From contig MGSS01000144.1 of the NCBI GenBank assembly GCA_001798595.1, forward strand, positions 14,032 to 78,031: DNA of 64,000 nucleotides, read 5' to 3'. This stretch comes from Deltaproteobacteria bacterium RIFCSPLOWO2_12_FULL_60_19 (lineage in GTDB: Bacteria > Desulfobacterota > Binatia > UBA9968). Within the stretch, counting starts at the first letter, position 1; the number at the start of each line of letters is the position of its first letter. The notes beneath the pieces were generated by a model. It did not search any database. It had not been told where the DNA came from and was given only the letters and a program-made list of their open reading frames with translations. Shown here in pieces: positions 1-64,000 of the stretch. Made by a program: the position numbers and the translations under genes.

Positions 1-297
1 CAGGCGACCGAGGAGCGTGACCGGAACGACGGGATAGGCCGGAAGCTTTTTGGCCACGTCAAGGGGCAAGTCGCCGAGATCAATTCCAAATGATGACAAG
101 GTATAATAGCCTAAGATGATGTTGGGGTGGGTCGAGACAAGGACAAAGGGCGCAGCCACGCGGCGACGCATATCCTGGCCAGCCTGTTCTTTCAGATAGT
201 GGTCGAGGGAGTCATTGCCGCACGAGAAAGCGGCGCGGTCATGGTGTCTGGCAAGCGGTTCGACACGCCATGAGGACGGCTCGCTTTCAGGGAGCAT
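1..297 (-). CDS. GNAT-family N-acetyltransferase toxin (TacT-like), 3'-partial at window edge
   Basis: Manual translation of the minus strand from ATG at 295-297 gives MLPESEPSSWRVEPLARHHDRAAFSCGNDSLDHYLKEQAGQDMRRRVAAPFVLVSTHPNIILGYYTLSSFGIDLGDLPLDVAKKLPAYPVVPVTLLGRL. This is the typical N-terminus of GNAT toxins paired with DUF1778 antitoxins. The start overlaps the antitoxin stop (TAGATG). Confidence 0.7.
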   Translation of the reverse strand, partial: MLPESEPSSWRVEPLARHHDRAAFSCGNDSLDHYLKEQAGQDMRRRVAAPFVLVSTHPNIILGYYTLSSFGIDLGDLPLDVAKKLPAYPVVPVTLLGRL

Positions 298-606
298 CTA
301 CCTCGCCCGTGATCCTGCGTAGCGGCGTGCAGCCTTGCGGAGCCGGGAAGATGGCGCCTCAGGCTTGAGAAGCGTAGCGACGAAAGCTTCACGGTCGCGG
401 GCGCTCAAAGTCATGACCTCGTGCTCGTGTACGGTGCGCACAGCGACTTCATAAGCGCTGCTGACCACAAAATCGGTCATGGTGCGCCCGGTGATTGCTG
501 CGGCGCGCAAAAGGAAGGCTTTCTGATCAGCCGTGATGCGCGTTTCAAGCCGCTCCTTCTTTGCCGTGTGGTTACCCTGGGTTTCGTGTGTTTGTCTAGC
601 TGCCAT
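298..606 (-). CDS. DUF1778-family (TacA/ribbon-helix-helix-like) antitoxin
   Basis: 102-aa ORF with ITADQKAFLLRAAAITGRTMTDFVVSSAYEVAVRTVHEHEVMTLSARDREAFVATLLKPEAP, the characteristic DUF1778 antitoxin pattern. It lies immediately upstream of, and translationally coupled to, the GNAT ORF. Confidence 0.75.
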   Translation of the reverse strand: MAARQTHETQGNHTAKKERLETRITADQKAFLLRAAAITGRTMTDFVVSSAYEVAVRTVHEHEVMTLSARDREAFVATLLKPEAPSSRLRKAARRYAGSRAR

Positions 607-697
607 AGTCTTTTCTCCGGACTGGAGCGATTGTACGGCTATATGCCGTACATGTCAAGGGTGCTGCTAGAAGTTTCAGCGCGTGCCGGGGAGGGAC

Positions 698-754
698 CTC
701 GAAATCAAGTTCACCCACAGGGTGACGGGGGTTCGAATCCCTCCCTCTCCGCCA
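698..754 (+). other. Orphan 3' fragment of a tRNA-Ser gene (half anticodon loop, variable arm, T-arm, acceptor 3' strand and CCA); no 5' half
   Basis: GGGGGTTCGAATCCCTCCCTCTCCGCCA matches the T-arm/acceptor/CCA of the intact tRNA-Ser at 1307-1399. A long variable arm (TCACC-CACAG-GGTGA) is present. The sequence upstream of ~698 cannot form an anticodon stem, D-arm or 5' acceptor strand. Confidence 0.55.
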
Positions 755-783
755 AAACTCTTTCCTCTGCCGCCGCGCTTCTC

Positions 784-1128
784 TCAGAAATTATAAGCCA
801 AAGTTTTGAGCGCGAAGTTGACCACGCTCAGCACAATCGCGCCCAGGATGGCGGGGAGGAAGCCTTGCACGGAGAAGCCGGGCACCAGGGCGGCGGCCAG
901 CTTGAGCATCAGGGCGTTGACCACGATCAGAAAGAGCCCGAAGGTGAGGAAGGTCAGCGGCAAGGTTAAAATCTTCAGGAGAAATCCCAGCGTGGCGTTG
1001 ACCAAGCCGACGACCAACGCGGCGATCAACGCCGCGCCGAAGCCTCTCACGTTGAATCCGGGGACGATGTGGGCCACGATCAACAAGCTCAACGCGCCCA
1101 GGAACCAGTGGGCGATCACGTACATCAT
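784..1128 (-). CDS. Small 4-TM membrane protein, phage-holin-family-4-like (Phage_holin_4_2/DUF360-type)
   Basis: 114-aa hydrophobic ORF with duplicated VPGF..GF motif halves (HIVPGFNVRGFGAALIAALVVGLVNA ... ALVPGFSVQGFLPAILGAIV), typical of this family. Confidence 0.5.
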   Translation of the reverse strand: MMYVIAHWFLGALSLLIVAHIVPGFNVRGFGAALIAALVVGLVNATLGFLLKILTLPLTFLTFGLFLIVVNALMLKLAAALVPGFSVQGFLPAILGAIVLSVVNFALKTLAYNF

Positions 1129-1306
1129 CGCGCAGGAGCCTCCTCTCTTGCCCGATTTCCAATCGACGATAGCCGCCGGTCAAGCCGAATACTAACGCGA
1201 ATCGCATTCCGATCCAAGAGGACGTTGCGATCACGGAACAAACTTCCTTCCGATATTTTTATGTGTTATTAGTTGCAGAGTAATGATCGGCTGTGAGCGG
1301 TCTGCG

Positions 1307-1399
<93 letters not shown>

Positions 1400-1475
1400 G
1401 TATTTAAAAAAGACGTGTCTCGTGTTCGTGTTCGGTGCGGGGATGCCGGTCACGATCACGTTTTCACGAGCACGA

Positions 1476-2177
1476 TCACGGTTTTCCCCCCGTCGGCAAT
1501 ACCAGCCTGTAGCCGATGCCCGGCTCGGTCCTGAGAAGTCTTTCCTTGGCGTTGGGCGCTTCGATCTTTTTACGCAAGTGGTTCACATACACCCGCAGAT
1601 ATTGGGATTGCTCTTCCGCATTGGGTCCCCAGACCTCCCGCAATAACTGTTTGTGCGTCACTACCTTGCCCGCGTGCTGCGCCAGAACTTTGAGTAGAGC
1701 GTATTCCGTCGCGGTGAGTTTCACTTCCTGCTTGTTGACGGTGATGGTATGGCTGCTGAAATCGACGGCCAGATGTCCAGCCTGGAAGTAGGGCTCGTCT
1801 TTCTCGGTGGACGAGCGCCTCTGGATCGCCCTTAGGCGGGCGAGCAGCTCCGGCGAGTCGAACGGCTTGGTCACATAGTCGTCCGCTCCCGCGTCCAGCG
1901 CGGCGACCTTCTCTTCGGCGCCGGCCTTCACCGTGAGCACCAATACAGGCACGCGGCTCCATTCGCGCAGGCGCCGGAGCGCGGTCAGCCCGTCGACCTT
2001 CGGCAGGCCGAGATCGAGCAGAACGACGTCGGGCCGGCGGAGCGCGATGTCCGACAGGCCCTGCTCGCCGGTGTCCGCCTCCAGCACCCGGTAACCGTCG
2101 GTTTCGAGCACGACCCGGAGCAGCCGCCGGATCTGGACCTCGTCGTCGATGATGAGCGCCGTAACCTTTTCGCTCAA
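1476..2177 (-). CDS. kdpE: OmpR-family response regulator KdpE
   Basis: Receiver domain (LIIDDE...DVVLLDLGLP...LTVK) plus winged-helix C-terminus, with strong similarity to KdpE. It overlaps the upstream kinase by 4 bp. Confidence 0.8.
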   Translation of the reverse strand: MSEKVTALIIDDEVQIRRLLRVVLETDGYRVLEADTGEQGLSDIALRRPDVVLLDLGLPKVDGLTALRRLREWSRVPVLVLTVKAGAEEKVAALDAGADDYVTKPFDSPELLARLRAIQRRSSTEKDEPYFQAGHLAVDFSSHTITVNKQEVKLTATEYALLKVLAQHAGKVVTHKQLLREVWGPNAEEQSQYLRVYVNHLRKKIEAPNAKERLLRTEPGIGYRLVLPTGGKP

Positions 2178-3766
2178 GCCAGCTCCTCCAGCGCCTCGGC
2201 GCGCATGGTTTCGACCGGAATCGTCAGCGTGAATTCGGCTCCTCCCGTCTCGCGGTTGGCCGCGCGCGCAGAGCCTCCATGAGATCGCACAAAGTTATCC
2301 ACGATCGCGAGTCCGAGCCCCGTGCCGCCCGGAGGGGCGTCGGACGCGCGGTAGAACTTCTCAAAGATCCGCCGCAAGTCCGTTTCCTTCACGCCCGGCC
2401 CCTCATCGAGAATCGCAAGCGTGAGCCGGTCTCCGTCTAAAGCAGCGCGGACGGTGATGGTTGTGCCGGGCCTGCTCCAAGAGGCGGCGTTGAGGAGAAG
2501 GTTATAAAGGCATTGTTCGATCAGAGCTTGATCGAGTCTGACCATCGGAAGATCGTGATCGGCTTCTACCGCGATCTCGTGCTCGGCGACTCCATCACCG
2601 GCCAAGTCTATGGCGGCCTGGACGAGCTCGGCCACATCGCACCAGTCCAGCTTCGGCTGGATGACGCCGGCTTCGATGCGGGTCATGGTCAGGAGGTTGT
2701 CGATGACCCGGCGCAACCGTCGAACCGCGGATTGCACTTCCCGCAGCGTGGCGCGTTTTTCTTCGTCTCCGCCGAGCTGCCTCCCTAAAGCATCGATGCC
2801 GGCCTGCACGGCCGACAGGGGAGTCTTGAGTTCATGCGAGACGCTGTCGAGCAGCGCGCGTCTTAACCGCTCGGAGGCTTCGAGTACCTCGGCGCGTTTC
2901 ACGGCTTCAACCACATGATCTTTTTCCAGAATCAAGCCGATCAGTACCGCGAACGCTTCAAGGAGTTCTGTTTCGCCGCGATCGAGCGATTTTCCGGGAG
3001 CTCGACGAACGCACAACACGCCCATGACGGCGGTACGGCCCTGCAAAGGCAAACACCGGGCGCTCGAATCCCCGCGCGCTCCGATGAATCCGTCCGCCTG
3101 CGACGGATGATCGAAGGCCCATAGGGCAGCGGTCTTCTCCCTTTCAGAAAGAGTGAACGAGCTGGCCGGGTGCGCGAGCTCCGAGAGCGTGTGATCTTTT
3201 CGGCGCAGGAGGAGCGCGGCCTGCGCGCCCGAAACGGACGCGATCAAGCTCACGGCCGCACCGAGTCCGGTTTCCAGGTCCGTCGCAAAGGCCGCCTGAT
3301 GCGCCAGCTCATACAAGGCCGCGGTCCGCCGTTCGCGACGCCGCTCCGCCATTTCACTTGAGCGCAGGCGGCTGGCGAGGTGGCCCATCGCCATCGCGAC
3401 GACGAAGAACGTGGCGAACATCATCGCATCCTCAAGTCTGTCTATGTAAAAGGTGAAGTGAGGCGGAATGAACAGGAAATTCCAGACCAGGGCGCTGATC
3501 GCGGCCAGGATCAACACCGGGGCCCGTCCGAGCTTCAGAGCCGCAGCGACGATTAACAGCAGATAAAGCAGCGCGATCGATAGGTAGCCGGTGAAGGGCT
3601 CAAGGAGCAGGGACGCGACTGTCACCAAAACGACGAGAACTCCCGCCAGGGCGACCTGGTGAATAAAAGAAGCGCCGTTCAATCTTTCAACAGGCCGGTC
3701 CCTTCGGGTATCCTCGCGGGACTTGTCGGGCCGGGCCTCCGGGCTCGGCTGCGCGCCGTCCGCCAT
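2174..3766 (-). CDS. kdpD: KdpD-like sensor histidine kinase, C-terminal half only (4-TM + GAF + HisKA + HATPase)
   Basis: 530 aa. The 4-TM segment resembles the KdpD membrane domain. It is followed by SHELKTPL (H-box) and a DxGxG ATPase motif. The N-terminal KdpD/Usp sensor domains are missing from this polypeptide. Confidence 0.75.
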   Translation of the reverse strand: MADGAQPSPEARPDKSREDTRRDRPVERLNGASFIHQVALAGVLVVLVTVASLLLEPFTGYLSIALLYLLLIVAAALKLGRAPVLILAAISALVWNFLFIPPHFTFYIDRLEDAMMFATFFVVAMAMGHLASRLRSSEMAERRRERRTAALYELAHQAAFATDLETGLGAAVSLIASVSGAQAALLLRRKDHTLSELAHPASSFTLSEREKTAALWAFDHPSQADGFIGARGDSSARCLPLQGRTAVMGVLCVRRAPGKSLDRGETELLEAFAVLIGLILEKDHVVEAVKRAEVLEASERLRRALLDSVSHELKTPLSAVQAGIDALGRQLGGDEEKRATLREVQSAVRRLRRVIDNLLTMTRIEAGVIQPKLDWCDVAELVQAAIDLAGDGVAEHEIAVEADHDLPMVRLDQALIEQCLYNLLLNAASWSRPGTTITVRAALDGDRLTLAILDEGPGVKETDLRRIFEKFYRASDAPPGGTGLGLAIVDNFVRSHGGSARAANRETGGAEFTLTIPVETMRAEALEELA

Positions 3767-3770
3767 AAAA

Positions 3771-5825
3771 TCATTCTAACTTCCGCTTTTCGGGATTGCT
3801 ACCGCTCGGCGCGCGCGCCGTAGGCGGAATGAAAACGCGAATCGGCAGAATCATCATTTCTAAGCCTTCGAATTGAAGCCGCTGCTCCAGCGTGAAGGGC
3901 GTATGGTTGTGAAGCAAGCGGGTAAGAAAATTCTCCCTTTCAAAAACCAGCTTCCCGGCAAAAAAGACCGGCCTGGAGCAATCTCCGGCCACAGACCCGC
4001 ACAATTTCTCCAACTCTTCGATGAGGTCGATCCCTAGCGAATAACGATACTCCGCGTACCAGCCCAGGCAGTTGGCAAATTCCACGAAGCTTTTAAGATC
4101 CTCTTCCTTCGATCCACGCAAGTTGTCGATCTCGCTAAGTCCCTTGAATCGTCCGGAGTCGATTAGTCCAATCGAGACAAAGACGACGTTCTTGAAATGG
4201 TTCGGAAACAGCCGGGCAATGCTGAGCAGGGAATGAACTGCGAGCCCGTCGAAGTCCCTGACGATGAGGACGGCGGTGGGGGCATGCGGCTGCTTAGCCG
4301 GCACCGGATGTTTTAGGTCCGGCCGAAACGGGATATTGATCAGCGTTTCATCAAGGCTCTTCAGCGCCCGCTGCACCTGATCGTAATGCGCCCGGACTAT
4401 ATAGCAGAGAAGAATGAAGCCTGACGTCACCAGGAGCGTGACCCATCCTCCCTCGGCGAACTTGATGATTATCGTGACGATCAGAATAGTCGCCGTGAAC
4501 AACAAACCGAAACCATTCACCAAAAGTTTGCGCCGCCAAAGCTTCTCGGTTTTTCTTGATGCCCACCAATGGCGGCACATGCCCAGCTGAGAAAGGGTGA
4601 AGGTCAGAAAGACATTGATGCTATACATGACGACCAGCAGCCTTACGTCGCCGCCGGTATAAAGGAGAAACGCGACCGAGGCCAGACCCATGAACCAGAC
4701 GCCGTATTGCGCGACCAGGTGGTCGCTTAGATGGGAGAAGCGATGGGGAACCCACGAATCTACCGCCATGTTGGAAAGCACCCTTGGACCGTCGATAAAT
4801 CCGGCTTGCGCGGCGACGAGGAGGATGGTCGCCTCGGTGACCAGCGTTACGATCACCAGAGCGTACGCTGAGTCCGGCGAAAAGAAGTTCCCGTAGACTG
4901 TCGCGAAAAGACTGGCGTTCAAAGTTTTACCCGACTCATGGGAAACCCGGTTCAACAAGTAACAAACCAGAAGGCCGCTCGCCGTGAAGGCGAGGGACAC
5001 GGCCATGTAACGCATCGTTCTTTTCCCCGTCTCGACTCTGGGTTCGCGCAGGGCCTGAAGGCCGTTGCTGACCGCCTCGATGCCCGTGTAGGTGCCGCCG
5101 CCGAGACTATAGGCATGAAGAACGATAAAAACCGTCGTCCATAATCCCAGGGCTTGTATGTCTCCGAGCGTCTTCTGATAGGTGGCGGACGCGAGCGCGG
5201 GAATGTCCGCGGCCTTCGGGCCGACCCCCAGGCTGATCGCGAAAATGTGCGCGACGACAAAAAGGATAAAAATCGGCAGCAGAAAAAGAACCGATTCCTT
5301 GGTGCCGCGTAGATTCAGGTAGAGAAGCAGAAAAATCAAGCAAAATTCGACCGCCAGCTTTGTCCCGTGGATGGAAGCGGGCAGGAAGCTGAATATCTGG
5401 TCGCCGGCGCTGGCGACGGAGATAGTGATCGTCAGCATATAATCCACAATCAGGGCGGAGCCTGAGACCAGACCGACCTTTGGCCCCAAAAGTTTTGTCG
5501 CGACCAGATAGCCGCCGCCGCCCGTGGGGAACAGCTCGATGATGTGGCTGTAGCTCGCCGATATGACAAAGACGGTCAAGGCCATGAGAATCGCTAACGG
5601 AAGCGCGAGGAAAAAATGCTCTCCCAGGGCGAGGTACGCCTCCTCCGGCCCATACGCGGATGAGCTAAGACCGTCCGCGCCGAGACCGACCCACGCCAGA
5701 AAGGCGATGAGCGAGATCTGGTGGAAGACCTTCGGGTCCAGTGGATCTTTGGGCTTGCCGAACAATAGTGTCTTGAGGGATGGGCGCTCCGTTGCGCGCA
5801 ACGCATTTCCCGCTTTCACCCCCAC
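3771..5825 (-). CDS. APC-superfamily permease (12 TM) fused to a C-terminal cytoplasmic USP-like domain; candidate KimA-like K+ importer
   Basis: 684 aa. N-terminal ~450 aa has the APC-family TM pattern (LFPTGGGGYLVATKLLGPKVGLVSGSALIVDYMLTITISVASAGDQ). C-terminal ~220 aa is a soluble alpha/beta region (TAVLIVRDFDGLAVHSLLSIARLF...VVFVSIG). It lies directly upstream of kdpD-C/kdpE on the same strand. Confidence 0.55.
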   Translation of the reverse strand: MGVKAGNALRATERPSLKTLLFGKPKDPLDPKVFHQISLIAFLAWVGLGADGLSSSAYGPEEAYLALGEHFFLALPLAILMALTVFVISASYSHIIELFPTGGGGYLVATKLLGPKVGLVSGSALIVDYMLTITISVASAGDQIFSFLPASIHGTKLAVEFCLIFLLLYLNLRGTKESVLFLLPIFILFVVAHIFAISLGVGPKAADIPALASATYQKTLGDIQALGLWTTVFIVLHAYSLGGGTYTGIEAVSNGLQALREPRVETGKRTMRYMAVSLAFTASGLLVCYLLNRVSHESGKTLNASLFATVYGNFFSPDSAYALVIVTLVTEATILLVAAQAGFIDGPRVLSNMAVDSWVPHRFSHLSDHLVAQYGVWFMGLASVAFLLYTGGDVRLLVVMYSINVFLTFTLSQLGMCRHWWASRKTEKLWRRKLLVNGFGLLFTATILIVTIIIKFAEGGWVTLLVTSGFILLCYIVRAHYDQVQRALKSLDETLINIPFRPDLKHPVPAKQPHAPTAVLIVRDFDGLAVHSLLSIARLFPNHFKNVVFVSIGLIDSGRFKGLSEIDNLRGSKEEDLKSFVEFANCLGWYAEYRYSLGIDLIEELEKLCGSVAGDCSRPVFFAGKLVFERENFLTRLLHNHTPFTLEQRLQFEGLEMMILPIRVFIPPTARAPSGSNPEKRKLE

Positions 5826-5959
5826 ACGCTAACAAGCGGGGGAGCGATCGCCTAATTAAAAGCCCGCACAAAGGCGTAAAAAAAACATTAAAAAACTTCG
5901 CGGCTTTTGTCTTGATTCTTCCAATAGCTCGTCGTAGTCTGAGAATGTTTCCGGCATTC

Positions 5960-6098
5960 GGCCGGATGTCGATTGCTGATAGTCGGGTCCTGTGCAAGGC
6001 GGTCCCGCAAATCCCGTCAGGTCCGGAAGGAAGCAGCGGTAGCGGATCTACCCCTGTGCCACGGGGCAGCCCGGCTGTCAGCAATGGGCATCCTGTCC
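5960..6098 (+). ncRNA. ffs: SRP RNA (4.5S/ffs); ends approximate
   Basis: Contains the universally conserved domain IV motif GUCAGGUCCGGAAGGAAGCAGC (6015-6036). The flanking arms 5964-5982 and 6075-6093 are complementary (helix 5). Its location immediately upstream of dnaX matches the conserved ffs-dnaX-ybaB-recR synteny. A TTGATT-17-TAGTCT promoter-like pair lies at ~5911-5940. Confidence 0.6.
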
Positions 6099-6112
6099 TC
6101 GCTGCGCTCGGA

Positions 6113-6168
6113 ATCTCAGATTTCAAATCTCAGATCTGCAATCTGAAATTTGAGATTTGAGATCGCGG
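6113..6168. repeat. AT-rich imperfect palindrome (22-nt arms, 5-nt spacer) built from TCTCAGAT/TTTGAGAT units
   Basis: TCTCAGATTTCAAATCTCAGAT-ctgca-ATCTGAAATTTGAGATTTGAGA. The arms match at 19 of 22 positions and are unusually low in GC for this genome. It lies between ffs and the dnaX start. Confidence 0.5.
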
Positions 6169-6196
6169 GGCGAGGGGGGCTAGCTGAGGGGAGCGC

Positions 6197-7897
6197 ATGT
6201 CTTACCAAGTCATCGCCCGTAAATGGCGGCCGCAGTGTTTCGACGAGATCGTCGGCCAGGGCCACATCACCCGCGTCCTGCGCAACGCCATCCGCGGGGG
6301 CCGCATCGCGCACGCCTATCTTTTTACCGGCGTGCGCGGGGTGGGTAAGACCACGGCCGCGCGCATTCTCGCCAAGGCGCTCAATTGCGAGAAGGGGCCG
6401 ACCGCGGAGCCTTGCGGCGAGTGCGTTCAGTGCGTCGAGATCAAACAGGGCAACTCGATCGACGTCTACGAGATCGACGGGGCCTCGAACCGCGGCATCG
6501 ACGAGGTGCGCCAGATCATCGAGAACGTCCGCTACCAGCCCGCCAAGAGCCGCTTTAAAATCTACATCATCGACGAAGTGCACCAGGTTACGCGGGATGC
6601 CTTTAACGCGCTGTTGAAAACGCTCGAAGAGCCGCCGCCGTTCGTCAAATTCATTCTGGCGACCACCGAGCCGCAACGCCTTCCCGATACCATCCTGTCG
6701 CGCTGCCAACGCTTCGACTTCCGCCGTATCGCGGTGAGGGAGATCGTCGAGCGGCTGAAAAAGATCGCCGAAGCGGAATCGCTGCAAATTACAGATGGGG
6801 CACTCTTGCTGCTCGCGCGGGAGGCGGAAGGGAGCATGAGGGACGCGCAGTCGCTGCTGGAGCAGCTTCTGGCCTATGCCGGGTCCGAGGGCGAGAGCGA
6901 GGTCGGCAAGGCGGCGATCGACGAGCGGCGGTTGGAGGAGTTGCTGGGGATCGCGGAGCGGCGCGCGCTCTACGAGATCTCCCATGCCGTGATCCAGCGG
7001 GACGCCAAGCGATGCGTCGAGCTGGTGGCGGAGGTTATGAATCAGGGGCGTGACGTAACGCGCCTGTCACGCGACCTGGTGGAGCACTTTCGCAACCTGC
7101 TGATGGTCCGGCTGATACAAGACCGGGCGGCGGGAAGCGAAGAGCGCGGTCATCTCCTGGACCTCTCCGACCAGGAGATCGAGGAGCTGGGTCAACAGGG
7201 GAGCGCGCTTTCGGTCGACGCCTTGCTCGACTATTTCAAATTCATGGCCCAGGGCGACGAGGATACGGCGCGCTCCGCCTATCCGCGCTTTGCGCTCGAG
7301 GCGACGCTGATCCGGCTGGCGACGTTGCCGGAGACGATGCCGGTCGAAGAGGCGCTGGAGCGGCTGGAGGCGCTGGAAAGAAAGCTTGGCGGCGGCGCGG
7401 CGCCAAGATCCGCGCCTGCGGCGGAAAAGCCGCCGCCGGTCGTCAAAGCGGCAAGCGAGACCCGCCTTTCGGGCCACGGGCAGGCCGCAACGCCGGCGCC
7501 CGCGGCTACCGTGGCGGGCGAGTCGTCGCAAACCTGGAAGAGGTTCGTCGCCTTCGTCACGAAAGAGCGACGCATGCTGGCGGTGCATCTGGAGCAGGCC
7601 CAACTGCTGTCGCTGGCGCCAGGGCAGATGAGGCTCGGTGTGGAAGAAGGCCACCAGTTGAAATATCTCCAGGACGGGGAGCAGTTGTCGGCGCTGAAAG
7701 AGTTTGCGTGCCGCTTCTTCTCCGTCGAAACGGCGGTGTCGTTGACTGCGGTGCCGGCGAGAAGCCGGCAGAGCGAGGTTGAGAATTTGAACGTGTCGAA
7801 GGCGCCGAAAGTAGAAGAGGGGAACATGACCGACCTCGAGCGCGAAGCGATGCGTATTTTCGGCGGCTCGATGATTCAGGTGAAGAAGGAGCAGTAG
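6197..7897 (+). CDS. dnaX: DNA polymerase III subunits gamma/tau
   Basis: Walker A GVRGVGKTT, zinc module CGECVQC, and a clamp-loader AAA+ core. Confidence 0.9.
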   Translation: MSYQVIARKWRPQCFDEIVGQGHITRVLRNAIRGGRIAHAYLFTGVRGVGKTTAARILAKALNCEKGPTAEPCGECVQCVEIKQGNSIDVYEIDGASNRGIDEVRQIIENVRYQPAKSRFKIYIIDEVHQVTRDAFNALLKTLEEPPPFVKFILATTEPQRLPDTILSRCQRFDFRRIAVREIVERLKKIAEAESLQITDGALLLLAREAEGSMRDAQSLLEQLLAYAGSEGESEVGKAAIDERRLEELLGIAERRALYEISHAVIQRDAKRCVELVAEVMNQGRDVTRLSRDLVEHFRNLLMVRLIQDRAAGSEERGHLLDLSDQEIEELGQQGSALSVDALLDYFKFMAQGDEDTARSAYPRFALEATLIRLATLPETMPVEEALERLEALERKLGGGAAPRSAPAAEKPPPVVKAASETRLSGHGQAATPAPAATVAGESSQTWKRFVAFVTKERRMLAVHLEQAQLLSLAPGQMRLGVEEGHQLKYLQDGEQLSALKEFACRFFSVETAVSLTAVPARSRQSEVENLNVSKAPKVEEGNMTDLEREAMRIFGGSMIQVKKEQ

Positions 7898-7911
7898 AGA
7901 AAGGGGATTTT

Positions 7912-8238
7912 ATGGCCAAAGGGTTCGGCGGCATGGGTAATCTCTTGAAGCAGGCGCAAGAGCTCCAAACGAGGATGGCGCAGGCGCAGGAAGAGCTTGC
8001 CCGCAAGACGGTGGAGGCCGCCGCCGGAGGAGGGATGGTCAGAGTGACCGTAAACGGGCAGCTTGGGTTGTCGTCGATCCAGATCGACTCGGCCGTGGTC
8101 AATCCCCAGGAGACCGAGATGTTGCAAGATCTGGTTTTGGCGGCGGTCAACGAAGGGCTGCGCCGCGCCCGTGAAATGGCGGCTGAAGAGATGGGCAAAA
8201 TTACCGGCGGACTGAAGATACCGGGCTTAACACCCTGA
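7912..8238 (+). CDS. ybaB: YbaB/EbfC nucleoid-associated protein
   Basis: 108 aa beginning MAKGFGGMGNLLKQAQELQ, at the canonical position between dnaX and recR. Confidence 0.9.
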   Translation: MAKGFGGMGNLLKQAQELQTRMAQAQEELARKTVEAAAGGGMVRVTVNGQLGLSSIQIDSAVVNPQETEMLQDLVLAAVNEGLRRAREMAAEEMGKITGGLKIPGLTP

Positions 8239-8269
8239 ACGCCGACCTCTATCGTCGATCATTTGTACT

Positions 8270-8890
8270 ATGAGTAGCTATCCTGCGCCACTGGAACGTT
8301 TGATTCGCGAGCTGTGTAAGCTGCCCGGCATTGGAGAGAAGACGGCCGCCCGCCTGGCGTTCTTCATGCTCAAGGAGAACGCCGACGACGTGATGGCTCT
8401 CGCCGACAGCATCGGCAAGCTCAAGCAGGCGCTCGGCCTCTGCCGGACCTGTTTCGGGCTGTGCGAAATCGACTCGCGGCGCGACGGGGAGTTAAGCTGC
8501 CGGGTCTGCGAAGATCCGCGCCGGGAGCGGGAGAAGATCTGCGTGGTGGAAGAGCCGTCGGACGTGATGGCGGTGGAGAAGTCGCTGGAGTATAAGGGAC
8601 TGTACCACGTGCTTCACGGGACTATCTCGCCGCTCGACGGCGTCGGGCCGGACGCGCTCAAGATCCGCGAGCTGTTGGAACGCGTGAGAAATGCCGGGGT
8701 TCACGAGATCATCGTCGCGACCAATCCCACGGTGGAGGGGGAGGCGACCGCGCTCTACCTCTCGAAAGTGATCAAGCCGCTGGGGATCAGAGTGACGCGG
8801 ATCGCGCGCGGCTTGCCGATGGGCGGGGATATCGAATATACGGATGCGGTGACGCTCGGAAAGGCGTTGGAAGGAAGAAGGGAAATCTAG
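8270..8890 (+). CDS. recR: Recombination protein RecR
   Basis: LIRELCKLPGIGEKTAARLAFF helix-hairpin-helix, a C4 zinc finger (CRTCFGLCE..CRVC), and a Toprim domain. Confidence 0.9.
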   Translation: MSSYPAPLERLIRELCKLPGIGEKTAARLAFFMLKENADDVMALADSIGKLKQALGLCRTCFGLCEIDSRRDGELSCRVCEDPRREREKICVVEEPSDVMAVEKSLEYKGLYHVLHGTISPLDGVGPDALKIRELLERVRNAGVHEIIVATNPTVEGEATALYLSKVIKPLGIRVTRIARGLPMGGDIEYTDAVTLGKALEGRREI

Positions 8891-8900
8891 AGGAGGGGCT

Positions 8901-9194
8901 ATGTGGATCCGACTGCTTGTGTTGTCTGTCCTTTTTTCTGTTGCGGGATGTTATTATCACGGACGCGACTTTCCCACGGTTCCTATAGAGGAGCTGCGTC
9001 CCAACGTTACGACCAAGAGCCAGGTCTACGGCAACTTCGGCGAGCCGAACGAAAAAGGCTCGGACAGCGGCCTTGAGACCTGGACGTACTACTACGAATT
9101 GTGGACGGTGACCGGGGTCCAAGACAAAAAGCGGCTGCACGTCACGTTCAACCAAAACGGCACGCTGCGCAATTACTCCTACAGCGCGCAATAA
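8901..9194 (+). CDS. Small lipoprotein, possibly BamE/SmpA-OmlA-like
   Basis: Signal peptide with lipobox (LFSVAGC). It is ~75 aa when mature, with a KSQVYGNFGEPN...ETWTYYY pattern reminiscent of the BamE fold. Confidence 0.45.
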   Translation: MWIRLLVLSVLFSVAGCYYHGRDFPTVPIEELRPNVTTKSQVYGNFGEPNEKGSDSGLETWTYYYELWTVTGVQDKKRLHVTFNQNGTLRNYSYSAQ

Positions 9195-9215
9195 ACCGTC
9201 CCATCATTCCCATAC

Positions 9216-10310
9216 GTGGGAACAGCTGAAACAGCTTTGACCGCATCAGCTCAAGTCACGCCAAAACGTCTAAACCTCTTTGAGCGATACCTGACGGTGT
9301 GGGTGGCTCTCTGCATGGGACTAGGGGTCCTGCTGGGCAAATCGCTGCCCGGACTCGTCTCCGCCGTTCGCGAAATGGAGTTCGGCGCCGCCAGCCACAT
9401 CAACGTTCCTATCGCCGTGCTGATATGGCTGATGATTTATCCGATGATGTTGAAGGTGGACTTTGCCTCTGTGCTGGGCGTGGGCAAGCGTCCCGAGGGC
9501 TTGCTCATCACGTTGTTCGTCAACTGGCTGGTCAAGCCGTTCAGCATGGCGCTTCTTGGATGGCTCTTTTTCAAGCGGCTGTTTCTACCGCTCATCGGCG
9601 CGCCGTTGGCGGACCAGTATATCGCCGGCGTGATTATCCTGGCTGCGGCGCCTTGCACCGCAATGGTTTTCGTGTGGAGTTATCTGACAGACGGCGACCC
9701 GGCTTACACGCTGGTTCAGGTATCGTTGAACGACCTCATCATGCTGTTCGCGTTCGCGCCCATTGTCACGCTCCTGGTGAGCGGAGCCTCAGCCTTGACG
9801 GTCCCGTTTATCGTGCTGCTCTACGCGGTGATCCTGTTCATCGTGATTCCGCTGGCGGCCGGTAGCCTGACCCGGGTGTGGCTCGTGCGCGCGCGCGGGT
9901 TGGAATGGTTCGAAAAAACGTTCCTGCCGGCGTTGCATCCGATTTCCATCCTTGCGCTGCTGACCACGCTGGTCATCGTCTTCGCGTTTCAGGCGGACAA
10001 CCTCACCAACCGGTTTTTTCACGTCATCCTGATTGCGGTTCCGATTCTGATTCAGGTCTACTTCAACTCGTGGCTGGTGTATGGTTTGATGCGGCGGTTC
10101 AGGGCCCCCCACAACGTCGCCGCGCCGGGCGCGCTCATTGGAGCGTCGAACTTTTTTGAGTTGGCTGTGGCGACGGCGATTGCGTTGTTCGGCGCGGAGT
10201 CGGGAGCGGCGCTGGCGACGGTGGTGGGGGTGTTGGTGGAAGTGCCGGTTATGCTGTCGGTCTGCTCGTTCTGCAACCGCACGCGCCACTGGTTTCCACA
10301 GGCGGCGTGA
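9216..10310 (+). CDS. arsB: ACR3-family arsenite efflux transporter
   Basis: LNLFERYLTVWVALCMGLGVLLG N-terminus and ~10 TM segments typical of ACR3. It is followed directly by arsC. Confidence 0.8.
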   Translation: MGTAETALTASAQVTPKRLNLFERYLTVWVALCMGLGVLLGKSLPGLVSAVREMEFGAASHINVPIAVLIWLMIYPMMLKVDFASVLGVGKRPEGLLITLFVNWLVKPFSMALLGWLFFKRLFLPLIGAPLADQYIAGVIILAAAPCTAMVFVWSYLTDGDPAYTLVQVSLNDLIMLFAFAPIVTLLVSGASALTVPFIVLLYAVILFIVIPLAAGSLTRVWLVRARGLEWFEKTFLPALHPISILALLTTLVIVFAFQADNLTNRFFHVILIAVPILIQVYFNSWLVYGLMRRFRAPHNVAAPGALIGASNFFELAVATAIALFGAESGAALATVVGVLVEVPVMLSVCSFCNRTRHWFPQAA

Positions 10311-10339
10311 GCGGCGTGGGCTGCGACGCGAGGTGAACC

Positions 10340-10777
10340 ATGAAAAAACGAGTGCTCTTCGTTTGCGTTCACAACAGCGCCCGCAGCCAAATGGCGGAGG
10401 CGTTTTTAAATCGGATGTGCGGCGACGTATTCGAGGCGGAAAGCGCCGGACTGGAGCCGGGGGCGCTCAACCTGCTGGCTGTCGAAGCGATGCGGGAAAT
10501 CGGAATCGACATCGGCGGGAACGGGACGCGCGGGGTGTCGGAGGTCATCGAGTCGGGCCAGAAATTCGATTGTGTTATAACGGTTTGCGACGAGAGCAGC
10601 GCCGAGCAATGCCCCGTTGTTCCCGGCGTCGCCGAGCGGCTACACTGGAATTTTCCCGACCCGGCTAAGTTTACGGGCACCTGGGAAGAAAGACTGGAGC
10701 AGACCAGAAACATCCGAGACGCGATTGAATCTAAGATCGAACAGTTTTGTCCGTCCGGCTGTCGAGCGGTGGCGTAG
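10340..10777 (+). CDS. arsC: Arsenate reductase (LMW-PTP/thioredoxin-coupled type)
   Basis: CVHNSARSQMAEA P-loop with downstream Cys residues. It is 145 aa. Confidence 0.8.
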   Translation: MKKRVLFVCVHNSARSQMAEAFLNRMCGDVFEAESAGLEPGALNLLAVEAMREIGIDIGGNGTRGVSEVIESGQKFDCVITVCDESSAEQCPVVPGVAERLHWNFPDPAKFTGTWEERLEQTRNIRDAIESKIEQFCPSGCRAVA

Positions 10778-12650
10778 GGACGCTTGAACTGCTCGCCTCA
10801 TTTTCCGCCGGCAGAAGAATTCGCACGGTGGTTCCTTTTTGCAAGCGGCTTTCGATCGCCAACGATCCTCCGTGGGCCTGAACGATATGCTTCACGATCG
10901 CTAATCCCAAGCCGGTTCCTCCGAGCTCGCGCGAGCGCGCCTTGTCCACGCGGTAGAAGCGCTCGGTCAGGCGGGGCAGCTCCTTTTCGGGAATGCCGCA
11001 GCCGGTGTCGGACACACTCAGCTCGACAAAGTGGGAATTGGGAGTTAGGGATTGAAAATTAGGGGTTCGGGATTCGGGAGTGGCCCCAATTCCTAATTCC
11101 CGATCCCTAATTCCACCCGACCGGGCCGCGATCGTGATGCTTCCCTTGTCGGTGTATTTGAGCGCGTTGTCGATCAGGTTGATGAGGAGTTGCTGCAGCC
11201 GGTCCGGATCTCCGAGAATAGGAGGCAACTCCGGCTCGATCTGCCGGAGCAGCGCAACGTCCTTCCGCTGCGCCTGATCCTGGAAAATTTCCAATACCTT
11301 GCCGATTAATTCCGCAGCCTGCAGCTTTTCTCTGGCGATTTGAATCTTTCCCGATTCGAGATCCGACAGAGTCAGCAAATCGTCGATGAGCCGGCCGAGC
11401 CTCTCGGAGTGGCGGTGGATGATGCCGAGAAAATGCTCCGCCTCCTTCGGATCCGCCGGCGGAGATCGAAGCAGGGTTTCGGCATAGCCCCGAATGGCGG
11501 TCAGCGGGGTGCGCAGCTCGTGAGACACGTTGGCGACGAAATCGGCGCGAACGGTTTCCAGCCGCTTGAGCTCCGTGACATCGTGAAGGACCAGGATGTA
11601 CCCGAGCGGCTTCTCATCCACGCCTCTCAGGGTCACTGCGTTGACATGGAACCACTTTCCTTCGTCTAAGCAGATATCTTTCGTAAAGCACGCCGTGGAG
11701 CAATCGCAGGCCAGAACCTCCGCCAGGAGTTTTTTCATTTCCGGATGACGCGACAACTCGACGAGCGAGGCGCCGTGGGGATCCGACTCCTCGGGGAGAT
11801 TGAACATCCTTTTGGCATTTTCATTGAGCAGGATCAGCCGCCCCCGGGTATCCACGACCAGAACGCCCTCGGTCATGCATCTGAGGATCGAATCGACCTT
11901 CTCCTTTTCCGCCGTTACGCCGGCGATCGTCTCCTGAATGCTGCGGCTCATCGCATGGAGATTGTGTTCCAGAATGCCGAGCTCGTCGGTCCTGCCGAGC
12001 AAGATCGGCTGCTGGGAAAAGCGACCTCGGGCGACGTTGTCGGAGAATTCCAGCATCCGTTTAATTCTTTGTTCTAAGCGATGGGAAACGAAAAAGGCTA
12101 CGAGCAGTCCCGCCGCCGAGAAGAGCAGCAGTCCGGCCAACATCGCGCGCCGCAAGGAGCTTTCCGCCGCCTCGATGGAGTCCAGAGGGACAGAGAGCCG
12201 GACGATCCATCTGCGACCGGCTTCTCGTAAAAGGACGGCCTGGTATAACATTTCATGCCGGACGGTGGCGCTGTAACGGATACTCGTTCCGCCGCCTTTG
12301 GATGCCGCATCCAGCACCTCCGGCCGCGTCCCGTGATTTTCCATCGTGACCGAAGGTTCGTCCGAGTCGCCCAGCACCTTGCCGCCCAGGTCGATAACGG
12401 TGATGCGAACTCCCAGATCCCGGCCCAGGTCGCGGCAGATTCGATCCAGCGCGGCTCCTTCGAGGCCTACGGGTAGCAAGCGCATCACGATCTTTGCTTC
12501 ATCGCGCATCTTAGCCGACAACGACGAGATGTGAAAATCCTTCACAATCGCCGTGGCGTAGAGATAAAAGAGGAGAAACAGAAGGAGAACGACGGCGAGA
12601 TAGGAGAGGAAGAGCCTGACGACGACTCTATTTTTCCAGGGCCTTTTCAT
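10731..12650 (-). CDS. phoR: Phosphate regulon sensor histidine kinase PhoR (TM + PAS + HisKA + HATPase)
   Basis: SHELRTPLTAI H-box and GGTGLGLAIV G-box. It sits downstream of phoB and is translationally overlapped with it. Confidence 0.8.
   Translation of the reverse strand: MKRPWKNRVVVRLFLSYLAVVLLLFLLFYLYATAIVKDFHISSLSAKMRDEAKIVMRLLPVGLEGAALDRICRDLGRDLGVRITVIDLGGKVLGDSDEPSVTMENHGTRPEVLDAASKGGGTSIRYSATVRHEMLYQAVLLREAGRRWIVRLSVPLDSIEAAESSLRRAMLAGLLLFSAAGLLVAFFVSHRLEQRIKRMLEFSDNVARGRFSQQPILLGRTDELGILEHNLHAMSRSIQETIAGVTAEKEKVDSILRCMTEGVLVVDTRGRLILLNENAKRMFNLPEESDPHGASLVELSRHPEMKKLLAEVLACDCSTACFTKDICLDEGKWFHVNAVTLRGVDEKPLGYILVLHDVTELKRLETVRADFVANVSHELRTPLTAIRGYAETLLRSPPADPKEAEHFLGIIHRHSERLGRLIDDLLTLSDLESGKIQIAREKLQAAELIGKVLEIFQDQAQRKDVALLRQIEPELPPILGDPDRLQQLLINLIDNALKYTDKGSITIAARSGGIRDRELGIGATPESRTPNFQSLTPNSHFVELSVSDTGCGIPEKELPRLTERFYRVDKARSRELGGTGLGLAIVKHIVQAHGGSLAIESRLQKGTTVRILLPAENEASSSSVPTPPLDSRTDKTVRS
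11030..11115. repeat. In-frame low-GC palindromic G-tract (TTAGGG/TTCGGG-like) insertion inside phoR
   Basis: GGGAATTGGGAGTTAGGGATTGAAAATTAGGGGTTCGGGATTCGGG followed by its approximate reverse complement CCCCAATTCCTAATTCCCGATCCCTAATTCC. It encodes an extra ~25-aa loop (IRDRELGIGATPESRTPNFQSLTPNS) between the N-box and G1-box regions. Confidence 0.5.
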
Positions 12651-13341
12651 CGAATTTGTAACCCACTCCCCGGACCGTGAGAACCCATTCGGGCTTGCGG
12701 TCGTTCTTTTCGATTGCCTTTCTCAGCCTGCGGATATGGACGTCCACGGTGCGGGAATCGACGAAGACCTCGCCTCCCCAAACCCGGTCGAGCAGTTGAT
12801 CCCGACTCAGGACCCTGCCGGGATTTTGGACCAGGAATCGGAGCAGCTCAAATTCCTTGAGCGTGAGGCGGACCGCTTTGCCTCTGACAAAAATCTCGTA
12901 AGTCGAGAAGTTGATCTTGAGGGGGCCCTTTTCATAGACCTCCGCTCCCGCGGCCGCGAACGAAGCCTCGCTCCTGCGCAGAATCGCTTTGACGCGCGCG
13001 ACCAGCTCCCTGGGGCTGAAGGGCTTGGTCAGATAATCGTCGGCGCCCATCTCCAATCCGACGACGCGGTCGGCCTCGCCCGCCTTCGCCGTCAGCATGA
13101 GGATCGGCAGCCGGGCGGTCTCCGGCCGCGCGCGCAGGCTGCGGCATAGCTCCAACCCCGACATTCCCGGCAGCATCAGGTCCAGAATCACCAGCTGAGG
13201 CTTTTCCCGCTGGAGCATCTTAAGCGCCTCTTCCCCGTCCTCGGCTTCGACGACCTGAAAGCGCTCTTGCGCCAAGTTATAATGGACGAGCTTCCGTATA
13301 TCGGGCTCGTCTTCGACCACTAGGATTTTCTTCGCAGCCAT
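12628..13341 (-). CDS. phoB: Phosphate regulon response regulator PhoB
   Basis: OmpR family, opening KILVVEDEPDIRKLV. It sits between phoU and phoR. Confidence 0.85.
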   Translation of the reverse strand: MAAKKILVVEDEPDIRKLVHYNLAQERFQVVEAEDGEEALKMLQREKPQLVILDLMLPGMSGLELCRSLRARPETARLPILMLTAKAGEADRVVGLEMGADDYLTKPFSPRELVARVKAILRRSEASFAAAGAEVYEKGPLKINFSTYEIFVRGKAVRLTLKEFELLRFLVQNPGRVLSRDQLLDRVWGGEVFVDSRTVDVHIRRLRKAIEKNDRKPEWVLTVRGVGYKFDEKALEK

Positions 13342-13354
13342 AACCGGGTTGGAT

Positions 13355-13430
13355 ACGGTTCAAAGGGGTCAAAATAGTTCAATAGGTTCAAAATGTTTTG
13401 AACGACTTGAACTTTTTGAACAGCGTCCGT
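13355..13430. promoter_or_regulatory. Array of GTTCAA/TTGAAC hexamers at ~9-bp periodicity, including a perfect 8+8 palindrome GTTCAAAAtGTTTTGAAC, in the phoU-phoB intergenic region
   Basis: In coding (minus) orientation it reads GTTCAAAAA-GTTCAAGTC-GTTCAAAAC-ATTTTGAAC-CTATTGAAC. It lies ~20-90 bp upstream of the phoB start. Confidence 0.4.
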
Positions 13431-13443
13431 CTTCGCATCCGCC

Positions 13444-14130
13444 CTAGATCGACTGCGGCAACTCTTTGAGATGGCGGATGCTCTTGCCTTTCACCATGAA
13501 GACGACCATCTCGGCGATATTGGTGGCGTGGTCGGCGATGCGTTCAAGATATTTTGAGATAAAGGAGATCTTCATCGCCCGATTGATCGTGTGGGGGTCC
13601 TCGATCATGAAGCTGACGGTTTCGCGGAAAACCTGGCTGTTGAGATCGTCCACCTCTTGATCGTCCTTGCAGACTTTCAAGGCTAGATTCGTGTCTTCGC
13701 GCACGAAGGCGTCGAGGCTTTCGTGAATCATCCGCTGCGAAATCCTCGCCATGCGGGGAATGTCGATGTAGGGCTTGAGCTGGGGCTCCGCATTAAGCTC
13801 TAAAGCTCGCTCGCAGATGTTGACGGCCATGTCGCCGATCCGCTCCAGATCGGTCGTGATCTTCAAAGCGGTGGTGATGAAACGCAAGTCCCGCGCCGCC
13901 GGCTGGTGCAGAGCGAGGAGCTGGATGCAGAGCTCGTCGATCTCCACGTCCAGGGTGTTCACTTCCTTGTCCCGTTCGATAATCGTTGCGGCCATATTGG
14001 AATCCCGGTCGACCAACGAGCTGACCGCTTTCTGAATCTGATCCTCCACCAATCCTCCCATGTAGAGGATGTCCTCGCGAAGCTTCTTCAGGTCTTCCTC
14101 GTATCTTTTGTCCGTGTGCTGGGTTAACAT
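13444..14130 (-). CDS. phoU: Phosphate signalling complex protein PhoU
   Basis: 228 aa with two PhoU repeats. Confidence 0.9.
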   Translation of the reverse strand: MLTQHTDKRYEEDLKKLREDILYMGGLVEDQIQKAVSSLVDRDSNMAATIIERDKEVNTLDVEIDELCIQLLALHQPAARDLRFITTALKITTDLERIGDMAVNICERALELNAEPQLKPYIDIPRMARISQRMIHESLDAFVREDTNLALKVCKDDQEVDDLNSQVFRETVSFMIEDPHTINRAMKISFISKYLERIADHATNIAEMVVFMVKGKSIRHLKELPQSI

Positions 14131-14139
14131 CTCTCCCCC

Positions 14140-14200
14140 TTTGAACGTCTCCCGCCGTTAAACCGGTCAAGCCGTTCAAAATGTTCAAATCGTTCAACTC
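14140..14200. promoter_or_regulatory. Second array of TTGAAC hexamers at 9-bp periodicity, in the pstB-phoU intergenic region
   Basis: In coding orientation it reads GTTGAACGA-TTTGAACAT-TTTGAACGG-CTTGACCGG, then GTTCAAAGGGGGGAGAG before the phoU ATG. Confidence 0.4.
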
Positions 14201-14201
14201 G

Positions 14202-14981
14202 TCATCCGAACCTGCCCGTGATGTAGTCCTCCGTCTGGCGTTTCTCCGGGTTGGTGAAGATCCTGCCCGTCTCGCCGAATTCTATCAATTCGCCGAGGTA
14301 GAAGAAAGCCGTGACGTCGGATACGCGCGCGGCCTGCTGCATGTTATGGGTCACGATCACAATCGTGAAGGTATGCTTGAGCTCGTGAATCAACTCCTCG
14401 ATCTTGGCCGTGGAGATGGGGTCGAGAGCGGAGCAGGGCTCATCCATGAGCAGGACCTCGGGCTCGACCGCCAAGGCGCGGGCGATGCAAAGGCGCTGTT
14501 GCTGTCCGCCGGAAAGGTCGGAGGCGCTCTTGTGCAAATTGTCCTTCACCTCGTCCCAGAGGGCGGCCCGCTTGAGATTGTTCTCCACCACCTCGTCCAG
14601 CCGGCTCCGGTTGTTGATGCCGACGATCCTCAAGCCATAGACGACATTTTCATAAATGCTCTTGGGAAACGGGTTCCACTTCTGAAAGATCATTCCCACG
14701 CGGCGGCGGAGATCGATGACGTCCGTCCCTGCGTCGTAGATGTCCCGGCCGTCGAGCTTGACGGAGCCTTTGATGGAGACGTTGGAAACGAGGTCGTTCA
14801 TCCGGTTCAGACAGCGGAGGAGTGTCGTCTTGCCGCAACCCGAAGGCCCGATGAACGCGGTTGCCTGCTTTCCGGGAATGTCCACGTTGACGGACTTGAG
14901 CGCCCGGACAGTTCCGTAATAAAAATCGAGATCCCGGACTTGGATGATGGGCTCGGATGGAAGTGTCATCGTCGCTACCAT
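14202..14981 (-). CDS. pstB: Phosphate ABC transporter ATP-binding protein PstB
   Basis: The listed 491-aa ORF is an artefactual N-terminal extension. The true start is [11 protein letters not shown] (ATG 14979-14981). Walker [10 protein letters not shown] and signature LSGGQQQR are present. Confidence 0.9.
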
Positions 14982-15895
14982 CGGATGCGCTTGCGAAAGC
15001 GGTAGCGCAGGTAGATGGCCAGCGCGTTCATAGCCAGAGTCATGACCATGAGGACAAGCCCTGTCGCCGCGGCGTTCAGATGAAATTCCTCCTGCGGGCG
15101 GGAAACCCAGTTGAACATCTGGATCGGCATCACGGTGAACGGAGACATGAGCCAGTCGAACGAAATGAAGGGGAATTCCGGTTTGACCGGGGAATCGGGA
15201 AGGAAGGCGATGAAGGTGAGGGCGCCGATGGTGATCAGCGGCGCCGTTTCTCCGATCGCCCGCGAGAGCGCGATGATGACTCCGGTGAGAATGCCCCCCG
15301 TCGAGTAAGGCAGGACGTGGTCCTTCACCATCTGCCACTTGGTTGCTCCGAGGGCATACGCCGCTTCGCGCATAATGCCGGGAACGGCCCGGATCGCTTC
15401 GCGGGTGGCGACGATGACGATGGGAAGAATCAGCAGCGCCAGGGTCAGCCCGGCGGTCAGGATACTGTGGCCGAGACGAAGCTGATACACGAACAGCCCC
15501 AGAGCCATAAGCCCGTAGACGATCGAAGGAACTCCCGCGAGATTGGCGATGTTGATTTCGATCAGCGCGGTCAGCCAGTTTTTCGGCGCATACTCCTCCA
15601 GATAAACTCCTGCGGCCACGCCCAGCGGAACGGCGGTCAGCGCGGTGACAAGCATAACGAGCGTGGTGCCCACCCATGCCGAGAGGATCCCCGCCTGCTC
15701 GGGGAAGCGCGAAGGGAAGGAGAGGAGAAACTGCCGGCTCAGCCGGCCCGCGCCATCGGTTGCCAGATCGATCATCAAAGCGAAAAGCGTGATCAAGCCG
15801 ATGAAAGTGGCCAGGAGTCCCAGCATCGCGAACGTCCGGTCGTAAAACTTGCGGCGGGCGGTCTTGTTATCCCGACTACTTTGATTCCGCTCCAT
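14975..15895 (-). CDS. pstA: Phosphate ABC transporter permease PstA
   Basis: 306 aa, 6 TM, with the permease EAA-like loop ([10 protein letters not shown]). Confidence 0.85.
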
Positions 15896-15896
15896 C

Positions 15897-16856
15897 TCAG
15901 TAAATCTCCCGGAATTTCTTGCGGAGCAGGTAGCCGGCGATGTTGAAGACGAGCGTCATCAGCATCAACGTCAAACCCGCGGCGAAGATGCTCTGATAGG
16001 CGACGCTTCCGTGGGGCAGGTCGCCCAAGCTCACCTGAACGATGTAAGCCGTGATGGTCGCCGCTCCCTGCATGGGATTCAGCGTGAGGTTGGGCTGCTG
16101 CCCGGCCGCGATGGCGACGACCATGGTCTCGCCGACGGCCCGCGAAAAGCCCAGGACATAAGCCGATGCGATGCCGGAAAAGGCGGACGGAACGAGCACC
16201 CGCAGGGCGGTCTGGAGACGGGTCGCGCCCATGGCATACGAGCCTTCTCGAATCTGCACCGGGACGGCTCTCATAGCGTCCTCACTCAGAGAGCTGACGT
16301 AGGGAATGATCATGATGCCGATCACGATGCCGGCCGAGAGCATGTTGAAGCCGGGAAGGTCCGGCAGAAGACGCTGCAACAGAGGAGTCACGAGGAGCAG
16401 AGCGAAATAACCGAAAACCACCGTCGGGACGGCGCTGAGCATCTCCAAGGCGGGCTTGATGATTTCGCGCACCCGGTGGCTTGCGTACTCGCTCAGGTAG
16501 ATGGCGATGACGGTGCCGAGCGGCAAGGCCACGAGCAGGGCGACCGCTGAAGTCACCACGGTTCCCGCCACCAGCGGCATGATGCCGTAGTGCGGATCGG
16601 CGAACAGCACTGTCCACTGGGTGTCCGTGAGAAACTCTACGACGGAGACATGGCTGAAAAAGGAGAAGGACTCATAGAGCAGAATCCCGACGATGCCCAC
16701 CGTGATCCCGATCGAGGAGAGGGCGGATAAAAAGAGCAGCGCCTCGACGACCCGCTCTCCCGGCCGGCGAGTCGAGCTACGAGCGGCGAATTGCCGAGTC
16801 GCCGCCGTGGCGTGTGCCGTTTCCGCGTGATTCATAGGTGTGAAGCAGGGCATCAT
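15897..16856 (-). CDS. pstC: Phosphate ABC transporter permease PstC
   Basis: 319 aa permease with [11 protein letters not shown] motif. Confidence 0.85.
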
Positions 16857-16890
16857 GGCGATGCCCTGCTTCGTTTCGATATTTCAGCCT

Positions 16891-17877
16891 TTAGAACTTG
16901 GCCTCGCGCTTGAGCAGCTCTTCAATCTTGATGCCCACCTGGGCCTCGCCTCCGAATACGGTCCCGATCTTGCCCTTCTGGAAATGCTCGAGTCCCAGCG
17001 TATAGGCGTTGGCGGGAAGGGCCACGTATTTTATCTGCCTTACGAGCTTCGCGGCGTTCTGCATATAGAACTCCACGAACTCTTTGACTTCGGGTTTTTC
17101 AGCAGCTTTCTTGCTCACGTAGATGAAGATCGGCCTTGATAGGGGCTGATACGTTCCATCTTCGACGGTTTTGGGGGAAGGCGGCACGACCTCTTTGCCG
17201 CCGTCGATCCCCACGGCCTTGAGCTTCTTTTGGTTCTCGACGTAATAGGCGAAGCCGAAATATCCGAGCGCGTTCTTGTCGTTGGCGATGCCCTGCACCA
17301 ATACGTTGTCGTCTTCACTGGCGGTGAAGTCGCCGCGGCTGGCCTTCGCCTTGCCCACGATCGCTTCGGTGAAATAATCGAACGTGCCGGAATCGGCGCC
17401 CGGACCGAAGAGCTTCAGAGGCGCGTTTGGCCAGGACGCTCGGACCTGGTTCCAGGTCGTGACCTTCCCCTGGGCGGCCGGCTCCCAGATTTTTTTCAGG
17501 TCCGCGACCGTCATGGACGAGACCCAATCGTTTTTGGGATTGACCATCACCGTCAAGGCGTCGAAGGCCACGGGCAGCTCGTAGTATTGAACGCTCGCCT
17601 GTTTACACGCCTCCATCTCTTGTTTAAGAATCGGCCGGGAGGCGTCGCTGATATCGGTCTCGCCCCGGCAGAACTTTTTGAAACCCCCGCCAGTCCCGGA
17701 GATTCCGACGGTCACCTTGACCTTTCCCTTTTTTGCTTTCTGGAACTCTTCAGCGACCGCCTCTGTGACCGGAAAGACGGTGCTGGAGCCGTCGATTTGG
17801 ACGATCTGGGCGCGGGCTTGAGCGCCCGTGAGGGATGCCATGAGAGCGAAAAACGTTACAAGTGCTTTGGTGTTCAT
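16891..17877 (-). CDS. pstS: Phosphate-binding protein PstS
   Basis: The probable true start is [21 protein letters not shown] (signal peptide). The upstream 'MEETE' codons of the listed ORF coincide with the RBS (GGAGGAAACTGA-ATG). Confidence 0.85.
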
Positions 17878-17908
17878 TTCAGTTTCCTCCATTTCTTTAC
17901 TCCTGCAT

Positions 17909-17948
17909 TGTTACGAACGTGTTACGCATCTGTGAACTGTCAGTGACA
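17909..17948 (-). promoter_or_regulatory. Pho-box-like array: four 7-mers at exact 11-bp periodicity upstream of pstS
   Basis: In coding orientation: TGTCACT-gaca-GTTCACA-gatg-CGTAACA-cgtt-CGTAACA. This is a PhoB-type direct-repeat architecture in the -35 position of the first pst gene. Confidence 0.5.
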
Positions 17949-18121
17949 TGGGCTACGGCAACGTAACGGCATTGGTTCGCCTCCTTAAGGGCAGATCCTT
18001 TTCTAGAGCCCGATGATGGCGCCGGAATCCTACAGGAGGATGAAAGGCAGATTAAAAGAAGGTGAAGGCGGGAGAGATTTTCCTCTTTATATCCAGTCGC
18101 GTCTCTGCTAAGCCGAGGCGT

Positions 18122-19345
18122 ATGAAAATCGACATCTGGAGATTTCTCGGCGCCGGCCGGTTTCCCGAAGAGTCCAAGAGGAAGCTCGGCGTCGTCGCTC
18201 TGCTCTATTTTATCCAGGGGAGCCCGGCGGCGATTTTGTGGGAGGTTTTGCCGGTCTATCTTCGCCTGCAGGGGATTTCTCTCGCCGCCATCGGCGGCCT
18301 CAGGCTGCTCGAGCTGCCGTATTCCTTGAAGGTTCTGTGGTCGCCGCTGATCCATCGCTACGGCGACCGCCGGGCGTGGGTGTTCGGCTGCATGATCGGC
18401 GTCGCGCTGGTCGTCGGCCTGCTGCCGCTCGCGGACGCCGCGCAGGGCGGCGCAATCCTGGCGGTCCTGGTGCTCGCCCTCACCGCGCTTTCAGCTACGC
18501 AAGATATTGCGATCGACTCCTACACGGTAGGCTTAGTCCGCCGCGACGAAGAGGGACCGGCCAACGGCGTGCGCGCCTCGGCCTATCGCGTCGCTCTGGT
18601 GACGATCGGCGGCGGCCTCGTGCTGCTCGCCACGGTCTTTCCGTGGAGCGCGCTCTTGGTGATGGCGGCTGTGGTGTTCGTACTGCTCGGCCTCGCGGCC
18701 TTTCGCGCGCCCCGGCTCGATCTCCCCGTAGAGGCGCGCGCCGAGTGGCTCGGCGGCTTTCTCAACTGGATCGGCACCTGGAACGCGCTGCCGCTGGTTC
18801 TTTTCGCTTTAACCTACAAGCTCGGAGAGTTCGCGATCGGTCCGATGGTGAAGCCGTTCTGGGTGGATCAGGGACGCTCGGTCTTCGAAATCGGACTTGT
18901 CCCGACGACCGCCGGCATCGTTCTCAGCGTCGCCGGCTCGCTGGCCGGCGGGGTGTTTATTTCCCGCTACGGAACCTTTTGCGGCATCTGGGCGCTGGGA
19001 CTGCTCCAGGCCGTATCGAATATCGGTTACGCCCTGGTCGCGTGGGGCGACCTTGGGCGCATCGGCCTATACGGCGCGTCCGTTTTTGAGTCGTTCACCG
19101 GCGGCCTTGGGACCGCGGCCTTTCTCGCCTTCTTGATGAACGTCTGCGAGAAGGAGCACGCTACCGTGCAATACGCTCTGCTGTCGTCGATCTTTGCGCT
19201 CAGCGGCCGGCTGGTGGGAGGCCTGAGCGGCCTGGGCGCGGAGAGATTCGGCTACGGGAATTATTTCGCGCTGACCTTTCTGGTTTCTCTCCCGGCGTTC
19301 ATTTTGCTGCCGTGGGTGAAAAAGTGGATACACGAAGCTCATTGA
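18122..19345 (+). CDS. MFS transporter, AmpG/muropeptide-permease-like
   Basis: ~408 aa, 12-14 TM. The start is set at MKIDIWRF (18122). Confidence 0.65.
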   Translation: MKIDIWRFLGAGRFPEESKRKLGVVALLYFIQGSPAAILWEVLPVYLRLQGISLAAIGGLRLLELPYSLKVLWSPLIHRYGDRRAWVFGCMIGVALVVGLLPLADAAQGGAILAVLVLALTALSATQDIAIDSYTVGLVRRDEEGPANGVRASAYRVALVTIGGGLVLLATVFPWSALLVMAAVVFVLLGLAAFRAPRLDLPVEARAEWLGGFLNWIGTWNALPLVLFALTYKLGEFAIGPMVKPFWVDQGRSVFEIGLVPTTAGIVLSVAGSLAGGVFISRYGTFCGIWALGLLQAVSNIGYALVAWGDLGRIGLYGASVFESFTGGLGTAAFLAFLMNVCEKEHATVQYALLSSIFALSGRLVGGLSGLGAERFGYGNYFALTFLVSLPAFILLPWVKKWIHEAH

Positions 19346-20279
19346 GCAGGGCCTTCCACGCCGCGCCCTCGTGCCTGGGATCGACGAGCGGGCGCAACCG
19401 GGCGCAGTGGGACTTGAGCGTGCGATAAAAGCCGGGATCGGATTCGGCTTTTCGGAGCAGACGCGCCAGCTCACGCGCGTTCCCAACAGAAAAATAGCCG
19501 GGGTAGTCCTCGCCAAGCGTTCCCATCAGGCCGGGTATTCTCGACGCGACCACAGGCACGGACGACGCCAGCGCTTCGCACAGCACGTTGGAGCTGCCTT
19601 CCATGTGCGAGGTGAGCGCCAGCAGGTGGCTTTGAGCCAGCGCCCGTCGCGCTTTCCAATGGGGCAGCTCGCCGATCCAGCGATAGCGCGGATTGCGCGC
19701 CGCCTCCGCCCGCGCGCGTTTTTCCATTTCATTGCTGAGCGCGCGCCCTATATGGATGACTTGGACGCGGGACGAGGCGGGAAGACGACGCGCGGCCAAA
19801 GCCGTGCGGAGAGGATCTTTTTCCAGACGCATGTGGCCAATGACGCAGACTCTGAATCCGTTGCGGCTCGAAGGCGCTTTGCCGGTCAGCAGGGGCGCAG
19901 ATTGGTAAATGACTCGTGTCTTGGGGCGAAAACGTTTCGGCAACTCGGTGACACCTTGTGCCTGGAGCACGATCAGGCGGGTTGCCCACTCCAGAGACTT
20001 TCGCGCATTCGGATTTTTTCGGATATCGCGGTAGAGGTCGGTGCCGGTCAGCGTGACGATGAGCGGCAACGCCGGATGCAATCGGCGGAACAATTTGATG
20101 GATAGGAAGCTGCGCCGCGCGTGCAGCGCGATCATGAGATCGCACGGCTCGCCGCCATAGCGTTCTTCGAGGATCACGCGGTGGCCGAGAGCCGCGAGGA
20201 TGCGCCGCCAGCGCAGCGCGGTGATGCTGTTGCCGTTGCGGGCGGTGACGGGATAGGGCGTGATAAGCCGGATCTTCAT
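19299..20279 (-). CDS. GT-B fold glycosyltransferase, SenB-like candidate selenosugar synthase
   Basis: 326 aa. It is translationally coupled (4-bp overlap) to the upstream EgtB-like gene. The glycosyltransferase C-terminal motif region reads EGSSNVLCEALASSVPVVASRIPG. Confidence 0.55.
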   Translation of the reverse strand: MKIRLITPYPVTARNGNSITALRWRRILAALGHRVILEERYGGEPCDLMIALHARRSFLSIKLFRRLHPALPLIVTLTGTDLYRDIRKNPNARKSLEWATRLIVLQAQGVTELPKRFRPKTRVIYQSAPLLTGKAPSSRNGFRVCVIGHMRLEKDPLRTALAARRLPASSRVQVIHIGRALSNEMEKRARAEAARNPRYRWIGELPHWKARRALAQSHLLALTSHMEGSSNVLCEALASSVPVVASRIPGLMGTLGEDYPGYFSVGNARELARLLRKAESDPGFYRTLKSHCARLRPLVDPRHEGAAWKALLNELRVSTFSPTAAK

Positions 20280-21667
20280 CGTGCGCAGGTGCGGAAGCCG
20301 GCCCAGACGTCGTTCCGGTCAGGCGTGTAAAAGTTGCGCCAGGTGTTGCGGATGAGACGCGCGCGCGTCGCCCAGCAGCCGCCTCGAAGAACTTTGTGCG
20401 TGCCGAACCAGGGCTCGGAATATTCTTTGTAAGGATCGGCGACGAATCCCGGATAAGGGCCGAAGTCCGTCGCCGTCCACTCCCAAACATTGCCGATCAT
20501 TTGACGGCAGCCCGAGGCGCTGTCGCCATCGGCGAGCGCGGCGACTTCAACCGATCCCAAGGCGCGACCGTCGAGATTTGCCCGCTCAGGCGAGGGCGCT
20601 TCGTCTCCCCAGGGAAAGAGCCGCTTTCGGCCGGTAGCGGGTTCCGCAGCCGCGGCCGTTTCCCATTCCGCCTCGGTGGGCAAGCGCCGCTTCGCCCATT
20701 TGCAGTACGCGTCCGCTTCGTACCAATTGACATGGATGACGGGAATATGTTCCCGCAGTGGAACATAGCCGTCGAAAACGCGCTGCGTCCAGCGGCCGCC
20801 GTCTCGCCGCCAGTAAACCGGACGCTCCGCTTTTGCCGCCCGCGCAACGGGCGCGGACGCTTGCGGTTTGCCGAAAAACTTGGAGAAAGATTGCTCAAGC
20901 GCGGGAGAGCCGCCGGATTCAAGCCAGCGCCGGCCGTCGTCGCTCCAGAATTCTCGCCGCCGGTAGCCGCCGTCGTCAACAAAAGCGGCAAACTCTCTAT
21001 TCGTCACCGGCGCGCGCGCGATCCGAAACGGCTTCAGCTCGACCGGATGCGCCCATTTTTCGTTGTCGAAGACAAAAGGAAAATCGCGCGTCGCCCCGAG
21101 CATAAACGAGCCGCCGGGAATCTCGACGTCGCCGGGCAGGGGACCGCCGCCGGTCTGAAATTGTTCCTGGGCCACGGCGGGTTTCGGTGGAGGATATCCC
21201 AGGGTCTGTCTGGTGTAAGTGATCGCCTCGGCATGCATATCCTCATGAAAGACGACCAGAAGAGGAAAGTAGAGTTCCTGCGCGCCGGGCTGCCGTGAAT
21301 ACAAACACTCCGCGACGCAATCTAAAACCGTAGCCATGTATTCGAACGTCTTCTCCCGCGACGGCAGCAGGAGGTCCCAGCGTGTGTCATGGGCGACGTC
21401 GGTCGAGTTATAGAGCGCGTCCGCGCCTTCGACGAGCGGCTTCTGCTTGTAGAGCCGGCGCAAGAGCCAGAACTCCTGCGTCCATGCGACGTGGCCGATC
21501 TCCCAGAGCGGCGGGTTGACGATGGCAAGCCGCGGCCCGATCATCTGCTCGTCGCTCAGGTCGGCGACCAGCTCCAGCGTGCGGCCGCGCGCTTCGCGCA
21601 GCATCTCGATAAGCTGGGAGGCGGAAGGCCCCAAGTTGTCCTGCGAATGTCGGCTCGCCCGCGCCAT
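20276..21667 (-). CDS. EgtB-family sulfoxide/selenoxide synthase (DinB_2 + FGE-sulfatase domains); SenA-like candidate
   Basis: 463 aa. The N-terminal DinB-like metal-binding domain contains NPPLWEIGHVAWTQEFW. The C-terminal FGE-like domain contains GNVWEWTATDF...VLRGGCWAT. Confidence 0.7.
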   Translation of the reverse strand: MARASRHSQDNLGPSASQLIEMLREARGRTLELVADLSDEQMIGPRLAIVNPPLWEIGHVAWTQEFWLLRRLYKQKPLVEGADALYNSTDVAHDTRWDLLLPSREKTFEYMATVLDCVAECLYSRQPGAQELYFPLLVVFHEDMHAEAITYTRQTLGYPPPKPAVAQEQFQTGGGPLPGDVEIPGGSFMLGATRDFPFVFDNEKWAHPVELKPFRIARAPVTNREFAAFVDDGGYRRREFWSDDGRRWLESGGSPALEQSFSKFFGKPQASAPVARAAKAERPVYWRRDGGRWTQRVFDGYVPLREHIPVIHVNWYEADAYCKWAKRRLPTEAEWETAAAAEPATGRKRLFPWGDEAPSPERANLDGRALGSVEVAALADGDSASGCRQMIGNVWEWTATDFGPYPGFVADPYKEYSEPWFGTHKVLRGGCWATRARLIRNTWRNFYTPDRNDVWAGFRTCAR

Positions 21668-21920
21668 AGGATCAATTCTTACGCTGCTTAGGTTCGAGGA
21701 TCAAGAAGGGAGCGATTCTGTTTTTCTGGAAAAGCTAGGTTCGTCACTCCCGCAAAAGCGGAAGGCCAGGTCGTAAGACTCTGGATTCCCGTTTCAGCCT
21801 CAGGCTGATCCGTCCGAAGCCCAGTGGCGGATCCACGGGAATGACAGTTAAAGTGCAAACTTCGCGACCGCGTCCAATGAACAAGTCTCGAACGGTATAT
21901 CGGAGAAGGGAAAGGGCTGC

Positions 21921-22739
21921 TCAAGCCGCCAAAAATTCCGCGGTGAGTCGCTCAAACTCCAACGCCGCGTCCCACTGAGCGAGATGTTTGCAGCGGTCGA
22001 GCAGATGCAGGTTGAGAGTGGGGAATCGCTCCTTGAGAAGGGCGGCCCGCGCGGCTGCTGAGCCTCGGTCCTGTTTGCCGTAGAGCATAAGCAGCGGCAC
22101 CGGCAGCTGGTGCAGCCGCTCCCAGATCGGGACATTGTCTTTTCTGCCGCCGCTCCTCGGGGCCTTGGCCCGCTCTAAGAAAGCTTGAAAATTTTTGCCT
22201 ACGCTCATCCGGTGGCGTTTTTCGAAAACTTCGGCGGTGATCAGCGAGTGATTGAAGAGATTCTGCTCCAATAGCGCGCGGGTCTCCGCCGGAGTCGGCT
22301 CCGAGGCGCCTCCCTCTTCGCCCTCGCCGGGGCCGCCCTTGCCGCCTTCGGGCAGCGGCGGCAGCACGCTGCCGGTGGCGAGGACGACGACTTTGCCGAT
22401 CCGATCGGTGTGATCGAAGGCGAGGCCTACCGCCATGCCGCCGGCTTGCGAGTGGCCGACGAGATGCGCTTTGCGGATTCCTAGCGTATCCATAAACTGG
22501 AGGATGAAACGGCGCCGGTAAGCCACGGAATAGTCCTTCGGGTTGTCGGTCAGGCCGAATCCGGGCTGGTCGAAGGCGACGGCTCTGAGACGGTGGCTCG
22601 CAAGCGGGGCGAGATTGCGCTCCCAGACATCGGCGGAGGAGCCGAGCGACGCGCCGTGAAGCAGCAAGACTTCGGGGCCGCTTCCTTCTTCGAGGTAGCG
22701 TGTTTTCAACCCATCGACTTTAATAAGTCTCTCAGCCAT
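21921..22739 (-). CDS. Alpha/beta-hydrolase fold protein
   Basis: The GHSQAG nucleophile elbow and HGASLGSS oxyanion region are present. Confidence 0.75.
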   Translation of the reverse strand: MAERLIKVDGLKTRYLEEGSGPEVLLLHGASLGSSADVWERNLAPLASHRLRAVAFDQPGFGLTDNPKDYSVAYRRRFILQFMDTLGIRKAHLVGHSQAGGMAVGLAFDHTDRIGKVVVLATGSVLPPLPEGGKGGPGEGEEGGASEPTPAETRALLEQNLFNHSLITAEVFEKRHRMSVGKNFQAFLERAKAPRSGGRKDNVPIWERLHQLPVPLLMLYGKQDRGSAAARAALLKERFPTLNLHLLDRCKHLAQWDAALEFERLTAEFLAA

Positions 22740-22764
22740 AAGATCGCTTCGCGTATATTTCGGG

Positions 22765-23571
22765 TTACGCGTCCGAGACGTCGATCAAGACTCCGTCAGG
22801 ATCGGCGAGATGATATTTGCCGAAGGGACAACTGGCCTGGAACAGCTTCAGCCTGGCTGCCCCTTCGGGTCCGCCGCCCACCGGGCTGGGCGACAACCTT
22901 GGATTTCGTCCGATCAAGTTCTCCAGGTCCTTCTTGAACCCCTCTACGCTCTCGACCTTGAAACCGATATGTTCCGGCGCGGGCCGCTCGATCCCAGATC
23001 CCTGATAATCGTTGATGTTCCAGGGCATGACGATGAGGGTCACCCGGCCGTCGGACAAATAAGAATTAGGGTCCCCCGCGGGTTTTTCCTGAGGCCGCAG
23101 CTCGAACACGTCAACGTAAAATTGCGCCAGCGTCTCCGGCATGACCGTTCTCAGTCCGAAATGATGGATGGTGCGGTCCTGCTTCCAATCCCCGTCTTCG
23201 TAGACGTCTCGCCTGTTTTCCATTCCCTTCTGTGAAAGATCGAAGACGTTTCCCGCCGGATCGTGCGTGCTCAAGCCGGCAAACGGTCTGTTGCCGGGGC
23301 GCTTGAGCACGTTGACCGCCGGGTACCTGGCTTTCATTCGCCCCAATACCGTCTCGACATCGTCCACCTCGAAGCCGAAATGGTCGAAGCCCGCCTGCCG
23401 CCCGGCCCGGCGCGGGTTAATGTTCATGCCGACGTATCCGTCGCCGACCACGACGGCGCTTTCGGGTTTCGCGTTCGGCGAAGTTCTCAAGCGAAATAAA
23501 GCTTCATAGAAGCGCCCCATGAGCGCATAATTTTCGCTGGCAATCGCCATGTGCTTGATCTGTGCAAACAT
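22765..23571 (-). CDS. VOC-family (glyoxalase/bleomycin-resistance/extradiol-dioxygenase-like) two-domain protein
   Basis: Two beta-alpha-beta-beta-beta modules (HFGFEVDD..., HIGFKVESVE...). Confidence 0.7.
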   Translation of the reverse strand: MFAQIKHMAIASENYALMGRFYEALFRLRTSPNAKPESAVVVGDGYVGMNINPRRAGRQAGFDHFGFEVDDVETVLGRMKARYPAVNVLKRPGNRPFAGLSTHDPAGNVFDLSQKGMENRRDVYEDGDWKQDRTIHHFGLRTVMPETLAQFYVDVFELRPQEKPAGDPNSYLSDGRVTLIVMPWNINDYQGSGIERPAPEHIGFKVESVEGFKKDLENLIGRNPRLSPSPVGGGPEGAARLKLFQASCPFGKYHLADPDGVLIDVSDA

Positions 23572-23617
23572 AAGTATCTCCTCGCTTTGCCGGGTTGGTA
23601 TAGGGTTGGATTCTCCC

Positions 23618-24766
23618 TCAGACGCTTCCTTTCGTCAAGCTCTTTTCTAGCAGGTCCATCCAGGGCCGCAATTCTTTAGCCCAGGGCTCGTGCTGGCGCT
23701 GCGCCGCGTAGCAGAAGGCGGCGGCGAAGGGAAAGCGCTGCGCGCGGCTGACGCGCAAGCCGCAGGTCTTATCCTTCCGCCGGTTGATACCCTCGCAGAA
23801 TTCACGAATCGCCCGCCAGTAGGGAAGAGGAGTTTCCCCGAAGCGCTCCCGGATGATCCGCTCCCAGCTCTGTTCGGGATCGTAAGCCGCGGGGTGCGCC
23901 GCGTAGTCGAAGCAGGTGGCGAGCGGAAGGAAGCTCAACGATTCCTGCAGCAGCGGGTTATTGAGGTAGCCATAGACGGCCTCCGGCAGGCGCGCGTCGC
24001 GCCCGGTGAGCGGGCTCAAGTGTATCTCTTCTTTCATGGAAAGGTCGTTGACCGGATAGTTGTCCCACAGGATGAGACGGCGCTTCAGCCGTTCGGCGAT
24101 CTTGCGAGCGTGGGACAGGCTGATCTCTTTCGCCACCACGCGCGCGCCGGTCCAGAAACAGGCGACGGAGGCTGGAAGGTATTCCGCCAGAGTTTCGAGG
24201 AAGGCGGGTTCGAACCTGCCGAACATACGGGCGAGAAGCGGATCGTCCGTGTAGTAGGAGGGACAGATCCACCATTCCACGTCGCGCCAGGCGGAGGGCT
24301 GCCGGTCGATGACGCTTGTCAGCCATGTGCCCTCAGCTTGCGCCAGGCTGTCCTTAAATAGTGTTCGGTCGCGCGCCAGTTGCAGGCGTGATGGAATATC
24401 GTCGAAGAGAATCGCGAAAGTCCGCACCCCGGCGTCGTAGAAGCGCCGCGCCTTTTCGAGCAGAATGCGGACCGGTTGATCGTCGCTGAAGGTAAGTCCT
24501 TTCCCAGGATGGAAGCCGTAAACAAAGTCGATCTTGCAGGCCTCTGCCGCGCAAATCAGACCAACAAGCTCGTTCCATTGATCCTTGGGGTAGGGGAGCC
24601 GCCATTTTTCCCGGTGGTAGGGGTCGTCTTTGGGCGCGTACAAGTAAGTGTTCATGCCGCGCGCCGCGCCGAATTCGAAGACGGCCTTGCGGTGAGCCAT
24701 GCTCCAGGGCGGGCCGAAGAATCCTTCGACGATGCCCCGGCGTTCAAAGGTGAGATTGGGATTCAC
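23618..24766 (-). CDS. GH84-family beta-N-acetylglucosaminidase (O-GlcNAcase-like), cytoplasmic
   Basis: GIVEGFFGPPWS N-terminal signature, FAILFDDIP catalytic Asp-Asp, and WDNYPVND motif. No signal peptide. Confidence 0.7.
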   Translation of the reverse strand: MNPNLTFERRGIVEGFFGPPWSMAHRKAVFEFGAARGMNTYLYAPKDDPYHREKWRLPYPKDQWNELVGLICAAEACKIDFVYGFHPGKGLTFSDDQPVRILLEKARRFYDAGVRTFAILFDDIPSRLQLARDRTLFKDSLAQAEGTWLTSVIDRQPSAWRDVEWWICPSYYTDDPLLARMFGRFEPAFLETLAEYLPASVACFWTGARVVAKEISLSHARKIAERLKRRLILWDNYPVNDLSMKEEIHLSPLTGRDARLPEAVYGYLNNPLLQESLSFLPLATCFDYAAHPAAYDPEQSWERIIRERFGETPLPYWRAIREFCEGINRRKDKTCGLRVSRAQRFPFAAAFCYAAQRQHEPWAKELRPWMDLLEKSLTKGSV

Positions 24767-24916
24767 GTTGATTCAACCTCTGCGTAGCACGGCGTCGGGA
24801 AGCGCACAAGCGGAAATGCGGGCGGGAGCCGCCTCCGCACGAGCGATTCGGTTGCGAAGCTGTGCGGCATTGCGTAATATCCGAAGAATTACCGACGATT
24901 TCACGAATCAAGCACG

Positions 24917-25540
24917 ATGCTGCTATTTCTCAAAGGCTTTGCTATCGGGCTCATGGTGGCCGTGCCGGTCGGACCGATCGGCTTGTTATGCGTCAACCGC
25001 GCGCTGTTCAAAGGAGCGGCCTACGGCTTGCTCTCCGGCCTGGGTGTCGCCACGGCCGACGCCATCGCCGCCGGCATCGCGGTTTTGGGCTTGACGCTGG
25101 TTTCGGGTTTTCTGCTCGAGCAGCAACTATGGCTTCGTCTGATCGGCGGCTTTTTCTTGTGCTATCTTGGGGTCAAAATCTTCAGCACGACGCCGATGGA
25201 GCGGGCCGCGTCGGCTAAGGATAACAGTTTGGTCGGCGCCTATGTCTCGACGTTCCTTCTCACCTTCAGCAATCCGCTGACCATTCTGTCCTTCGTGGCA
25301 ATCTACGCCGGTTGGGGGGTCGAAGAACTCAGCGGGCGCTATTTCGCGGCGCTGGAACTGACCGCCGGGGTGTTCGCCGGCTCTTCGGCGTGGTGGTTCG
25401 GTCTTTGCGGCGGGATGCCGGCGTTCCGGCTGATGTTCAGCCATCAGGGGCTTGAATGGATCCACAAAGTGTCGGGGGCGCTCATCGCCGGCTTTGGGTT
25501 CGTCGTTCTGCTCAGCCTGCTGCAGCGGGGCGGAGGATAG
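24917..25540 (+). CDS. LysE/RhtB-family amino-acid exporter
   Basis: 207 aa, 6 TM, with the family-typical N-terminus (GFAIGLMVAVPVGPIG). Confidence 0.8.
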   Translation: MLLFLKGFAIGLMVAVPVGPIGLLCVNRALFKGAAYGLLSGLGVATADAIAAGIAVLGLTLVSGFLLEQQLWLRLIGGFFLCYLGVKIFSTTPMERAASAKDNSLVGAYVSTFLLTFSNPLTILSFVAIYAGWGVEELSGRYFAALELTAGVFAGSSAWWFGLCGGMPAFRLMFSHQGLEWIHKVSGALIAGFGFVVLLSLLQRGGG

Positions 25541-25549
25541 GAGAGGGCG

Positions 25550-26527
25550 GTGAGTGTGAATGCCCTGGCATCAGAGCGACCCGGCAGTTTGGCCACTGCA
25601 ATTCCGACAACGCTCAATCTTTGCCTCGCGGCGGCACACCTGCTGGCCAGTCTCTATCAGTTGTTTATTCTGCCTCTTTTTCTCTTGCCCGCGAGCTCGT
25701 GGTGGCTCTTGACGCTGGTGCCGCTGGCCGCGCTTAACAATCCTTTCTGGAGCCTGATCCACGAGGCGATTCACGACATGTTCCATCCCTCTCGCCGCGT
25801 GAGCCGGACAGCGGGCCGGACGCTGGGAATCTTCTTCGGCGCGCCGTTTCTGGTATTGCGCTTGAGCCATCTGCTCCACCACAAGCTCAACCGCACGCCG
25901 GTGGAAGCGACCGAGCCGTACGACCCGGCGAAAACATCCAAGGCGCGCGCGGCTTGCGGATACTTCTTCCAGGTTCTAGGCGGGCTGTATCTATTGGAGT
26001 TTATCAGCCCGTGGCTCTTCTTCTTGTTCCGCCGCACGCTTCACGCAATGGAGCGCAAGCGTTTTTCCGGCAACGACCTACCGGGCCACTTGATGAGAGG
26101 ATTGATGCGCGACGAAGCGATCACGGAGATGCGAATCGACGGCGCGCTGATTCTCGTTCTGTTCGCGCTCAGCGCGCTCAGCTACGGCGCCTACTGGCCG
26201 TGGCTGGTCGCCGCGCTCCTCGCGCGCGCTTTTCTCATTTCTTTTCTCGACAACGTCTATCACTACGGAACGCCGATCAACGACATTTTTTACGCCCGAA
26301 ATCTCTTTCTGTCGCCGCCGCTTTCCGCAGGGCTGCTCTATTTCAACCTGCACGGCATCCATCACAAAAATCCCTCCATCCCCTGGATCGGGCTTCCCGA
26401 CGCATTTCGCAAACAGGAGGCGGTGTTCGAGGGGACCTATTTTACCGCCGCGCTCGACCAGTTGGCCGGGCCGATTCCGTTATCCGAGCTTCCCGGCGCC
26501 GCGGCAGCCAGTGGCGGCCCAGCTTAA
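25550..26527 (+). CDS. Membrane fatty-acid desaturase family protein
   Basis: Three His boxes: HEAIHD, HLLHHK, HGIHH. Confidence 0.8.
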   Translation: MSVNALASERPGSLATAIPTTLNLCLAAAHLLASLYQLFILPLFLLPASSWWLLTLVPLAALNNPFWSLIHEAIHDMFHPSRRVSRTAGRTLGIFFGAPFLVLRLSHLLHHKLNRTPVEATEPYDPAKTSKARAACGYFFQVLGGLYLLEFISPWLFFLFRRTLHAMERKRFSGNDLPGHLMRGLMRDEAITEMRIDGALILVLFALSALSYGAYWPWLVAALLARAFLISFLDNVYHYGTPINDIFYARNLFLSPPLSAGLLYFNLHGIHHKNPSIPWIGLPDAFRKQEAVFEGTYFTAALDQLAGPIPLSELPGAAAASGGPA

Positions 26528-26587
26528 CGGATACAAGGCGAGCCGGGGCGAAGAAGGCGAGCCTCTGAGGCGGACGTTTTAGTTCGC

Positions 26588-27712
26588 CTACGGCTTCTTC
26601 AGCACCTCGTCGATCACTTTAAACGCCCCTTGGAGTTCTCTGAACTCAGGACGATAAACGGACATGAATCTGTCGCCCGGCTTGGGCTTGTAAGGCTCGA
26701 CTGTAGGATCCGGAGGGACATCGTCCCTTAAGCTGAACACGGGATCGATGCGCAAAAAATGCTTCTGGAAATGAGTCTGGCCTTCGCGGGAAAGAAGCCA
26801 GTTGACGAGTACCTTCGTCGCGCGGGGATGGGGGAGCTGGCTCAGGATGCTGAGCGACCCCTGAGTGGCGCGCATATAGAGCCCTTCCTTGAACGCCCGC
26901 GGCTCGAAGCGGGCCAAAGGCAGCCCTTGGGTCATGCCTGCCTGAACGTCGCTGGCGGACGGCGCCAGGGCGATGGCGAACCTGCCTGCGGCGAGCCAGT
27001 CGACAATCTGGCGGCCGTCTCGTGACAGCGTGATGTCCATCTCCCCGAAGAGCCGTCTCAAGAACTTGCCGCCCAGCTCCGGATGGTAGTACGCAAACTG
27101 AAGCAGTCCGCTGGGAAACCCCGCCAGCTTGGGATCCATCGAAACGATTTTCCCTTTCCACGCGGGCTTAAGCAGATCCCAATAGGAGCTGAACTCCTTC
27201 GCGTTCACGAGCGTAGTGTTGTAAGCCATATCCGAGCGGACCACTCCCTCAAAGACGAAGATGTACTTGCCCTCAGGATCGGCGTAGTGATGTTGCTTCC
27301 CGAACCAGTTTGCCTGGTCTTTAACCTCCGGCAAGCTCATGAAAGCCTGAGTCGGCTCCAGAATCTTGGCCGGGTAGAGAACGTCCATGGGAGTTCCCGA
27401 TGAGCCGAGATATATGTCGGCGAGGTGTTTGCCGGCTCTCCTTTCCGCCATGATCCTCGAGATCAGCTCGCCTCCTCGTCCTGTCACCGACACGACCTTG
27501 ATCGCGGGGTAACGCTTGGAGAACTCGGCGAAGAGCTTATCGAACGGGCCCCGGGTGTGGTAGATGGTGACCTGCCCTTCTCTTTTGGCCGCCTCGACAG
27601 TCTCCTCCCATTCCGCTTGCCATGCCTGGCTGGCCTCGCCGGCATGCGCAAAGGTCAGCCAGGCGAAAAAAAACAATCCGCAAATCAACGCTACGCAGCC
27701 TGGAGATCTCAT
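26588..27712 (-). CDS. Orphan periplasmic solute-binding protein (family 1, Fe3+/AfuA-like)
   Basis: The start is set at MRSPGCVALICGLFFFAWLTFAHA (signal peptide). It is a paralogue of the gene at 29213-30259, sharing a QRAGK(H/Y)LAD(I/V) motif. Confidence 0.7.
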   Translation of the reverse strand: MRSPGCVALICGLFFFAWLTFAHAGEASQAWQAEWEETVEAAKREGQVTIYHTRGPFDKLFAEFSKRYPAIKVVSVTGRGGELISRIMAERRAGKHLADIYLGSSGTPMDVLYPAKILEPTQAFMSLPEVKDQANWFGKQHHYADPEGKYIFVFEGVVRSDMAYNTTLVNAKEFSSYWDLLKPAWKGKIVSMDPKLAGFPSGLLQFAYYHPELGGKFLRRLFGEMDITLSRDGRQIVDWLAAGRFAIALAPSASDVQAGMTQGLPLARFEPRAFKEGLYMRATQGSLSILSQLPHPRATKVLVNWLLSREGQTHFQKHFLRIDPVFSLRDDVPPDPTVEPYKPKPGDRFMSVYRPEFRELQGAFKVIDEVLKKP

Positions 27713-27741
27713 GAGCGCTTCCTCTCTTTCTTTACCTAACA

Positions 27742-28813
27742 CGTAGGGGGTCAGACATTTAATTATTTATTTTCTTCGTCTTGCGTTCCTCAGACCCTCT
27801 GTCAAATCCTCCACGCTTTGTCTCAAACCAGCTTCTTTCGTCATTCGCTCTCTCAATCCCTTTAGGCCCAGGCTCAGGGAGACTTGGTCTCGGCCATATC
27901 GCTTGGCCACATCACTAAGCTTTATCCCTCCCAGTTCCTGCCCCAGGTAGGCTACAACCATCCTGCCAAACGATCCGCGACGGTCCTTGCTCTTGGAGCG
28001 CAGGAGCTCGGGGGATAGCCCGTAGCGACCACACGCCGCTTCCTCGATGTCCGCAAGGTCGATTCGGATTGCCTGAGACGGTTCCTTTTCTATCCTACTA
28101 CTTACCCGCTCCACAAACTGCTCATCTCCCAAATACCGCTGCTCCTTAGTGGCGTAGAGATCCTCCCGATGTCCCTCAGATATGCCCTCCAATACAAATT
28201 CCTTGTATCTCCTTACCGCCTGCGAGCGCCTGGGTGAAAACTGGCTCAAAATCAAATCGGTCTCGATATCTACCTCAACCTTCAAGGGCTTACCCAAATA
28301 ACGACGGTGGCTGCTCCACGGATACTCTGATGGCTCCTTCACAAGCTTGGAGCGAACCGGATTCAAATGCAGATAGCGCACTAACTCCAGCAGATAGGAG
28401 TCCCGGTCGCAGAGAATCGCCTTGTAGCGGCCCTGAAAGAGGTGGCCCACCAGCCCGTATTTGCGGTTGAAATAGAGCGTGTAGCTCTGCTGCAGCCCCT
28501 GCATGACCTTGGCCAGCGGCGTCAGGCACGCTTCGACGAGCAAGTGAACGTGATTGGCCATTAACACGTAGGCGTACAGCCGAAAACGATACCGTTTCTG
28601 ATACCGGCTGAGCAACTCAAGGTAGCGGGCGCGGTCAAGATCGGAACGAAAGATCTTCTGGCGCTGATTGCCGCGAGCAATCACATGGTAGAGGCCGCCA
28701 GGGAAGTGGACTCGGGGCTTTCGTGCCATGGCTTGGGCCATACCACGAGGCAAGCGTACGATGCAAGAATTAAATAATTAAATGTCTGACCCCTACGATG
28801 TCTGACCCCTACG
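27742..28813. mobile_element. REPtron-like unit: a Y1 (HUH) transposase gene bracketed by ~27-bp inverted REP-like repeats starting GTAG, with a tandem 16-bp copy at the right end
   Basis: Left repeat CGTAGGGGGTCAGACATTTAATTATTTA (27742-27769). The right repeat (28771-28797) is its reverse complement with one G fewer. A second tandem ATGTCTGACCCCTACG copy lies at 28798-28813. Confidence 0.6.
27767..28753 (-). CDS. IS200-like/REP-associated tyrosine (Y1) transposase with C-terminal HTH extension
   Basis: HUH motif ANHVHLL, and catalytic Tyr region GRYKAILCDRDSYLLELVRYLHLNP. It is 328 aa and paralogous to 31822-32682. Confidence 0.8.
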   Translation of the reverse strand: MPRGMAQAMARKPRVHFPGGLYHVIARGNQRQKIFRSDLDRARYLELLSRYQKRYRFRLYAYVLMANHVHLLVEACLTPLAKVMQGLQQSYTLYFNRKYGLVGHLFQGRYKAILCDRDSYLLELVRYLHLNPVRSKLVKEPSEYPWSSHRRYLGKPLKVEVDIETDLILSQFSPRRSQAVRRYKEFVLEGISEGHREDLYATKEQRYLGDEQFVERVSSRIEKEPSQAIRIDLADIEEAACGRYGLSPELLRSKSKDRRGSFGRMVVAYLGQELGGIKLSDVAKRYGRDQVSLSLGLKGLRERMTKEAGLRQSVEDLTEGLRNARRRK

Positions 28814-29193
28814 ACGCGATCCTGCCGGTGATGGTCAACACTTATTATCCGCCGGCGCCTTCGGCCACAAGGTGTGCGCAGTTCGGCAAGGCCGTGGCCG
28901 CCGCAATCCGTGCTTTCCCCCAATCGCGGCGCGTCGTCGTCGGCTCGGGCGGACTCAGTCACACGAAGATCGACGAGGGACTGGATGCCGATCTGATCAG
29001 GGCGCTCACGAAAAACGATCAGAAGTTTCTTCAGACGATGGAATCTTCGGCCCTGGTGGAAGGCACCTCGGAGATCCGCAACTGGATCGTGACCGCGGCG
29101 GCGGCCGACCGGCCCGCGACGATCGTCGATTACCCGCCGCTTTACCGGACGCCGAACGGCGTCGGCTGCGCCATGGGATTCGCGTCCTGGTAG
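28814..29193 (+). pseudogene. 3' fragment of a LigB-type (class III) extradiol ring-cleavage dioxygenase gene, truncated at the repeat boundary
   Basis: The ORF body (AILPVMVNTYYPPAPS...SGGLSHT...) corresponds to the middle and C-terminal part of LigB-family enzymes. Its first five codons (MSDPY) are supplied by the tandem REP copy. No N-terminal half is present on either side. Confidence 0.5.
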
Positions 29194-29212
29194 TAGGGGA
29201 AAGGCAGTCGGA

Positions 29213-30259
29213 TCAACGACCGCTTAGAAAAATTTCCCTGAATTCCTGGCTATACCGGTCGAATTTTTCCGACATTTCGGGACTGATGACCACGATCTTA
29301 AGCTTGGCCGGGTCGAGCTTGGGACTTTTCGGTTTGATACCCGTCCGAGCGGGAACACGGTTCATAGTAACGAGCAGCTTCTGCGCTTCTTCGGAGAGAA
29401 AGAAATCGATAAAAAGCTTAGCGGCGTTGGGATGGGGCGCCTTGGAAAGCAGGTACAATCCCACAAGCGAAGTCGCGATCGGGTCCACACTGCTTTCCCA
29501 GTCGATGGGCGCTTTCTTATCGTTCTTGAGAGTCTCGACGGTGGCGGCCAGCACGACACCCGCCGCCACTTCCCCGGCGGCGGTAAACTCCGAAATCAGA
29601 CCGTAGCTTCCCTTGATCATACGCGGGTTTTGCGCGGCCAGTTTGCGCATGAAGCTGCGGCCTTTTTCCTCCCCCATGTAATCGATCATCGTTCCGAACC
29701 ATCGGACGGTATCGTCCTTTATGCCAATAAGCTGGCCTTTCCAGCGCGGATGCAAAAGATCGTCGTAGGCCTTGGGCGCATCGACGGGTTTCACCATTCG
29801 GGTGTTATACGCGATCACGTAGAAATTGGGATAATTTCCGACCCACAACCCGTTGGGATCTTTGAACTCCGGCGGAATGAACCTGGCTTCGGGAGACCGG
29901 TAGGGCTCGAAAAAACCTTTTTTTTGGAAGAAATAGGTTTCCACAATGTTCGACTCGATTACGTCGGCCAGATACTTCCCCGCACGCTGTTCAGACGCCA
30001 GGCGGTTGAGCAGACCTTGACTTCCAGCGCGGTAGAAGTCCACCTTTAAAAACGGATATTTTTTTTCGAACGCGTCGACTATCTTTCTTCCGTCGGTTAC
30101 ATTCATCGTGCCGTACCAACCGACGCTTCCGTCCTTTTTCGCAGCTTCGATCAGCGATGCTTGCGGGCCGGCTTCCGCCCCATTTGCGCGCGCGGAGTAA
30201 CAGAAAATCGCGAGGAAAAGAGCCACCCCGAGCGTTCTACCTTTGCTTCCCGTCATCAC
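29213..30259 (-). CDS. Orphan periplasmic solute-binding protein (family 1, Fe3+/AfuA-like), paralogue of 26588-27712
   Basis: Has a signal peptide and QRAGKYLADV. No cognate permease or ATPase genes are adjacent. Confidence 0.7.
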   Translation of the reverse strand: MMTGSKGRTLGVALFLAIFCYSARANGAEAGPQASLIEAAKKDGSVGWYGTMNVTDGRKIVDAFEKKYPFLKVDFYRAGSQGLLNRLASEQRAGKYLADVIESNIVETYFFQKKGFFEPYRSPEARFIPPEFKDPNGLWVGNYPNFYVIAYNTRMVKPVDAPKAYDDLLHPRWKGQLIGIKDDTVRWFGTMIDYMGEEKGRSFMRKLAAQNPRMIKGSYGLISEFTAAGEVAAGVVLAATVETLKNDKKAPIDWESSVDPIATSLVGLYLLSKAPHPNAAKLFIDFFLSEEAQKLLVTMNRVPARTGIKPKSPKLDPAKLKIVVISPEMSEKFDRYSQEFREIFLSGR

Positions 30260-30290
30260 TTACCTATCCTTATGAAATAAAATTTATGGT

Positions 30291-31397
30291 TCAGGTATTT
30301 GTCGTTTGCGTCAGCCATTCGGTCGGGATTTGCTTACCGATCTTCTTTTGGACGGCAAGCTCATAGACTCTGGCCCCGACCGCCGCGAACTGCAGGCCCA
30401 AACCTTGCACGTTCATAAAGAAAGTGATCTGTGAGTCATCGATCCTGGTAGGCGATGACCCGGTCAGAATGTCTTCGAGAAGAGGTATCTTATCAATGTC
30501 CAAGCGGGAAAGGACATGGGATTCCCAGTCATATTCCGAGGCGACGTACGGATTGCCGTGAACGAGCTTGCCGAATTGCCCTTCGCCCGCGATATGCGTG
30601 CGGTACCGCTCTCTGGAATGGATTGCCATTACGTCGGGCCTGGATAGGGCATCACCGTCGACCTCGTAGGGCCCGATGGAACCGAAGTGGGTCCCTTGCC
30701 GTAGGTACTTGCCGCGAATAATCGGTTCCTTCGCGTTTGTCGCCGCCATGAGCAGATCCGCATCAAACAGTTCGACCGGATCATCGACGGCCCGCGTGTG
30801 GACGCCGGTTCTCTCGCTCATCCTTTCGGCGAATTCCTTCCGGTGAGCGGGATTAGGGCTGTGAATCATTATCTCCTCGAGCGGGAATATTGCGCAGAAC
30901 GCATCGATATGGGCGCTGGCTTGCCACCCCGATCCGAATAGCCCCATGCGCCGGGAGTCCTTGCGCGCCATGTATTTCGCCCCAATGGCACTGGTGGCGG
31001 CGACCCGGATCTTTTGAATATAGGAATCCGGAAAGATGGCGAGCGGCTCGCATGTTTCGAAGCTGAAAAGCTGGACTAGGCCAAGAAGCCTGCCGCCAGG
31101 CCCGCGCACATAATCCGCGCGTAACGAGCCGTACTCTCGTAGCCATTGCTGGATCGTGGCGCTACACCGCAGAGCCACTATTCCCCGCTTCGGGAGGATC
31201 CCTACCATTGTCTTAAATTCAAATTCTTTAAGTTGATTGTCTTTCGCGATAGGAACTTCGGTGTCCATGCGGAGCTGACTGATCGCTCTTCCGGCCGCCT
31301 GCTCTCGATAAGCGTCTTCTAGGACGTCAATACAGTCCTTAATGTCCAGAAGTTCTTCGACTTCCTCATTGCTGAGAATGAGTGTCATGCAAAGCAT
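30291..31397 (-). CDS. Ornithine cyclodeaminase/mu-crystallin family protein
   Basis: Rossmann motif GLFGSGWQASAH and an OCD-family N-terminal domain. The start is 31397 or 31388. Confidence 0.75.
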   Translation of the reverse strand: MLCMTLILSNEEVEELLDIKDCIDVLEDAYREQAAGRAISQLRMDTEVPIAKDNQLKEFEFKTMVGILPKRGIVALRCSATIQQWLREYGSLRADYVRGPGGRLLGLVQLFSFETCEPLAIFPDSYIQKIRVAATSAIGAKYMARKDSRRMGLFGSGWQASAHIDAFCAIFPLEEIMIHSPNPAHRKEFAERMSERTGVHTRAVDDPVELFDADLLMAATNAKEPIIRGKYLRQGTHFGSIGPYEVDGDALSRPDVMAIHSRERYRTHIAGEGQFGKLVHGNPYVASEYDWESHVLSRLDIDKIPLLEDILTGSSPTRIDDSQITFFMNVQGLGLQFAAVGARVYELAVQKKIGKQIPTEWLTQTTNT

Positions 31398-31816
31398 CTC
31401 CTCCCTGCAGCGGCGCGCTGGGATTTATCCCGACGCTGTCCATAAGCTCAACTTGAATGCTTTGTACCTCAAGCAGAAATGAATGTCTAGTTCGGCGATC
31501 TGCCGATGCTTCGTTGCTATGAAGTCGAACGGCTCCAGTCCGCTGATAGGCGGAGCGCGAGCGACGCCTAGCGGCGGGAGTCTCCATCCCGCGCCGCTAC
31601 AAGCGGATGGGCTTTGCCCAAGCGAGCGACTCTTCCACTGAGCCAAACTGTTTCAATCTTCCTGCTTTCGCTTCAAACATCTCAGTAATACCAGGGATCG
31701 CGACCGATTCGCCATTCATTTTGCCACTGATCAGCAGCTTGGGCTTGTGCGTTGCCGAGCGCCGTATTGTCTCGTTTAAATGGAAGAGAGTCGGGACAAC
31801 CTTGTCATATTGCTTT

Positions 31817-32737
31817 AGGGGTCAGGTCTTGCTTCTTGTATCAGGCCTGTTTGCCAACCGGCTTACGGTAGCGTAGTGCAGGTCCAGAACATCCGCGACG
31901 TCACTCTGGCTGTACCCGTAACGATGCACCGCACGGACAACCAGGGCGTCTCGCCTGGCCTTGGTTAGCTTCCCTTCAAACAGGCTCTTGAGTGTCGGCC
32001 GGCTTAAGTATCTCTGGCTCCTAGGAATCTCTGTGACGGCCTCGTAACCTTTTACATACCCCCTGAGCCTCTCTACAAAGTCCTCTTCCCCCAACAATAC
32101 CTGGGCTTGCATCTTCTCCCAGATCGACGGCCGATCGATCCCTTCTCTGACAAATCGACGGTAGTGTCTAGCGGCCGAGTATCTTCTCTTACCAAACTGA
32201 CTCAACACCCAATCGACGGAGAGCCACGGGAGGTGCTTTTCCAGCCCTGCTGTAGCCCCGTAACTGCTCCACTTCCATTGCTCGACTCTCTTTACGGCCT
32301 TGGCCCTGACGGGGTTTAGCGCCACGTAGCGACAGACTTCCAAAAGGTGGCTGTCTTTTTGTATCAGCACGGCCTTGTAGCGGCCTTGAAACAGATGCCC
32401 TACCGTTCGGTGGCGTCGATTATAGAGTTGGGTGTAGACGCCGTTGAGCTGGCGCATCCCCTTGGAGAGATTAGCCTCCGGTGTTTCAATCACCAGGTGA
32501 TAGTGGTTATCCATCAGACAGTAGGCGTGGCAGAGCCAGTTAAAGCGGTTGACGACCTTGCCCAGGACCTCCAGGAAGGCTTTGCGGTCCCCATCGTCAT
32601 CGAAGATGTCCTCTCGGGCGTTGCCCCGGGAGGTCACATGGTAGACCGCACCGTCAAATTCCACTCGGAGAGGACGAGCCATGATTCACGGAACTATCAA
32701 GATAAGCCATCGATAGCAAGAAACAAGACCTGACCCC
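31817..32737. mobile_element. Second REPtron-like unit: Y1 transposase gene bracketed by 21-bp inverted repeats GGGGTCAGGTCTTG(C/T)TTCTTG
   Basis: The left repeat (31817-31837) and right repeat (32717-32737, reverse complement) have 1 mismatch. They share the GGGGTCAG core with the first unit. Confidence 0.55.
31822..32682 (-). CDS. IS200-like/REP-associated tyrosine (Y1) transposase paralogue
   Basis: HUH motif DNHYHLV and catalytic Tyr region GRYKAVLIQKDSHLLEVCRYVALNP. It is 286 aa. Confidence 0.8.
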   Translation of the reverse strand: MARPLRVEFDGAVYHVTSRGNAREDIFDDDGDRKAFLEVLGKVVNRFNWLCHAYCLMDNHYHLVIETPEANLSKGMRQLNGVYTQLYNRRHRTVGHLFQGRYKAVLIQKDSHLLEVCRYVALNPVRAKAVKRVEQWKWSSYGATAGLEKHLPWLSVDWVLSQFGKRRYSAARHYRRFVREGIDRPSIWEKMQAQVLLGEEDFVERLRGYVKGYEAVTEIPRSQRYLSRPTLKSLFEGKLTKARRDALVVRAVHRYGYSQSDVADVLDLHYATVSRLANRPDTRSKT

Positions 32738-32774
32738 GACATGTGTTGGAGCGGGGCATGCAAGAGAAAAGGCG

Positions 32775-32813
32775 CGCAAAAAACGAAGGGCCGCCTGTTT
32801 AGACGGCCCTTCG
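32775..32813 (-). terminator. Rho-independent terminator downstream of the Kelch/PKD gene
   Basis: On the minus strand: CGAAGGGCCG-tctaaacag-CGGCCCTTCG followed by TTTTTTG. Confidence 0.6.
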
Positions 32814-32838
32814 TGGTCCAGCAACCGGGAATCCGCGA

Positions 32839-34983
32839 CTACGGCAGCGTTGAGTTGTAGAGCTGCCCGTCATCAACGGCAGAGCTACCCGGTTTCATGC
32901 TCTTCGGCACACTCACCTCGACCGATCCGGCGCAGCTTCCGCCCTGGCCGTCGTCTGCCGTGAAGCCAACGCGATAGACCCGGCCGTTGCTATTGCCGGA
33001 GCGCTCCGCCCTGAGCAGCACGGTGCTTCCCTGGATTACTGCATCCGGGCTGGTGTCGCCGTCGCCCAGACCGTTCACCCGCTCATCCTGGGTTACGCCT
33101 GTTATGGTGATTGTCACGCCGTCATTGTTCGGATCGCTGACGCCTACGATCCCGACCGACACCAGCTTGTGGTTCGGCGGCCAGAGCCGCGATGGACTAG
33201 CCTGCGCAAGTTGGCAGATCGGAGGATCATTGACGTTCTGAACGGTAATGCTGACCCACTCATCGGGCTCGCCAGCCGCAGGATTGTTGCTCAACTGACC
33301 GTCGCTTACGCTAAGTTTAAACACCAGCGTATCCCCGCCGGGTCCCACCGGAGGCGCTGTGAAGCTAGGCGTCGCTGTGTCAGCCCCAGTTAGAGTCACC
33401 AGTGTCCCGCCGGTTTGTACCCAGCTGTATGTAATCGCATCCCCGTCCGGGTCGCTGCTGGCGGTACCATTCAGTGTCACCAGCGCCCCTTCGTCCTTCG
33501 TCTGGTCAGCACCGGCGTTAGCGACGGGCGCATGGTTTACCTGCTCGACGGTTACCTGGACCGTATCCGTGTCGAAGAGATAGCCGTCGGAGACAGTCAA
33601 CTCGAAGGTCAAAATCTCGAACCCGCCGACACCGCCGGGAATGAGCGGGGCCGTGAAGCTAGGCGTTGCAGTGTCGGGCCCAGTGAGAGTTACCAGCGTC
33701 CCGCCGGTTTGCACCCAGCTGTACGTGATAGCATCGAGATCCGGGTCGAAGCTGGCGCTGCCGTCGAGCATTACCGGCGCATCCTCGTTGACCGTTTGGT
33801 CACCGCCGGCATGCGCCTCCGGCGCGAGATTCACATTACCGACGGGGATTCCGTTCGCATCAGTCAGCACCCAGACGTCGTTCAGGGCGAAGAACTCAGC
33901 TCCAGAGCAACCGCCGCTGCAGCTGCGTCCTGCGAACATGACCATCCGGTTCGTCGCCGGGTTATAGACGGCGGTAGGGGAGCTTCGCCCGCGGGGTGGC
34001 CCGCCGGTGGGAAAAAGCTGCGTCCAATTTGGGGTACCTCCTAGTCCGTTGGCAACCTCAAGGACCCACACATCGTTAAGATTGCCCGCAACGTTTCGGT
34101 CGCCACCGAAGACCGTCATCCGGTTCGTCGCCTGGTCGTAAACCGCCGTGTGCATCGAGCGCGAGGGAGGGGGCCCACCGGTGGGGAAAAGCTGGGTCCA
34201 GGTGGGCGACCCCAATCCGTTGGCGTTCTGCAACACCCAGACATCGTCGGACGGACACGGCCCCCCGTCTACGCACCCCGAAAACACGATCATCCTGTTG
34301 TTTGTCGCATCATAGACCGCTATGTGTTCCGACCTTGCAGACGGCGGCCCGCCGGTGGGGAAAAGCTGGGTCCAGGTGGGCGACCCCAATCCGTTGGCGT
34401 TCTGCAACACCCAGACAGCGTTACTGTTGGCGCTGCAAGCGTTGCTCCTGCCGCCGAAGACGACCATGCGGTTCATAGCGGCATCGTAGACGGCCGTGGG
34501 TCCTTGACGAAGGTTGGGTGGCCCACCGGTGGGGCTGAGTTGCGACCAATTGGGCGTTCCGCCTGTCCCATCGGCGTTGGTAAGTACCCAGACATCATTG
34601 ACCGCACCAAAACAAGAACCAATGTTGGGATCTCCGGCAAACACAATCATGCGGTTGTTCACCACATCGTACACAGCACTATGGTAGCCCCGGGCACTTG
34701 GTGGCCCGCCAGTGGGGAAAAGCTGCGTCCAGGTGGGCGTCCCTCCCAATCCGTCGGCATTGGTCAGCACCCAGACATCGTTGAACAGAGGGTGCCCTGT
34801 AATCACTCCAGGGCCATTCATTCCCCCGAACACGATCATACGGTTATTGGTCGAGTTGAAGACCGCGGTATGGAGAACCCTTACGCCTGGTGGGCCGCCG
34901 ATCGGGCTAAGCTGCGTCCATGTCTGCGCCGCCGCCTGGCCGACCAGGGCGAAGACGAGAAGAAGGATTACCCCCCCCCCCAA
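32839..34983 (-). CDS. Secreted multi-domain protein: N-terminal Kelch-type beta-propeller (6-7 blades) plus two C-terminal PKD/Ig-like domains
   Basis: Repeated TW(T/S)QL..GGPP..R..H.AVYD...NRMIVFGG blades, then a duplicated D.DGD.ITYSWVQTGGTLVTLTG module. In the sequence as given, the TTG start sits inside a G11 tract. An in-frame ATG plus signal peptide is reached only with a G10 tract (see findings). Confidence 0.7.
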   Translation of the reverse strand: MGGGVILLLVFALVGQAAAQTWTQLSPIGGPPGVRVLHTAVFNSTNNRMIVFGGMNGPGVITGHPLFNDVWVLTNADGLGGTPTWTQLFPTGGPPSARGYHSAVYDVVNNRMIVFAGDPNIGSCFGAVNDVWVLTNADGTGGTPNWSQLSPTGGPPNLRQGPTAVYDAAMNRMVVFGGRSNACSANSNAVWVLQNANGLGSPTWTQLFPTGGPPSARSEHIAVYDATNNRMIVFSGCVDGGPCPSDDVWVLQNANGLGSPTWTQLFPTGGPPPSRSMHTAVYDQATNRMTVFGGDRNVAGNLNDVWVLEVANGLGGTPNWTQLFPTGGPPRGRSSPTAVYNPATNRMVMFAGRSCSGGCSGAEFFALNDVWVLTDANGIPVGNVNLAPEAHAGGDQTVNEDAPVMLDGSASFDPDLDAITYSWVQTGGTLVTLTGPDTATPSFTAPLIPGGVGGFEILTFELTVSDGYLFDTDTVQVTVEQVNHAPVANAGADQTKDEGALVTLNGTASSDPDGDAITYSWVQTGGTLVTLTGADTATPSFTAPPVGPGGDTLVFKLSVSDGQLSNNPAAGEPDEWVSITVQNVNDPPICQLAQASPSRLWPPNHKLVSVGIVGVSDPNNDGVTITITGVTQDERVNGLGDGDTSPDAVIQGSTVLLRAERSGNSNGRVYRVGFTADDGQGGSCAGSVEVSVPKSMKPGSSAVDDGQLYNSTLP
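34971..34981. repeat. Homopolymeric tract C11 (G11 on the coding strand) at the 5' end of the Kelch/PKD gene
   Basis: Direct reading: 11 consecutive C residues. Confidence 0.9.
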
Positions 34984-35049
34984 GTAACGGTTTGAACATT
35001 CGGCTTGTGTTTTTCATGACGCTGCTGTCCTTTCCGCCCATTTTAGGCA

Positions 35050-36162
35050 ATGGCAGATAACTATGAGGTGCCCCGCTCTAGCAGTGGGCAAAGAGGTTGT
35101 CAAGTTCTTAGTCGGGATTTTTTTCCTGGCTTGATCTGGCGGATTTTTGATGTTATCGGGAACGACGTGCGGATCGATATTGAATTCAATTCCGGCGCGC
35201 AACTCCCTATGGACGCGATTCCGGAGCTGGCGCGGTTGGCGGAAGAGCATGGCTTTGGCTGCGCGTGGGGCGGAGAGGCGAATAATAAAGATCCGACGGT
35301 GATGTTGTCGGCCATTGCCGCGGTCACCAGGCGCCTTCAGGTCGGATCGGCGGTCTATCACATTCTCGGCCGGACGCCGGCGACGCTGGCTTTGCAGGCA
35401 GCGGGGCTCGATGAATTGTCCGGCGGTCGATTTCTGCTCGGACTCGGCGTCTCGAATCCGACCATAGCCAGATGGCACGGCGTGCCGAACGATCATCCTC
35501 TCGGCCGCGTCAAAGAGTATCTCGATATCGTGCGACTGGCGATGAGCGGCGAGAAGCTCAATTTTGAGGGCAAATATTTCTCGTCGCAGGCGTTCAAGAT
35601 GGCCTTCAAGCCGTCGGGCAGGAAGGTTCCGATCTACCTCGCGGCCTTCGGCCCGAAGATGAGCCGGTTGGCGGGCGCGGCGACCGACGGCGTCATGATC
35701 AACATGGCCAATCCGGGAGAGATGCGCCGCATCGTGGAAGATGTCCGGCAGGGCGCCGATGAGGCCGGCAAAAACTTCAAGGAACTGGAAATCATCTGCA
35801 AGATACGCTGTTCCGTGGCGAAGGACTATGCCACCGCGCGCGAGGCGCTGAGCCACGCGCTGACTTACTATGCGCTGGCCGACTATTATCGTGTTCTTTT
35901 GACGCGGATGGGATTCGGCGCCGAGGTCGAGGCGATGCGCGCGGCGTGGCACTCCGGCGGCTTTCACGCGGCGAGGGCTCTGGTTTCGGACCGGCTGTTC
36001 GCCGGCCTGCCGCTGGTGCCCGCGACCTCCGTGGAAGAGATCAAGGAAAAGATCGAGCCGTATCGGGACGCCGGTGCGACGCGGATTATTCTCCCGTACG
36101 TGGCGTCGTCGGGAGAAACCGAGATGGTCGACGAGTTGAGAGAGTTTATCAACGCGTGGTGA
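35050..36162 (+). CDS. LLM-class (luciferase-like) flavin/F420-dependent oxidoreductase
   Basis: TIM-barrel LLM signatures (RIDIEFNSG...ELARLAEEHGFGCAWGGE...GLGVSNP). The start is uncertain; a GTG at 35167 is an alternative. Confidence 0.75.
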   Translation: MADNYEVPRSSSGQRGCQVLSRDFFPGLIWRIFDVIGNDVRIDIEFNSGAQLPMDAIPELARLAEEHGFGCAWGGEANNKDPTVMLSAIAAVTRRLQVGSAVYHILGRTPATLALQAAGLDELSGGRFLLGLGVSNPTIARWHGVPNDHPLGRVKEYLDIVRLAMSGEKLNFEGKYFSSQAFKMAFKPSGRKVPIYLAAFGPKMSRLAGAATDGVMINMANPGEMRRIVEDVRQGADEAGKNFKELEIICKIRCSVAKDYATAREALSHALTYYALADYYRVLLTRMGFGAEVEAMRAAWHSGGFHAARALVSDRLFAGLPLVPATSVEEIKEKIEPYRDAGATRIILPYVASSGETEMVDELREFINAW

Positions 36163-36190
36163 AGCAGCGGGTTGAATCGTGTACCGTGCC

Positions 36191-36267
36191 GTCATTCCGG
36201 CCAAGCTCGCGGTAGCGGGCGCGAGCCGGAACCCAGAAAGACTGGATTCCCGCTTTCGCGGGAAAGA
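36191..36267 (+). repeat. Structured ~80-nt intergenic repeat, copy A, ending in terminator-like hairpin TTCCCGC-tttc-GCGGGAA
   Basis: GTCATTCCGGCCAA...GAGCCGGAA(C/T)CCAG...CTGGATTCCCGCTTTCGCGGGA. Lies just downstream of the LLM gene stop. Confidence 0.6.
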
Positions 36268-36300
36268 CGCAAGGAGCAGAGCGTCAATTGAGAGGTTGCT

Positions 36301-36702
36301 ATGCCGTTTGAGTTGCTGAATCCGCAGGGATTGGAAAAACCGGTCGGTTATGCGCATGTCGCAAAGATCACGGGCGGGAAAATCGTTTACGTCGCTGGGC
36401 AGGCGCCGTTCGATGCCGATGGAGCGGTGGTGGGGAAGGGCGATTTTGCCCGCCAGTTTCGTCAGGTCATACACAATCTGAAGCTCGCGGTCGAGGGCGT
36501 GGGCGGGAGGCCGAATCAGTTTGCCGTGCTGACCATGTACTTGACCGACCTTCCGGCCTATCTTGCCGCCAAGAAAGAAATCGGCGCCGCCTATCGCGAA
36601 GTCTTCGGCAAATATTTCCCGGCGATCACGCTCGTCGAGGTCAAGAGCCTCTATCATGCGGACTGTATGGTCGAGATCTCGGGCGTCGCGGTAATTGACT
36701 AG
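36301..36702 (+). CDS. ridA: RidA/YjgF family reactive-intermediate deaminase
   Basis: 133 aa with a YjgF/chorismate-mutase-like fold pattern (GKIVYVAGQ...TMYLTDL...AITLVEV). Confidence 0.85.
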   Translation: MPFELLNPQGLEKPVGYAHVAKITGGKIVYVAGQAPFDADGAVVGKGDFARQFRQVIHNLKLAVEGVGGRPNQFAVLTMYLTDLPAYLAAKKEIGAAYREVFGKYFPAITLVEVKSLYHADCMVEISGVAVID

Positions 36703-36735
36703 CAGGCCGTTTCTAAATCCGTGAAATTTTTTGAA

Positions 36736-36825
36736 CGTCATTCCGGCCAACCCCCGCGATAGCGGGGGGCGAGCCGGAATCCAGGGAATTTCGGGAGTAC
36801 TGGATTCCCGCTTTCGCGGGAGTGA
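36736..36825 (+). repeat. Structured intergenic repeat, copy B, with the same terminal hairpin, immediately followed by the group II intron 5' end
   Basis: Shares the 14-nt 5' end, GAGCCGGAAyCCAG, and the 3' 24-nt hairpin with copy A. The central inner hairpin differs (CCCCCGC-gata-GCGGGGG). Confidence 0.6.
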
Positions 36826-38671
36826 GTGCGCCCGTGAAGGCGCCACATCAGCATGGTGAAAGTCCATGCCGGAGTATGCCACAGCTCCGTAGCCGAAGGT
36901 AACTGCGTCGCCCCTAGGCGAGGTGGGGAGCAACCGGAGGCGAACTGTCGGTCCGTAGGAGGACGAACTCGATTCGGCGGGGAGCTGCGACGAGCCTGCT
37001 CATTCATGGCGAAGTCCGAAAGTCGCTGGACACGCTGGCGTGGTGGGTGAAGCGATGTTCAGGCAGCCCACGTGGTTGGAGACGGAACGACGGGAAGGTG
37101 TGGTGCAGTAAGCGGGGAGACCTGCACGGTAGGTGAGCGGTGCAGGAGTCAGAGTCTCCATAGTACCGATGCGGGGCAACCTGCGAGAGGTGCGGGAAGC
37201 AAAACCGCGCTGAGGGAAGGGAGATAGGAAGGTGGAAGCGTGAGCGACACAACGGGGCAAAGCGAAAGCGAAGCGTCGGTAGTGCCCGAAGGGGCTACAC
37301 AAGGCGCAGAGACCCAGGGCCGAGATTGGTCGTGGGTGGAAGCCGAGGTGTGGAGCGAGCGCATGTTGGCGGCGCTGGAGAACGGCGTCAAAGGAGGCAA
37401 ATGGTTTAGCCTGATCGACAAGGTCTATCGTCCGGCAACGCTTGAGGCGGCGTGGCGCAAGGTAGCCGCGAACGCGGGAGCAGCCGGAGTAGACGGGCAA
37501 AGTGTTGAGCAGTTTGCGGCGCGAGCGGAAACGTATCTCGAAGAACTGGGAGAAGCGCTCAAGACGGGGAGCTACAAGCCGCTGGCCGTGCGGCGCGTGG
37601 AGATTCCGAAGGGGCAGGGAAAGCTGCGTCCCCTGGGGATTCCGGCGGTCAAAGACCGCATCGTGCAAACGGCGTTGAAGCTTGTGATCGAGCCGATCTT
37701 TGAGCGTGAGTTCCTGGACATGAGCTACGGTTTTCGTCCGGGTCGTGGCTGCAAAGACGCTTTGCGAGAAGTGGACCGGCTGCTCAGAGGAGGTTACACC
37801 CGCGTGGTGGACGCCGATCTTTCGAGCTACTTCGACACGATTCCTCACGCGCGTCTGATGGAGCGGGTGGGGGAGCGCGTGAGCGATGGCCGGTTGCTTC
37901 AGTTGATCGCAGCGTTTCTGCAACAAGACATCGTCAAGGGACTGGAGAGGTGGACGCCCGTAGGGGGCACGCCGCAAGGCGCGGTGATCAGCCCCTTGTT
38001 GGCGAACATCTACCTTCACTCGCTGGACTGTCATATGCGGGAACGCGGTTATCGGATGGTGCGCTACGCTGATGACTTCGTGGTGCTGTGCCGCAGCGCC
38101 GAACAGGCGCAAGCGGCACTTGCCGAGGTAAAAGCCTGGGTAGAAGCAAATGGCCTGAGTCTCAATGCCGACAAGACCCATGTGGGTGACTGCCGGGAAC
38201 CGGGCCAGGGCTTTGAATTTCTGGGCTATCGCTTCGAGGCGGGGCGGCGTTGGGTACGGCGCAAGAGCATCAGAGCGCTGCGTGACCGTATCCGGGCCAA
38301 GACCAGTCGCACACGGGGAGACAGTCTGCGTCATATGATTGCGGACTTGAACCCGCTGCTCAAGGGCTGGTTCGGCTACTTCAAGCATGCTCATCCGATG
38401 ACCTTTAGCGGGATGGACGGCTTTACTCGCAGACGGCTGAGGGCGGTCCTGCGCAAGCAGGAGAAACGCCCTGGCCTGGGTCGGTGTCTGGCCGATCATC
38501 TTAGGTGGTCCAAAGTTTTCTTTGCCGACTTGGGACTCTTCACCATGACGGAGGCCCATGCACTGGCAAGCCGATCCCGATGAGGAAACCACCGACTGGA
38601 GAGCCGTGTGCGGGAGAACCGCACGCACGGTTCGGAGGGCGGGGAGAGCGAAAGCTCTTCCCGACCCCTAT
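36826..38671 (+). mobile_element. Bacterial class C (IIC) group II intron, full length (~1.85 kb)
   Basis: 5' end GTGCGCC (36826). The IEP ORF sits in domain IV. Domain V GAGCCGTGTGCGGGAGAACCGCACGCACGGTTC (38603-38635). Domain VI has a bulged A (CCGACCCC). The 3' end is ...CTAT (38671). It is inserted directly after a hairpin, as IIC introns do. Confidence 0.75.
37240..38583 (+). CDS. Group II intron-encoded reverse transcriptase/maturase (no endonuclease domain)
   Basis: RT blocks including YADDFVV, plus an X/maturase domain. It is 447 aa and lacks an HNH/En C-terminus, consistent with class C. Confidence 0.9.
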   Translation: MSDTTGQSESEASVVPEGATQGAETQGRDWSWVEAEVWSERMLAALENGVKGGKWFSLIDKVYRPATLEAAWRKVAANAGAAGVDGQSVEQFAARAETYLEELGEALKTGSYKPLAVRRVEIPKGQGKLRPLGIPAVKDRIVQTALKLVIEPIFEREFLDMSYGFRPGRGCKDALREVDRLLRGGYTRVVDADLSSYFDTIPHARLMERVGERVSDGRLLQLIAAFLQQDIVKGLERWTPVGGTPQGAVISPLLANIYLHSLDCHMRERGYRMVRYADDFVVLCRSAEQAQAALAEVKAWVEANGLSLNADKTHVGDCREPGQGFEFLGYRFEAGRRWVRRKSIRALRDRIRAKTSRTRGDSLRHMIADLNPLLKGWFGYFKHAHPMTFSGMDGFTRRRLRAVLRKQEKRPGLGRCLADHLRWSKVFFADLGLFTMTEAHALASRSR

Positions 38672-39135
38672 CGACGGAGCGCGTACCTCTATCCTTAAAT
38701 CCAGATCGAACCTGCGCGAGGTGACACTCAACCGTCAGGTTTCCGGCGTCGCAGCGGACATTTTTGACTCCATTCTGGGTAAAATCATCCCAAATTACGG
38801 CAGTGGATGTCCAAACCGGGTACTCGTTTCCGCCTATTTACCAAGGCCCTTCTCGGTATTTCGCCTAGTTAGGAGTTTGGCATCGGGTTTGCTTCAAACC
38901 ACACTCATGGACCAACTGCAAACTTTGAGGAAATCTCCGGCGCTCGACGGGTTTGAAACTCCGACCCTGGATGAGATCGTCTGCCTTTGGCAGGCGTTCC
39001 GTTCCAATGGCTTGGAGGCTGAGGAAGCTTGGAATGCAATCGTCGCGGGGTTGGCCCTGGAAGTGGCTTTTCCGCGGCGGCCCGGTGTAACCCGGATCGA
39101 GCACTAAGCAGGCGGCAAGCGAAACCAAGAACGTC

Positions 39136-40137
39136 TTACGGTTTGTAGACCTTGTCGATAAAGCCGCTCTTCTCCAACTCCCGCACAATACTGTCGTCCA
39201 CGATGTCATCCAGTTTCAGGCTGGCGCCCGGCTTGCGCGCCAAAGCTTCCTGAATCTGCGCTTCCATTCCGGGCCGCGTCACCAGCGGCACTCGATCATA
39301 GAGCTTGGCCATCGCGTTGTAGGAGCTCTCCAGGTAGCCTTCGTTGGTTATCCGGCTGTTTTTTGCAATGCTCTTTTTGCTCTCTTCTTTGTGGGTCTTA
39401 AAGAAGTGGGCAGCTTCGATCAGCGCCATCACGCCCTTGCGCACCGTCTCCCGATTCTTGGCGAGATAGCCTTTCGTTGTATTCACACAGATATACGGGA
39501 AGTCAAAACGTTTCTTAAAGTCCGCCGTGCTGGTAAGAATCCTGTGCGGCATGCCCTTCGCCAATTGGATCATCCCCGGCGGAGATGGAAAGCCGACGAT
39601 TCTACCGGTGCGGAAAGCGGCGGCTCTCTCCGGAGCGCCGCCGACCTGGAGAATCGGAACGTCCTTGATCGGTTCCAGGCCGAGGCCCCTGATGAGCGCG
39701 TGAGCCGCCGTGTCCGAGGCGCTTCCGACGCGGCTGATCCCGATGCTTTTTCCTTTTAGATCTTCAGCCGATTTGACGGACTCTTGGACTACAAGCTCAT
39801 AAGGAAGGGTATTGATATAGCAGGCGACCGTAACCAGGCTGACTCCTCCCACGGCGGCGCTTGCCACACCTCCGCCTGAGGCATTGGCTATCTCGATATC
39901 GCCGGCAAGAAGGCTGGCCACACTGATCGTCGTAGTCTGGATAAAGACAAGGTTCACGTCGAGGCCGTGCTTTTTGTAGAAACCATAGTCCTGCGCTACA
40001 TAGTAGATCGCGTTGGTGGTGTCGAGGGAACTATAGGAGATTTTGATCTTGTCTTGGCCATGCGCGGGGTTCAATCCAAAAAGCGCCAAAACAAAAATCT
40101 GGCTTGCGATCAGTAAAGTCCTGCACCAGCTTTTCAT
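39136..40137 (-). CDS. Orphan NMT1/THI5-like (nitrate/sulfonate/taurine/HMP-type) ABC substrate-binding protein
   Basis: The start is set at MKSWCRTLLIASQIFVLALFGLNPAHG (signal peptide). No transporter genes are adjacent. Confidence 0.65.
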   Translation of the reverse strand: MKSWCRTLLIASQIFVLALFGLNPAHGQDKIKISYSSLDTTNAIYYVAQDYGFYKKHGLDVNLVFIQTTTISVASLLAGDIEIANASGGGVASAAVGGVSLVTVACYINTLPYELVVQESVKSAEDLKGKSIGISRVGSASDTAAHALIRGLGLEPIKDVPILQVGGAPERAAAFRTGRIVGFPSPPGMIQLAKGMPHRILTSTADFKKRFDFPYICVNTTKGYLAKNRETVRKGVMALIEAAHFFKTHKEESKKSIAKNSRITNEGYLESSYNAMAKLYDRVPLVTRPGMEAQIQEALARKPGASLKLDDIVDDSIVRELEKSGFIDKVYKP

Positions 40138-40177
40138 CGTTTCACCTCTTCGTTTTTTCGGCCCGGGATCGGGCATG

Positions 40178-40666
40178 TTAGGTCTGCTCGGCCTGCGGGT
40201 CGGCCCGGGCGACAAGATCGAGCAAGGTGTCGGTGTGAGGATGCTGCGAGGCCGCGACCTCTCTCAGCAGTTCGGCGAACTCCGGCTTCTCCTCGCTCAG
40301 CAGCATCGCCTGGTCAAAAAGGCTGCTCTCCAAGGCTTTCTGATCCTGCAAATCATGCACGACCCGCTCCCAGTGATTTCGCGCCGATCTTCCCTCGCGC
40401 GCGGGCTCGTCAACAGCTGTTTCCAACCTGGCGATGCTCTCCCGCAGGCGGCCGGCGCTGGCGCGCTTTTCCGCCGCCATCTGACGCAGGCGCGCGGCGA
40501 CCTGAGGATAGGGCGCCTTCTCGGCGTGGTCGTCCAACTGCTTTGCCAGGACGCATAAGCGATGATAACTGTTCTTCAGCAGGTCGATCGGGTCCGATCG
40601 CTGAGTTTCACCGTTTTGCCGGCTGCACCCGGAGAGCGGACAAATCCGTTTCAAAAATTCGAACAT
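40178..40666 (-). CDS. Hypothetical protein, 162 aa, helical and charged
   Basis: Intact ORF with reasonable codon usage; no recognisable motif. Confidence 0.35.
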   Translation of the reverse strand: MFEFLKRICPLSGCSRQNGETQRSDPIDLLKNSYHRLCVLAKQLDDHAEKAPYPQVAARLRQMAAEKRASAGRLRESIARLETAVDEPAREGRSARNHWERVVHDLQDQKALESSLFDQAMLLSEEKPEFAELLREVAASQHPHTDTLLDLVARADPQAEQT

Positions 40667-40789
40667 CCGATCTACCTCTGCGGTGGAAGATAGAGTGGCG
40701 TAAGGAGCTTGTCAAGCCTATGGCTTAGCGCGCGCGCGTTTGACTGTCAGTGGAAAATCTGGTGAAATAACCGGCGGTGAGGTGAATGT

Positions 40790-40993
40790 ATGGCCCGTAT
40801 CACCGTGGAAGATTGTCTCGCAAAAATTCCCAACCGTTTTGAGCTGGTCGGGATCGCCTCCAGGAGGGCGAGGCAGCTGTTCAAAGGCGCCAAGCCGCTG
40901 ATCGAGTGCGATAACCGGGAGGTGGTCGTGGCGCTTCGAGAGATCGCCGAAGGACAAGTGCGAAAAGTCTCCAAGGAACTTAAGCCCGTATAG
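40790..40993 (+). CDS. rpoZ: RNA polymerase subunit omega
   Basis: [30 protein letters not shown] is the canonical RpoZ N-terminus. Confidence 0.85.
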
Positions 40994-41170
40994 TCTCCGC
41001 TTCTCTATTTTTCCCGCACAATTCCGAACCGTTATCTTTTTCTCGGCATCTGTCAGCCTGAGGCTCTCATTGCTTGAAACGGGCGGTGAAACCGGGTAAA
41101 TTTCCCTATATCGAGGTCGGTTCCTCCTTCTGTGGCGCAGCCCGTCTAAGGCGGCTGCAGAGAGCATCCC

Positions 41171-42124
41171 ATGTCCAAAGCCAAGCGCGATCCTGAAGAA
41201 GAGACCCCCCGGGACGATCCCTATCGAGAGATCGACCTTGCCGAGGCGGAGGATTCTTCCGCCAAGGCTCTCGTCCCATTTGACGCGCTCCAAAGATATC
41301 TCGCCGAAATTCGCCGTTATCCTCTCTTGAGCCGCGAGGAGGAGCACCGCATCGCGGTGGAATACAAAGAGTTCGGCAACCTGGAGGCCGCCTACAAGCT
41401 GGTGACGGCGAACTTAAGGCTCGTGGTGATGATCGCCAGGGAGTACCAGCGGGCATTTCGCAGCCTCCTCGATCTGGTTCAGGAGGGCAACATCGGCCTC
41501 ATGGAGGCGGTGAAAAACTTCGACCCGTACCGCGGCATCCGCTTCCCCTCCTACGCGGTCTGGTGGATTCGGGCCTATGTTCTCCGCTACCTCATCAACA
41601 ACTGGCGCATGGTCAAGATCGGGACCACTCAGGCGCAGCGCAAGCTCTTTTTCAATCTCCAAAAGGAGAAGGAGAGACTGGAGGCCGAAGGCTTCGCTCC
41701 GGGCCCGAAGCTGCTGGCGCAGCGGTTGAACGTCAAGGAGGGGGAAGTGGTCGAGATGGAGCAACGGCTGGCGAGCCGCGACCTCTCGACCGATGCGCCG
41801 GTCGGCGACGATGAGGGGGCGACGTTGCTGAGTTTTATGGCGGATCAGAAAGAGACGCCGGAGGAGCACTTCGCCGGCGCCGAGTACCGGCGGCTGTTGA
41901 GCGACAAGATCGAAGAGTTTTCCAAGGGATTGAAGGACAAAGAGCTGGTGATTTTCCGCGAGCGGCTGCTCAACGAAGAGCCGCTCACGCTCAGAGAGAT
42001 CGGCGCGCGCTACGGCATCAGCCGGGAGCGCGTGCGCCAGATCGAAGAGCGGGTCAAGAAAAAACTCAAAGACTATCTCGGCCGGGAATTCAAAGAGGCC
42101 AAAGACACGGCGGCCGGCGCTTGA
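41171..42124 (+). CDS. rpoH: RNA polymerase sigma-32 (heat-shock) factor
   Basis: Sigma-70 regions 2-4 plus the RpoH box QRKLFFNLQ. Confidence 0.85.
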   Translation: MSKAKRDPEEETPRDDPYREIDLAEAEDSSAKALVPFDALQRYLAEIRRYPLLSREEEHRIAVEYKEFGNLEAAYKLVTANLRLVVMIAREYQRAFRSLLDLVQEGNIGLMEAVKNFDPYRGIRFPSYAVWWIRAYVLRYLINNWRMVKIGTTQAQRKLFFNLQKEKERLEAEGFAPGPKLLAQRLNVKEGEVVEMEQRLASRDLSTDAPVGDDEGATLLSFMADQKETPEEHFAGAEYRRLLSDKIEEFSKGLKDKELVIFRERLLNEEPLTLREIGARYGISRERVRQIEERVKKKLKDYLGREFKEAKDTAAGA

Positions 42125-42266
42125 GCGCCGGCCTCGCAGCTCAGTCCACTCGTCGAGCCGCTCGAGGCCACGTCCCATCGTTCTCTTCCCCTCATGGAAG
42201 CAATGATCGCTTGCCAGTTGGAGACGCATTTGATAGCAAGGAAACAGTTGGGGAGGGCAATGCGCC

Positions 42267-42719
42267 TTGCGATTTGAAAAAGAGATAGAGATCGTCAATT
42301 CGAAAGAGAACGTCTGGCGGTTTTTGTGGGATGTGGACCGCTTCATCGCCTGCGTGCCGGGCTGTAAAGAGGCGAGCACGGTGGAGCCTGGAAAACAGTA
42401 CGCCGCGACGATGGTGGAGAAGGTCGGCCCCTTCCGCGTGTCGTTTCCGCTGCGGATCGACGTCGTGGAAAGCCGCGACCTGGCTTATATCAAGGCGGTG
42501 GCCGCCGGCAGCGACAATGCGGTCGGGAGCCGGATGAAAGTGGAGCTGGAGGTCGGTCTCAAAGGAGACGGCGACCGCACCGTCCTCTCGATCGCCGCCT
42601 CGGTCGATGTCCTCGGCAAGCTCGCCACCCTGGGCCACAGCATCATCAAGCGCAAAGCCGATCAGGTCATGGAGGAGTTTGCGCAAACATTAAAGCACAA
42701 ACTGGAAGGAGCCGCGTAA
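42267..42719 (+). CDS. coxG: CoxG-like SRPBCC family protein
   Basis: 150 aa with a polyketide-cyclase/CoxG fold pattern. It is adjacent to Mo-hydroxylase medium and small subunit genes. Confidence 0.7.
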   Translation: MRFEKEIEIVNSKENVWRFLWDVDRFIACVPGCKEASTVEPGKQYAATMVEKVGPFRVSFPLRIDVVESRDLAYIKAVAAGSDNAVGSRMKVELEVGLKGDGDRTVLSIAASVDVLGKLATLGHSIIKRKADQVMEEFAQTLKHKLEGAA

Positions 42720-42721
42720 CC

Positions 42722-43588
42722 ATGCTGAGACGATTCCGTTTAGAAGAGCCGGACACGATTCAAGCGGCGTCCGATTTGCTGGTTCGCTTCGGCGATGCGG
42801 CTCGCCTCTATGCCGGCGGCACGGAGCTGCTGCTGGTGATGAAGGAAGGACTGGTCCGCTACGAGCGGCTGATCAACATCAAGCAGATTCCGAATCTGAA
42901 CCAGGTGAAGTTGGACAACGGCGCGATCTCCATCGGAGCGCTGGCAACCCACCGGGAACTGACCGTCTCGCCGGTGCTCCGTGAAAGTCTCCCGGCGTTG
43001 GTCCAAATGGAAAACAACGTCGCCAACATTCGCGTGCGCGAGGTCGGGACGATCGGCGGCAATTTGTGCTTCGCTGAGCCGCACGCCGATCCGGGAACGC
43101 TGCTTCTGGTTTTAGGGGCGAAGCTGATCGCGGCGAAAAAGACGGGGCAACGCGAAATCGCCGTCGAAAACTTTTTTCGCGACGCCTATGAGACCAGTCT
43201 CGAATCGGACGAGCTGCTTACGGAAATCCGAATTCCGCGGCCATCCGCCGCGGGTGGATTGGCTTACCTGAAATTCGGCTATCTGGAGCGGCCGAGCGTC
43301 GGTGTCGCGGTGCGCGTCGAGTTTAACGGCGGCGAAAAAAAATGGATCGCCGAAGCGCGTATCGCCGTAGGCTGCGCCGGGCCTGCTCCGCGAAGGGTCG
43401 AAGAGGCCGAGGCGCCGCTCAAAGGGAAGTCGATCCAGGAAGCGACGCATTTGATCGACGAGGCCGGCGGGATCGCGGGACGCGCCAGCCAGGCGATCAG
43501 CGATCTCCACGGGTCGCAAGAGTACAAGGAACATATCGTCCAGGTGCTCGTAAAGCGCGCGTTTCAGCAAGCTGTCCAGAAAAGCTGA
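42722..43588 (+). CDS. Molybdo-hydroxylase FAD-binding medium subunit (CoxM/XdhB-like)
   Basis: FAD_binding_5 motif region (LYAGGTELLLVMKEG) and a CO-dehydrogenase flavoprotein C-terminal domain. Confidence 0.8.
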   Translation: MLRRFRLEEPDTIQAASDLLVRFGDAARLYAGGTELLLVMKEGLVRYERLINIKQIPNLNQVKLDNGAISIGALATHRELTVSPVLRESLPALVQMENNVANIRVREVGTIGGNLCFAEPHADPGTLLLVLGAKLIAAKKTGQREIAVENFFRDAYETSLESDELLTEIRIPRPSAAGGLAYLKFGYLERPSVGVAVRVEFNGGEKKWIAEARIAVGCAGPAPRRVEEAEAPLKGKSIQEATHLIDEAGGIAGRASQAISDLHGSQEYKEHIVQVLVKRAFQQAVQKS

Positions 43589-43615
43589 CAGAGGGCGGGA
43601 GCGGAGAGGCAAACG

Positions 43616-44140
43616 ATGGCAACTGCAAGTTCAAAAGCGGCGGAGCGGCAAACTATCGCTCTTTCGTTCACAGTCAACGGAAGAGCTTACGATCTCGATG
43701 TGGAGCCGCACGAGCTGCTGCTCGACGTCATCCGCGACCGTCTCGCGCTGACGGGCGCGAAAAGGTCGTGCGACGTCCAGGTATGCGGGGCCTGCACGCT
43801 CTTGCTGGACGGCAGGCCGGTCAGCGCATGCACGCTGCCCGCCTTCGAAGCCAGGGGGAAGAAAATTCTAACGATCGAAGGCTTGGCGGAGAATGGCACG
43901 CTGCACCCGTTGCAGCAGGCCTTCATCGAGCACGGCGGCTTTCAGTGCGGCTTTTGCACGCCGGGCATGATCCTGACGGCCAAACTCCTGCTCGACGAGA
44001 ACCCCGATCCGACGGAAAAAGAGCTCAAGCACTTCATGCACGGCAACATCTGCCGCTGCACCGGATATAAAAAGATCGTGGAGTCGATCCTCGCCGCGGC
44101 CAAGAAAATGCGCTCGGGCGCTCGCTCAGGAAAAAACTAG
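43616..44140 (+). CDS. Molybdo-hydroxylase 2Fe-2S small subunit (CoxS-like)
   Basis: Two [2Fe-2S] cysteine clusters (CDVQVCGAC...C and CGFCTPG...CRC). Confidence 0.85.
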
Positions 44141-44265
44141 CAGGGTGCTGAAAAGCCGTGTGTTCACCCTTCGACAAGCTCAGGGCGAACGGGCTAGGAA
44201 AGCGCCGTTCGTGGTGAGCGTTGTCGAACCAGGACGGCGCTGCCAGGGTTATAGTTAAACCCGCA

Positions 44266-45687
44266 CTAATCGCTGATACCGTAATCTTTCCAGCGCGCCG
44301 CGACGCGATCGAGGTGCTCTTTCGGGGGCAGCGAGATCGCCGGATAGTCGTGTTTCCGGGTGGCGTCGATCGCCACGCGCGAGCCGACGTCGCGTATCGT
44401 GTGGTGCTGCGGGACTGAGGGTGGAGCCTGGGAAGGGTCCAATCCGACGGCCTGCACGTCTCTCTCGATGTACACGTCTTTATCCGGCCTCACTCTCCAG
44501 CTCATCGCCCAATCGACATCGAAATCGTCCCAGACGTCGATATCGTCGTCGACGACGACGGTGATCTTGCCGAAGCCGGTGCGCAACGACCAGATGCCGT
44601 ACATCACCTGCCGCACCTGCCCCTCGAACTGCTTCTTCATCGACACGACGCAATAGGCGCCGCTGCCGCCGGCCTCCTTGAGCCGGACATCTTTGATCGG
44701 GAGGCGGAGGCCGTATTTGAGATGCTTAAACAGGGGCCACTCGCGCCCCACGCCGCGAATGCAGCTCGACTCGGAAGGCGGCCTCTGGCTGATGAAGGCC
44801 TGGTAGATCGGGTTGTTGCGGAAGGTCATGCACTTGATGTTGAAGAAGGGCTGCTTGCCCGCCGGTCCCATGTAGCCCGTGTATTCTCCAAATGGGCCTT
44901 CCATCTCGGTAGCGTTGGGCGGGATCTCTCCCTCGAGCACGATCTCGGCCGTGGCCGGGACTTCAAGCGGAACCGTCTCGCAGGGCACCAGCTCCACCGG
45001 CTCGCCGCGCAGCGCGCCCGCCACCGCATATTCGTCCAACTCCTCGGAGATTTTCGATACGGAAACGTAGCCGATGGTCGGATCGGCGCCGATGACTACG
45101 GCGATCGGAGTAGGCTTGTTCTGCTCGTCGTTTTTCCGCACGTGCCACGCGGCATCCTGGCGCTTGCCGATCAGAAAGCCGGTTTTGTTGGGCCCTTTGA
45201 CCTCCATGCGGTAGGTTCCGATATTGCGCACTCCGGTCTCAGGGTCCTTCGTGACTACATAAGGCGACGTGAAGAAGGGCCCGGGATCTTCGCCCACCGT
45301 CCAGATAGGAACCGGAAGCTTTTGGATGTCCACCTGGTTACAGTGCAAAATATTCTCTTTGCAAGGGCCGGTCTTAACCATCACCGGCGCGATGGGTTTC
45401 TCCAGCGCGCGGTCCCACTTGCGGTTGATGCCTTCGACGGAATCGGTCTCCAGGCCGATGGCGTAAACCTCGCGCGATACGCCGAGAGCTCCCGCCACGA
45501 CGGGAATGTTGAAGCCCTTGACGTTTTCGAACATCAAGGCTGGCCGCTTCGCCGGCGGCAGTTGGTAGAACAGCTGGCGACAGACGGCGGCGATCTCCCA
45601 GTCTTTGTCGACCTCTTTCTTGACTCTTTTTAACTTTCCTTTTTCTTCGAGTACGGCCAGATAGGCCCGCAAATCGCGATAAGCCAC
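44266..45687 (-). CDS. UbiD-family (prFMN-dependent) decarboxylase
   Basis: 473 aa with UbiD N-terminal and core domains. No ubiX partner is adjacent. Confidence 0.8.
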   Translation of the reverse strand: MAYRDLRAYLAVLEEKGKLKRVKKEVDKDWEIAAVCRQLFYQLPPAKRPALMFENVKGFNIPVVAGALGVSREVYAIGLETDSVEGINRKWDRALEKPIAPVMVKTGPCKENILHCNQVDIQKLPVPIWTVGEDPGPFFTSPYVVTKDPETGVRNIGTYRMEVKGPNKTGFLIGKRQDAAWHVRKNDEQNKPTPIAVVIGADPTIGYVSVSKISEELDEYAVAGALRGEPVELVPCETVPLEVPATAEIVLEGEIPPNATEMEGPFGEYTGYMGPAGKQPFFNIKCMTFRNNPIYQAFISQRPPSESSCIRGVGREWPLFKHLKYGLRLPIKDVRLKEAGGSGAYCVVSMKKQFEGQVRQVMYGIWSLRTGFGKITVVVDDDIDVWDDFDVDWAMSWRVRPDKDVYIERDVQAVGLDPSQAPPSVPQHHTIRDVGSRVAIDATRKHDYPAISLPPKEHLDRVAARWKDYGISD

Positions 45688-45839
45688 TTTTGCGCCTGCC
45701 TTTCTAATGAGTTAGAGAACGCGGTATGTATAAATGATTTTGATATAAACAGTCAAGCCTTAAATGATTCTGTCGAATTTAGCAAGCCTTGGCGGGGTCT
45801 TAAGGGGGACAATATCGAACGGTTTACACTGAAAACCGC

Positions 45840-46763
45840 TCAGGCGCGGATCTCTGCGCGCATGAACTTAATGTAGGAGATAGCGAAGCAAACCGCGGCC
45901 AAAGCGATGAGCGTCGTGAGCTGAGGCAAGACCAGGAGAAGGCTTTGACTCAGGGCCAGCGGGGTGAGAAGAATTCCCTGGGTCTGTTCCGGAAGGGCCG
46001 CGCCTAGACCGCGCGCCAGGGGGTTAAGCATTACCTGCACGGTTTCTCCATAGAGGGCGCTCGGAGATATCCGGCTGATCATGTTGGCAATATCCACCTG
46101 ACGGACCATGGCTTCAGGCGTCGAGGGATCGGCTATGATGAAGGCAGCCGCGATCTGGGCGATCAGCGGGGTAAAAATCGTCAGGAAGAGCCACAGCGCC
46201 AAAGATCCCAGCGCGGCGGTCACAGTACGCTGGAACAATAAGGAGAAGAGCAGGGCGAGCGCTAGCCAGAAACCGACGTAAAAGATACCGACGATGGTAA
46301 AAACCAACATCCGCCAAAGCTCTTCGGCGTTCGGCGGAAAGCCGACCAGCGTGACTCCAAGCCCCAATACCAAGAGAAGCACCGACGCCCAGAGGACCGC
46401 TACAGTGGCGAGTCCGGCGAGAAATTTTCCATTGATCAGGCTGTCGCGGTAAATCGGCTGGGAAAGGACCCGGCTGAGCGTCCCACGCGCGTATTCACCG
46501 CTGATCGCGTCAAAACCGAGCATGATGCCGACCAGGGGGCCGAGCAGGCCGAGAAACGTCGCGAGCGACAGGAGGCCGCCGCTCTGTGAGGTGAGCAGGA
46601 GGAGAAAGACGAATTCGGGCGGCGCGCTTTCGGCATCCTGACGGATGGATTGGCCCGACGCGTAGATCGCCCAGACGCCGGTGAGCACGATGATCGCCAG
46701 CAGGATCATGAAACGACGGCTGCTGAAGTGGTCCGCAAGCTCTTTCCAAAAAACAACGCTCAT
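45840..46763 (-). CDS. ABC-2 family transporter permease
   Basis: 307 aa, 6 TM. Confidence 0.7.
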   Translation of the reverse strand: MSVVFWKELADHFSSRRFMILLAIIVLTGVWAIYASGQSIRQDAESAPPEFVFLLLLTSQSGGLLSLATFLGLLGPLVGIMLGFDAISGEYARGTLSRVLSQPIYRDSLINGKFLAGLATVAVLWASVLLLVLGLGVTLVGFPPNAEELWRMLVFTIVGIFYVGFWLALALLFSLLFQRTVTAALGSLALWLFLTIFTPLIAQIAAAFIIADPSTPEAMVRQVDIANMISRISPSALYGETVQVMLNPLARGLGAALPEQTQGILLTPLALSQSLLLVLPQLTTLIALAAVCFAISYIKFMRAEIRA

Positions 46764-46766
46764 GGT

Positions 46767-47699
46767 TTATGCCTCACGAAAATACTTGAGATAGATGTCT
46801 TCGAGCGTGGCATCCTCGGAGCGAAGCTGGAGCAGCGAGAGCCCCTTTTTCGACACCAGCGAAAGCAGCTCCGGCCGGACATCGCGGTTGCAGCGCAGGA
46901 ACCACCCGTGCGTGCGCGGCGCTATTTCGGCCACGCCCTGCACCGCCCGCAGCTCGCTTTCCAGCCCGTTGGGTTGTCCGGCAACCTCCAGCAGGAAGTT
47001 CCACTGGCGCTCTTTGAAGATGGCGCTGCCGAGTTGGTTGACTTCCCCCTGGGCGATCAATTTTCCCTTGACGATGATGCCCACGCGATGGCACATCTGC
47101 TGCACCTGATGAAGCATGTGAGATGAGAGGAGGACGGTGAGGCCGCGCTCGCGGCTGAGTCCGGTAATCAATTCGAGAATACGCGCCGCCCCGTCCGGAT
47201 CGAGCCCCAGCGTCGGCTCATCGAGGATGAGCGCCTGCGGCTCCTTGACCAAAACCTCGGCGATGCCAAGCCGCTGTTTCATCCCGCGCGAGTACTCTCT
47301 CACCGCCCGGTCTCCGTCGTCGCCCAGGCCGATCTGCTCCAACAGCCGGGTAATTCTCGGGCGGGCCTCGGCGGCGGGAATACGATTGAGCCGCGCGATG
47401 TAAAATAGGTTTTCCCGGCCGCTTAAATCGTCGTAGAAGCCGGGGTTCTCCGGCAGGTAGCCGACGCGCTTCTTTACCTCCAGGGGCCGGTGCGTCGGAT
47501 CGAATCCGCACACCTTCGCTTGTCCGGAGGCTGGCTCGGTCAGGCCCAACAGCATCAGAATGGTCGTCGTCTTGCCCGCGCCGTTAGGTCCGAGAAAGCC
47601 GAAGATCTCTCCCTCTTCAACGCTCAAGTTGAGATCGTTGACGGCGACCAGGTCGCGATAGCGCTTGGTCAGGCTGAGGGTTTCGACGACAGCGCTCAT
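46767..47699 (-). CDS. ABC transporter ATP-binding protein
   Basis: The start is set at MSAVVETLSL. Walker A GPNGAGKTT and signature LSGGMKQRL are present. Confidence 0.85.
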   Translation of the reverse strand: MSAVVETLSLTKRYRDLVAVNDLNLSVEEGEIFGFLGPNGAGKTTTILMLLGLTEPASGQAKVCGFDPTHRPLEVKKRVGYLPENPGFYDDLSGRENLFYIARLNRIPAAEARPRITRLLEQIGLGDDGDRAVREYSRGMKQRLGIAEVLVKEPQALILDEPTLGLDPDGAARILELITGLSRERGLTVLLSSHMLHQVQQMCHRVGIIVKGKLIAQGEVNQLGSAIFKERQWNFLLEVAGQPNGLESELRAVQGVAEIAPRTHGWFLRCNRDVRPELLSLVSKKGLSLLQLRSEDATLEDIYLKYFREA

Positions 47700-48943
47700 C
47701 GGCGGCCCAGGCGCCAGAAGACAATGATCAGGCCCAAGACCACCGCCGCCACGATTCCGGCCCCGATCCAACCCCACAGCGTGGCGGTGGTAACCGTCAC
47801 TCTAAAATCGAGAGGCTTGCTGCCGCTGTCGGCGCTGTTGGATATGACCGTGATGAGATAGTCCCCCGCGATGGCGCGTGCCGGCGCCGTGATCTCCATA
47901 GAGATTTCGCGCAGCTCCCCAGGATTGAGGCTGTCGACCTTGTCCGGCTTGAAGTCGATCGTCCATTTATCCGGCTTCTTGGTGGAGAAGGCGAGGTTCC
48001 GGATCGGCGCGGTGCCGGCGTTTTGGAGGTGAAACGGAATGGGGCTTTTCTGCCCGGCGGCGACGGAGGCGCTGAGGGTCCCGGCCAGCGTTCCCATTCG
48101 GAGATCGGTGACTCCCCTGAGAGTGACCTTGAGGCTCGTCGAGGCCTCGTACGCTCCGGCCCTGGCTCTCACGGTCACCGGATGCTCGCCCGCGTCGGCG
48201 CGCGACGGAGAGTCGATCTCAACGCTCAAGGTTTCGGTGGCGCTCTCCTTGAGCTGGAGGGAAGAGATCTGCGTGTCGCCGTATTGCGGCTTGAAACGTA
48301 TCGCCCATCCCGTGGGTGCCTGGCTGGTGAGCGAAGCGGTGAGCGGCTTGTTGGTCTCGTTCTTGAGATCGACGGTGAACTTGAGCGTCTGTCCCGACGG
48401 AGTCGTCAGTACGGGATATTGACTTGTGAGCTTCAAGCCGCCGGTTTCGACTTTTTTGGTGGTGATGCGGAAGAGGATCTTGTCGCTGTAAGCTGTTTTG
48501 CCGCTATCGTCTTTCGTGGAGACCTTCACCTCATAGTCGCCCGCCTTGGTCTTGTCCGAGATTTTCGCCTTGAACTCGACCGTGGTCGATTTCTCGCCCT
48601 GCACCATGACGGAGCGGATCGGGTAGCTCGGGTAGCGCGAATTAAACCCCACCTCCCATCCTTCGGGAACGCCTTCAATGGTCAAGCTGACCTGGACCGG
48701 GTTTTTGGTCCGATTGACGACCTCGGTGTCCATGGTGACTTCCTGCCCCTGGCCGACGGTCACGTCCTTAAAGGGCAGAATCAGGTTGAACGATTCCTTG
48801 GGTTCGACGACGACATCCTGTTTTTTTTCGGCTTCTTTCTCGGCGGCGGAGATCGGCGTGGTATAGGCGGTCGCCAACGCGAGTAGAAAGACGACGGAAT
48901 AGAACGTGGGTCTGCAGACGCGCTTGAGCTTTTCCAACCTCAT
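47696..48943 (-). CDS. Signal-peptide protein with repeated beta-sandwich (NEW3/DUF11-like) domains and a C-terminal TM anchor
   Basis: 415 aa with an internally repeated ~100-aa module and a terminal hydrophobic helix (LWGWIGAGIVAAVVLGLIIVFW). It is operon-linked to the ABC-2 pair. Confidence 0.45.
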   Translation of the reverse strand: MRLEKLKRVCRPTFYSVVFLLALATAYTTPISAAEKEAEKKQDVVVEPKESFNLILPFKDVTVGQGQEVTMDTEVVNRTKNPVQVSLTIEGVPEGWEVGFNSRYPSYPIRSVMVQGEKSTTVEFKAKISDKTKAGDYEVKVSTKDDSGKTAYSDKILFRITTKKVETGGLKLTSQYPVLTTPSGQTLKFTVDLKNETNKPLTASLTSQAPTGWAIRFKPQYGDTQISSLQLKESATETLSVEIDSPSRADAGEHPVTVRARAGAYEASTSLKVTLRGVTDLRMGTLAGTLSASVAAGQKSPIPFHLQNAGTAPIRNLAFSTKKPDKWTIDFKPDKVDSLNPGELREISMEITAPARAIAGDYLITVISNSADSGSKPLDFRVTVTTATLWGWIGAGIVAAVVLGLIIVFWRLGRR

Positions 48944-49017
48944 ATAGATCCGGTCCCCTCTCTGCGGAAGTTTGTGGGTGTCTAGTTAATCATAATCGCG
49001 TGGCGCGTCAAGTCCCC

Positions 49018-49470
49018 TCATGCCTTTCCCAACTGTCTCAGGGCCTCATAAAGGACGATCGAGACGGCGTTGGACAGGTTCAGGCTGCGCACCGCCTCGG
49101 TCATCATCGGGATGCGAAAAGCGCGGGCGGAATGGGCATCGAGCAACTCTTGCGGGAGCCCCTTGGTTTCCGGGCCGAAGACGAGAAAATCCTCTTCCTG
49201 GTAACGCGCCTGCGTGTAGGACTGAACGGCCTTTTTTGAAAAGAAGAGCAACGTGGCCGATCCATGTTGCCGCAAAAAACCCTGCCACGAATCATGCAGC
49301 CGCACGTCAACGTAAGGCCAATAGTCGAGGCCGGCGCGTTTCAGATGCTTGTTGTCGATCTTAAACCCGAGCGGCGCGATCAAATGAAGCGGCGTCTGTG
49401 TCGCCGCGCAGAGCCGGGCGATACTCCCCGTATTCGGAGGAATTTCGGGCTGGAAGAGAACGACGTGCAT
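49018..49470 (-). CDS. trmL: tRNA (cytidine/uridine-2'-O-)-methyltransferase TrmL (SpoU family)
   Basis: The start is set at MHVVLFQPEIPPNTGSIARLCAAT. SPOUT knot motifs are present. Confidence 0.8.
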   Translation of the reverse strand: MHVVLFQPEIPPNTGSIARLCAATQTPLHLIAPLGFKIDNKHLKRAGLDYWPYVDVRLHDSWQGFLRQHGSATLLFFSKKAVQSYTQARYQEEDFLVFGPETKGLPQELLDAHSARAFRIPMMTEAVRSLNLSNAVSIVLYEALRQLGKA

Positions 49471-49684
49471 GGTTAGCCTGAACGATTCGCGCTCTCGGAG
49501 ACGAGCCCTTCCGGTCGAGGGCAATAGACCTCTACTTTTCTTTGATCCGTTGAACGAGCAGGCGCATGGCATCAAGTAAAAAGATTTCTCCTCGAAATAC
49601 AAGGGAAGCGGTAAACTCTTTACGCCTGTCCGGTGAACGTGCTAGGGTCCGGTTTCATTAAGACAAAACGCGAGGATAAACCCC

Positions 49685-50422
49685 ATGCAAATCATCGAGC
49701 GTTTACTGAGCAGCCAAAGCGACGGCATGGCGGGCTATCTGGTCTATCCGGAGCGCAGCGCTGCGGGACCGGGCCTGTTGCTGATTCATCCGAAGTCGGG
49801 GATCACCGACTATATCAAGATCGAGGCGCGCAAGTTCGCCAACCTGGGCTACAGCACCTTCGCGGTCAATGTCTTCGAGCTGCTCGGCTATCCGGCCGCG
49901 ACGCACATCGAAACCGGCTCGCAAATCCAGGCCAAGACTTCGGATGCGGAATTTACCCGCGTCCTTACCGATGGCTGGCGCTACCTGCTTTCCCAGCCTC
50001 ATGTGGACAGGAAGAAAGTTGCGGTGTGCGGCTATTGCATGGGTGGCCGCATCGCGATTCATTTCGTCGCCGCCACGCCGGAGGTGCGCGCCTTCGTCGG
50101 CTACTATCCGACGGTGCGCGACGAGCCGGTGACGGCGATGAGGCCGGTTGCGCCCTGGGAGGCGACGAAACTGATCCGCTGCCCGTCTATTGTGCTCTAC
50201 GGCGCCGACGATACGGTTACAAAAATCCCGGTTCAGGAAAAGATGTGGCGCGGGTTTCTGGCCAACGGGCAATCCCTGGAGTGGCACTTCTATCCGTTCG
50301 GCGGTCACGGCTTTGTGGATCCCGGCGCCGTCGGTTATCACGCGCACGCGGCGGAGCTGGCCTGGCCGATGGTGGTGGACTTTCTGGAGCGCGAGCTTAA
50401 GTGGAGTTCGCCGCCGGCTTAA
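49685..50422 (+). CDS. Dienelactone hydrolase family protein
   Basis: Nucleophile motif GYCMGG and DLH-family architecture. Confidence 0.8.
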   Translation: MQIIERLLSSQSDGMAGYLVYPERSAAGPGLLLIHPKSGITDYIKIEARKFANLGYSTFAVNVFELLGYPAATHIETGSQIQAKTSDAEFTRVLTDGWRYLLSQPHVDRKKVAVCGYCMGGRIAIHFVAATPEVRAFVGYYPTVRDEPVTAMRPVAPWEATKLIRCPSIVLYGADDTVTKIPVQEKMWRGFLANGQSLEWHFYPFGGHGFVDPGAVGYHAHAAELAWPMVVDFLERELKWSSPPA

Positions 50423-50485
50423 TTTTCCTTCGGCTTTCTGCTAACGTGAAAATTCCCTGTCGAAACATCATCGCAGGCGGAAACT

Positions 50486-51277
50486 ATGTATCCAGTTTTA
50501 TTCAGCATCGGCCCTTTGACGATCTACAGCTTCGGCACGCTCATGGCGCTGGCCGCGCTGTGCGCGGGTTGGATCGTCTGGCTTGAGTTGAAGCGCTACG
50601 GCTACGATCCGGAAATTTCTTCCACCATGGTTTTTGCCGCCGCCGTCGGCGGCCTGCTCGGCGCGAGGATTCTCTTCATTCTTGAGGAGTGGAGCAGTTT
50701 CATCCGCTCGCCGTTGGACTTTATTTTCAGCGGGGCGGGATTTACCTGGTACGGCGGGATGGCCGGGGCGGCGCTGGCGGTGACCTGGGTAGTGCGCCGT
50801 TACGGCATTCCGTGGCTCAAGGCCGCCGACATCTCGTCGCCCGCGGTCACGCTGGCTTACGGCATCGGCCGTATCGGCTGCCACATCGCCGGAGACGGCG
50901 ATTGGGGGACCGTCACCGATGTGCCCTGGGCGGTCGCCTACACCAACGCGATCATCGGTTGGGTGCATCCCTACACGGGGCTGCCGTACCCGCCAGGCGT
51001 GCGCGTCCATCCGACGCCGATTTATGAATTCCTCGAATCGCTGGCGATCTTCGGGATTCTGTGGCCGCTGCGCAAGAAGGGCTACGCCGACGGGAAGATT
51101 TTCTGGATCTACCTGATCCTCTCCGGCCTGGCTCGCTTCACCGTGGAATTCTGGCGCGTCAATCCTCCCCTCGCATCCGGGCTGAGCGAGGCGCAGTGGT
51201 TCAGTTTAGCCCTCATCGGGATCGGTTCGTATCTGCTTTACACGCGCGCGCAAAAAGGGACGGCCAGAGAGACGTAA
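50486..51277 (+). CDS. lgt: Prolipoprotein diacylglyceryl transferase
   Basis: Lgt signature G..R(I/L)GCH..GDG (YGIGRIGCHIAGDGDWG), 263 aa. Confidence 0.9.
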   Translation: MYPVLFSIGPLTIYSFGTLMALAALCAGWIVWLELKRYGYDPEISSTMVFAAAVGGLLGARILFILEEWSSFIRSPLDFIFSGAGFTWYGGMAGAALAVTWVVRRYGIPWLKAADISSPAVTLAYGIGRIGCHIAGDGDWGTVTDVPWAVAYTNAIIGWVHPYTGLPYPPGVRVHPTPIYEFLESLAIFGILWPLRKKGYADGKIFWIYLILSGLARFTVEFWRVNPPLASGLSEAQWFSLALIGIGSYLLYTRAQKGTARET

Positions 51278-51533
51278 GCGTTACTCGTGTTGACACTGAC
51301 CCCGGCTGTCCAACCCGACAACAGTTAAATAGAGATTGTACCTTACTGTGAACTTGAGATATGCCCCTTGAGAACTGAAAGGCATGGCGAGTGCTTCCCG
51401 GCCGGCTGGCCGGCAGGACCGGACCAACCGTTGAAGTATGCGTCAGTCTGCCTACGGGGCTGCGCGGGCAGGGAACCTTTTGGCTCAGAAGAAGTTTCGT
51501 TGTTAGTACGACTATCCGATACATGGAGAAAAT

Positions 51534-52040
51534 ATGACCCGAACAAAATCGTTAGTTGTCTTTTCCACTTTGGTCTTGGGCCTTTTGGGGGTTCATTTTG
51601 CCGACAAGATCGTCGCGGCGCAGGCTGAAAAAGACAAGGCCCCGGCCTTTACGCTTAAACTCTTGAACGGAGGAGATCTAAAATCCTCGGAGCTGGAAGG
51701 TAAAGTCACGGTTTTGAAGTTTGTCGCTTCCTGGTGACCGGAGTGCCGGCAGGAGGCTCCTGCCGTTGAAAGAGTGTACAAGAAATTCAAGGACAGAGGG
51801 GTTCAGTTCGTGGGGATCTTCGTTAAAGACAAAGATTCCGAGGTTCGGAAATTCGTAAAAACCCACGGCCTAACCTTCCCTGTGGGTCTCGACGATGAAA
51901 TGAAAATCGCTAACGCTTATAAATTTGTCGGCACGCCCTTTACGGTCATAGTCTCGAAAGCAGGGGAAGTCACTGACCGGAGAACCGGGCCTCAGAGCGA
52001 GAAGGCTCTGCGCGATAAAATAGAGAAGCTCCTAAAATAG
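51534..52040 (+). CDS. TlpA/ResA-like periplasmic thiol:disulfide oxidoreductase, candidate selenoprotein (UxxC) with in-frame TGA at 51735-51737
   Basis: The two listed ORFs (51534-51737 and 51774-52040) are in the same frame and are separated only by TGA. Read-through gives ...VTVLKFVASW-U-PECRQEAPAVERVYKKFKDRGVQFVGI..., a textbook TlpA thioredoxin fold in which the TGA occupies the first Cys of WCxxC. A signal peptide and the RBS GGAGA are present. Confidence 0.65.
51747..51765 (+). promoter_or_regulatory. Candidate bacterial SECIS hairpin 9 nt downstream of the in-frame UGA
   Basis: CGGCAGGA-ggc-TCCTGCCG, an 8-bp stem beginning 9 nt after the UGA. Confidence 0.4.
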
Positions 52041-52256
52041 GTTTCGTATGACCAGCGGTCAGACTTAGTCGCTCGGCCCTCGGTGCTTTACCGCGCCGTG
52101 CATCGCCGTTTCTCCGCTGATCACTCTCGCCCTGGCACACGGATCATCAAACGTACGCCACGAACCTTTACACTCCCTCCCTCTTGTAGATGAGACAAAC
52201 CGGACTACTTCCAAGCTATAACGGCCCATCGTTTCTGAAATGTTAGGAGGCGAAAA

Positions 52257-52592
52257 ATGACCGCAGTGAGGATCACTCATTCACTATTGCTGTTTCTCAT
52301 AGCTGGTTTGTGTGAGATCGGAGGAGGATGGCTCGTGTGGCAATGGCTGCGAGAGGGACGGGGCAGCCTTTGGGGGCTCGCAGGCGGGCTGTTGTTGATT
52401 TTTTACGGGATCATTCCGACTTTTCAGCCGGTGCATTTCGGCCGCGTTTATGCGGCTTACGGCGGTTTTTTTATCTTCCTATCGTTATGTTGGGGTTGGA
52501 TGTTCGATGGAAACGTTCCGGACCGTCCTGAAATCGTTGGAGGTACGTTGAGCTTGGCCGGAGTCTTTATCATTATGTATTGGCCGAGATAA
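52257..52592 (+). CDS. ynfA: YnfA/UPF0060 family small membrane protein
   Basis: 111 aa, 4 TM, with the family-typical GGGWLVWQW motif. Confidence 0.8.
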   Translation: MTAVRITHSLLLFLIAGLCEIGGGWLVWQWLREGRGSLWGLAGGLLLIFYGIIPTFQPVHFGRVYAAYGGFFIFLSLCWGWMFDGNVPDRPEIVGGTLSLAGVFIIMYWPR

Positions 52593-53206
52593 TGACACCA
52601 TACAAAAAAGCTCTCCTTTCAGAATATTTCACCGTCGGTTGGAATATTATCGAGGGGATCGTCGCCATCGCCGCTGGCGTCATTGCCGGATCGATAGCGC
52701 TGGTGGGATTTGGCCTGGACAGCTCTATTGAAGTAGCCTCCGGCTTAGTCTTGATCTGGCGGCTTCGCAAGCACGGATTCAGCGACGAAGAGGAAGAAGA
52801 GGCCGCCGAGAAAAGAGCCATATTATTTGTTGGCGTTACCTTTTTTCTTTTGTCGGCTTACGTGGTTTACGAGTCCGGAAAGAAACTCATCTACCACGAG
52901 CACCCCGAGGAAAGTCTCGTCGGAATTATTTTAGCGGTTGTCTCTCTGGTCGTGATGCCTATCTTGGCTTGGTATAAAAAGAAGCTAGCCTTGGAAATTC
53001 ATAGCCGCGCTTTGAGAGCCGATGCGCTAGAGACCCTGGCCTGTTCCTATCTTTCGCTGACTCTACTGCTAGGTCTTGGCGCTAATGCGCTCTTCGGTTG
53101 GTGGTGGGCCGATCCGGTGTCCGCCCTAGCTATGGTCTATTTTCTTATCAAGGAGGGAACGGAGGCGATCCGCGAAGGATGGAAAGGCCTAACGCAAAAA
53201 GCCTGA
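52580..53206 (+). CDS. Cation-diffusion-facilitator (CDF) family transporter, membrane domain only
   Basis: 208 aa, 6 TM, with TM2/TM5 metal-site residues (H/D pattern). It lacks the usual C-terminal cytoplasmic domain. Confidence 0.65.
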   Translation: MAEIMTPYKKALLSEYFTVGWNIIEGIVAIAAGVIAGSIALVGFGLDSSIEVASGLVLIWRLRKHGFSDEEEEEAAEKRAILFVGVTFFLLSAYVVYESGKKLIYHEHPEESLVGIILAVVSLVVMPILAWYKKKLALEIHSRALRADALETLACSYLSLTLLLGLGANALFGWWWADPVSALAMVYFLIKEGTEAIREGWKGLTQKA

Positions 53207-53289
53207 TCCTATGCCGTGAGGAAGAGGTTGCGGCGCTGTCGCCTCGCTTCGCCCGAAGGGGAAACGGACGAGGGCCACGAAGCGATATC

Positions 53290-54396
53290 TCACCAGGCCT
53301 TCGCCATGACCTCAAGAAGTTTGGCGCGAGTCTCTGGGTTGTCCATGCCGGCGCGTCGAAGCGCGTCACGGCAGATGTGGCTGCAGAACGCCTCGACCGC
53401 TTGTGCCACGATCATCCCTCTGCCGTTGAGCGTGCGATGGCCGGTCAACCGTCCGTGACGCAGGAAGACGGTTTCCTCCGGATGATAGATGAGATCGTAG
53501 AAGCCCGCTTTGAGCGGGATGGAGAGCGCGAGCTTCCAGGAAGCTCGATTATTGGCTTCGATATCCGCGAGCGAGGCGCTCATGCAGGCGCGGTAAAATT
53601 CCGGCCCGCCGTCTTCCGTGAGGCCGGCGGGATTCGCCGGCCCCAGCGCGGAGTAGGGCTCTAGTGTGGTTATCCCCGCCCCGTTCTTGCGGATTCCGCC
53701 CTGGCCTTTGGTCGTGCAATTGACGATCAGCTCGACGCCGGGCGCGCGCTCGAGAATTTTCTTTTCGTCAATCGCCTCAACGTTCGCGTGGCTTTTGCCG
53801 ATCTCGGCGGCGAGCGACGCGGCGCTCTCATGAGTCCGGTTTGAGATAAGCAGGCGGCCTTGCTCCAGCCGCTCGGCGAGAGCGAAGGCGACTGCCCGCG
53901 CCGAACCGCCGGCGCCGAGAATTAGCGCGTTGATGCCGCTCAACGACTCGATCAGAGGCGCAGCGCCGCCGGGTTGACCGGCCAGCAGACTCTGGACGAA
54001 GCCCTCGCCGTCGGTATTTGCGCCGAGTAGCCGCCCGTCCTCCATGCGCGTGATCGTATTGACCGCGCCGACCTTCGCCGCTTTTTCGTCAATTGCGTCG
54101 AGATGCTTCATCACCGCGACTTTGTGCGGCACGGTGACCTGGAGGCCCAAGAGCCGGCCGGACTCCCTCACCGCCGCGATCAGATCCTGCAGCCGATCGT
54201 CGTCCACGTCGAGAGCGACATAGACGGTCTTCATCTTTAACGCCCGGAATGCCGCGTTCCACAGGGCGGGGCTTTTGCTATAGCGCGAAGGGGAATCGCC
54301 GATCACGGCGACGAGTTGCTTCGCGCCTATGGCCCTGCGGTCGAGCGGGTTGCGGATCCCGCTCTGAATACGGGCGATGTCGTCTTTAACAGCCAC
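53290..54396 (-). CDS. Shikimate/quinate 5-dehydrogenase family protein (AroE-like, extended)
   Basis: SKSP, NTDG and GAGGSARA Rossmann motifs. Confidence 0.7.
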   Translation of the reverse strand: MAVKDDIARIQSGIRNPLDRRAIGAKQLVAVIGDSPSRYSKSPALWNAAFRALKMKTVYVALDVDDDRLQDLIAAVRESGRLLGLQVTVPHKVAVMKHLDAIDEKAAKVGAVNTITRMEDGRLLGANTDGEGFVQSLLAGQPGGAAPLIESLSGINALILGAGGSARAVAFALAERLEQGRLLISNRTHESAASLAAEIGKSHANVEAIDEKKILERAPGVELIVNCTTKGQGGIRKNGAGITTLEPYSALGPANPAGLTEDGGPEFYRACMSASLADIEANNRASWKLALSIPLKAGFYDLIYHPEETVFLRHGRLTGHRTLNGRGMIVAQAVEAFCSHICRDALRRAGMDNPETRAKLLEVMAKAW

Positions 54397-54523
54397 GCGG
54401 CGATCCTTTCAACCGATGTTTATAGGGCAATATCGCTAACGGATCAATCGACCAAAGGGGAGAGCTACCGCTTCTCCCCTTTGGAAACCCCATCGGTTTT
54501 GTGCCCGCCTCAAGAGGCGGGGT

Positions 54524-55963
54524 TTACGTTGAATGAAGGGGTTTGATGGAGAGTTTGTCCTCGGTGAAGCAAAGCAGAGATTTTTTGCCGTTGATCTCGG
54601 TCTCAAGCGCCACCTCCCGCCCCCACAACTGATGGAGATACTGGAGCGTTTTGTCCGCATATTCCAGCTGCAAGTCCCTGCCGTCGTGGGCATGCTTTAG
54701 GAACAGCGCGCGATTGTTGTTATAGTCCGCGTTATCGATCTGAATCGTCGGGACCGTTCCCATGCCGACGTTGCGTATCAGGGTTTCTTTGATCGCCTGC
54801 CAGTTCTCGTCGTCCGCCACGCGGCTTACGACGCGGTCGCCGCCGCGGCTCTGGTGCTCGAACAGGTTGAGCTCCCGAACCAGCTCCTCGGTGAGATAAC
54901 GGCGCAGGAAAGAGACGTCCCGCTCGACTTCCCGCGCCTCGAAGAGCTTGGCCCGGCCCGATTTTGTTTTCGGGCCGGACTGTTTTTCTTCCTCCGGCGT
55001 CGGATGATCCCAGCGCCGCTCGATGGCCTCCCAGACCTTCATGCCCAGATGGTATGGATTCAGCGAGTTGGCGGCCGGGCTTAAGACCTGGTTGTGGCGG
55101 ACCATGAATTCCAGGTGCATGCCTTGAGGGAGTTTCAAGGCCTCGACGATGCGCTTATGCCAGTAGCTCGCCCAGCCCTCATTCATGATTTTCGTCTCGA
55201 TCTGCGGGATGAAGTATTGCGCCTCTTCGTGGACGATCGTGAGAAGGTCTTTTTCCCAATCGCTCAACTGCGGGTTGTGGTCGCGGATAAAGAGCAAAAT
55301 GTCCGCTTCCGGATAGAGCGGCACGCGGTTCAAATCGGGCGGCGCGTAGTCCGGGCGGCGGTGGATCGTCTGGAAAGGGTCCGCCGCCGGCCTGGAGTCC
55401 GCCAGCCGTTGATCGATCTGTTCGTCGGGCGTCTGTTTGCGGACCGCCAGGTTGCGCCGGCATTGGAGCGAAAGGGCATGCGCTGCGTCGAGCAGCCGCT
55501 CCACTTTTTCCCGCCCGATGCTGGGGTCTTCGACGTATTTCCGCACCCGATCCGCGTGGGCCTTGAAAGTTTCTATGGTAAATTCCGCGCGGCCGGACCT
55601 GAAGGTGAAATTATTTTTGAAAAAGTCGTTGTGCCCATACACGTGGGCGATGGTCAGCACCTGGAGGAGGAGCGTGTTGTCCCGCATCAAATAGGCGATG
55701 GACGGATCGGAGTTGATCACCATCTCGTAGGGCAAGCCGCTCATGCCGTAATCGTAGAGCGTTTTGAGCTTCTCGTAGCTCTTGCCGTAAGACCAGTGCG
55801 GGTAGTGGGACGGCATGCCGGAATAGACCATGTAGCCGAGCATCTGCTCGTGGTCGCAGATCTCGAATTCCTGGGGGTAGGGGTCGAGGCCGAACTGGCG
55901 CGCCAGGATGAGAATACGCTCGTTCCAGGCTTCCAACTCGGCCACGGTGTATGCGGCAGCCAT
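54524..55963 (-). CDS. SpoVR/YcgB family protein
   Basis: 479 aa SpoVR-like. It is the third gene of the prkA operon. Confidence 0.85.
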   Translation of the reverse strand: MAAAYTVAELEAWNERILILARQFGLDPYPQEFEICDHEQMLGYMVYSGMPSHYPHWSYGKSYEKLKTLYDYGMSGLPYEMVINSDPSIAYLMRDNTLLLQVLTIAHVYGHNDFFKNNFTFRSGRAEFTIETFKAHADRVRKYVEDPSIGREKVERLLDAAHALSLQCRRNLAVRKQTPDEQIDQRLADSRPAADPFQTIHRRPDYAPPDLNRVPLYPEADILLFIRDHNPQLSDWEKDLLTIVHEEAQYFIPQIETKIMNEGWASYWHKRIVEALKLPQGMHLEFMVRHNQVLSPAANSLNPYHLGMKVWEAIERRWDHPTPEEEKQSGPKTKSGRAKLFEAREVERDVSFLRRYLTEELVRELNLFEHQSRGGDRVVSRVADDENWQAIKETLIRNVGMGTVPTIQIDNADYNNNRALFLKHAHDGRDLQLEYADKTLQYLHQLWGREVALETEINGKKSLLCFTEDKLSIKPLHST

Positions 55964-55975
55964 GGCGCGCGCGGC

Positions 55976-57151
55976 TCAAGCCGCCTCTTCGCGGGCGCGG
56001 TCCCGCGCGAGGAAGGTCCTGAAGCAGGGCCAGATGTCTTCTTTGCGCTGGATCTGGACGGTTTGAAAGTTGTCGGCCTGGAGCTGGGAGAAAAATTGGA
56101 TCATGCTGCTGCCGTAGTAGCCGGCGCCGAGGGGCTTGATCTCGCCGTAGCCGAAAAGGTTGGCAACCTCGGTCAATTCTTTGGCGGCCTGGAGGGCGGC
56201 CGGATTGTCGGAGTCGAAGTTGTCTCCGTCGGAGCAATGAAACACGTAAACGTTCCACAGCGTCGGATGGTAGCGCTGGTCGATGATCTCCAACGCCTTG
56301 CGGTAGCCGGAGGAGATGAAGGTGCCGCCGGACTCTCCCTTGTGGAAGAATTCCTCTTCGCTAACTTGGCGGGCTTCGGTGTGGTGGGCGATGAAGACGA
56401 TCTCGACGTTCTGGTATTTGGCGCAGAGGAAGCGGTAGAGGAGGAAGAAAAAGCTCCGCGCCAGATATTTCTTCATGGTGTCCATCGAGCCCGAAGTGTC
56501 CATGACGCATAGCACGACGGCGTTGGATTCGCGCCGCATCTCCGTCACCGTATGGCGGTAGGTGAGGTCGTCGTTGTGGAACGGGAATCGCTGAGCGGCG
56601 GCCGCTCCGCCGGTCTTTTCGCTCGCTTTCTTGCGCTTGATCCGCGCGATAGCCGTGCGGCGCTTGTCGAGGTGAACCCGAACCCCTTTCCTCCGATAGC
56701 CCTTTCTGCGGTAGAGCTGTTGGACTTCCGTCTCGCGCAGGTGCTTGCGCTCGAGATCGGGGAGCTCGAGGTCCTCAAACATCATATCGATCAGCTCTTC
56801 GAGGGAGATATCGGTTTCATAGTAGTCCACGCCGGGCCGGTCGCCCGCCGGATCGCCCTGGCCGGGTCCCTTTCCTTGACCGACGACCTGCCCCGGCTGC
56901 GTATTTTCTCCGCCCTGGCCGACGCCCGGCGAGTTTTCGCCGTAAACGAAGCGGTACTCTTTCACACCGCGAATCGGAACCTTGACGATGCGGTTGCGGT
57001 CTTTGCCGATGATCGACTCTTCGGCGATGATGTCGGCGATGTTATGCCGGATGGCTTCGTGAACTTTTTGGCGATGGCGCAGCCGGTCCCCGGCGGAGCG
57101 GTCGCTGCGCTGGACGGAAGAGGGATCGTAGGAGCGGAAGATGGTCTCCAT
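55976..57151 (-). CDS. yeaH: YeaH/YhbH (DUF444, vWA-like) protein
   Basis: 391 aa DUF444, between prkA and spoVR. Confidence 0.85.
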   Translation of the reverse strand: METIFRSYDPSSVQRSDRSAGDRLRHRQKVHEAIRHNIADIIAEESIIGKDRNRIVKVPIRGVKEYRFVYGENSPGVGQGGENTQPGQVVGQGKGPGQGDPAGDRPGVDYYETDISLEELIDMMFEDLELPDLERKHLRETEVQQLYRRKGYRRKGVRVHLDKRRTAIARIKRKKASEKTGGAAAAQRFPFHNDDLTYRHTVTEMRRESNAVVLCVMDTSGSMDTMKKYLARSFFFLLYRFLCAKYQNVEIVFIAHHTEARQVSEEEFFHKGESGGTFISSGYRKALEIIDQRYHPTLWNVYVFHCSDGDNFDSDNPAALQAAKELTEVANLFGYGEIKPLGAGYYGSSMIQFFSQLQADNFQTVQIQRKEDIWPCFRTFLARDRAREEAA

Positions 57152-57224
57152 CTCCGTTAGGGGTTAGGCGTAAGGGGTGAGGGGATCGCCTGACCTTTCA
57201 CCCCTCACGCCTTACGGGCGTCGA

Positions 57225-59186
57225 TTAGTCCTTCCACAAATTGTTGGCTGCGTACTTTAAGACCACGTCCACGCAACTCGCGCAGTAGCCGTGATCGAGC
57301 AGGTTCTTGACCATCGCGTTGTATTTCTCGCTCTGCTCCTCGTCGCGCGTCCTGGCTTTGGTAATCACGCGGCTCAAGTCCCGCACCGAAGTCATCAGTT
57401 TTTTCTCGATCGCTTCCGTGAGCGGCTCGTAACTTCGGTAGTCGATCTTTTCCCCTCTGCGGTTGGCCGCCCACAGGTAGGCGATCACCTCCTGGCGGAA
57501 ACCGTCGGCGGCGGAGCCGATGATGGCGATCTGCTCCTCGATGGATTTCATAAAACCTTCGTCCGGCGACAGCTCTTCCTTGGTGTTGCGGTCCTTGACC
57601 TTGCTCTTGTTGACGTAAGCCTCGGCGTGGTCGAGGTAGTTTTGGAACAGCGATTCGGCCTGCTCGCGGTACGAATAGACAAACGCGCGAGTAATCTCCT
57701 TCTCCAAAATCTCCAGGTACTCTTTGTGCAACGTGTCCTGGAGAAATTCCAGATACTGCTTGCGCATGTCGTCGGGCAGGTCGGCCTCCTTGACCATATT
57801 GATCAACGCCTCGCGGACGTTGATCGGATTGATGCAGTTGCCCGCGGTGTTGTCCGACAGGGCGTTGTCCAGCGCCTTCATGATAAACCGGGTCGATATC
57901 CCGCTCATGCCCTCGCGCTTGGCCGACTCGCGCAGCTCCTGCACGTCAACTTTTTTCGTCCGCCCCTTCTCCACAACCTCTTCGCCGTTGTAAAGCTTGA
58001 GCTTGGTCATGAGGTCGCACTTGTTGGTGGGCTCGAGGCGGGAGAGGACGGCGAACATAGAGACGATATCGAGGGTGTGCGGCGACACGTGGGCGTGGAA
58101 GTCGGAGTGGCGGATGATCTTCTGGTAGATCTTGACCTCCTCCGAGAGGCGAAGGTTGTAGGGGACTTTGATGACGACGATACGGTCCAGAATCGCCTCG
58201 TTGGTATGATCGGCCTTGAACTTCTGCCACTCGGCTTCGTTCGAGTGGGCCACGATGACGGTGTCGACGTAGACCAAGCCGTGCCTTCCGGGGGCCGGGA
58301 TCACCTTCTCCTGCGTCGCGGTGATCATGCAGTGGAGATACTCGATCTCGTTTTTGAAGACCTCGATAAATTCGACCACGCCGCGGTTGCCGACGTTGAG
58401 CGCGCCGTTCAGCTCCAGGACGCGCGGATCGCCTTCGGAATAGAGGTCGAGCTTGGAGATGTCTTCGCTGCCGATCAGGACCGAGGTGTCCTGGTTGTTG
58501 GGGTCCACCGGCGGCACCACGCCGATCCCGACGCGCGTCCGCTTGGAAAACTCTACGGCGCAGACGGGGAACTCTTCATAGCGGCCGTTGAACTCCGCCT
58601 TCAGCCGGTAGCGGCAGACCGGGCAGAGGTCGCCTTCGATGTGAACTCCCAACATCTTTTCGAATTCTTTGCGCAGATGGCGGGGAATCAGGTGGAGCGG
58701 CTCTTCGAACATCGGGCAGCCCTCGATCGCATAGAGGGGTAGGCTCTCTTCGAGGCCGCGATGGAGTTTTTCAATCAGCGAGCTTTTGCCGGAGCCGACG
58801 GGGCCCATCAGGTAGAGCACCTGGCGGCTCTCTTCGCCTTTCATGGACGCGGCGTGAAAGTAGCGAACGATTTGCGCGATGGTCTTTTCGATGCCGAAGA
58901 ATTCGTCGGCGAAGAAATGGTGGACCTTGAGGTTCTCGTCCTTGTAGAGACGTTTGATCCTGGGGTCGTCCGTGTCGTGAATGTCGCGGACGCCCGGCTT
59001 CATCACGATGTCGTAGATGCGCGCATGGGCCAGCTTGGTCATCGAGGGAGTCTCTTTGACCTTGTCGAGATAGCCCAGCAGGTTTCCTTTCCAGGCCCTG
59101 ACCTGGCTTTGGTCACGATCTTTGCGGATCAGAGACTCAAAGTCCTTGTGTTCGTTCATTCCAACGGCACCTCCTTTCGGAGTCAA
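57225..59186 (-). CDS. prkA: PrkA/YeaG serine protein kinase (AAA+ N-domain)
   Basis: Walker A GPVGSGKSS and a PrkA C-terminal domain; 653 aa. Confidence 0.9.
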   Translation of the reverse strand: MTPKGGAVGMNEHKDFESLIRKDRDQSQVRAWKGNLLGYLDKVKETPSMTKLAHARIYDIVMKPGVRDIHDTDDPRIKRLYKDENLKVHHFFADEFFGIEKTIAQIVRYFHAASMKGEESRQVLYLMGPVGSGKSSLIEKLHRGLEESLPLYAIEGCPMFEEPLHLIPRHLRKEFEKMLGVHIEGDLCPVCRYRLKAEFNGRYEEFPVCAVEFSKRTRVGIGVVPPVDPNNQDTSVLIGSEDISKLDLYSEGDPRVLELNGALNVGNRGVVEFIEVFKNEIEYLHCMITATQEKVIPAPGRHGLVYVDTVIVAHSNEAEWQKFKADHTNEAILDRIVVIKVPYNLRLSEEVKIYQKIIRHSDFHAHVSPHTLDIVSMFAVLSRLEPTNKCDLMTKLKLYNGEEVVEKGRTKKVDVQELRESAKREGMSGISTRFIMKALDNALSDNTAGNCINPINVREALINMVKEADLPDDMRKQYLEFLQDTLHKEYLEILEKEITRAFVYSYREQAESLFQNYLDHAEAYVNKSKVKDRNTKEELSPDEGFMKSIEEQIAIIGSAADGFRQEVIAYLWAANRRGEKIDYRSYEPLTEAIEKKLMTSVRDLSRVITKARTRDEEQSEKYNAMVKNLLDHGYCASCVDVVLKYAANNLWKD

Positions 59187-59690
59187 TCCTGCAATCTGGG
59201 AAAAATATAGGTTGTCTTCGCTGGAATGCGCCCGGCCGGTGGCGATTCGATTTCCTGTTACGCATGGAAATTGGCAGCGGCTGGTGCGCGCTGCAGCGCA
59301 GCGTTGTCGGGTATCGGAAGCAATAGCAGGGGAAGAGAAGTAAAAGGGGAGGTGTTTGTCTTGAAGATCAACCAGAAGCTCTTTAGGGTCAGCACGCTAC
59401 CTTCTCTCCCTAAGGATCCCCGTCAATTCGAGCCGAGGCGCCCTCTAGTTGATTGGACGAAGGGGAGCAGCGCATCTTCAAAAGGGCGTCCACAGCCCCC
59501 ATTGAAACTCTATTCTTCCCCAATGTCAAGAAAATTCATCAGTCATCACCGTGCGCCGCCTCCTTTCAGAGAAGATAATCGGCCGATGCCGCGCTATCCT
59601 TTAAGCAAGCGATATGTTCACACGTTGAATTTCCGTATCCGTTGCGGACTTCGGTCGGCGGAAAACGGCAAAGCTTCGCGCGGATTTTGG

Positions 59691-60515
59691 TCAGGGCTTC
59701 CAGCCTTGAGTGAAGAGATAAAAAATCGGAGCTGCGGCGATCCGATAATAGGCGAACGGAACCAGGCTCCAGCGGTTGAGCAGCCGAATGAAAGTTTTGA
59801 TGGTCGTCAGCGCGACAACATACGAAACCACGAAGCCGACCGCCAACTGCGCGATGTCGGCGCCGGTGAGAGCGTACGCTGTTTTCAAAAGGTCGTAACC
59901 GGTAGCCGCGGCCATCACGGGAACGGCGATCAAAAACGAGAACTCGGCGGCCGCCTTGCGATCGAGTCCGAGGAGCATCCCTCCGGCGATGGTCGCCGCG
60001 GCGCGCGAGGTGCCGGGCCACAAGGCGAGTATCTGAAACAGCCCGACTCCCAGAGCTTGACCCAGGGTGATCGAGTCCAGCGAAGCGGAAGGCCGGTTGC
60101 GGATATGACGCTCGACGAGCAGGAGGCCGGCGCCGCCCGCCGCGAGAGCTAGGCTGACCGCCCTCGGATTGAACAGATGGCGCTTAATGAGACCGTGCCC
60201 GAGATATCCAGCCACCAGCGCCGGGAGAGTGGCCGCCGCGATGCGCAAAACTCCATCCCAGCCGTCCAATGTCGAGCCGAGGACCAGGGACTGCGGGCGT
60301 TCGCGGGGAAGGAGGCGCAGGAACCGCTCGCGGTAAAGCACAAGAACCGAGAGCACCGCGCCAAGCTGTATCGCGACTTCGAACGTCGCCGCCTTCTCGC
60401 CGACGAAGCCCAATAGATTGCCGGCGACGATGAGATGGCCGGTGGAGGAGACGGGGATGAATTCGGTCAGCCCTTCGACGATGCCCAGGACGGTAGCGAT
60501 GGCTAAGCTCTGCAA
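59691..60515 (-). CDS. uppP: Undecaprenyl-diphosphate phosphatase
   Basis: BacA/UppP motifs (GLTEFIPVSSTGH, and a PGxSRSG-like PGTSRAAAT). Confidence 0.9.
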   Translation of the reverse strand: MQSLAIATVLGIVEGLTEFIPVSSTGHLIVAGNLLGFVGEKAATFEVAIQLGAVLSVLVLYRERFLRLLPRERPQSLVLGSTLDGWDGVLRIAAATLPALVAGYLGHGLIKRHLFNPRAVSLALAAGGAGLLLVERHIRNRPSASLDSITLGQALGVGLFQILALWPGTSRAAATIAGGMLLGLDRKAAAEFSFLIAVPVMAAATGYDLLKTAYALTGADIAQLAVGFVVSYVVALTTIKTFIRLLNRWSLVPFAYYRIAAAPIFYLFTQGWKP

Positions 60516-60845
60516 AATTTATCGCCCTCCGTGTCACAAATACGCTGAAATTGGTTGCCCGGAAAGTCCGTGGTGGTTTGCGAAAAGACCAGGAGGAATT
60601 TTGGTTCCAAACAAAGTAAAGTGTAGCACCATGTCGCCGGGCAAGTCAAAGAAAAATCCGGCAAGAAAAATCGGGCATGCGTCGATCCGCACGCGGTGAG
60701 ATCGTTGAGCCTTGCCATCGTCGCGCCGATACCGAAGCCCAAGCGGTGGGCATGAGCCGCGATAGCGCTTGACAGGCTCGGCTTAAGCCTGATAGAGGCG
60801 GCTATCCATAGGAACATACCTTGTTTCAGCAATAGGAAGGTTGGG

Positions 60846-63374
60846 ATGGCCTACCCGAGTCGGCGTCGAACAGGCTGGTTGTGGATCGTGGCGTTGGTCG
60901 CGTTTGCAGTAACCGCCGCGACTCTGGTTTCCTCTCTCCAATGGGTAAACCGGACGTTTCCGGGGTTTTTCCTCTACGGGAACCTTACCGTCGCGCCCTA
61001 TTTTCTCCCTCACTGGAGCGGCCAGCGGGCCGGCTTGGGTTTTTTGGACCGCGTGGTCGCGGTCGATGGCGAAACGATTGCCGCGCCTGAGCAGATCTAC
61101 GATCGTTTGCGCCGTTCGCCTGCGCAGGAGCCGATCCGCTACACGGTGAAGCGGCGCGGCGAGACGATCGAGCTTGCCATTGCCCCGATGCGGTTTTCGT
61201 TTCAGGACTGGCTGCTGAGTTCCGGAATCTACCTGCTGGGAGGCTTGGGATTTCTGATCATCGGGTTCACTCCTTTTTATATGCGCTCCTCCGCTCCTGC
61301 GGCGCCGGTGCTGTTTTTTATGGCGAGCGCTATCTCGGTATGGTTTATTTCCACCTTCGACTTTATGACGGCGCGCCAATGGCCGCTGGCGGTGCGTCCC
61401 TTTGCGCTTGTTTTGACCTGTGGCGGGGTGATCCATCTCGGGCTTGCCCTTACCCGAACCCGCGAAGCGCTGAGGAAACTCCGGTGGCGCCTCGCCATCG
61501 TCTATGGCGTCTCTTCGCTGTTGGGGTTCTTCTTCGTCTTCACCTTCAACGGTCCGCTTGATCTCTGGCGCTGGAGCCAACGGCTCAGCTACGGCTATAG
61601 CCTCCTTGCGGCGTCGCTTCTACTCGCATTTTTGGTTGCGGCGCTGCGGCGGCCGGCGACCGCCTTGGAGCGGTCGCGTCTGAAAGTGGTCTTGTTCGGC
61701 GCGCTACTGGGCCTCTGTGTGCCCGCCTTCGGCACGGTCCTGACGAGCTTCTTCTCCTGGTCGATTCCTTACAACATATCGTTTATTCCGGTGGTGTTCT
61801 TCCCGTTGTCCGTGGCGTACGCGCTGCTCAAATACAGCCTGTTCGATCTCGACGTCGCGCTTAAAGCGGGGGTCATTCGGGCGGCTTTGGCGGCGGCGCT
61901 CCTGCTGATCTACGGCCTGTTGGTTTCGGTTTTGGGAGTGGGCATCGGCGTCTATGCCGAAGACGCGCCGGTTCCGATTTTTTTTTCCATCCTCGTGGTT
62001 GTGATCTTCAATCCCTTGCTCCGTTGGATCGAACCGGCCGTGGACCGCTACATCTATCGTAAGGAATACGATCCGAGGCAGTTGCAGACGGATGCGAGCG
62101 CGCTGCTGCGCTCCCTCTCGCGGCCCCAGACCGTGGCGGAAAAATCCCTCAAATTGATCGGCGAGCGCATCGGCCTCGACGCCGCGCATTTATTCTTTTT
62201 CTCGGCGGATAACGGTGGGCCGGTGACCGCCTCGCTTAATACCGAGAGCAACCCGGATCGCGACCTTCTCCTCCGGCGTACGCATGGTCTCTGGTCGGCT
62301 CATTTCGGAATCGCCAGGAAGGGCGCTTCGAAGAGCGAATGGCTGACGGATGCCGCCAGCCGGGAGAACCATGAAGAGTTGGCCCACGTGCTCACGGCCT
62401 TGAAATCGGAACTCCTCATCACGATCGTTTTTCAAGACGAGGTTCGAGGGATCCTCGCGCTCGGCAGAAAAACGTCAGGCAGGGAGTTCAACGGCGACGA
62501 TTTCGCCTTGCTCTGCGCCTTGGCGGACCAGCTTGCGCTTGCGCTGGAGAACGCCACGCTCTTCGAGGAGTCCGAGCGGTCGAAGGAGAGTTACCGACGC
62601 CTGTACGACGAAGCTCAAGCCTTGAACCGGAGGCTGATCGAGACGGACCGGCAGAAAAAGGACTTCATCGCCAATATCTCTCATGAGCTGAGAACTCCGG
62701 TGTGCACGATTTTGGGATACGCGGAAGTGCTGCGCGATCCGGCCTTCGCCGGCGATAGCCACGCGATCCTGGATCGGGTCGCCAACCACGGCCGTGAGCT
62801 GTCGCAGCTTATGGATAACCTCTTGCAGTTCTGCCGCATGGAAAGCGGAAGTCTAAGCGTGGCCTTGAGGGAGATGAAGATTGCCGAGGTGTTTCAAGCG
62901 CTCGAGATTGTGGCGCGGCGGCTGATCAAACAGCGGCCGATACAGTTTCGGGTCGAGATGGAATCGTCGCCGGAGACCGTTCTTACCGATCCCGAAAAAT
63001 TTCAGCAGATTATGATGCATCTCCTGACCAACGCCGTAAAGTTCACGGAAAGGGGAGAGATCACGGTGGGAGTCAGACAGGTATGGGAGAAGGACGAGCC
63101 GTTCGTTGAATGTTGGATCGGCGACACCGGCATAGGAATCAGCCGCCAGGACCAGGAGGCGATGTTCGAAGATTTCCGCCAGCTCGAACGCTCGTCGACC
63201 CGGCACTACGGCGGAACCGGCATGGGTCTCGGCCTGTGTAAGAAACTCGCCCATTCACTTGGAGGCAGGATCGAAGTCCGAAGCGAAGTGGGGAAGGGGA
63301 GCGTCTTCAGTCTGCTTCTTCCTGTTCCCAGGCCGCAGACAGAACCCGCCGCGCCGCAAGCAGAAGCGGCATAA
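60846..63374 (+). CDS. Multi-domain sensor histidine kinase: N-terminal PDZ-like segment, polytopic membrane module, GAF, HisKA, HATPase
   Basis: 842 aa. H-box SHELRTPVCTI and G-box GGTGMGLGL. The interior carries a GAF-like region. The N-terminal VVAVDGETIAAPEQIYDRLR looks PDZ-like. Confidence 0.75.
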   Translation: MAYPSRRRTGWLWIVALVAFAVTAATLVSSLQWVNRTFPGFFLYGNLTVAPYFLPHWSGQRAGLGFLDRVVAVDGETIAAPEQIYDRLRRSPAQEPIRYTVKRRGETIELAIAPMRFSFQDWLLSSGIYLLGGLGFLIIGFTPFYMRSSAPAAPVLFFMASAISVWFISTFDFMTARQWPLAVRPFALVLTCGGVIHLGLALTRTREALRKLRWRLAIVYGVSSLLGFFFVFTFNGPLDLWRWSQRLSYGYSLLAASLLLAFLVAALRRPATALERSRLKVVLFGALLGLCVPAFGTVLTSFFSWSIPYNISFIPVVFFPLSVAYALLKYSLFDLDVALKAGVIRAALAAALLLIYGLLVSVLGVGIGVYAEDAPVPIFFSILVVVIFNPLLRWIEPAVDRYIYRKEYDPRQLQTDASALLRSLSRPQTVAEKSLKLIGERIGLDAAHLFFFSADNGGPVTASLNTESNPDRDLLLRRTHGLWSAHFGIARKGASKSEWLTDAASRENHEELAHVLTALKSELLITIVFQDEVRGILALGRKTSGREFNGDDFALLCALADQLALALENATLFEESERSKESYRRLYDEAQALNRRLIETDRQKKDFIANISHELRTPVCTILGYAEVLRDPAFAGDSHAILDRVANHGRELSQLMDNLLQFCRMESGSLSVALREMKIAEVFQALEIVARRLIKQRPIQFRVEMESSPETVLTDPEKFQQIMMHLLTNAVKFTERGEITVGVRQVWEKDEPFVECWIGDTGIGISRQDQEAMFEDFRQLERSSTRHYGGTGMGLGLCKKLAHSLGGRIEVRSEVGKGSVFSLLLPVPRPQTEPAAPQAEAA

Positions 63375-63408
63375 GGGGCGGAAGACAGATCCGCGACAGG
63401 CGCGACTT

Positions 63409-64000
63409 ATGATTTCCCCTTCCGTGCGTTCCGATCTTGCGCCGACGGGCAAGCTGCGCGTCGGCATTAACTACGGGAACCCCGTCCTGGCGACCAAAGA
63501 TTCCGGCAGCGGAGAGCTTCACGGCGTGGCGGTCGATCTGGGGCGGGAACTCGGCAAGCGAATTGGCGTGCCCGTCGAGTTCGTCGCCTATGATGCCGCG
63601 GGAAAGATGGTGGAGGGGCTGAAAAGTAGCGCTTGGGATGTCGCATTCCTCGCCGTCGATCCCGGCCGTGAAGGCGAAATCAGTTTCACCGCTCCCTATC
63701 TCGAGATCGAAGGCACCTACCTTGTGCCGGCCGGATCGCCGCTTCGCGCCGTCGCTGACATCGACCGCAAAGGTGTGCATGTCGCTTTGGCAGCAGGGGC
63801 CGCTTACGATCTGTTCCTGGCCCGCACTTTGAAAAATGCTCAATTGCTACGCGCGCCGGACCCCAAAGCGGCGTTTGAACTACTCGTTGCCGACAAGGCG
63901 GAGGCCCTCGCCGGCGTGAGGCAAACGCTCGTTACGAATGCCGAGAAGCTTCCGGGATCGCGCGTGTTCGACGACCGATTCCTGGCGATCGGCCAAGCGC
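63409..64000 (+). CDS. Type-3 (amino-acid/opine-like) substrate-binding-domain protein, 3'-partial at window edge
   Basis: Manual translation from ATG 63409 gives MISPSVRSDLAPTGKLRVGINYGNPVLATKDSGSGELHGVAVDLGRELGKRIGVPVEFVAYDAAGKMVEGLKSSAWDVAFLAVDPGREGEISFTAPYLEIEGTYLVPAGSP..., an SBP_bac_3 fold pattern. It is not in the ORF track because no stop codon falls inside the window. Confidence 0.5.
   Translation, partial: MISPSVRSDLAPTGKLRVGINYGNPVLATKDSGSGELHGVAVDLGRELGKRIGVPVEFVAYDAAGKMVEGLKSSAWDVAFLAVDPGREGEISFTAPYLEIEGTYLVPAGSPLRAVADIDRKGVHVALAAGAAYDLFLARTLKNAQLLRAPDPKAAFELLVADKAEALAGVRQTLVTNAEKLPGSRVFDDRFLAIGQA

Follow-up and report, generated by a model that had tools for sequence, protein, structure and literature searches.

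To our knowledge, phase variation by simple sequence repeats (SSRs) has been recorded almost solely in host-adapted pathogens and commensals. In pilC1 and pilC2 of Neisseria gonorrhoeae and N. meningitidis a poly-G tract in the 5' coding region causes frameshifts that turn a surface or secreted protein ON and OFF, and Jonsson et al. reportedly described the run in 1991 as lying in the signal-peptide part of pilC. In the contingency genes of Campylobacter jejuni and C. coli, e.g. the autotransporter gene capA and Cj1295, intragenic tracts of G8-G11 set the ON/OFF state, and with the PhasomeIt approach such tracts are said to have been called from between-strain surveys of tract length. Another arrangement, with the poly-G/C run situated in the promoter spacer, is found for porA and opc in N. 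meningitidis and for fim in Bordetella. The natural pilC tracts range from G9 to G20, with modal lengths of 9-10, and differ from isolate to isolate (PMC5953494). Switching above ~1e-5 per cell, visible as sub-populations of different tract length in a single clone or sample, is a further mark of an SSR contingency locus. Strictly defined, phase variation requires that a single population switches at high frequency and in both directions in the absence of selection, and the C7 run of siaD in N. meningitidis, homopolymers in M. tuberculosis and the C8/C7 run of mga in group A Streptococcus are classed as mutation-prone, not phase-variable (PMC11868660).

The stretch of DNA analysed here (64 kb, hereafter the window) comes from the MAG Deltaproteobacteria bacterium RIFCSPLOWO2_12_FULL_60_19, an uncultivated aquifer bacterium from an Illumina metagenome which was sequenced on HiSeq 2000 (150 PE), assembled with IDBA-UD and curated by read mapping (PMC5079060). 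The GC content of the window is 59.1%, replacing the 62% given in the initial annotation. On the minus strand a G11 homopolymer (C11 on the plus strand) occupies positions 34971–34981 and, judging from the sequence and three related contigs, acts as a putative length-variable frame switch. In the 64 kb no other G/C run exceeds 7 nt, and 0.046 runs of at least 11 nt are expected from a first-order Markov model and ~0.002 when the observed decay of run lengths is extrapolated. Eleven Gs exceed the chance length for the composition of this genome, which the G7 allele described below would not do by itself, and lie inside the span of lengths known from poly-G genes with proven phase variation, such as pilC of Neisseria.

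The tract is placed at the beginning of an annotated 714-aa ORF (OGQ78446.1; 32839–34983, minus strand; ORF list and public gene call) with a TTG start codon inside the run, the G of the TTG being the first G of the tract. The encoded protein combines a Kelch beta-propeller of six blades with two K319L-like PKD domains and ends in a domain of ~130 aa with weak Ig-like character. The Kelch and PKD assignments are given by Pfam matches above the gathering score, with 193 bits for PF24681 (cut-off 50), 102 bits for the K319L-like PKD family PF22352 (cut-off 27) and 84 bits for PF13415.

When analysing the region upstream of the tract, an ATG (35015–35017, minus strand) was found that is invariant in the alignment of all homologous loci and is followed by a conserved n-region. 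A Shine-Dalgarno sequence, GGAAAGGA (35028–35035, minus strand), is located 10 nt upstream of this ATG (7 nt in the homologues; the spacing from AAGGA had earlier been put at 11 nt), and L001-L005, L007 and L008 all share GGGCGGAAAGGA. The putative signal peptide starts with twelve codons, MKNTSRMFKPLL (34982–35017, minus strand), assigned as n-region from the sequence, the N-termini of the homologues and hydropathy, and continues with the h- and c-regions VILLLVFALVGQAAA (34927–34971, minus strand), assigned from hydropathy and homologues and read in frame only if the tract is G7, G10 or another length of that series. Together they give MKNTSRMFKPLLGG(G)VILLLVFALVGQAAA, with predicted cleavage after AAA and before Q, a predicted Sec (SPI) signal peptide with positive charges at K2, R6 and K9, a maximum of 3.6 in a 9-residue hydropathy window, and neither a lipobox Cys nor a twin-Arg motif in the signal peptide. 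Both the AxA motif and the h/c-region sequence are conserved among homologues. An additional in-frame ATG is present at 35041–35039. The Kelch/PKD gene is a monocistronic unit, with a candidate σ70-like promoter (TTGACA-N17-TAGAGC; 35075–35103, minus strand) ~58 nt upstream of the conserved ATG and an intrinsic-terminator-like hairpin of 14 bp, 9 of them GC, followed by a T run (32783–32814, minus strand) 25 nt past the stop codon. The promoter was assigned by eye and is not reported by the consensus scan, which demands a T at position 6 of the -10 box.

The Shine-Dalgarno sequence is conserved in six homologues (P0027, P0036, P0045, P0125, P0127 and P0136), as are the ATG and the motif MK.TS.MFK.LL, both in the frame of the propeller, and the upstream ATG and n-region thereby represent the ancestral start. 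Homologues of 65–83% identity read uninterrupted across the tract site, where they carry broken or shorter strings of G (GGA GGT G, CGG GTG G, GGG GGG GGC G and GGG GGG A). Since the homologues are in frame across this site, the gene truly starts at the upstream ATG, and the TTG of the annotation is an artefact of the gene caller.

The G run is thereby situated between the conserved ATG with its n-region and the remaining ORF, the position expected of an SSR switch. Read from the upstream ATG, tracts of G7 and G10 are in frame, G8 and G11 are out of frame by +1, and G9 and G12 lead into a TAA right after the tract, so that a stop is reached within 0–24 codons for G8, G9, G11 and G12. With the G11 of the window, reading from the ATG at 35017–35015 gives MKNTSRMFKPLL followed by GGGGNPSS... 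and ends at a TAG at 34909–34907, and the predicted OFF-state product is the corresponding 36-codon ORF, MKNTSRMFKPLLGGGGNPSSRLRPGRPGGGADMDAA (34907–35017, minus strand; ORF list and sequence). The position of the G11 run and its uniqueness in the window, the TTG start of the 714-aa ORF within it and the termination of the upstream ATG frame after 36 codons all agree with the initial annotation. Its statement that G10 restores the frame stands as frame logic, while the in-frame allele found in nature is G7, not G10.

The check proposed in the initial annotation, on the tract lengths of related genomes, came out positive. Three MEGAHIT contigs, L001, L002 and L003, are syntenic with the window and 99.6–99.9% identical to it, giving together with the window four assemblies of essentially one locus. 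The tract is G7 in L001 (ON, encoding a full 732-aa protein), G8 in L002 (OFF) and G11 in both L003 and the window (OFF), i.e. three of four assemblies are in the OFF state; the two G11 copies come from different assemblers and are perhaps not independent at the read level. Over the 16.5-kb four-way alignment there are 70 segregating sites, and length differs at just three features, namely the tract, a group II intron and a repeat unit of 174 nt, which leaves the tract as the sole small indel across ~16–22 kb of alignment. Among the 20 homopolymers of at least 6 nt in the 22-kb shared stretch 19 are invariant, including four A8/T8 runs, and the tract is the exception. The repeat number thus varies (G7, G8, G11, G11) between conserved flanks, the pattern of localised hypermutability, and in every OFF allele the remaining ORF is intact.

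The same variation is visible in the proteins, where the cluster at 90% identity has three more members, P0123 (732 aa), which uses the upstream start and reads ...KPLLGGVILLL, P0122, which begins MGGVILLL, and P0121, which begins MGGGVILLL. An exact look-up of the deposited 714-aa protein returned no contig, the exact repaired G10 protein is missing among the 15 billion proteins of the collection searched, and a further search with the first 145 aa as query gave no new near-identical fragments but only homologues of at most 83% identity. DNA pattern scans over the tract (18 nt, N4-24, 14 nt) gave 0 matches in JGI metagenome contigs and GTDB species-representative genomes, and in protein-guided scans of the same two collections the best match had at most 53% identity. 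Neither type of scan gave a near match, so the organism is absent from both collections, which add no further alleles.

As judged from the aligned sequences, the tract is real and unstable in length, an ON/OFF site that resembles phase-variation switches known from pathogens, and we consider it fairly probable that it is a genuine hypermutable SSR acting as a translational ON/OFF switch, of the contingency type, for the secreted Kelch/PKD protein. The initial annotation had proposed a slipped-strand phase-variation candidate, and every testable step held, from the conservation of the start through the length alleles to the case against a consensus error. Slipped-strand mispairing during replication would add or remove Gs. 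With G7 or G10, translation from the conserved Shine-Dalgarno sequence and ATG would yield a complete Sec signal peptide and export of a 725–732-aa protein; with G8 or the G11 of the window the same ATG would lead to a stop after 35–36 codons, and with G9 or G12 to the TAA immediately past the tract, and at these out-of-frame lengths the secreted protein would not be produced. The precursor of the tract would have been a plain Gly-Gly-Val stretch (relatives have GGA GGT G), which by synonymous change became GGG GGG G and then expanded, stepwise growth from G7 to G11 going via the in-frame G10. Such a switch would be reversible and would give length heterogeneity within the population, presumably with a selective benefit, e.g. 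escape from phages or predators or modulation of adhesion.

Each tract length is found on its own flanking SNP haplotype, L001 differing at 34921–34956 and L002 at 35002–35013, while both G11 contigs share one haplotype, and the alleles could therefore be fairly stable. The SNPs that separate the haplotypes lie at 34921, 34927, 34948, 34956, 35002, 35010 and 35013. This linkage argues that the rate for shorter tracts would not be extremely high, and frequent slippage need not be their source, as the alleles may be old, fairly stable strain variants or may have passed between strains by recombination. The window contains one long tract alone and no sign of a multi-gene phasome within its 64 kb, and such a phasome is thus unsupported.

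The main rival to a phase switch is stable, strain-specific inactivation, either pseudogenisation or one-way "mutation-prone adaptive variation", with G8 and G11 as fixed nulls and a chance G7 as the easiest point to break; we regard it as rather unlikely. The co-segregation of the alleles with flanking SNP haplotypes speaks for it, and with three of four assemblies OFF and L003 possibly lacking, in addition, one blade of the Kelch propeller, the data fit gene decay equally well. A G7 precursor arising by chance is plausible, given that GGG makes up 20% of the Gly codons and p(GGG GGG) is ~0.04, and the review literature places both siaD C7 and the M. tuberculosis homopolymers outside phase variation (PMC11868660). 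Decay, however, would have had to take the tract from G7 to G11 in four single steps through the in-frame G10, or in one rare 4-nt jump, and to produce one ON and two distinct OFF lengths inside 0.4% divergence. The remaining 2.1 kb of the ORF, moreover, shows zero substitutions and no further disabling mutation in any allele, and the relative L007 carries an in-frame 10-nt equivalent, GGG GGG GGC G. Tracts of 11 nt are highly unstable in every system studied, which also counts against fixed nulls.

Even on Illumina, homopolymers of 10 nt or more are more prone to indel errors and PCR stutter, and a correction by one base would give back a perfect gene, so that the true sequence could be a uniform G10 misread in the consensus, with the gene intact, as the initial annotation had considered. 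We find such a sequencing or assembly error very unlikely. G11 was seen again in L003, assembled with MEGAHIT, and the other assemblies deviate by 3 and 4 nt, not by 1, which exceeds Illumina homopolymer miscalls, the G8 being likewise out of frame; a simple consensus error is made improbable by this reproduction of G11 together with the 3- and 4-nt differences between alleles. The HiSeq 2000 reads (150 PE), the curation by read mapping and the absence of the exact G10 protein among 15 billion proteins point the same way.

Programmed recoding, in which RNA polymerase slips on the G run or tRNA-Gly undergoes a +1 slip in the ribosome, would make the tract a constitutive device instead of a DNA switch. 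Long homopolymers can support transcriptional slippage, and the G8 and G11 alleles both need the identical +1 correction, but the frameshift is unconserved, with the G7 allele and all homologues in frame, and there is no slow codon or stop codon after the slip site. The slip site showed no stimulatory RNA structure above that of shuffled sequences (fold z-score 0.51) and no Rfam match at the gathering score, only one at chance level. The locus was accordingly not placed in the class of programmed frameshifts or transcriptional slippage, a reading that we hold to be highly improbable, and some leak by slippage from out-of-frame alleles is likely.

Use of the annotated TTG, giving the 714-aa protein as deposited, has in its favour the gene call in the public record and the retained h-region and AxA site, but it is rejected as the least credible of all, since the TTG lacks a Shine-Dalgarno sequence (AAACCGTTAC TTG), gives a product without a charged n-region, shifts with tract length (MGGGV versus MGGV) as a gene-caller artefact would, and is bypassed in the homologues, which without exception use the upstream ATG and its conserved Shine-Dalgarno sequence.

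One natural ON and two OFF poly-G alleles have been recovered purely from metagenome assemblies, which suggests that contingency loci are at work in subsurface communities of free-living bacteria as well, and fluctuating selection probably acts on the secreted Kelch/PKD protein. The gene model as deposited, with the TTG start and 714 aa, is wrong, and automatic "correction" of homopolymer frameshifts in MAGs is inadvisable.

A G10 or G9 run is also present at the homologous loci L004 and L007, between TTGACA and TG-n-TACAGT upstream of a related Kelch gene, the promoter being assigned by consensus only and lying 240–400 nt from the gene. It is conceivable, though doubtful, that the secreted Kelch family has repeatedly gained poly-G switches at two control points as evolved bet-hedging in a free-living subsurface bacterium. 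These control points would be the signal-peptide coding region in the lineage of the window and the -35/-10 promoter spacer in L004 and L007, and strong fluctuating selection on these proteins, e.g. through recognition by phages or predators, would be implied in groundwater and soil communities.

Compared with the known switches, the likeness to the promoter-spacer type of porA, opc and fim applies to L004 and L007 only, nothing similar being found in the window. The class of siaD C7 and mga, where a short G/C run made of ordinary codons occasionally inactivates a surface determinant, is resembled by the G7 ON allele, whereas the allele of the window is G11, far past chance, and three lengths occur among near-identical genomes. 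With Campylobacter the locus shares the intragenic poly-G ON/OFF arrangement and the way in which it was called, from tract lengths compared between strains, but the Campylobacter genomes are AT-rich, lack mismatch repair and carry ~20–30 tracts each, in contrast to the 59% GC of the window. The pilC genes of Neisseria likewise combine a 5' coding poly-G tract with frameshift ON/OFF control of a surface or secreted protein, there a pilus-associated adhesin and here an unrelated Kelch/PKD protein. Switching rates have been measured in Neisseria, a pathogen restricted to its host in which dozens of loci of this kind occur, whereas the window represents one locus of an uncultivated aquifer bacterium, known here from assembled sequence alone. 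On the best reading, the tract would be a known kind of switch, analogous to that of Neisseria pilC.

On the minus strand the sequence reads GGCGGAAAGGA-CAGCAGCGTC-ATG AAA AAC ACA AGC CGA ATG TTC AAA CCG TTA CTT-G11-TAATCC..., with the G11 run (34971-34981, minus strand of the window sequence) lying, as first described, between an ATG with a signal-peptide start and the Kelch/PKD ORF; AAGGA and ATG are 10 nt apart and not 11 nt, and the GC content is 59.1% instead of the claimed 62%. A mechanical ORF list contains a 714-aa ORF (32839-34983, minus) whose TTG start codon ends in the first G of the run, in agreement with the initial annotation of an ORF without charged n-region, and a 47-aa ORF (34907-35050) running across the ATG at 35017 to a TAG (34909-34907); a second in-frame ATG, at 35041, can be added to that description. 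Removal of one G, or four, fuses MKNTSRMFKPLL to GG(G)VILLLVFALVGQAAAQTW.... In the fused sequence the n-region is charged, the core is hydrophobic (hydropathy in 9-residue windows reaches 3.6) and cleavage has an AAA|Q motif, so that by hydropathy and sequence one G fewer does give a complete signal peptide. Apart from the tract, no G or C run in the 64 kb exceeds 7 nt, which upholds the claim that the tract is the sole one of its kind; G/C runs of at least 11 nt are expected 0.046 times in the window under a first-order Markov model and ~0.002 times when extrapolating the observed ~five-fold fall per extra base. A tract of 7 or 10 would lead to the exported protein and one of 8 or 11 to a peptide of 35–36 residues, while with 9 or 12 translation would stop at a TAA formed right after the run.

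Comparison with related genomes, a check named in the initial annotation, revealed tracts of G7, G8 and G11 among near-identical contigs. The 90%-identity protein cluster has three further members, P0123 (732 aa, starting MGGKDSSVMKNTSRMFKPLLGGVILLL...), P0122 (713 aa, MGGVILLL...) and P0121 (656 aa, MGGGVILLL...), whose contigs are MEGAHIT assemblies from three ENA analysis accessions and syntenic with the window. Contig L001 carries G7 and is in frame with the upstream ATG (ON), L002 carries G8 (OFF), and L003, possibly sharing its reads with the window, carries G11 (OFF) as the window itself does (G11, OFF). In blastn against the window, L001 is 99.81% identical over 22.2 kb with the 4-nt tract difference as sole gap, L002 99.6–99.7% over 17 kb with the 3-nt tract difference as sole small gap, and L003 99.93% with zero small gaps. 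A four-way alignment of 16.5 kb holds 70 segregating sites and only three length polymorphisms, namely the tract, a group II intron and a 174-nt deletion, and of the 20 homopolymers of at least 6 nt in the L001-shared stretch only the tract varies; the 19 constant ones include four A8/T8 runs. These alleles, with no other small indel, point to at least two independent length changes at the tract among genomes ~0.4% divergent.

The group II intron (36826-38671, 1846 bp; reverse transcriptase/maturase ORF at 37240-38583, +) is shared by the window, L001 and L003 and precisely missing from L002, and is an insertion polymorphism among genomes >99.6% identical. L003 lacks 174 nt (window 34172-34421; L003:8012-8087), equal to one Kelch blade of 58 aa, between two direct repeats of 76 identical nt (34172-34247 and 34346-34421) inside the Kelch region; this reflects either a true in-frame deletion by recombination or a collapse during assembly, and a five-blade propeller would probably be non-functional.

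Within the Kelch/PKD gene all substitutions lie at most 60 nt from the tract (34921, 34927, 34948 and 34956 in L001; 35002, 35010 and 35013 in L002), and since several of these states are also found in more distant homologues (DNA alignment A1) they represent real haplotypes, possibly exchanged by recombination. Substitutions between the assemblies are strongly clustered (35514-35580, 38888-38957, 44317-44482 and 32626-32707), for example 19 in a 67-nt stretch of the luciferase-like gene (L002) and 12 in 70 nt (L001), which suggests short recombination imports or a strain-mixed consensus, not clock-like divergence. Every tract length has a haplotype of its own, with both G11 contigs on one. 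Such linkage is the pattern of stable strain alleles and lends weight to the heaviest rival, unlikely but to be taken seriously, an irreversible strain-specific inactivation via a mutation-prone tract; it would equally match a switch of modest rate seen at one consensus per sample. A G7 tract could also be a chance product because GGG makes up 20% of the Gly codons, as likewise argued for meningococcal siaD C7 (PMC11868660), but G11 cannot.

Phase variation as currently defined requires a genetic change at one locus, its reversibility and a minimum rate (PMC11868660). The first of these is seen at the tract; the frame logic, the kept start and naturally occurring alleles of both states (ON and OFF) are shown, and the proposed phase-variation switch is supported as a candidate. 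The tract is probably a genuine length-unstable expression switch; slipped-strand ON/OFF switching is the best-supported reading, for which we infer slippage, reversibility, rate and benefit.

The deposited protein (OGQ78446.1, Deltaproteobacteria bacterium RIFCSPLOWO2_12_FULL_60_19) stems from a Rifle aquifer metagenome-assembled genome (Illumina HiSeq 2000, 150-bp pairs, IDBA-UD, read-mapping curation; PMC5079060). A consensus error with a true length of G10 is improbable, as Illumina homopolymer miscalling cannot explain differences of 3–4 nt and a G8 allele. Recoding, with slippage during transcription or on the ribosome as main expression route, is rated slightly lower still, the frameshift not being conserved and the searches giving no RNA structure above shuffles (z 0.51) and no Rfam family. 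The TTG start, very improbable and rejected as a gene-caller artefact, has no Shine-Dalgarno sequence and no n-region, and its product shifts with tract length (MGGGV... vs MGGV...).

To locate the start, protein N-termini and DNA of homologues 65–83% identical were compared (P0036, MKSTSKMFKALFGGVILLLVFALVGQAAAQ; P0027, ...MISTRRMFKPLLRVAILLLVFAVVGQAEAQ; P0045, MKSARKVFRGFLSVILLLVFAPVGQAVAQ; P0125, MKSTSRMTKALLGGGVILLLGFALVGQAAAQ; P0127, MKSTSRMFKALLGGILPL...; P0136, MKSTSKMFKALLGGVILLGF...). All keep the Shine-Dalgarno sequence and the ATG in their DNA and begin there, not at an internal TTG, the orthologue start considered initially, which indicates the upstream ATG as real start of the Kelch/PKD protein. 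At the tract position the homologue loci read GGA GGT G (L004, L008), CGG GTG G (L005), TCA G (L006), GGG GGG A (L010) and GGG GGG GGC G (L007), which argues for an ordinary in-frame Gly-Gly(-Gly)-Val as ancestral state and the pure G run as derived. The 5' leader GTTATCTGCCATTGCCTAAAATGGGCGGAAAGGA (35028-35062, minus) is nearly base-for-base the same in L004, L005, L007 and L008, whose proteins are only 75–83% identical, and includes the upstream in-frame ATG (35041-35039; ACG in L006). Its role may go beyond that of a Shine-Dalgarno sequence, e.g. as an operator or leader element; no Rfam family matched it, and its fold was not significant.

The repaired protein comprises a six-blade Kelch propeller (PF24681, 193 bits), two K319L-like PKD domains (PF22352, 102 bits) and a C-terminal domain of ~130 aa with a weak Big_9 Ig-like match (E 0.006). 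These last 130 aa (32839-33230, minus) match no Pfam family at threshold level and lack a C-terminal sorting signal; the motif LWPPNHK...GV.DP..D...I.I..VTQDE.VNGLGDGDTSPDA...LRAERSG..NGRVY is kept in P0017 and P0039 (45% overall identity). The gene looks monocistronic, with a putative promoter read by eye (TTGACA-N17-TAGAGC, 35103-35075, minus), the Shine-Dalgarno sequence GGAAAGGA (35035-35028, minus) and, 25 nt past the stop, a strong hairpin with T-run (32814-32783, minus). Its divergent neighbour encodes a luciferase-like (LLM) oxidoreductase (35209-36162, +), and RidA is located at 36301-36702. Downstream are two Y1 (IS200-like) transposase-domain genes with a C-terminal HTH (31822-32682 and ~27767-28753, both minus), kept in all syntenic contigs; they may be domesticated and RAYT-like (REP-associated tyrosine transposase). 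Long antisense ORFs of 281–639 aa (35014-36933, minus; 34150-34995, plus; 37000-38628, minus) were discarded as high-GC artefacts opposite real genes.

A second poly-G run occurs in homologue loci and not in the window, G9 in L007 (50-75) and G10 in L004 (1-27; the contig starts 6 nt ahead of the run), between TTGACA and TG-n-TACAGT with a spacer of 14–15 nt. It precedes the related Kelch genes P0125 and P0036 by 240–400 nt, a conserved small ORF of 33 codons (MNQVASR.RDSRRKEERSD...) lying in between. It looks like a candidate switch of the promoter-spacer type whose length differs between the two samples and, if confirmed, would make the finding more interesting.

The closest analogue is Neisseria pilC1/pilC2, where a poly-G run turns a surface protein ON and OFF. 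Jonsson et al. in 1991 reportedly placed the pilC run within the signal-peptide coding part, and the poly-G contingency genes of Campylobacter have the same mode of action. Natural pilC tracts measure G9–20 (PMC5953494). PilC and the Kelch/PKD protein are unrelated, and the likeness is therefore one of functional analogy, not family membership. Unlike pilC1/pilC2 and the Campylobacter genes, the present case concerns a free-living, uncultivated aquifer bacterium and was detected only from metagenome assemblies; while the mechanism itself is a textbook one, it is uncommon to see a natural series of ON and OFF alleles in a metagenome-assembled genome from the subsurface.

Follow-up and report, generated by a model that had tools for sequence, protein, structure and literature searches.

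Group II introns of class C (IIC), the variety g6 and the class E/F lineages are the closest described counterparts of the element reported here. In IIC introns, EBS1 and IBS1 pair over 3-4 bp (PMC1702495), and the published class consensus sequences, which follow a >50% rule for class C, give this class a 5' boundary GUnyGCCnrGCAUGG and a 3' boundary CCU-A-CyC-GAU (PMC4028801 Fig. S1). Domain V of IIC introns is further characterized by a distal stem 2 bp shorter than in IIA and IIB introns and by a CGC instead of an AGC triad, whereas the class E/F consensus reads rAGCCGnrUGCGG-GAAAA-CCGCAyGynCGGUUy, with a 5-nt loop. Variety g6 (D.p.I1, Al.ma.I1) provides a precedent for IIC-type RNA and targeting combined with an intron-encoded protein (IEP) that falls outside the monophyletic class C (Toro & Nisa-Martinez, 2014, PMC4244168). 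An association with REP sequences has been described for two of the nine group II introns of P. putida KT2440 (PMC1525189).

The 64,000-nucleotide stretch of Deltaproteobacteria bacterium RIFCSPLOWO2_12_FULL_60_19 analysed here (the window) contains one copy of a complete group II intron of 1846 nt, 502 nt of which lie outside the open reading frame (Table 1). It lies downstream of ridA in the same orientation, starts with GTGCG (GUGCG in the RNA) and finishes with ...ACCCCTAT. The general attributes of group II introns are all present: a six-domain ribozyme with a 5' GUGYG, a conserved domain V, a domain VI whose bulged A lies 7-8 nt from the 3' end (here 7 nt separate the branch-point A from the 3' splice site), and an RT and maturase (X) frame inside domain IV. 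Rfam Intron_gpII (RF00029, domains V-VI) matches at 38599-38671 with 58.9 bits, and group-II-D1D4-3 (RF02001) matches at 36907-37106 with 34.1 bits, barely exceeding its threshold of 32 bits. The preliminary description of this locus, made from the sequence alone, had proposed a full-length intron with a 5' GUGCG, a YADDFVV motif and a domain VI with a bulged branch-point A, downstream of ridA in the same orientation; each of these elements is in place.

Table 1. Intron, target and repeat features, in window coordinates.
Feature	Position	Strand	Basis
Complete group II intron	36826-38671	+	Rfam matches, exact absence in empty allele L092, homologous ends in 61 related introns
Epsilon' bulge AGGAGGACGAA, 11 nt, domain I (IIC-type feature)	36957-36967	+	Covariation-backed fold; definition PMC1702495
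EBS1 (UCAUUC), hairpin loop of domain ID	37000-37005	+	Mutual-information scan
EBS3 (G)	37075	+	Pairs with first 3'-exon base C38672
Intron-encoded protein, 447 aa, RT + maturase (X), no D/En domain	37240-38583	+	GTG start; Pfam RVT_1 2.9e-40, GIIM 6.1e-15
Domain V, 33 nt: AGC triad 38602-38604, 4-bp distal stem, 5-nt loop GAGAA, AC bulge	38601-38633	+	Rfam alignment
Domain VI: 3-bp basal helix, bulged branch-point A 38664, 10-bp upper helix, GAAA loop	38637-38667	+	
IBS1 (GAGTGA), overlapping last 2 nt of stem	36820-36825	+	Covariation with EBS1
IBS3 (C), first 3'-exon base	38672	+	Covariation and empty allele
Target hairpin TCCCGC-TTTC-GCGGGA	36806-36821	+	Perfect stem 36806-36811/36816-36821
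5' exon REPIN-like double-hairpin repeat: left ~36741-36779, right 36806-36821	36736-36825	+	DNA fold z = -3.9
Second, unoccupied double-hairpin repeat copy, upstream of ridA	36190-36270	+	
Third, decayed repeat copy, right hairpin lost	21742-21797	+	

Comparison with related introns substantiates the ribozyme fold beyond the Rfam matches to domain I and domains V-VI. The consensus fold of domains I-III comprises 87 pairs, of which 67 show compensatory changes, and domains V and VI are 99.5% paired with eight compensatory pairs, a result equalled by none of 500 shuffles. Thirteen of the pairs belong to domain V (99.8% paired, four compensatory) and ten were counted in domain VI (99% paired, four compensatory), where the pair directly above the bulge switches from C-G to A-U. 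In domain I, the unpaired 5'-strand columns 151-162, between pairs 150-300 and 163-299, form an epsilon' bulge of the IIC kind, whose family consensus AGGAUGACGAA matches four of the five bases of the AGGAA motif. Domain V reads GAGCCGUGUGCGG-GAGAA-CCGCACGCACGGUUC (half of the relatives carry a GAAAA loop) and follows the class E/F consensus; the 4-bp stem, the 5-nt loop and the AGC triad recur in all 51 aligned relatives, in place of the shorter stem and CGC triad of IIC introns. The near-consensus domain V of the preliminary description thus holds against the general Rfam model, and for this very reason is atypical for class C.

The IEP is preceded by a ribosome-binding site (GGAAGGTGG), contains the YADDFVV motif with all catalytic motifs intact, and is identical to the annotated protein OGQ78449.1. 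Pfam recognizes RVT_1 and GIIM and nothing else, in agreement with an earlier reading as an endonuclease-less RT/maturase. Among solved structures, it is most similar to the GsI-IIC RT (2e-65), followed by the E.r. (4.8e-63), IIB T.el4h and IIA LtrA proteins. Its identity to the labelled representatives examined, those of class C among them, is no more than 35-43% throughout.

EBS/IBS pairings were sought by an unbiased mutual-information scan over 61 introns. Covariation links exon positions -1 to -5(-6) to intron positions 175-179(180), with 89-97% pairing from -1 to -5 and 67% at -6; in the window intron all six pairs form, which exceeds the 3-4 bp of IIC introns. Intron position 250 and exon position +1 (EBS3-IBS3) are paired in 100% of the 61 introns (C-G in 53, A-T in five, T-A in two and G-T in one), as expected of a IIC intron. 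For exon positions -7 to -16, no covarying EBS2 partner was found in the 61 introns, with covariation tested at fixed offsets. From this missing signal we infer that the family probably has no EBS2-IBS2 pairing; a hairpin occupies the position of IBS2.

This hairpin folds with -7 kcal/mol (z = -3.0), and a pattern search located exact copies only at 36247 and 36805. Its stem ends 4 nt (GTGA) before the intron, or 3 nt if an outer T.G pair is counted, and not one nucleotide before it, as initially described. It had also been called terminator-like; the sequence that follows the stem (GTGACGACGG) contains no T-run, and a terminator scan of 35900-39300 returned no terminator-like site. Judged by its sequence context, the hairpin makes up the right half of a REPIN-like double hairpin and not a Rho-independent terminator. 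The call at 36736-36825 rests on repeat families D1, D6 and D7, together with inverted repeats I11 and I18; beyond the intron, the repeat resumes at 38672 with CG(AC), and it is uninterrupted in the empty allele L092. Consistent with the short, imperfect and multicopy extragenic palindromes, arranged as inverted doublets, that define REPs and REPINs, the two REPs of the doublet are inverted relative to each other across a 14-15-nt spacer. The window holds three copies, namely an intact doublet on either side of ridA and a decayed one, and contigs L097 and L090 hold one each. At 36264-36270 the unoccupied doublet carries a natural T>A variant at -3: its IBS1 would be GAAAGA, mismatched to EBS1 at this position. 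REPs characteristically flank a cognate RAYT (Y1 transposase); here a Y1_Tnp-family ORF of 286 aa lies about 4 kb away at 31822-32682, with no repeat copy seen next to it.

Hairpins accompany the insertion sites of the family far beyond chance. At 59 non-redundant sites of homologous introns, a stem of at least 5 bp ends 1-7 nt upstream in 81% of cases, compared to 18% of 1198 control windows, and folding energies differ accordingly (Mann-Whitney p = 8e-20). Nine of the 59 sites fall within a ATTCCCGC..GCGGGAAT motif, across phyla. Two relatives (L013, L030) sit in this motif in the opposite orientation and carry a re-tuned EBS1, GAUUCC with GGAATC. Because hairpins are enriched upstream and EBS2 gives no signal, targeting appears IIC-like. 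The signature IIC behaviour that had been proposed therefore stands as regards the hairpin, the absent EBS2 and the covarying EBS1 and EBS3, but not as regards the terminator, since a T-run (T>=4) is found at only two of the 59 sites.

The locus is known in filled (L089, L091) and empty (L092) states, the latter located through contigs encoding an identical RidA. L092, a contig of another sample, is 98.7-99.4% identical over the same ridA-NMT1 locus and lacks exactly the intron: window positions 35000-36825 align with its positions 13-1838, and 38672-41000 with 1839-4167. The exact boundaries are thus proven, as L092 is without precisely these bases. A second site (L097) holds a copy of 99.8% identity that encodes an identical protein; it lies in another copy of the REPIN-like repeat and at the same position, after ...GGGAATGA and before CG. 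On these contig comparisons, the intron is recently mobile and polymorphic in the population, which goes beyond the potential mobility ascribed to it before, and its additional copy likewise follows a hairpin of the same repeat type. The presence/absence polymorphism could in principle represent precise loss rather than gain. The predicted ligated exon junction reads ...GGGAGTGA followed by CGACGG; eight exact matches of a 20-mer spanning this junction in metagenome contigs were all unrelated chance matches. L090, which diverges from the window inside domain V, was rejected as a variant copy, as a scaffold gap of Ns lies there.

How this intron should be classified is the main point on which readings diverge. 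It is unlikely to be an ordinary class C member whose domain V and EBS1 merely vary within the class, even though its best solved-structure matches are all IIC RTs and its domain I matches the same Rfam model as that of g6 IIC introns (54-71 bits in g6 versus 33-34 bits in the family). The 11-nt epsilon' bulge, the missing EBS2, the EBS3, the upstream hairpin and the compact ribozyme also agree with class C, and the published class C consensus reflects only a >50% rule. Nor does the AGC triad count against such a placement: we dropped CGC versus AGC as a decisive test, as AGC also occurs in the g6 IIC intron L105 (Alteromonas) and is indicated for L098 (D.p.I1), where the triad can be read on the 3' strand only. 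What argues against class C is the 13-nt distal hairpin of domain V (4 bp plus pentaloop), found in 51 of 51 aligned family members and never in the 10-nt class C form, together with boundaries (GUGCGCCCGUGAAGG and CCG-A-CCCCUAU) that depart from the class consensus: the 5' end is without GCAUGG, and J5/6, domain VI and the 3' end read GGAGGG...A-CCCCUAU versus UGUGrGrGG...A-CyC-GAU. [quoted passage not shown] The IEP is 36-38% identical to class C proteins, compared to 47-59% within the class. In a neighbour-joining tree (500 bootstraps, 389 columns, 29 taxa with six class C/g6 representatives, and without class D, E, A, B or ML sequences), the family (100%) and the class C core (100%) are both recovered, and the family never falls inside C + g6, a grouping that excludes it at 95% bootstrap. 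The class C label of the preliminary description therefore does not fit domains V/VI and the 3' boundary, which conform to the E/F consensus, nor the 5-6-bp EBS1 or the position of the IEP outside C + g6 in this tree.

A derivation from class F or from an unclassified IIB-like lineage (F, g1-g5), with long EBS1 and EBS2 retrohoming and incidental hairpins, would account for a domain V and domain VI start that agree with the class F consensus at nearly every base, for a domain V and 3' end nearly identical to those of the unclassified Rh.sp.I1, and for an EBS1 of 5-6 bp as in IIB-like introns; the nearest single outgroup in the tree is moreover a Sulfobacillus intron (L102) with F-type domains V and VI. 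We nevertheless regard this origin as very improbable. The labelled or F-like introns (Ni.ha.I1 g3, Rh.sp.I1, L099, L101, L103, L104) match D1D4-4 with 77-104 bits, while the family matches D1D4-3 and shows no sign, among the 61 introns scanned, of the covarying EBS2-IBS2 that goes with the IIB-like domain I of classes F and E. Hairpins, strongly enriched in the family, are missing upstream of Ni.ha.I1 and Rh.sp.I1, and a clade of the family, L102 and F-like introns reaches 13% bootstrap only, compared to 75% for the family, L102 and C + g6. An equation of the family with Toro's g3 (D.a.I1 / Ni.ha.I1) was rejected: Ni.ha.I1, which shares 38-40% identity with the family, groups with L104 and L103, matches D1D4-4 and lacks a hairpin. 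That the element is an immobile relic, or a non-intron RT (retron, DGR, defence RT) in an intergenic region, is scarcely credible. Its single copy in the window would suit this idea; the GIIM domain, the complete covariation-backed ribozyme, the intact catalytic motifs, the exact empty allele and the near-identical second insertion all oppose it, as does the weakness of the matches to retron, DRT and UG RTs, none of them better than E = 1e-10. Neither a failure of domains I-III and V-VI to fold nor a retron- or DGR-like IEP, either of which would have spoken against an intron, was found.

Taken with the protein tree, these comparisons suggest that the family is probably the sister of class C + g6, its exact position relative to the F-like groups being weakly placed. 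It appears to be a large environmental clade in which a domain I and a targeting mode of IIC type go together with a domain V of E/F type. Members occur in Proteobacteria, Desulfobacterota, Acidobacteria, Planctomycetes, Verrucomicrobia and Chlamydiota. Desulfosarcina alkanivorans PL12 carries four family copies (L002-L005). Our literature search found no published class label for the Cupriavidus or Rhodoferax members, and the lineage may already be catalogued, as class C or as "unclassified".

We consider it highly probable that the intron is a functional, recently mobile group II retroelement of a hairpin-guided lineage distinct from canonical class C. It would be transcribed by read-through from ridA and fold into the compact ribozyme; splicing, formation of a lariat ribonucleoprotein (RNP), a target of single-stranded DNA and priming by replication are modelled here on published IIC biology (PMC1702495, PMC4424553, PMC7161350). 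Spliced with the aid of the RT/maturase, the lariat RNP may reverse-splice into single-stranded DNA directly 3' of a GC-rich stem-loop. The target would be read in three ways: by the shape of the stem-loop, in substitution for the absent EBS2-IBS2 pairing, by the 5-6 bp of EBS1-IBS1 (UCAUUC with GARTGA), which overlap the stem base, and by the single EBS3-IBS3 pair (G with C). Since the IEP has no endonuclease, a replication-fork strand would have to prime cDNA synthesis. The preferred hairpin in the source genome is presumably the right arm of the REPIN-like repeat.

The intron is a variant of an already known kind and of only moderate significance in itself. Its filled alleles, empty allele and second site in one population provide a natural example of ongoing group II mobility. 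The family further suggests that hairpin-guided, IIC-like targeting extends beyond class C + g6 and does not require a terminator T-run, and that GC-rich, REP-like palindromes are the usual targets in this lineage, read by a longer, repeat-tuned EBS1. A mosaic of IIC-type domain I and E/F-type domain V, in introns whose protein branches next to class C, is relevant to the debate whether IIC introns are primitive or reduced, and an intron/RT pair that is compact, apparently active and directed to a simple structural target might be of use to developers of IIC-type RTs or targetrons. A bolder proposal, which we find conceivable but would not yet favour, is that these introns represent an unnamed, large En-less lineage, sister to C + g6 and intermediate in evolution, in which the EBS1 of some sub-lineages has specialized on the cross-phylum REP/REPIN hairpin ATTCCCGC..GCGGGAAT. 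If so, hairpin-guided, EBS2-less targeting and an IIC-type domain I would coexist with the longer E/F-type domain V and a 5-6-bp EBS1; the IIC targeting mode would predate the reduction of domain V, making the IIC architecture derived and not ancestral, and one selfish element would serve as the landing pad for another.

In relation to known systems, the window intron shares with class C (B.h.I1, O.i.I1, GsI-IIC, E.r.; L110 from a P. aeruginosa plasmid and L111 from a Citrobacter plasmid) an endonuclease-less RT/maturase, a compact ribozyme, the 11-nt epsilon' bulge, and EBS1 and EBS3 as its only exon-binding sites. Both insert a few nucleotides after a stem-loop, in sense orientation downstream of a gene, and the family, like class C, is relaxed in its sequence specificity and occupies many different sites across genomes. 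It differs in a domain V of 33 nt, whose distal stem has 4 bp and carries a pentaloop, compared to 30 nt with a 3-bp stem and tetraloop in class C, in 7 instead of 6 nt after the branch A, in the consensus of the 5' end, J5/6, domain VI and 3' end, in the length of EBS1 (5-6 bp in the family, 3-4 bp in class C), and in target hairpins that are GC-rich palindromes without T-run. Variety g6 has the AGC triad in common with the window intron; unlike it, g6 combines a short class C domain V with a 5' GUUUGCCCrGC... and classical terminator targets with T-run.

Class F and unclassified En-less introns (Ni.ha.I1 g3, Rh.sp.I1, Pe.th.I2) possess the same domain V sequence, 5-nt loop and GAGGG start of domain VI as the window intron, and likewise an EBS1 of at least 5 bp. 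In contrast to it, they have an IIB-like domain I (D1D4-4) with covarying EBS2-IBS2, larger ribozymes of about 590-700 nt, and specific target sequences such as IS elements, with no upstream hairpin. A parallel outside group II introns is offered by elements that target REPs and REPINs (IS110/IS3-family IS in Pseudomonas REPs), which likewise use multicopy extragenic palindromes as safe, abundant landing sites; whereas these IS elements recognize their targets through a transposase, the intron would do so through ribozyme base pairing and hairpin shape.

The preliminary description was right about the kind of element: Rfam matches, an RT/maturase ORF and an exact empty allele all bear out a complete group II intron, a variant of a well-known kind of retroelement and of moderate interest as such. 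A scan of the whole window at Rfam gathering thresholds placed the domain V/VI model RF00029 at 38599-38671 (58.9 bits) and the domain I-IV model RF02001 (group-II-D1D4-3) at 36907-37106, the latter barely above its 32-bit cut-off at 34.1 bits. The intron begins with GTGCG and ends with ACCCCTAT; in its ORF, Pfam recognises only RVT_1 (2.9e-40) and the GIIM maturase domain (6.1e-15), and no HNH/endonuclease domain. An identical protein, OGQ78449.1, is already on record under the name 'group II intron reverse transcriptase/maturase' and originates from a 'Deltaproteobacteria bacterium' MAG of groundwater type. For domains I-III, RNAalifold predicted 87 pairs among 33 relatives, 67 of them with compensatory changes. 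Domains V and VI form 23 pairs that are 99.5% paired across 51 sequences, 8 of the pairs having compensatory changes; shuffles and register shifts of these domains all fell far short of the observed pairing. Domain VI comprises a 3-bp basal helix and the bulged A, with 7 nt separating this A from the 3' splice site.

Coordinates of the intron, its target and other features of the window
Feature	Position	Strand	Details
Complete group II intron	36826-38671	+	
11-nt bulge	36957-36967		AGGAGGACGAA; RNAalifold domain I-III fold
EBS1 (UCAUUC)	37000-37005		partner GAGTGA, 36820-36825; mutual-information scan
EBS3	37075		intron position 250; partner exon +1, 100% paired; mutual-information scan
Intron-encoded protein ORF	37240-38583		447 aa; GTG start, GGAAGGTGG ahead of start; sole long ORF within intron
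Domain V	38601-38633		33 nt; AGC triad, 4-bp distal stem, GAGAA pentaloop
Bulged A of domain VI	38664		from sequence
Target stem TCCCGC/GCGGGA	36806-36811/36816-36821		loop TTTC
REPIN-like element, intron-bearing copy	36736-36825		
REPIN-like element, second, uninterrupted copy	36190-36270		directly upstream of ridA
REPIN-like element, decayed copy	21742-21797		
Y1 transposase family ORF (IS200/RAYT-like)	31822-32682	-	286 aa; HUH motif NHYHLV; ~4 kb from REPIN-like repeats
Kelch/beta-propeller, then PKD-like repeats	32839-34983	-	714 aa; version in contig L091 732 aa, 18 aa longer
Bacterial small SRP RNA	5981-6079	+	72.8 bits
tRNA with long variable arm	1307-1396	+	58.4 bits

Alleles of the locus were sought through contigs encoding an identical RidA protein. 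The filled locus is the same in two contigs (L089 and L091, 99.6-99.9% identical). In a contig from another sample (L092), ridA is followed directly by a convergent NMT1-like gene; its positions 13-1838 align with window 35000-36825 (98.7% identity) and 1839-4167 with window 38672-41000 (99.4%). Both flanks are thus contiguous, and exactly the intron is missing, the empty site reading ...CTGGATTCCCGTTTTCGCGGGAATGA joined to CGACGGAGCG. A 1958-nt contig from a fourth sample (L097) carries the same intron (99.8% identical, with an identical protein) between different flanks, ...GTCACTCCCGCGGACGCGGGAGTCCAG-14 nt-CTGGATTCCCGTTTTCACGGGAATGA upstream and CGGATAG downstream. Within the population, the site exists both with and without the intron, and a second site is occupied; this insertion polymorphism is direct evidence of recent mobility. 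In the scaffold from sample SAMN03842440, a run of 10 Ns within domain V separates the intron from unrelated downstream genes (L090:6316-6326); the junction is probably an artefact of scaffolding at a repeated element, and the REP-like hairpin occurs once more beyond the gap.

Scanning a single genome from each species yielded more than 570 loci encoding related proteins. The best 80 of these (54-77% protein identity) belong to Proteobacteria, Desulfobacterota, Acidobacteria, Planctomycetes, Verrucomicrobia, Chlamydiota, and other groups, and at least 8000 relatives fall below E = 1e-30 in the protein database. Using the 5' and 3' parts of the window intron as nhmmer queries, we delimited 61 full-length introns, all of which start with GTGCG or GTACG and nearly all of which terminate in ACCCCTAT, a few with single-base variants. 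An unbiased mutual-information scan of exon positions against all domain I alignment columns identified covarying EBS1/IBS1 and EBS3/IBS3 pairings between intron and exon, respectively. Intron positions 175-179 pair with exon -1, -2, -3, -4, and -5 (97, 93, 93, 92, and 89% paired), position 180 pairs partially with exon -6, and EBS3 and exon +1 form C-G (53), A-T (5), T-A (2), or G-T (1) pairs. In the same scan, exon -7 to -16 had no partner among the domain I columns, and there is therefore no EBS2; these bases fold as a hairpin instead. At 81% of 59 non-redundant sites, an uninterrupted stem of 5 bp or more ends 1-7 nt short of the splice site, compared with 18% of 1198 control windows drawn from these loci (folding energy, Mann-Whitney p = 8e-20); a run of at least four T occurs at only two of the 59.

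Nine of these sites, from different phyla, are located in a ATTCCCGC..GCGGGAAT motif. Two introns (L013 and L030) sit in it in the opposite orientation, with EBS1 altered to match (GAUUCC with GGAATC). In a Desulfatiglandales MAG (OY759599.1; L043:2505-6310), two copies of a related intron stand in direct tandem, the second beginning at the base after the end of the first; EBS3 of the upstream copy is U, its 'IBS3' is the G that starts the resident intron (a G.U pair), and the shared site supplies the hairpin of the 5' exon and IBS1 GGAACG. This arrangement suggests a second insertion at an already occupied site. With 39.8 bits against a gathering score of 37, Rfam places an Acido-Lenti-1 sRNA in a Holophagales MAG (L075:4639-4685, minus strand), ~210 nt downstream from the 3' end of a related intron.

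The hairpin had been described as terminator-like and one nucleotide from the intron, and neither point holds. The stem ends 4 nt before the intron, no T-run follows it, a terminator scan of 35900-39300 returned zero sites, and the hairpin forms the right-hand half of a longer element, about 85-90 nt in length. In this element two REP-like palindromes lie in inverse orientation, GTCAYTCCNGC...GCNGGARTCCAG and, after a spacer, CTGGATTCCCGC-TTTC-GCGGGARTGAC, an organisation that is that of a REPIN. As single-stranded DNA the element folds into two hairpins (z -3.9 to -5.3), and where it is uninterrupted its ends, (C)GTC...GAC(G), are base-paired. The intron is inserted within the right terminal repeat, GGGARTGA/CG (slash, insertion point); the unoccupied copy by ridA would give IBS1 GAAAGA, with a mismatch to EBS1 at -3. 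No flanking repeat copies were seen beside the Y1 transposase family ORF. The palindrome (CTGG)ATTCCCGC-NNNN-GCGGGAAT(GAC) occurs near related introns (L007, L008, L013, L016, L018, L033, L051, L090, and L097) in very different MAGs (Sulfuricella, Rhodocyclaceae, Alphaproteobacteria, Methylobacter, and Deltaproteobacteria) and therefore represents a cross-phylum REP-like family. Its minus-strand translation is a spurious 'FPRKRESS' peptide, found twice in a long artefactual ORF (35014-36933).

By analogy with published IIC work (PMC1702495, PMC4424553, PMC7161350), the intron would be transcribed by read-through from ridA, since it lies on the same strand with no terminator between them. Protein-aided splicing would then yield a lariat RNP, which could reverse splice into a single DNA strand able to form a stem-loop, with a replication-fork strand priming cDNA synthesis.

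By definition, IIC introns are small, carry an epsilon' bulge and EBS3, have an EBS1 of only 3-4 bp, and lack EBS2; their 5' exon has a stem-loop, and in their domain V the distal stem is shortened by 2 bp and CGC replaces AGC (Toor et al, 2006; PMC1702495). The 11-nt bulge of the window intron matches the IIC-unique '11-nt bulge with AGGAA' of the same study. Its other RNA features differ, as judged against class-specific consensuses (Abebe et al, 2013; PMC4028801 Fig. S1). The 5' end is GUGCGCCCGUGAAGG, as opposed to GUnyGCCnrGCAUGG in class C. Domain V reads GAGCCGUGUGCGG-GAGAA-CCGCACGCACGGUUC (class C, CCGCCGUrUrCG-GAnC-CGyAyGynnGGUGG; class F, rAGCCGnrUGCGG-GAAAA-CCGCAyGynCGGUUy), and J5/6 with domain VI to the 3' end reads GGAGGGCGGGG...CCG-A-CCCCUAU (class C, UGUGrGrGG...CCU-A-CyC-GAU; class F, GAyGAGGGrGrr...A-CyCU-AC). 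By this comparison, domains V and VI and the intron boundaries are of E/F type, not class C type. In neighbour-joining trees (29 sequences, 389 columns, 500 bootstraps), which are crude and sparsely sampled, the window family, the class C core, and g6 each form a clade with 100% bootstrap. Class C and g6 group together at 95% to the exclusion of the window family, which, with these boundaries and domains, does not support the class C membership proposed initially. Adding the window family and a Sulfobacillus intron (L102) to class C and g6 gives a clade at 75%; the window family, L102, and F-like introns group at 13%.

Plasmid-borne introns served as calibration. In canonical class C introns of P. 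aeruginosa (L110) and Citrobacter (L111), domain V and the 5' end are those of class C, and the targets are terminators with a T-run. Such targets are shared by D.p.I1 (L098) and an Alteromonas intron (L105), both g6 according to PMC4244168, which start with GUUUGCCC...; L105 has a short domain V with AGC, and in L098 the one strand of domain V that was read, the 3' strand, ends in GGUUC as in L105. Both score 54-71 bits with D1D4-3, compared with 33-34 bits for the window family. F-like or unclassified introns (Ni.ha.I1 g3, L106; Rh.sp.I1, L108; L099, L101, L103, and L104) match D1D4-4 at 77-104 bits, a model with no match in the window family; the labelled Ni.ha.I1 and Rh.sp.I1 have no upstream hairpin. 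Identity of the window protein to the labelled representatives compared (class C, g6, F-like/unclassified, g1, and CL) is 35-43% throughout, and class C proteins are 47-59% identical among themselves. The nearest outgroup intron, L102:560-2500 on Sulfobacillus thermotolerans plasmid pY0017, is larger (ribozyme ~680 nt), with F-type domains V and VI. A perfect palindrome of 6 bp, CGGCCG-TGTGA-CGGCCG, lies 7 nt upstream of this intron, whose candidate EBS1 GUGGG matches CUCAC over 5 bp. Hairpin targeting may reach beyond the window family. On this crude, sparsely sampled tree, we read the window family, whose lineage may already be catalogued, as a separate lineage beside class C and g6, with the IIC targeting mode and an IIC-type domain I but with a longer EBS1 and a domain V that is unreduced and of E/F type.

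Follow-up and report, generated by a model that had tools for sequence, protein, structure and literature searches.

An in-frame UGA at the active site of a ResA/TlpA-like thiol:disulfide oxidoreductase: a probable selenoprotein gene of a Binatia-like bacterium

Positions 51534-52040 of a 64-kb stretch of DNA (the window) from a Binatia-like metagenome-assembled genome (MAG) very probably form one gene for a presumably exported ResA/TlpA-type selenoprotein, in which selenocysteine (Sec) takes the place of the attacking cysteine and a SECIS element directs the decoding of UGA. The selenoprotein class has been known since 2004-2005, and the gene is an unannotated addition to it. Knowledge of how selenoproteins work is unchanged by the gene; what is gained is a well-supported selenoprotein in an uncultured Binatia-like lineage.

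Reading frame, fold and active site

The frame runs without a shift from ATG 51534 to TAG 52038-52040 and is broken only by the TGA at codon 68 (U68), so that read-through gives a product of 168 amino acids (Table 1). A preliminary description of this DNA had reported two same-frame ORFs parted by nothing but this TGA and had expected standard gene callers to miss the gene; both points hold. In GenBank, a 67-aa entry (OGQ78465.1) and an 88-aa entry (OGQ78466.1) stand for the halves, each under the name 'hypothetical protein', since a UGA at the active site leads annotation pipelines to split the gene in two. The same enzyme accounts for both entries and for dozens of metagenome fragments, each of which is one half of it. 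The ribosome-binding sequence recurs in orthologues as GGAGG or GGAGA before the ATG, seen as an upstream in-frame GGN/GEN-M, and a promoter and terminator scan of 51200-52350 gives nothing beyond shuffle expectation.

Read through, the two halves make up one thioredoxin-fold domain. Pfam matches to AhpC-TSA (PF00578, 97.5 bits against a gathering threshold of 26), Redoxin (PF08534, 93.9 bits against 26.6) and Thioredoxin_8 (51.9 bits) each cover the fused protein in one stretch across the TGA, and Bacillus subtilis ResA aligns with it over 131 ungapped residues (E = 3e-22, about 32-34% identity), the first Cys of the ResA WCEPC motif falling on the TGA position. The claims that read-through yields a complete TlpA/ResA thioredoxin fold, and that the TGA is the first, nucleophilic position of W-U-P-E-C, are borne out by these matches. 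The AF2 model of the orthologue P0001, 74% identical to the window protein, reaches pLDDT values of 95 or more between about residue 41 and residue 168, as against 53-56 over residues 1-30. Its top PDB match is ResA 1st9 (TM 0.94, rmsd 1.3 A), and the nearest solved structures are ResA, StoA and DsbE, not Prx. The U68-P-E-C71 motif is modelled at the N-terminus of helix alpha-1 (69-85). As modelled, neither half is a domain by itself: strand, active site and helix all cross the junction. P135 is presumably the cis-proline, an assignment made from established knowledge of the thioredoxin fold.

Homologues carry a cysteine where this protein has its UGA. An alignment with TlpA homologues, suggested in the preliminary description, places U on the catalytic Cys both in full-length homologues and in ResA. 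Position 68 is Cys in all 45 homologues compared, save three proteins that carry TGA, and C71 and E74 are invariant among the 45. In the alignment designated A4, Cys occupies position 68 in at least 90% of sequences, the exceptions again being TGA proteins, and a CxxC with its first Cys opposite the TGA is found in 53/53 full-length homologues with a match to the local motif. HMMER comparison with 1.84 billion cluster representatives, for which P0001 served as query in place of the window translation, returns full-length homologues that are all at or below 44% identity; the matches above 50% identity are C-terminal fragments only, so the group is split throughout. A scan of a genome collection for orthologues yields six matches, all of them distant Cys-type relatives.

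By inspection, the N-terminus begins with a positively charged n-region, which leads into some 15 hydrophobic residues; the xQA motif found there recurs in the orthologues. The hydrophobic segment would export the enzyme or anchor it in the membrane, which would set the thioredoxin domain outside the cytoplasmic membrane.

Table 1. Coordinates of the gene, its proposed signals and its neighbours in the window
Feature	Position	Strand	Evidence
Shine-Dalgarno-like GGAG	51525..51528	+	Read in the sequence; 5 nt before the ATG
ResA/TlpA-like thiol:disulfide oxidoreductase, probable selenoprotein; single CDS, 168 codons	51534..52040	+	Pfam, ResA alignment, AF2 model, dN/dS
Putative N-terminal signal peptide or membrane anchor (MTRTK, hydrophobic core, AAQA before EKDK)	51534..51626	+	Sequence inspection only
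UGA codon, probably decoded as selenocysteine (U68)	51735..51737	+	TGA conservation in orthologues; alignment with the catalytic Cys
Predicted UxxC active site U-P-E-C (full motif W-U-P-E-C)	51735..51746	+	Translation; homologue alignments
Hairpin of bacterial SECIS type, 8-bp stem CGGCAGGA/TCCTGCCG, apical loop GGC	51747..51765	+	Folding, conservation, one variable pair
Presumed thioredoxin-fold cis-proline codon (P135, in G-T-P-F-T)	51936..51938	+	Invariant in A4; aligned to the Pro of ResA P-L-P-T-T
ynfA (UPF0060/YnfA family), possibly co-transcribed	52257..52592	+	NCBIfam NF002586, 129 bits (cutoff 114)
Short cation-diffusion-facilitator (CDF) gene, which overlaps the 3' end of ynfA	52580..53206	+	Pfam Cation_efflux, 75.7 bits

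A conserved hairpin downstream of the UGA

The stable hairpin that had been described from 9 nt downstream of the TGA is found there. Its arms, CGGCAGGA (51747-51754) and TCCTGCCG (51758-51765), pair perfectly over 8 bp around a ggc loop, or around A-GGC-U if the closing pair is taken as open; the loop lies 17 nt from the UGA, and the free energy is -13.1 kcal/mol. The bSECIS model has an apical loop of 3-9 nt, an upper stem of 4-16 bp, a UGA-to-loop distance of 16-37 nt, G in the first two loop positions (N1-G-[G/U]-N-N2) and an MFE at or below -7.5 kcal/mol (PMC13188914, Fig. 2 legend). The 3-nt GGC loop, the stem, the spacing and the energy of the hairpin lie within all of these published limits. 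Perfect 8-bp hairpins with loops of 3-9 nt number 15 on the + strand of the whole 64-kb window, and the chance of one falling within the roughly 20-nt position seen here is about 0.5%. The surrounding 71-nt region folds no better than its shuffles (z = -0.33), so the significance of the hairpin rests on conservation, not on thermodynamics.

That conservation acts at the level of the RNA. The hairpin is present in all orthologues, with 98.5% of cells paired (34 distinct sequences) as against 32-72% in slid controls. At the second pair from the base of the stem (G51748:C51764 in the window), AU occurs 17 times, GU 15 times, GC 14 times and GG once, and A-C never. Six of the eight stem pairs are invariant, so that structure-specific covariation rests on this one pair; the shuffle control of the covariation score stands at 5/500, and related sequences without structure can give as much. 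Synonymous sites tell of the same constraint: codons +4 to +8 (CGG/CAG CAG GAG GCT CCT) have zero synonymous variants among 44 unique orthologue sequences, entropy over 7-codon windows is lowest, across the gene, at +2 to +9, and dS is 0.40 over the hairpin region as against 1.03 and 1.11 in its flanks. Rfam gives no SECIS-type match and two chance-level matches in a gathering scan of the window and a scan of 51500-52100 at E <= 10, an uninformative outcome, and no further copy of the hairpin is found in the window or after TGA in viral contigs. With its invariant SECIS-type element and one covarying pair over 48 loci, the gene offers a clean training and test case for selenoprotein finders.

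In bacterial Sec insertion, a SECIS recruits SelB with GTP and Sec-tRNA(Sec), and the decoding proposed here is modelled on this process. During translation the hairpin, 9 nt past the UGA, would act as a bacterial SECIS and recruit SelB with GTP and Sec-tRNA(Sec); the SelB complex would then decode the UGA as Sec with no stop. By analogy with ResA/TlpA, the U68 selenolate would attack a substrate disulfide, C71 would resolve the resulting selenenylsulfide, and a membrane electron shuttle of CcdA/DsbD type, not found here, would re-reduce the enzyme.

Conservation of the UGA and identity of the inserted residue

The TGA is conserved far beyond the window. Besides the window itself, it stands at this codon in 48/48 orthologous metagenome loci of 45-83% amino-acid identity, comprising 46/46 metagenome loci that cover the codon together with loci L062 and L063. 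The sequence evidence demonstrates that the UGA is recoded and that an RNA signal accompanies it; it does not extend to the chemistry of the inserted residue. The alternative that survives best is a read-through, of SECIS/SelB type or near-cognate, that inserts something other than Sec: Cys from a Cys-charged tRNA(Sec)-like tRNA, or Trp or Cys from near-cognate tRNAs at a leaky UGA-C context. SelB-dependent insertion of Cys at UGA has been suggested in certain uncultured bacteria, and a search of 84 kb turns up no Sec biosynthesis genes: selA, selB, selD and tRNA-Sec are missing from the 64-kb window (Pfam on about 60 ORFs; ARAGORN), and Sec machinery is likewise missing from the 10 kb past either window end (flanks taken from other assemblies). 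These 84 kb are a small part of a several-Mb genome, which makes the absence uninformative. Such an insertion is improbable on several counts. The hairpin agrees on every constraint with the consensus for SelB-type SECIS elements (PMC13188914), and the UGA takes the place of the nucleophilic Cys in a CxxC, a classical place of Sec/Cys exchange (PMC1088965; PMC1794560). A Trp at position 68 would destroy the active site, and TGC or TGT would suffice for Cys, yet TGA is kept in all of the loci.

The genome also handles selenium, which adds to the case against a residue other than Sec. The senA/senB-like pair already noticed in the window is upheld by scores above the NCBIfam cutoffs (SenA, 511 bits against 420; SenB, 405 against 300). 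Selenoneine biosynthesis through the senA/senB pathway requires selenophosphate. With these selenoneine genes in the same 64-kb stretch, the organism probably uses selenium both in a small molecule and in protein, and Sec is the residue most likely to be inserted at U68. The window contains no second selenoprotein candidate; its other same-frame ORF pairs parted by TGA are ordinary adjacent genes. No report of Sec use in Binatia/Binatota is found in the literature searched.

Readings that dispense with recoding fare much worse. The two ORFs given by gene callers could be the mark of a Cys-type TlpA gene turned pseudogene by a nonsense mutation, or of an error in sequencing or assembly at the TGA, but the data leave this scarcely credible: the same-codon TGA occurs in 48 independent loci drawn from numerous samples, the window sequence, TGA included, is identical in two independent ENA assemblies (L056 and L057), mean dN/dS has the same value, 0.226, on either side of the TGA (946 pairs), and most orthologues are without any other disruption of the frame.

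GenBank, ENA and Logan each annotate two ORFs, which might accordingly be two genuine small genes, one for a 67-aa exported peptide and one for an 88-aa (or 76-aa) C-terminal protein. This, too, is extremely improbable. The pipelines disagree on where the second gene begins (88 aa as against 76 aa), the earliest possible start codons past the TGA (+10 and +13) come after the second active-site Cys and can serve as starts in just 52% and 70% of orthologues, and the halves jointly form one ResA-like domain with Pfam matches that cross the TGA. Homologues with a genuine two-gene split and independent start signals had been named in the preliminary description as evidence that would tell against a selenoprotein; the orthologues instead keep the TGA throughout, conserve the internal starts poorly and have halves that are no domains. 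Finally, the JGI translations, which give W at this position in P0001-P0003 and P0006 (with TGA confirmed beneath it for P0001 and P0002), imply that the organism reads TGA as sense, under genetic code 4 or 25, a notion with next to nothing in its favour otherwise, given that TGA is the commonest stop in the window, where it terminates 22/46 ORFs of at least 200 aa with full-length Pfam matches, that ten orthologues end this very gene with TGA, and that a WWPEC site would be without its nucleophile. Several JGI entries hence show an erroneous Trp in the active site.

Genomic neighbours and known relatives

The decoding of UGA as Sec is the preferred reading, and the neighbours of the gene bear on what the enzyme might do. 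Of the 31 orthologue loci whose sequence extends far enough, 21 have ynfA as the next gene downstream in the same orientation and 3 others have it immediately upstream, CDF genes are recurrent neighbours of the orthologues, and one relative has genes for cytochrome oxidase subunit III and DUF420 nearby. Together these genes give a loose hint of a role in the envelope, either in metal handling or in the maturation of metallo-enzymes. A bolder and rather doubtful conjecture is that the orthologues are a Sec-only ResA/TlpA subfamily restricted to Binatia-like soil and groundwater bacteria, forming with YnfA and CDF, and often with a SAM-dependent methyltransferase, a module for envelope metal(loid) handling or metallo-enzyme maturation, not for classical cytochrome-c maturation; this would be the first documented decoding of UGA as Sec in Binatia. 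The suggestion that only a Sec form exists comes from the lack of any Cys orthologue above 44% identity among the 1.84 billion representatives.

Several known families resemble the protein without including it. The JGI name for P0001 and P0003, peroxiredoxin, does not suit them: PxxxTxxC/U is absent, the sequence K-F-V-A-S-W-U-P-E-C lacking both a Thr or Ser at position -3 and a Pro at position -7 relative to U. The ResA-like WAxxUGC selenoprotein (NF041054) is likewise a ResA/TlpA-like domain that carries Sec, but its model has 354 positions and the motif WAxxUGC, whereas the window protein has ASWUPEC in 168 aa; at 39.3 bits against a cutoff of 300, the protein is no member. Scores also fall short of the named ResA (NF002854; 111.5 bits against 170), TlpA (NF047696; 43.6 against 230) and DsbE (TIGR00385; 55.4 against 123) models. 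The protein has the features of the ResA/TlpA/DsbE type, with Pfam domains above gathering, a UxxC before helix alpha-1 and the conserved P135; by analogy it would work like these enzymes, and it is an equivalog of none of them.

Comparison with ResA of B. subtilis (PDB 1st9/1su9), a Cys-containing protein of cytochrome-c maturation, gives the closest parallel in structure. The two agree in the position of the WCxxC, the cis-Pro, the N-terminal hydrophobic segment and a Glu three residues past the second Cys (E74 here; compare the ResA variant 'E80Q', PDB 2h1b). The window protein differs in having Sec for Cys74 of ResA and the dipeptide P-E where ResA has E-P, and the cytochrome-c biogenesis genes resB, resC and ccdA are not near its gene.

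The preliminary description was right to call UxxC thioredoxin-fold selenoproteins an established class, as families with AhpC-TSA/TlpA-like domains are listed in three sources (PMC13188914, Table 1; PMC1088965; PMC1794560). Likeness to the TlpA/DsbE-like UxxC family lies in a match to Thioredoxin_2 (PF13098, 31.6 bits), which is weaker than those to PF00578 and PF08534, and the DsbE, ResA and TlpA NCBIfam models match only in part. The 'Prx-like thiol:disulfide oxidoreductase' family, with WP_010940744.1 among its exemplars, is defined by PF00578 with UxxC or UxxU (PMC13188914, Table 1; PMC1794560; 'Prx-like protein' in PMC1088965). The window protein has PF00578 as its best Pfam match and Sec at the first Cys of the CxxC, thus UxxC and not TxxU, and so agrees in domain and motif with the description of this family. 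It differs from the family in its origin, the window orthologues coming from soil and groundwater Binatia-like genomes and the family from Geobacter or marine samples, and the window group has an invariant U-P-E-C-[RQ]-Q-E-A-P motif and a SECIS-type hairpin of its own.

Reading frame, fold and active site

The gene at 51534-52040 (+) runs in one frame from ATG 51534, with GGAG upstream at 51525-51528, through TGA 51735-51737 to TAG 52038-52040, bearing out the preliminary description of two same-frame ORFs parted by a TGA. The read-through product is 168 residues long and comprises MTRTK, a hydrophobic segment, AAQA/EKDK and a thioredoxin-like domain with W-U-P-E-C. Two further assemblies (L056 and L057, from ENA) hold the gene byte for byte, with its TGA, so a sequencing or assembly error is excluded. 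That standard callers miss such a gene is literally true: in GenBank each half is a hypothetical protein of its own, OGQ78465.1 at 67 aa and OGQ78466.1 at 88 aa, the ENA calls are 67 aa and 76 aa long, and four full-length JGI orthologues (P0001, P0002, P0003 and P0006) show 'W' at the critical position. This 'W' is TGA in the DNA of both orthologues whose DNA was read (contigs L062 and L063), and translating TGA as Trp leaves public protein sets with an active site that falsely reads WWPEC or YWPEC.

The fused protein matches the Pfam families AhpC-TSA (97.5 bits), Redoxin (93.9) and Thioredoxin_8 (51.9), each match unbroken across the TGA. Its best solved-structure relatives are Bacillus subtilis ResA entries (E = 3e-22), and the alignment, 131 residues with zero gaps, sets the TGA on the first Cys of ResA WCEPC, as expected from its proposed place in the WCxxC of a TlpA/ResA fold. 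Across a 45-sequence alignment, position 68 is Cys in all but three TGA-carrying proteins, while the second Cys (C71), E74, P116, P135 and G144 are invariant. An AlphaFold2 model of P0001, 74% identical to the window protein, reaches pLDDT of at least 95 over approximately residues 41-168 (low at residues 1-30), superposes on ResA 1st9 with a TM of 0.94 and an rmsd of 1.3 A, and begins helix alpha-1 at residue 69, directly after the Sec position. The JGI name 'peroxiredoxin' is unsupported, as the window protein has no PxxxTxxC signature. By analogy with ResA/TlpA, the N-terminal segment would export or anchor the protein, U68 would attack substrate disulfides and C71 would resolve the selenenylsulfide.

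TGA conservation and the downstream hairpin

Of 49 related loci from a metagenome scan, 46 cover the site and all 46 keep the TGA, at protein identities of 45-83%; two more JGI contigs carry it at the same codon. Equal purifying selection acts on both halves of the gene, dN/dS being 0.226 before the TGA and 0.226 after it (Nei-Gojobori, 946 sequence pairs). CxxC is found in 53/53 more distant full-length homologues matching the local motif. In a search of 1.84 billion cluster representatives, full-length proteins reach at most 44% identity and matches above 50% are C-terminal fragments only; the orthologue group therefore appears to exist solely in the TGA form.

The hairpin pairs CGGCAGGA (51747-51754) with TCCTGCCG (51758-51765) around a GGC loop, starting 9 nt past the TGA. 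The bacterial SECIS consensus (2026 review, PMC13188914, Fig. 2 legend) requires an apical loop of 3-9 nt (observed 3 nt), an upper stem of 4-16 bp (8 bp), a UGA-to-loop distance of 16-37 nt (17 nt), an MFE of -7.5 kcal/mol or lower (-13.1 kcal/mol) and a G in the first two loop positions, commonly as N1-G-[G/U]-N-N2 with N1:N2 paired (GGC, or A-GGC-U). The hairpin at 51747-51765 falls within all of these constraints, upholding its proposed place as a SECIS. The + strand of the 64-kb window contains only 15 perfect hairpins with an 8-bp stem and a loop of 3-9 nt, making a chance occurrence at this exact place unlikely. The wider 71-nt region folds no better than shuffles (z = -0.33), and Rfam holds no family matching the hairpin region.

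The comparative data show RNA-level constraint on the hairpin. Codons +4 to +8 downstream of the TGA (CGG or CAG, CAG, GAG, GCT, CCT) have zero synonymous variants among 44 unique orthologues; in the rest of the gene, codons that are conserved and degenerate have a mean codon entropy of 0.9-1.0 bit. The gene's lowest-entropy 7-codon window is +2 to +9, and dS is 0.40 at codons +1 to +10 versus 1.03 and 1.11 in the regions flanking them. Six of the stem's pairs show no variation. The pair second from the base is A-U (17), G-U (15), G-C (14) or G-G (1) and never A-C, and the Arg-to-Gln change from CGG to CAG is seen solely alongside GCT at the partner Ala codon. Stem covariation thus comes from a single pair, and its shuffle control (5 of 500) is reachable by related sequences without structure.

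These data support the original reading of UGA 51735-51737 as the Sec codon of one ResA/TlpA-like gene, in which the hairpin would recruit SelB with Sec-tRNA(Sec) for decoding of UGA 51735 as Sec. The sole surviving rival, recoding with a non-Sec residue such as Cys or Trp, is compatible with the sequence data alone, residue identity resting on machinery genes or protein chemistry; it is judged highly improbable. A true two-gene split with independent starts, considered in the preliminary description, is contradicted by the first start-capable codons past the TGA (+10 and +13), which fall beyond the second active-site Cys and are start-capable in just 52% and 70% of sequences. A pseudogene or sequencing error is rejected on the conserved TGA, the matching dN/dS and the identical assemblies, and a reassigned genetic code on TGA termination of 22/46 long window ORFs and of the same gene in ten orthologues.

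Selenium genes, gene neighbourhood and lineage

The window and the 10 kb past each end contain no selA, selB, selD or tRNA-Sec, and the window holds no second selenoprotein candidate. The senA/senB-like pair noticed earlier is real, both genes scoring above their NCBIfam cutoffs (see table), and represents the selenoneine biosynthesis genes. The selenoneine pathway consumes selenophosphate, so selenophosphate synthesis is, indirectly, expected in this genome. No senC/selD-type selenophosphate synthetase adjoins the pair (19299-21667); it is flanked by genes for an AmpG-like MFS transporter (18062-19345) and for an alpha/beta hydrolase (21921-22739).

In 21 of the 31 orthologue loci whose sequence extends far enough downstream, ynfA comes directly after the gene; in three more it lies upstream. 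Also recurrent nearby are two kinds of CDF cation-efflux genes, a SAM-dependent methyltransferase, an outer-membrane efflux protein and a His-rich small ORF. The ynfA and CDF recurrence may reflect a conserved TlpA(U)-YnfA-CDF module, TlpA(U) denoting the TGA form. A second order, ynfA, TlpA(U), CDF, occurs in metagenome loci L048, L050 and L051 (e.g. L051 2521-4114), where identity to the window proteins is 76-93% for YnfA and 86-94% for CDF but only ~49% for TlpA(U), which keeps the TGA and identical hairpin nucleotides; either a paralogous subfamily or, in a close relative, a rearrangement of the module could account for this.

In 13 orthologue loci (including L033 299-1048 and L026 1404-2036), the gene is directly preceded on its own strand by a class I SAM-dependent methyltransferase (Methyltransf_11/UbiE-like, under every NCBIfam equivalog cutoff); in the window, lgt takes this slot. 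At L013 553-2908 (137.7-kb contig Ga0105252_10000027), the selenoprotein gene is immediately preceded by two genes for cytochrome c oxidase subunit III and one DUF420 gene, an arrangement reminiscent of TlpA's part in oxidase maturation. The gene context, which offers only loose hints to substrate, showed no cytochrome-c maturation genes and no ccdA/dsbD.

Exact sequence matches assign the window to a contig of 79,131 bp from the Rifle groundwater MAG 'Deltaproteobacteria bacterium RIFCSPLOWO2_12_FULL_60_19'. The genome's DnaX is nearest to proteins NCBI-named 'Candidatus Binatia bacterium' (60-66% identity), so the old 'Deltaproteobacteria' label is probably outdated. Elsewhere in the window, two Y1 transposase ORFs flank solute-binding-protein genes and an ornithine cyclodeaminase-like gene, and that at 27767-28753 also matches the DnaA C-terminal helix-turn-helix. 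A 639-aa ORF without Pfam match (35014-36933, -) shares its frame with a 714-aa Kelch/PKD-repeat ORF (32839-34983), TGA between; the pair (32839-36933) resemble neighbouring separate genes more than a case of recoding.

Features of the window and of related loci
Feature	Position	Strand	Detail
senB	19299-20279	-	TIGR04348, 405 bits vs cutoff 300
senA	20276-21667	-	NF041186, 511 bits vs cutoff 420
IS200-type Y1 transposase-domain ORFs, two	27767-28753, 31822-32682	-	
Group II intron	36907-38671	+	Rfam D1-D4 and domain V/VI matches
Group II intron reverse-transcriptase/maturase ORF	37240-38583	+	
ynfA (UPF0060) and CDF region	52257-53206; also loci L013-L047	+	selenoprotein gene-to-ynfA gaps 17-113 nt in loci
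PrkA - DUF444 (YeaH-like) - SpoVR triad	54524-59186	-	

Relation to known selenoprotein families

Among predicted bacterial selenoproteins, those with a thioredoxin fold and a UxxC motif are the most frequent kind. That they form an established class, as first stated, is confirmed by published families (PMC13188914, Table 1; PMC1088965; PMC1794560). Table 1 of PMC13188914 holds four relevant families, including 'Prx-like thiol:disulfide oxidoreductase' (PF00578, UxxC), 'Thiol-disulfide isomerase-like protein' (TlpA-like cd02966, UxxC) and a 'UGC-containing TlpA' family; three of the four, the first two named here among them, date from 2004-2006 (PMC1088965, PMC1794560). The window protein scores under the curated NCBIfam cutoffs of ResA, TlpA and DsbE and far under that of the ResA-like WAxxUGC selenoprotein model. 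The published description of the Prx-like family, distant Prx homology with a thioredoxin-like UxxC (PMC1088965), fits exactly what is seen in it. As such families are already described, the gene is an unannotated addition to a known class, mildly new in its Binatia-like lineage, its invariant SECIS, its apparent lack of any Cys-type orthologue and its conserved association with ynfA and CDF genes.
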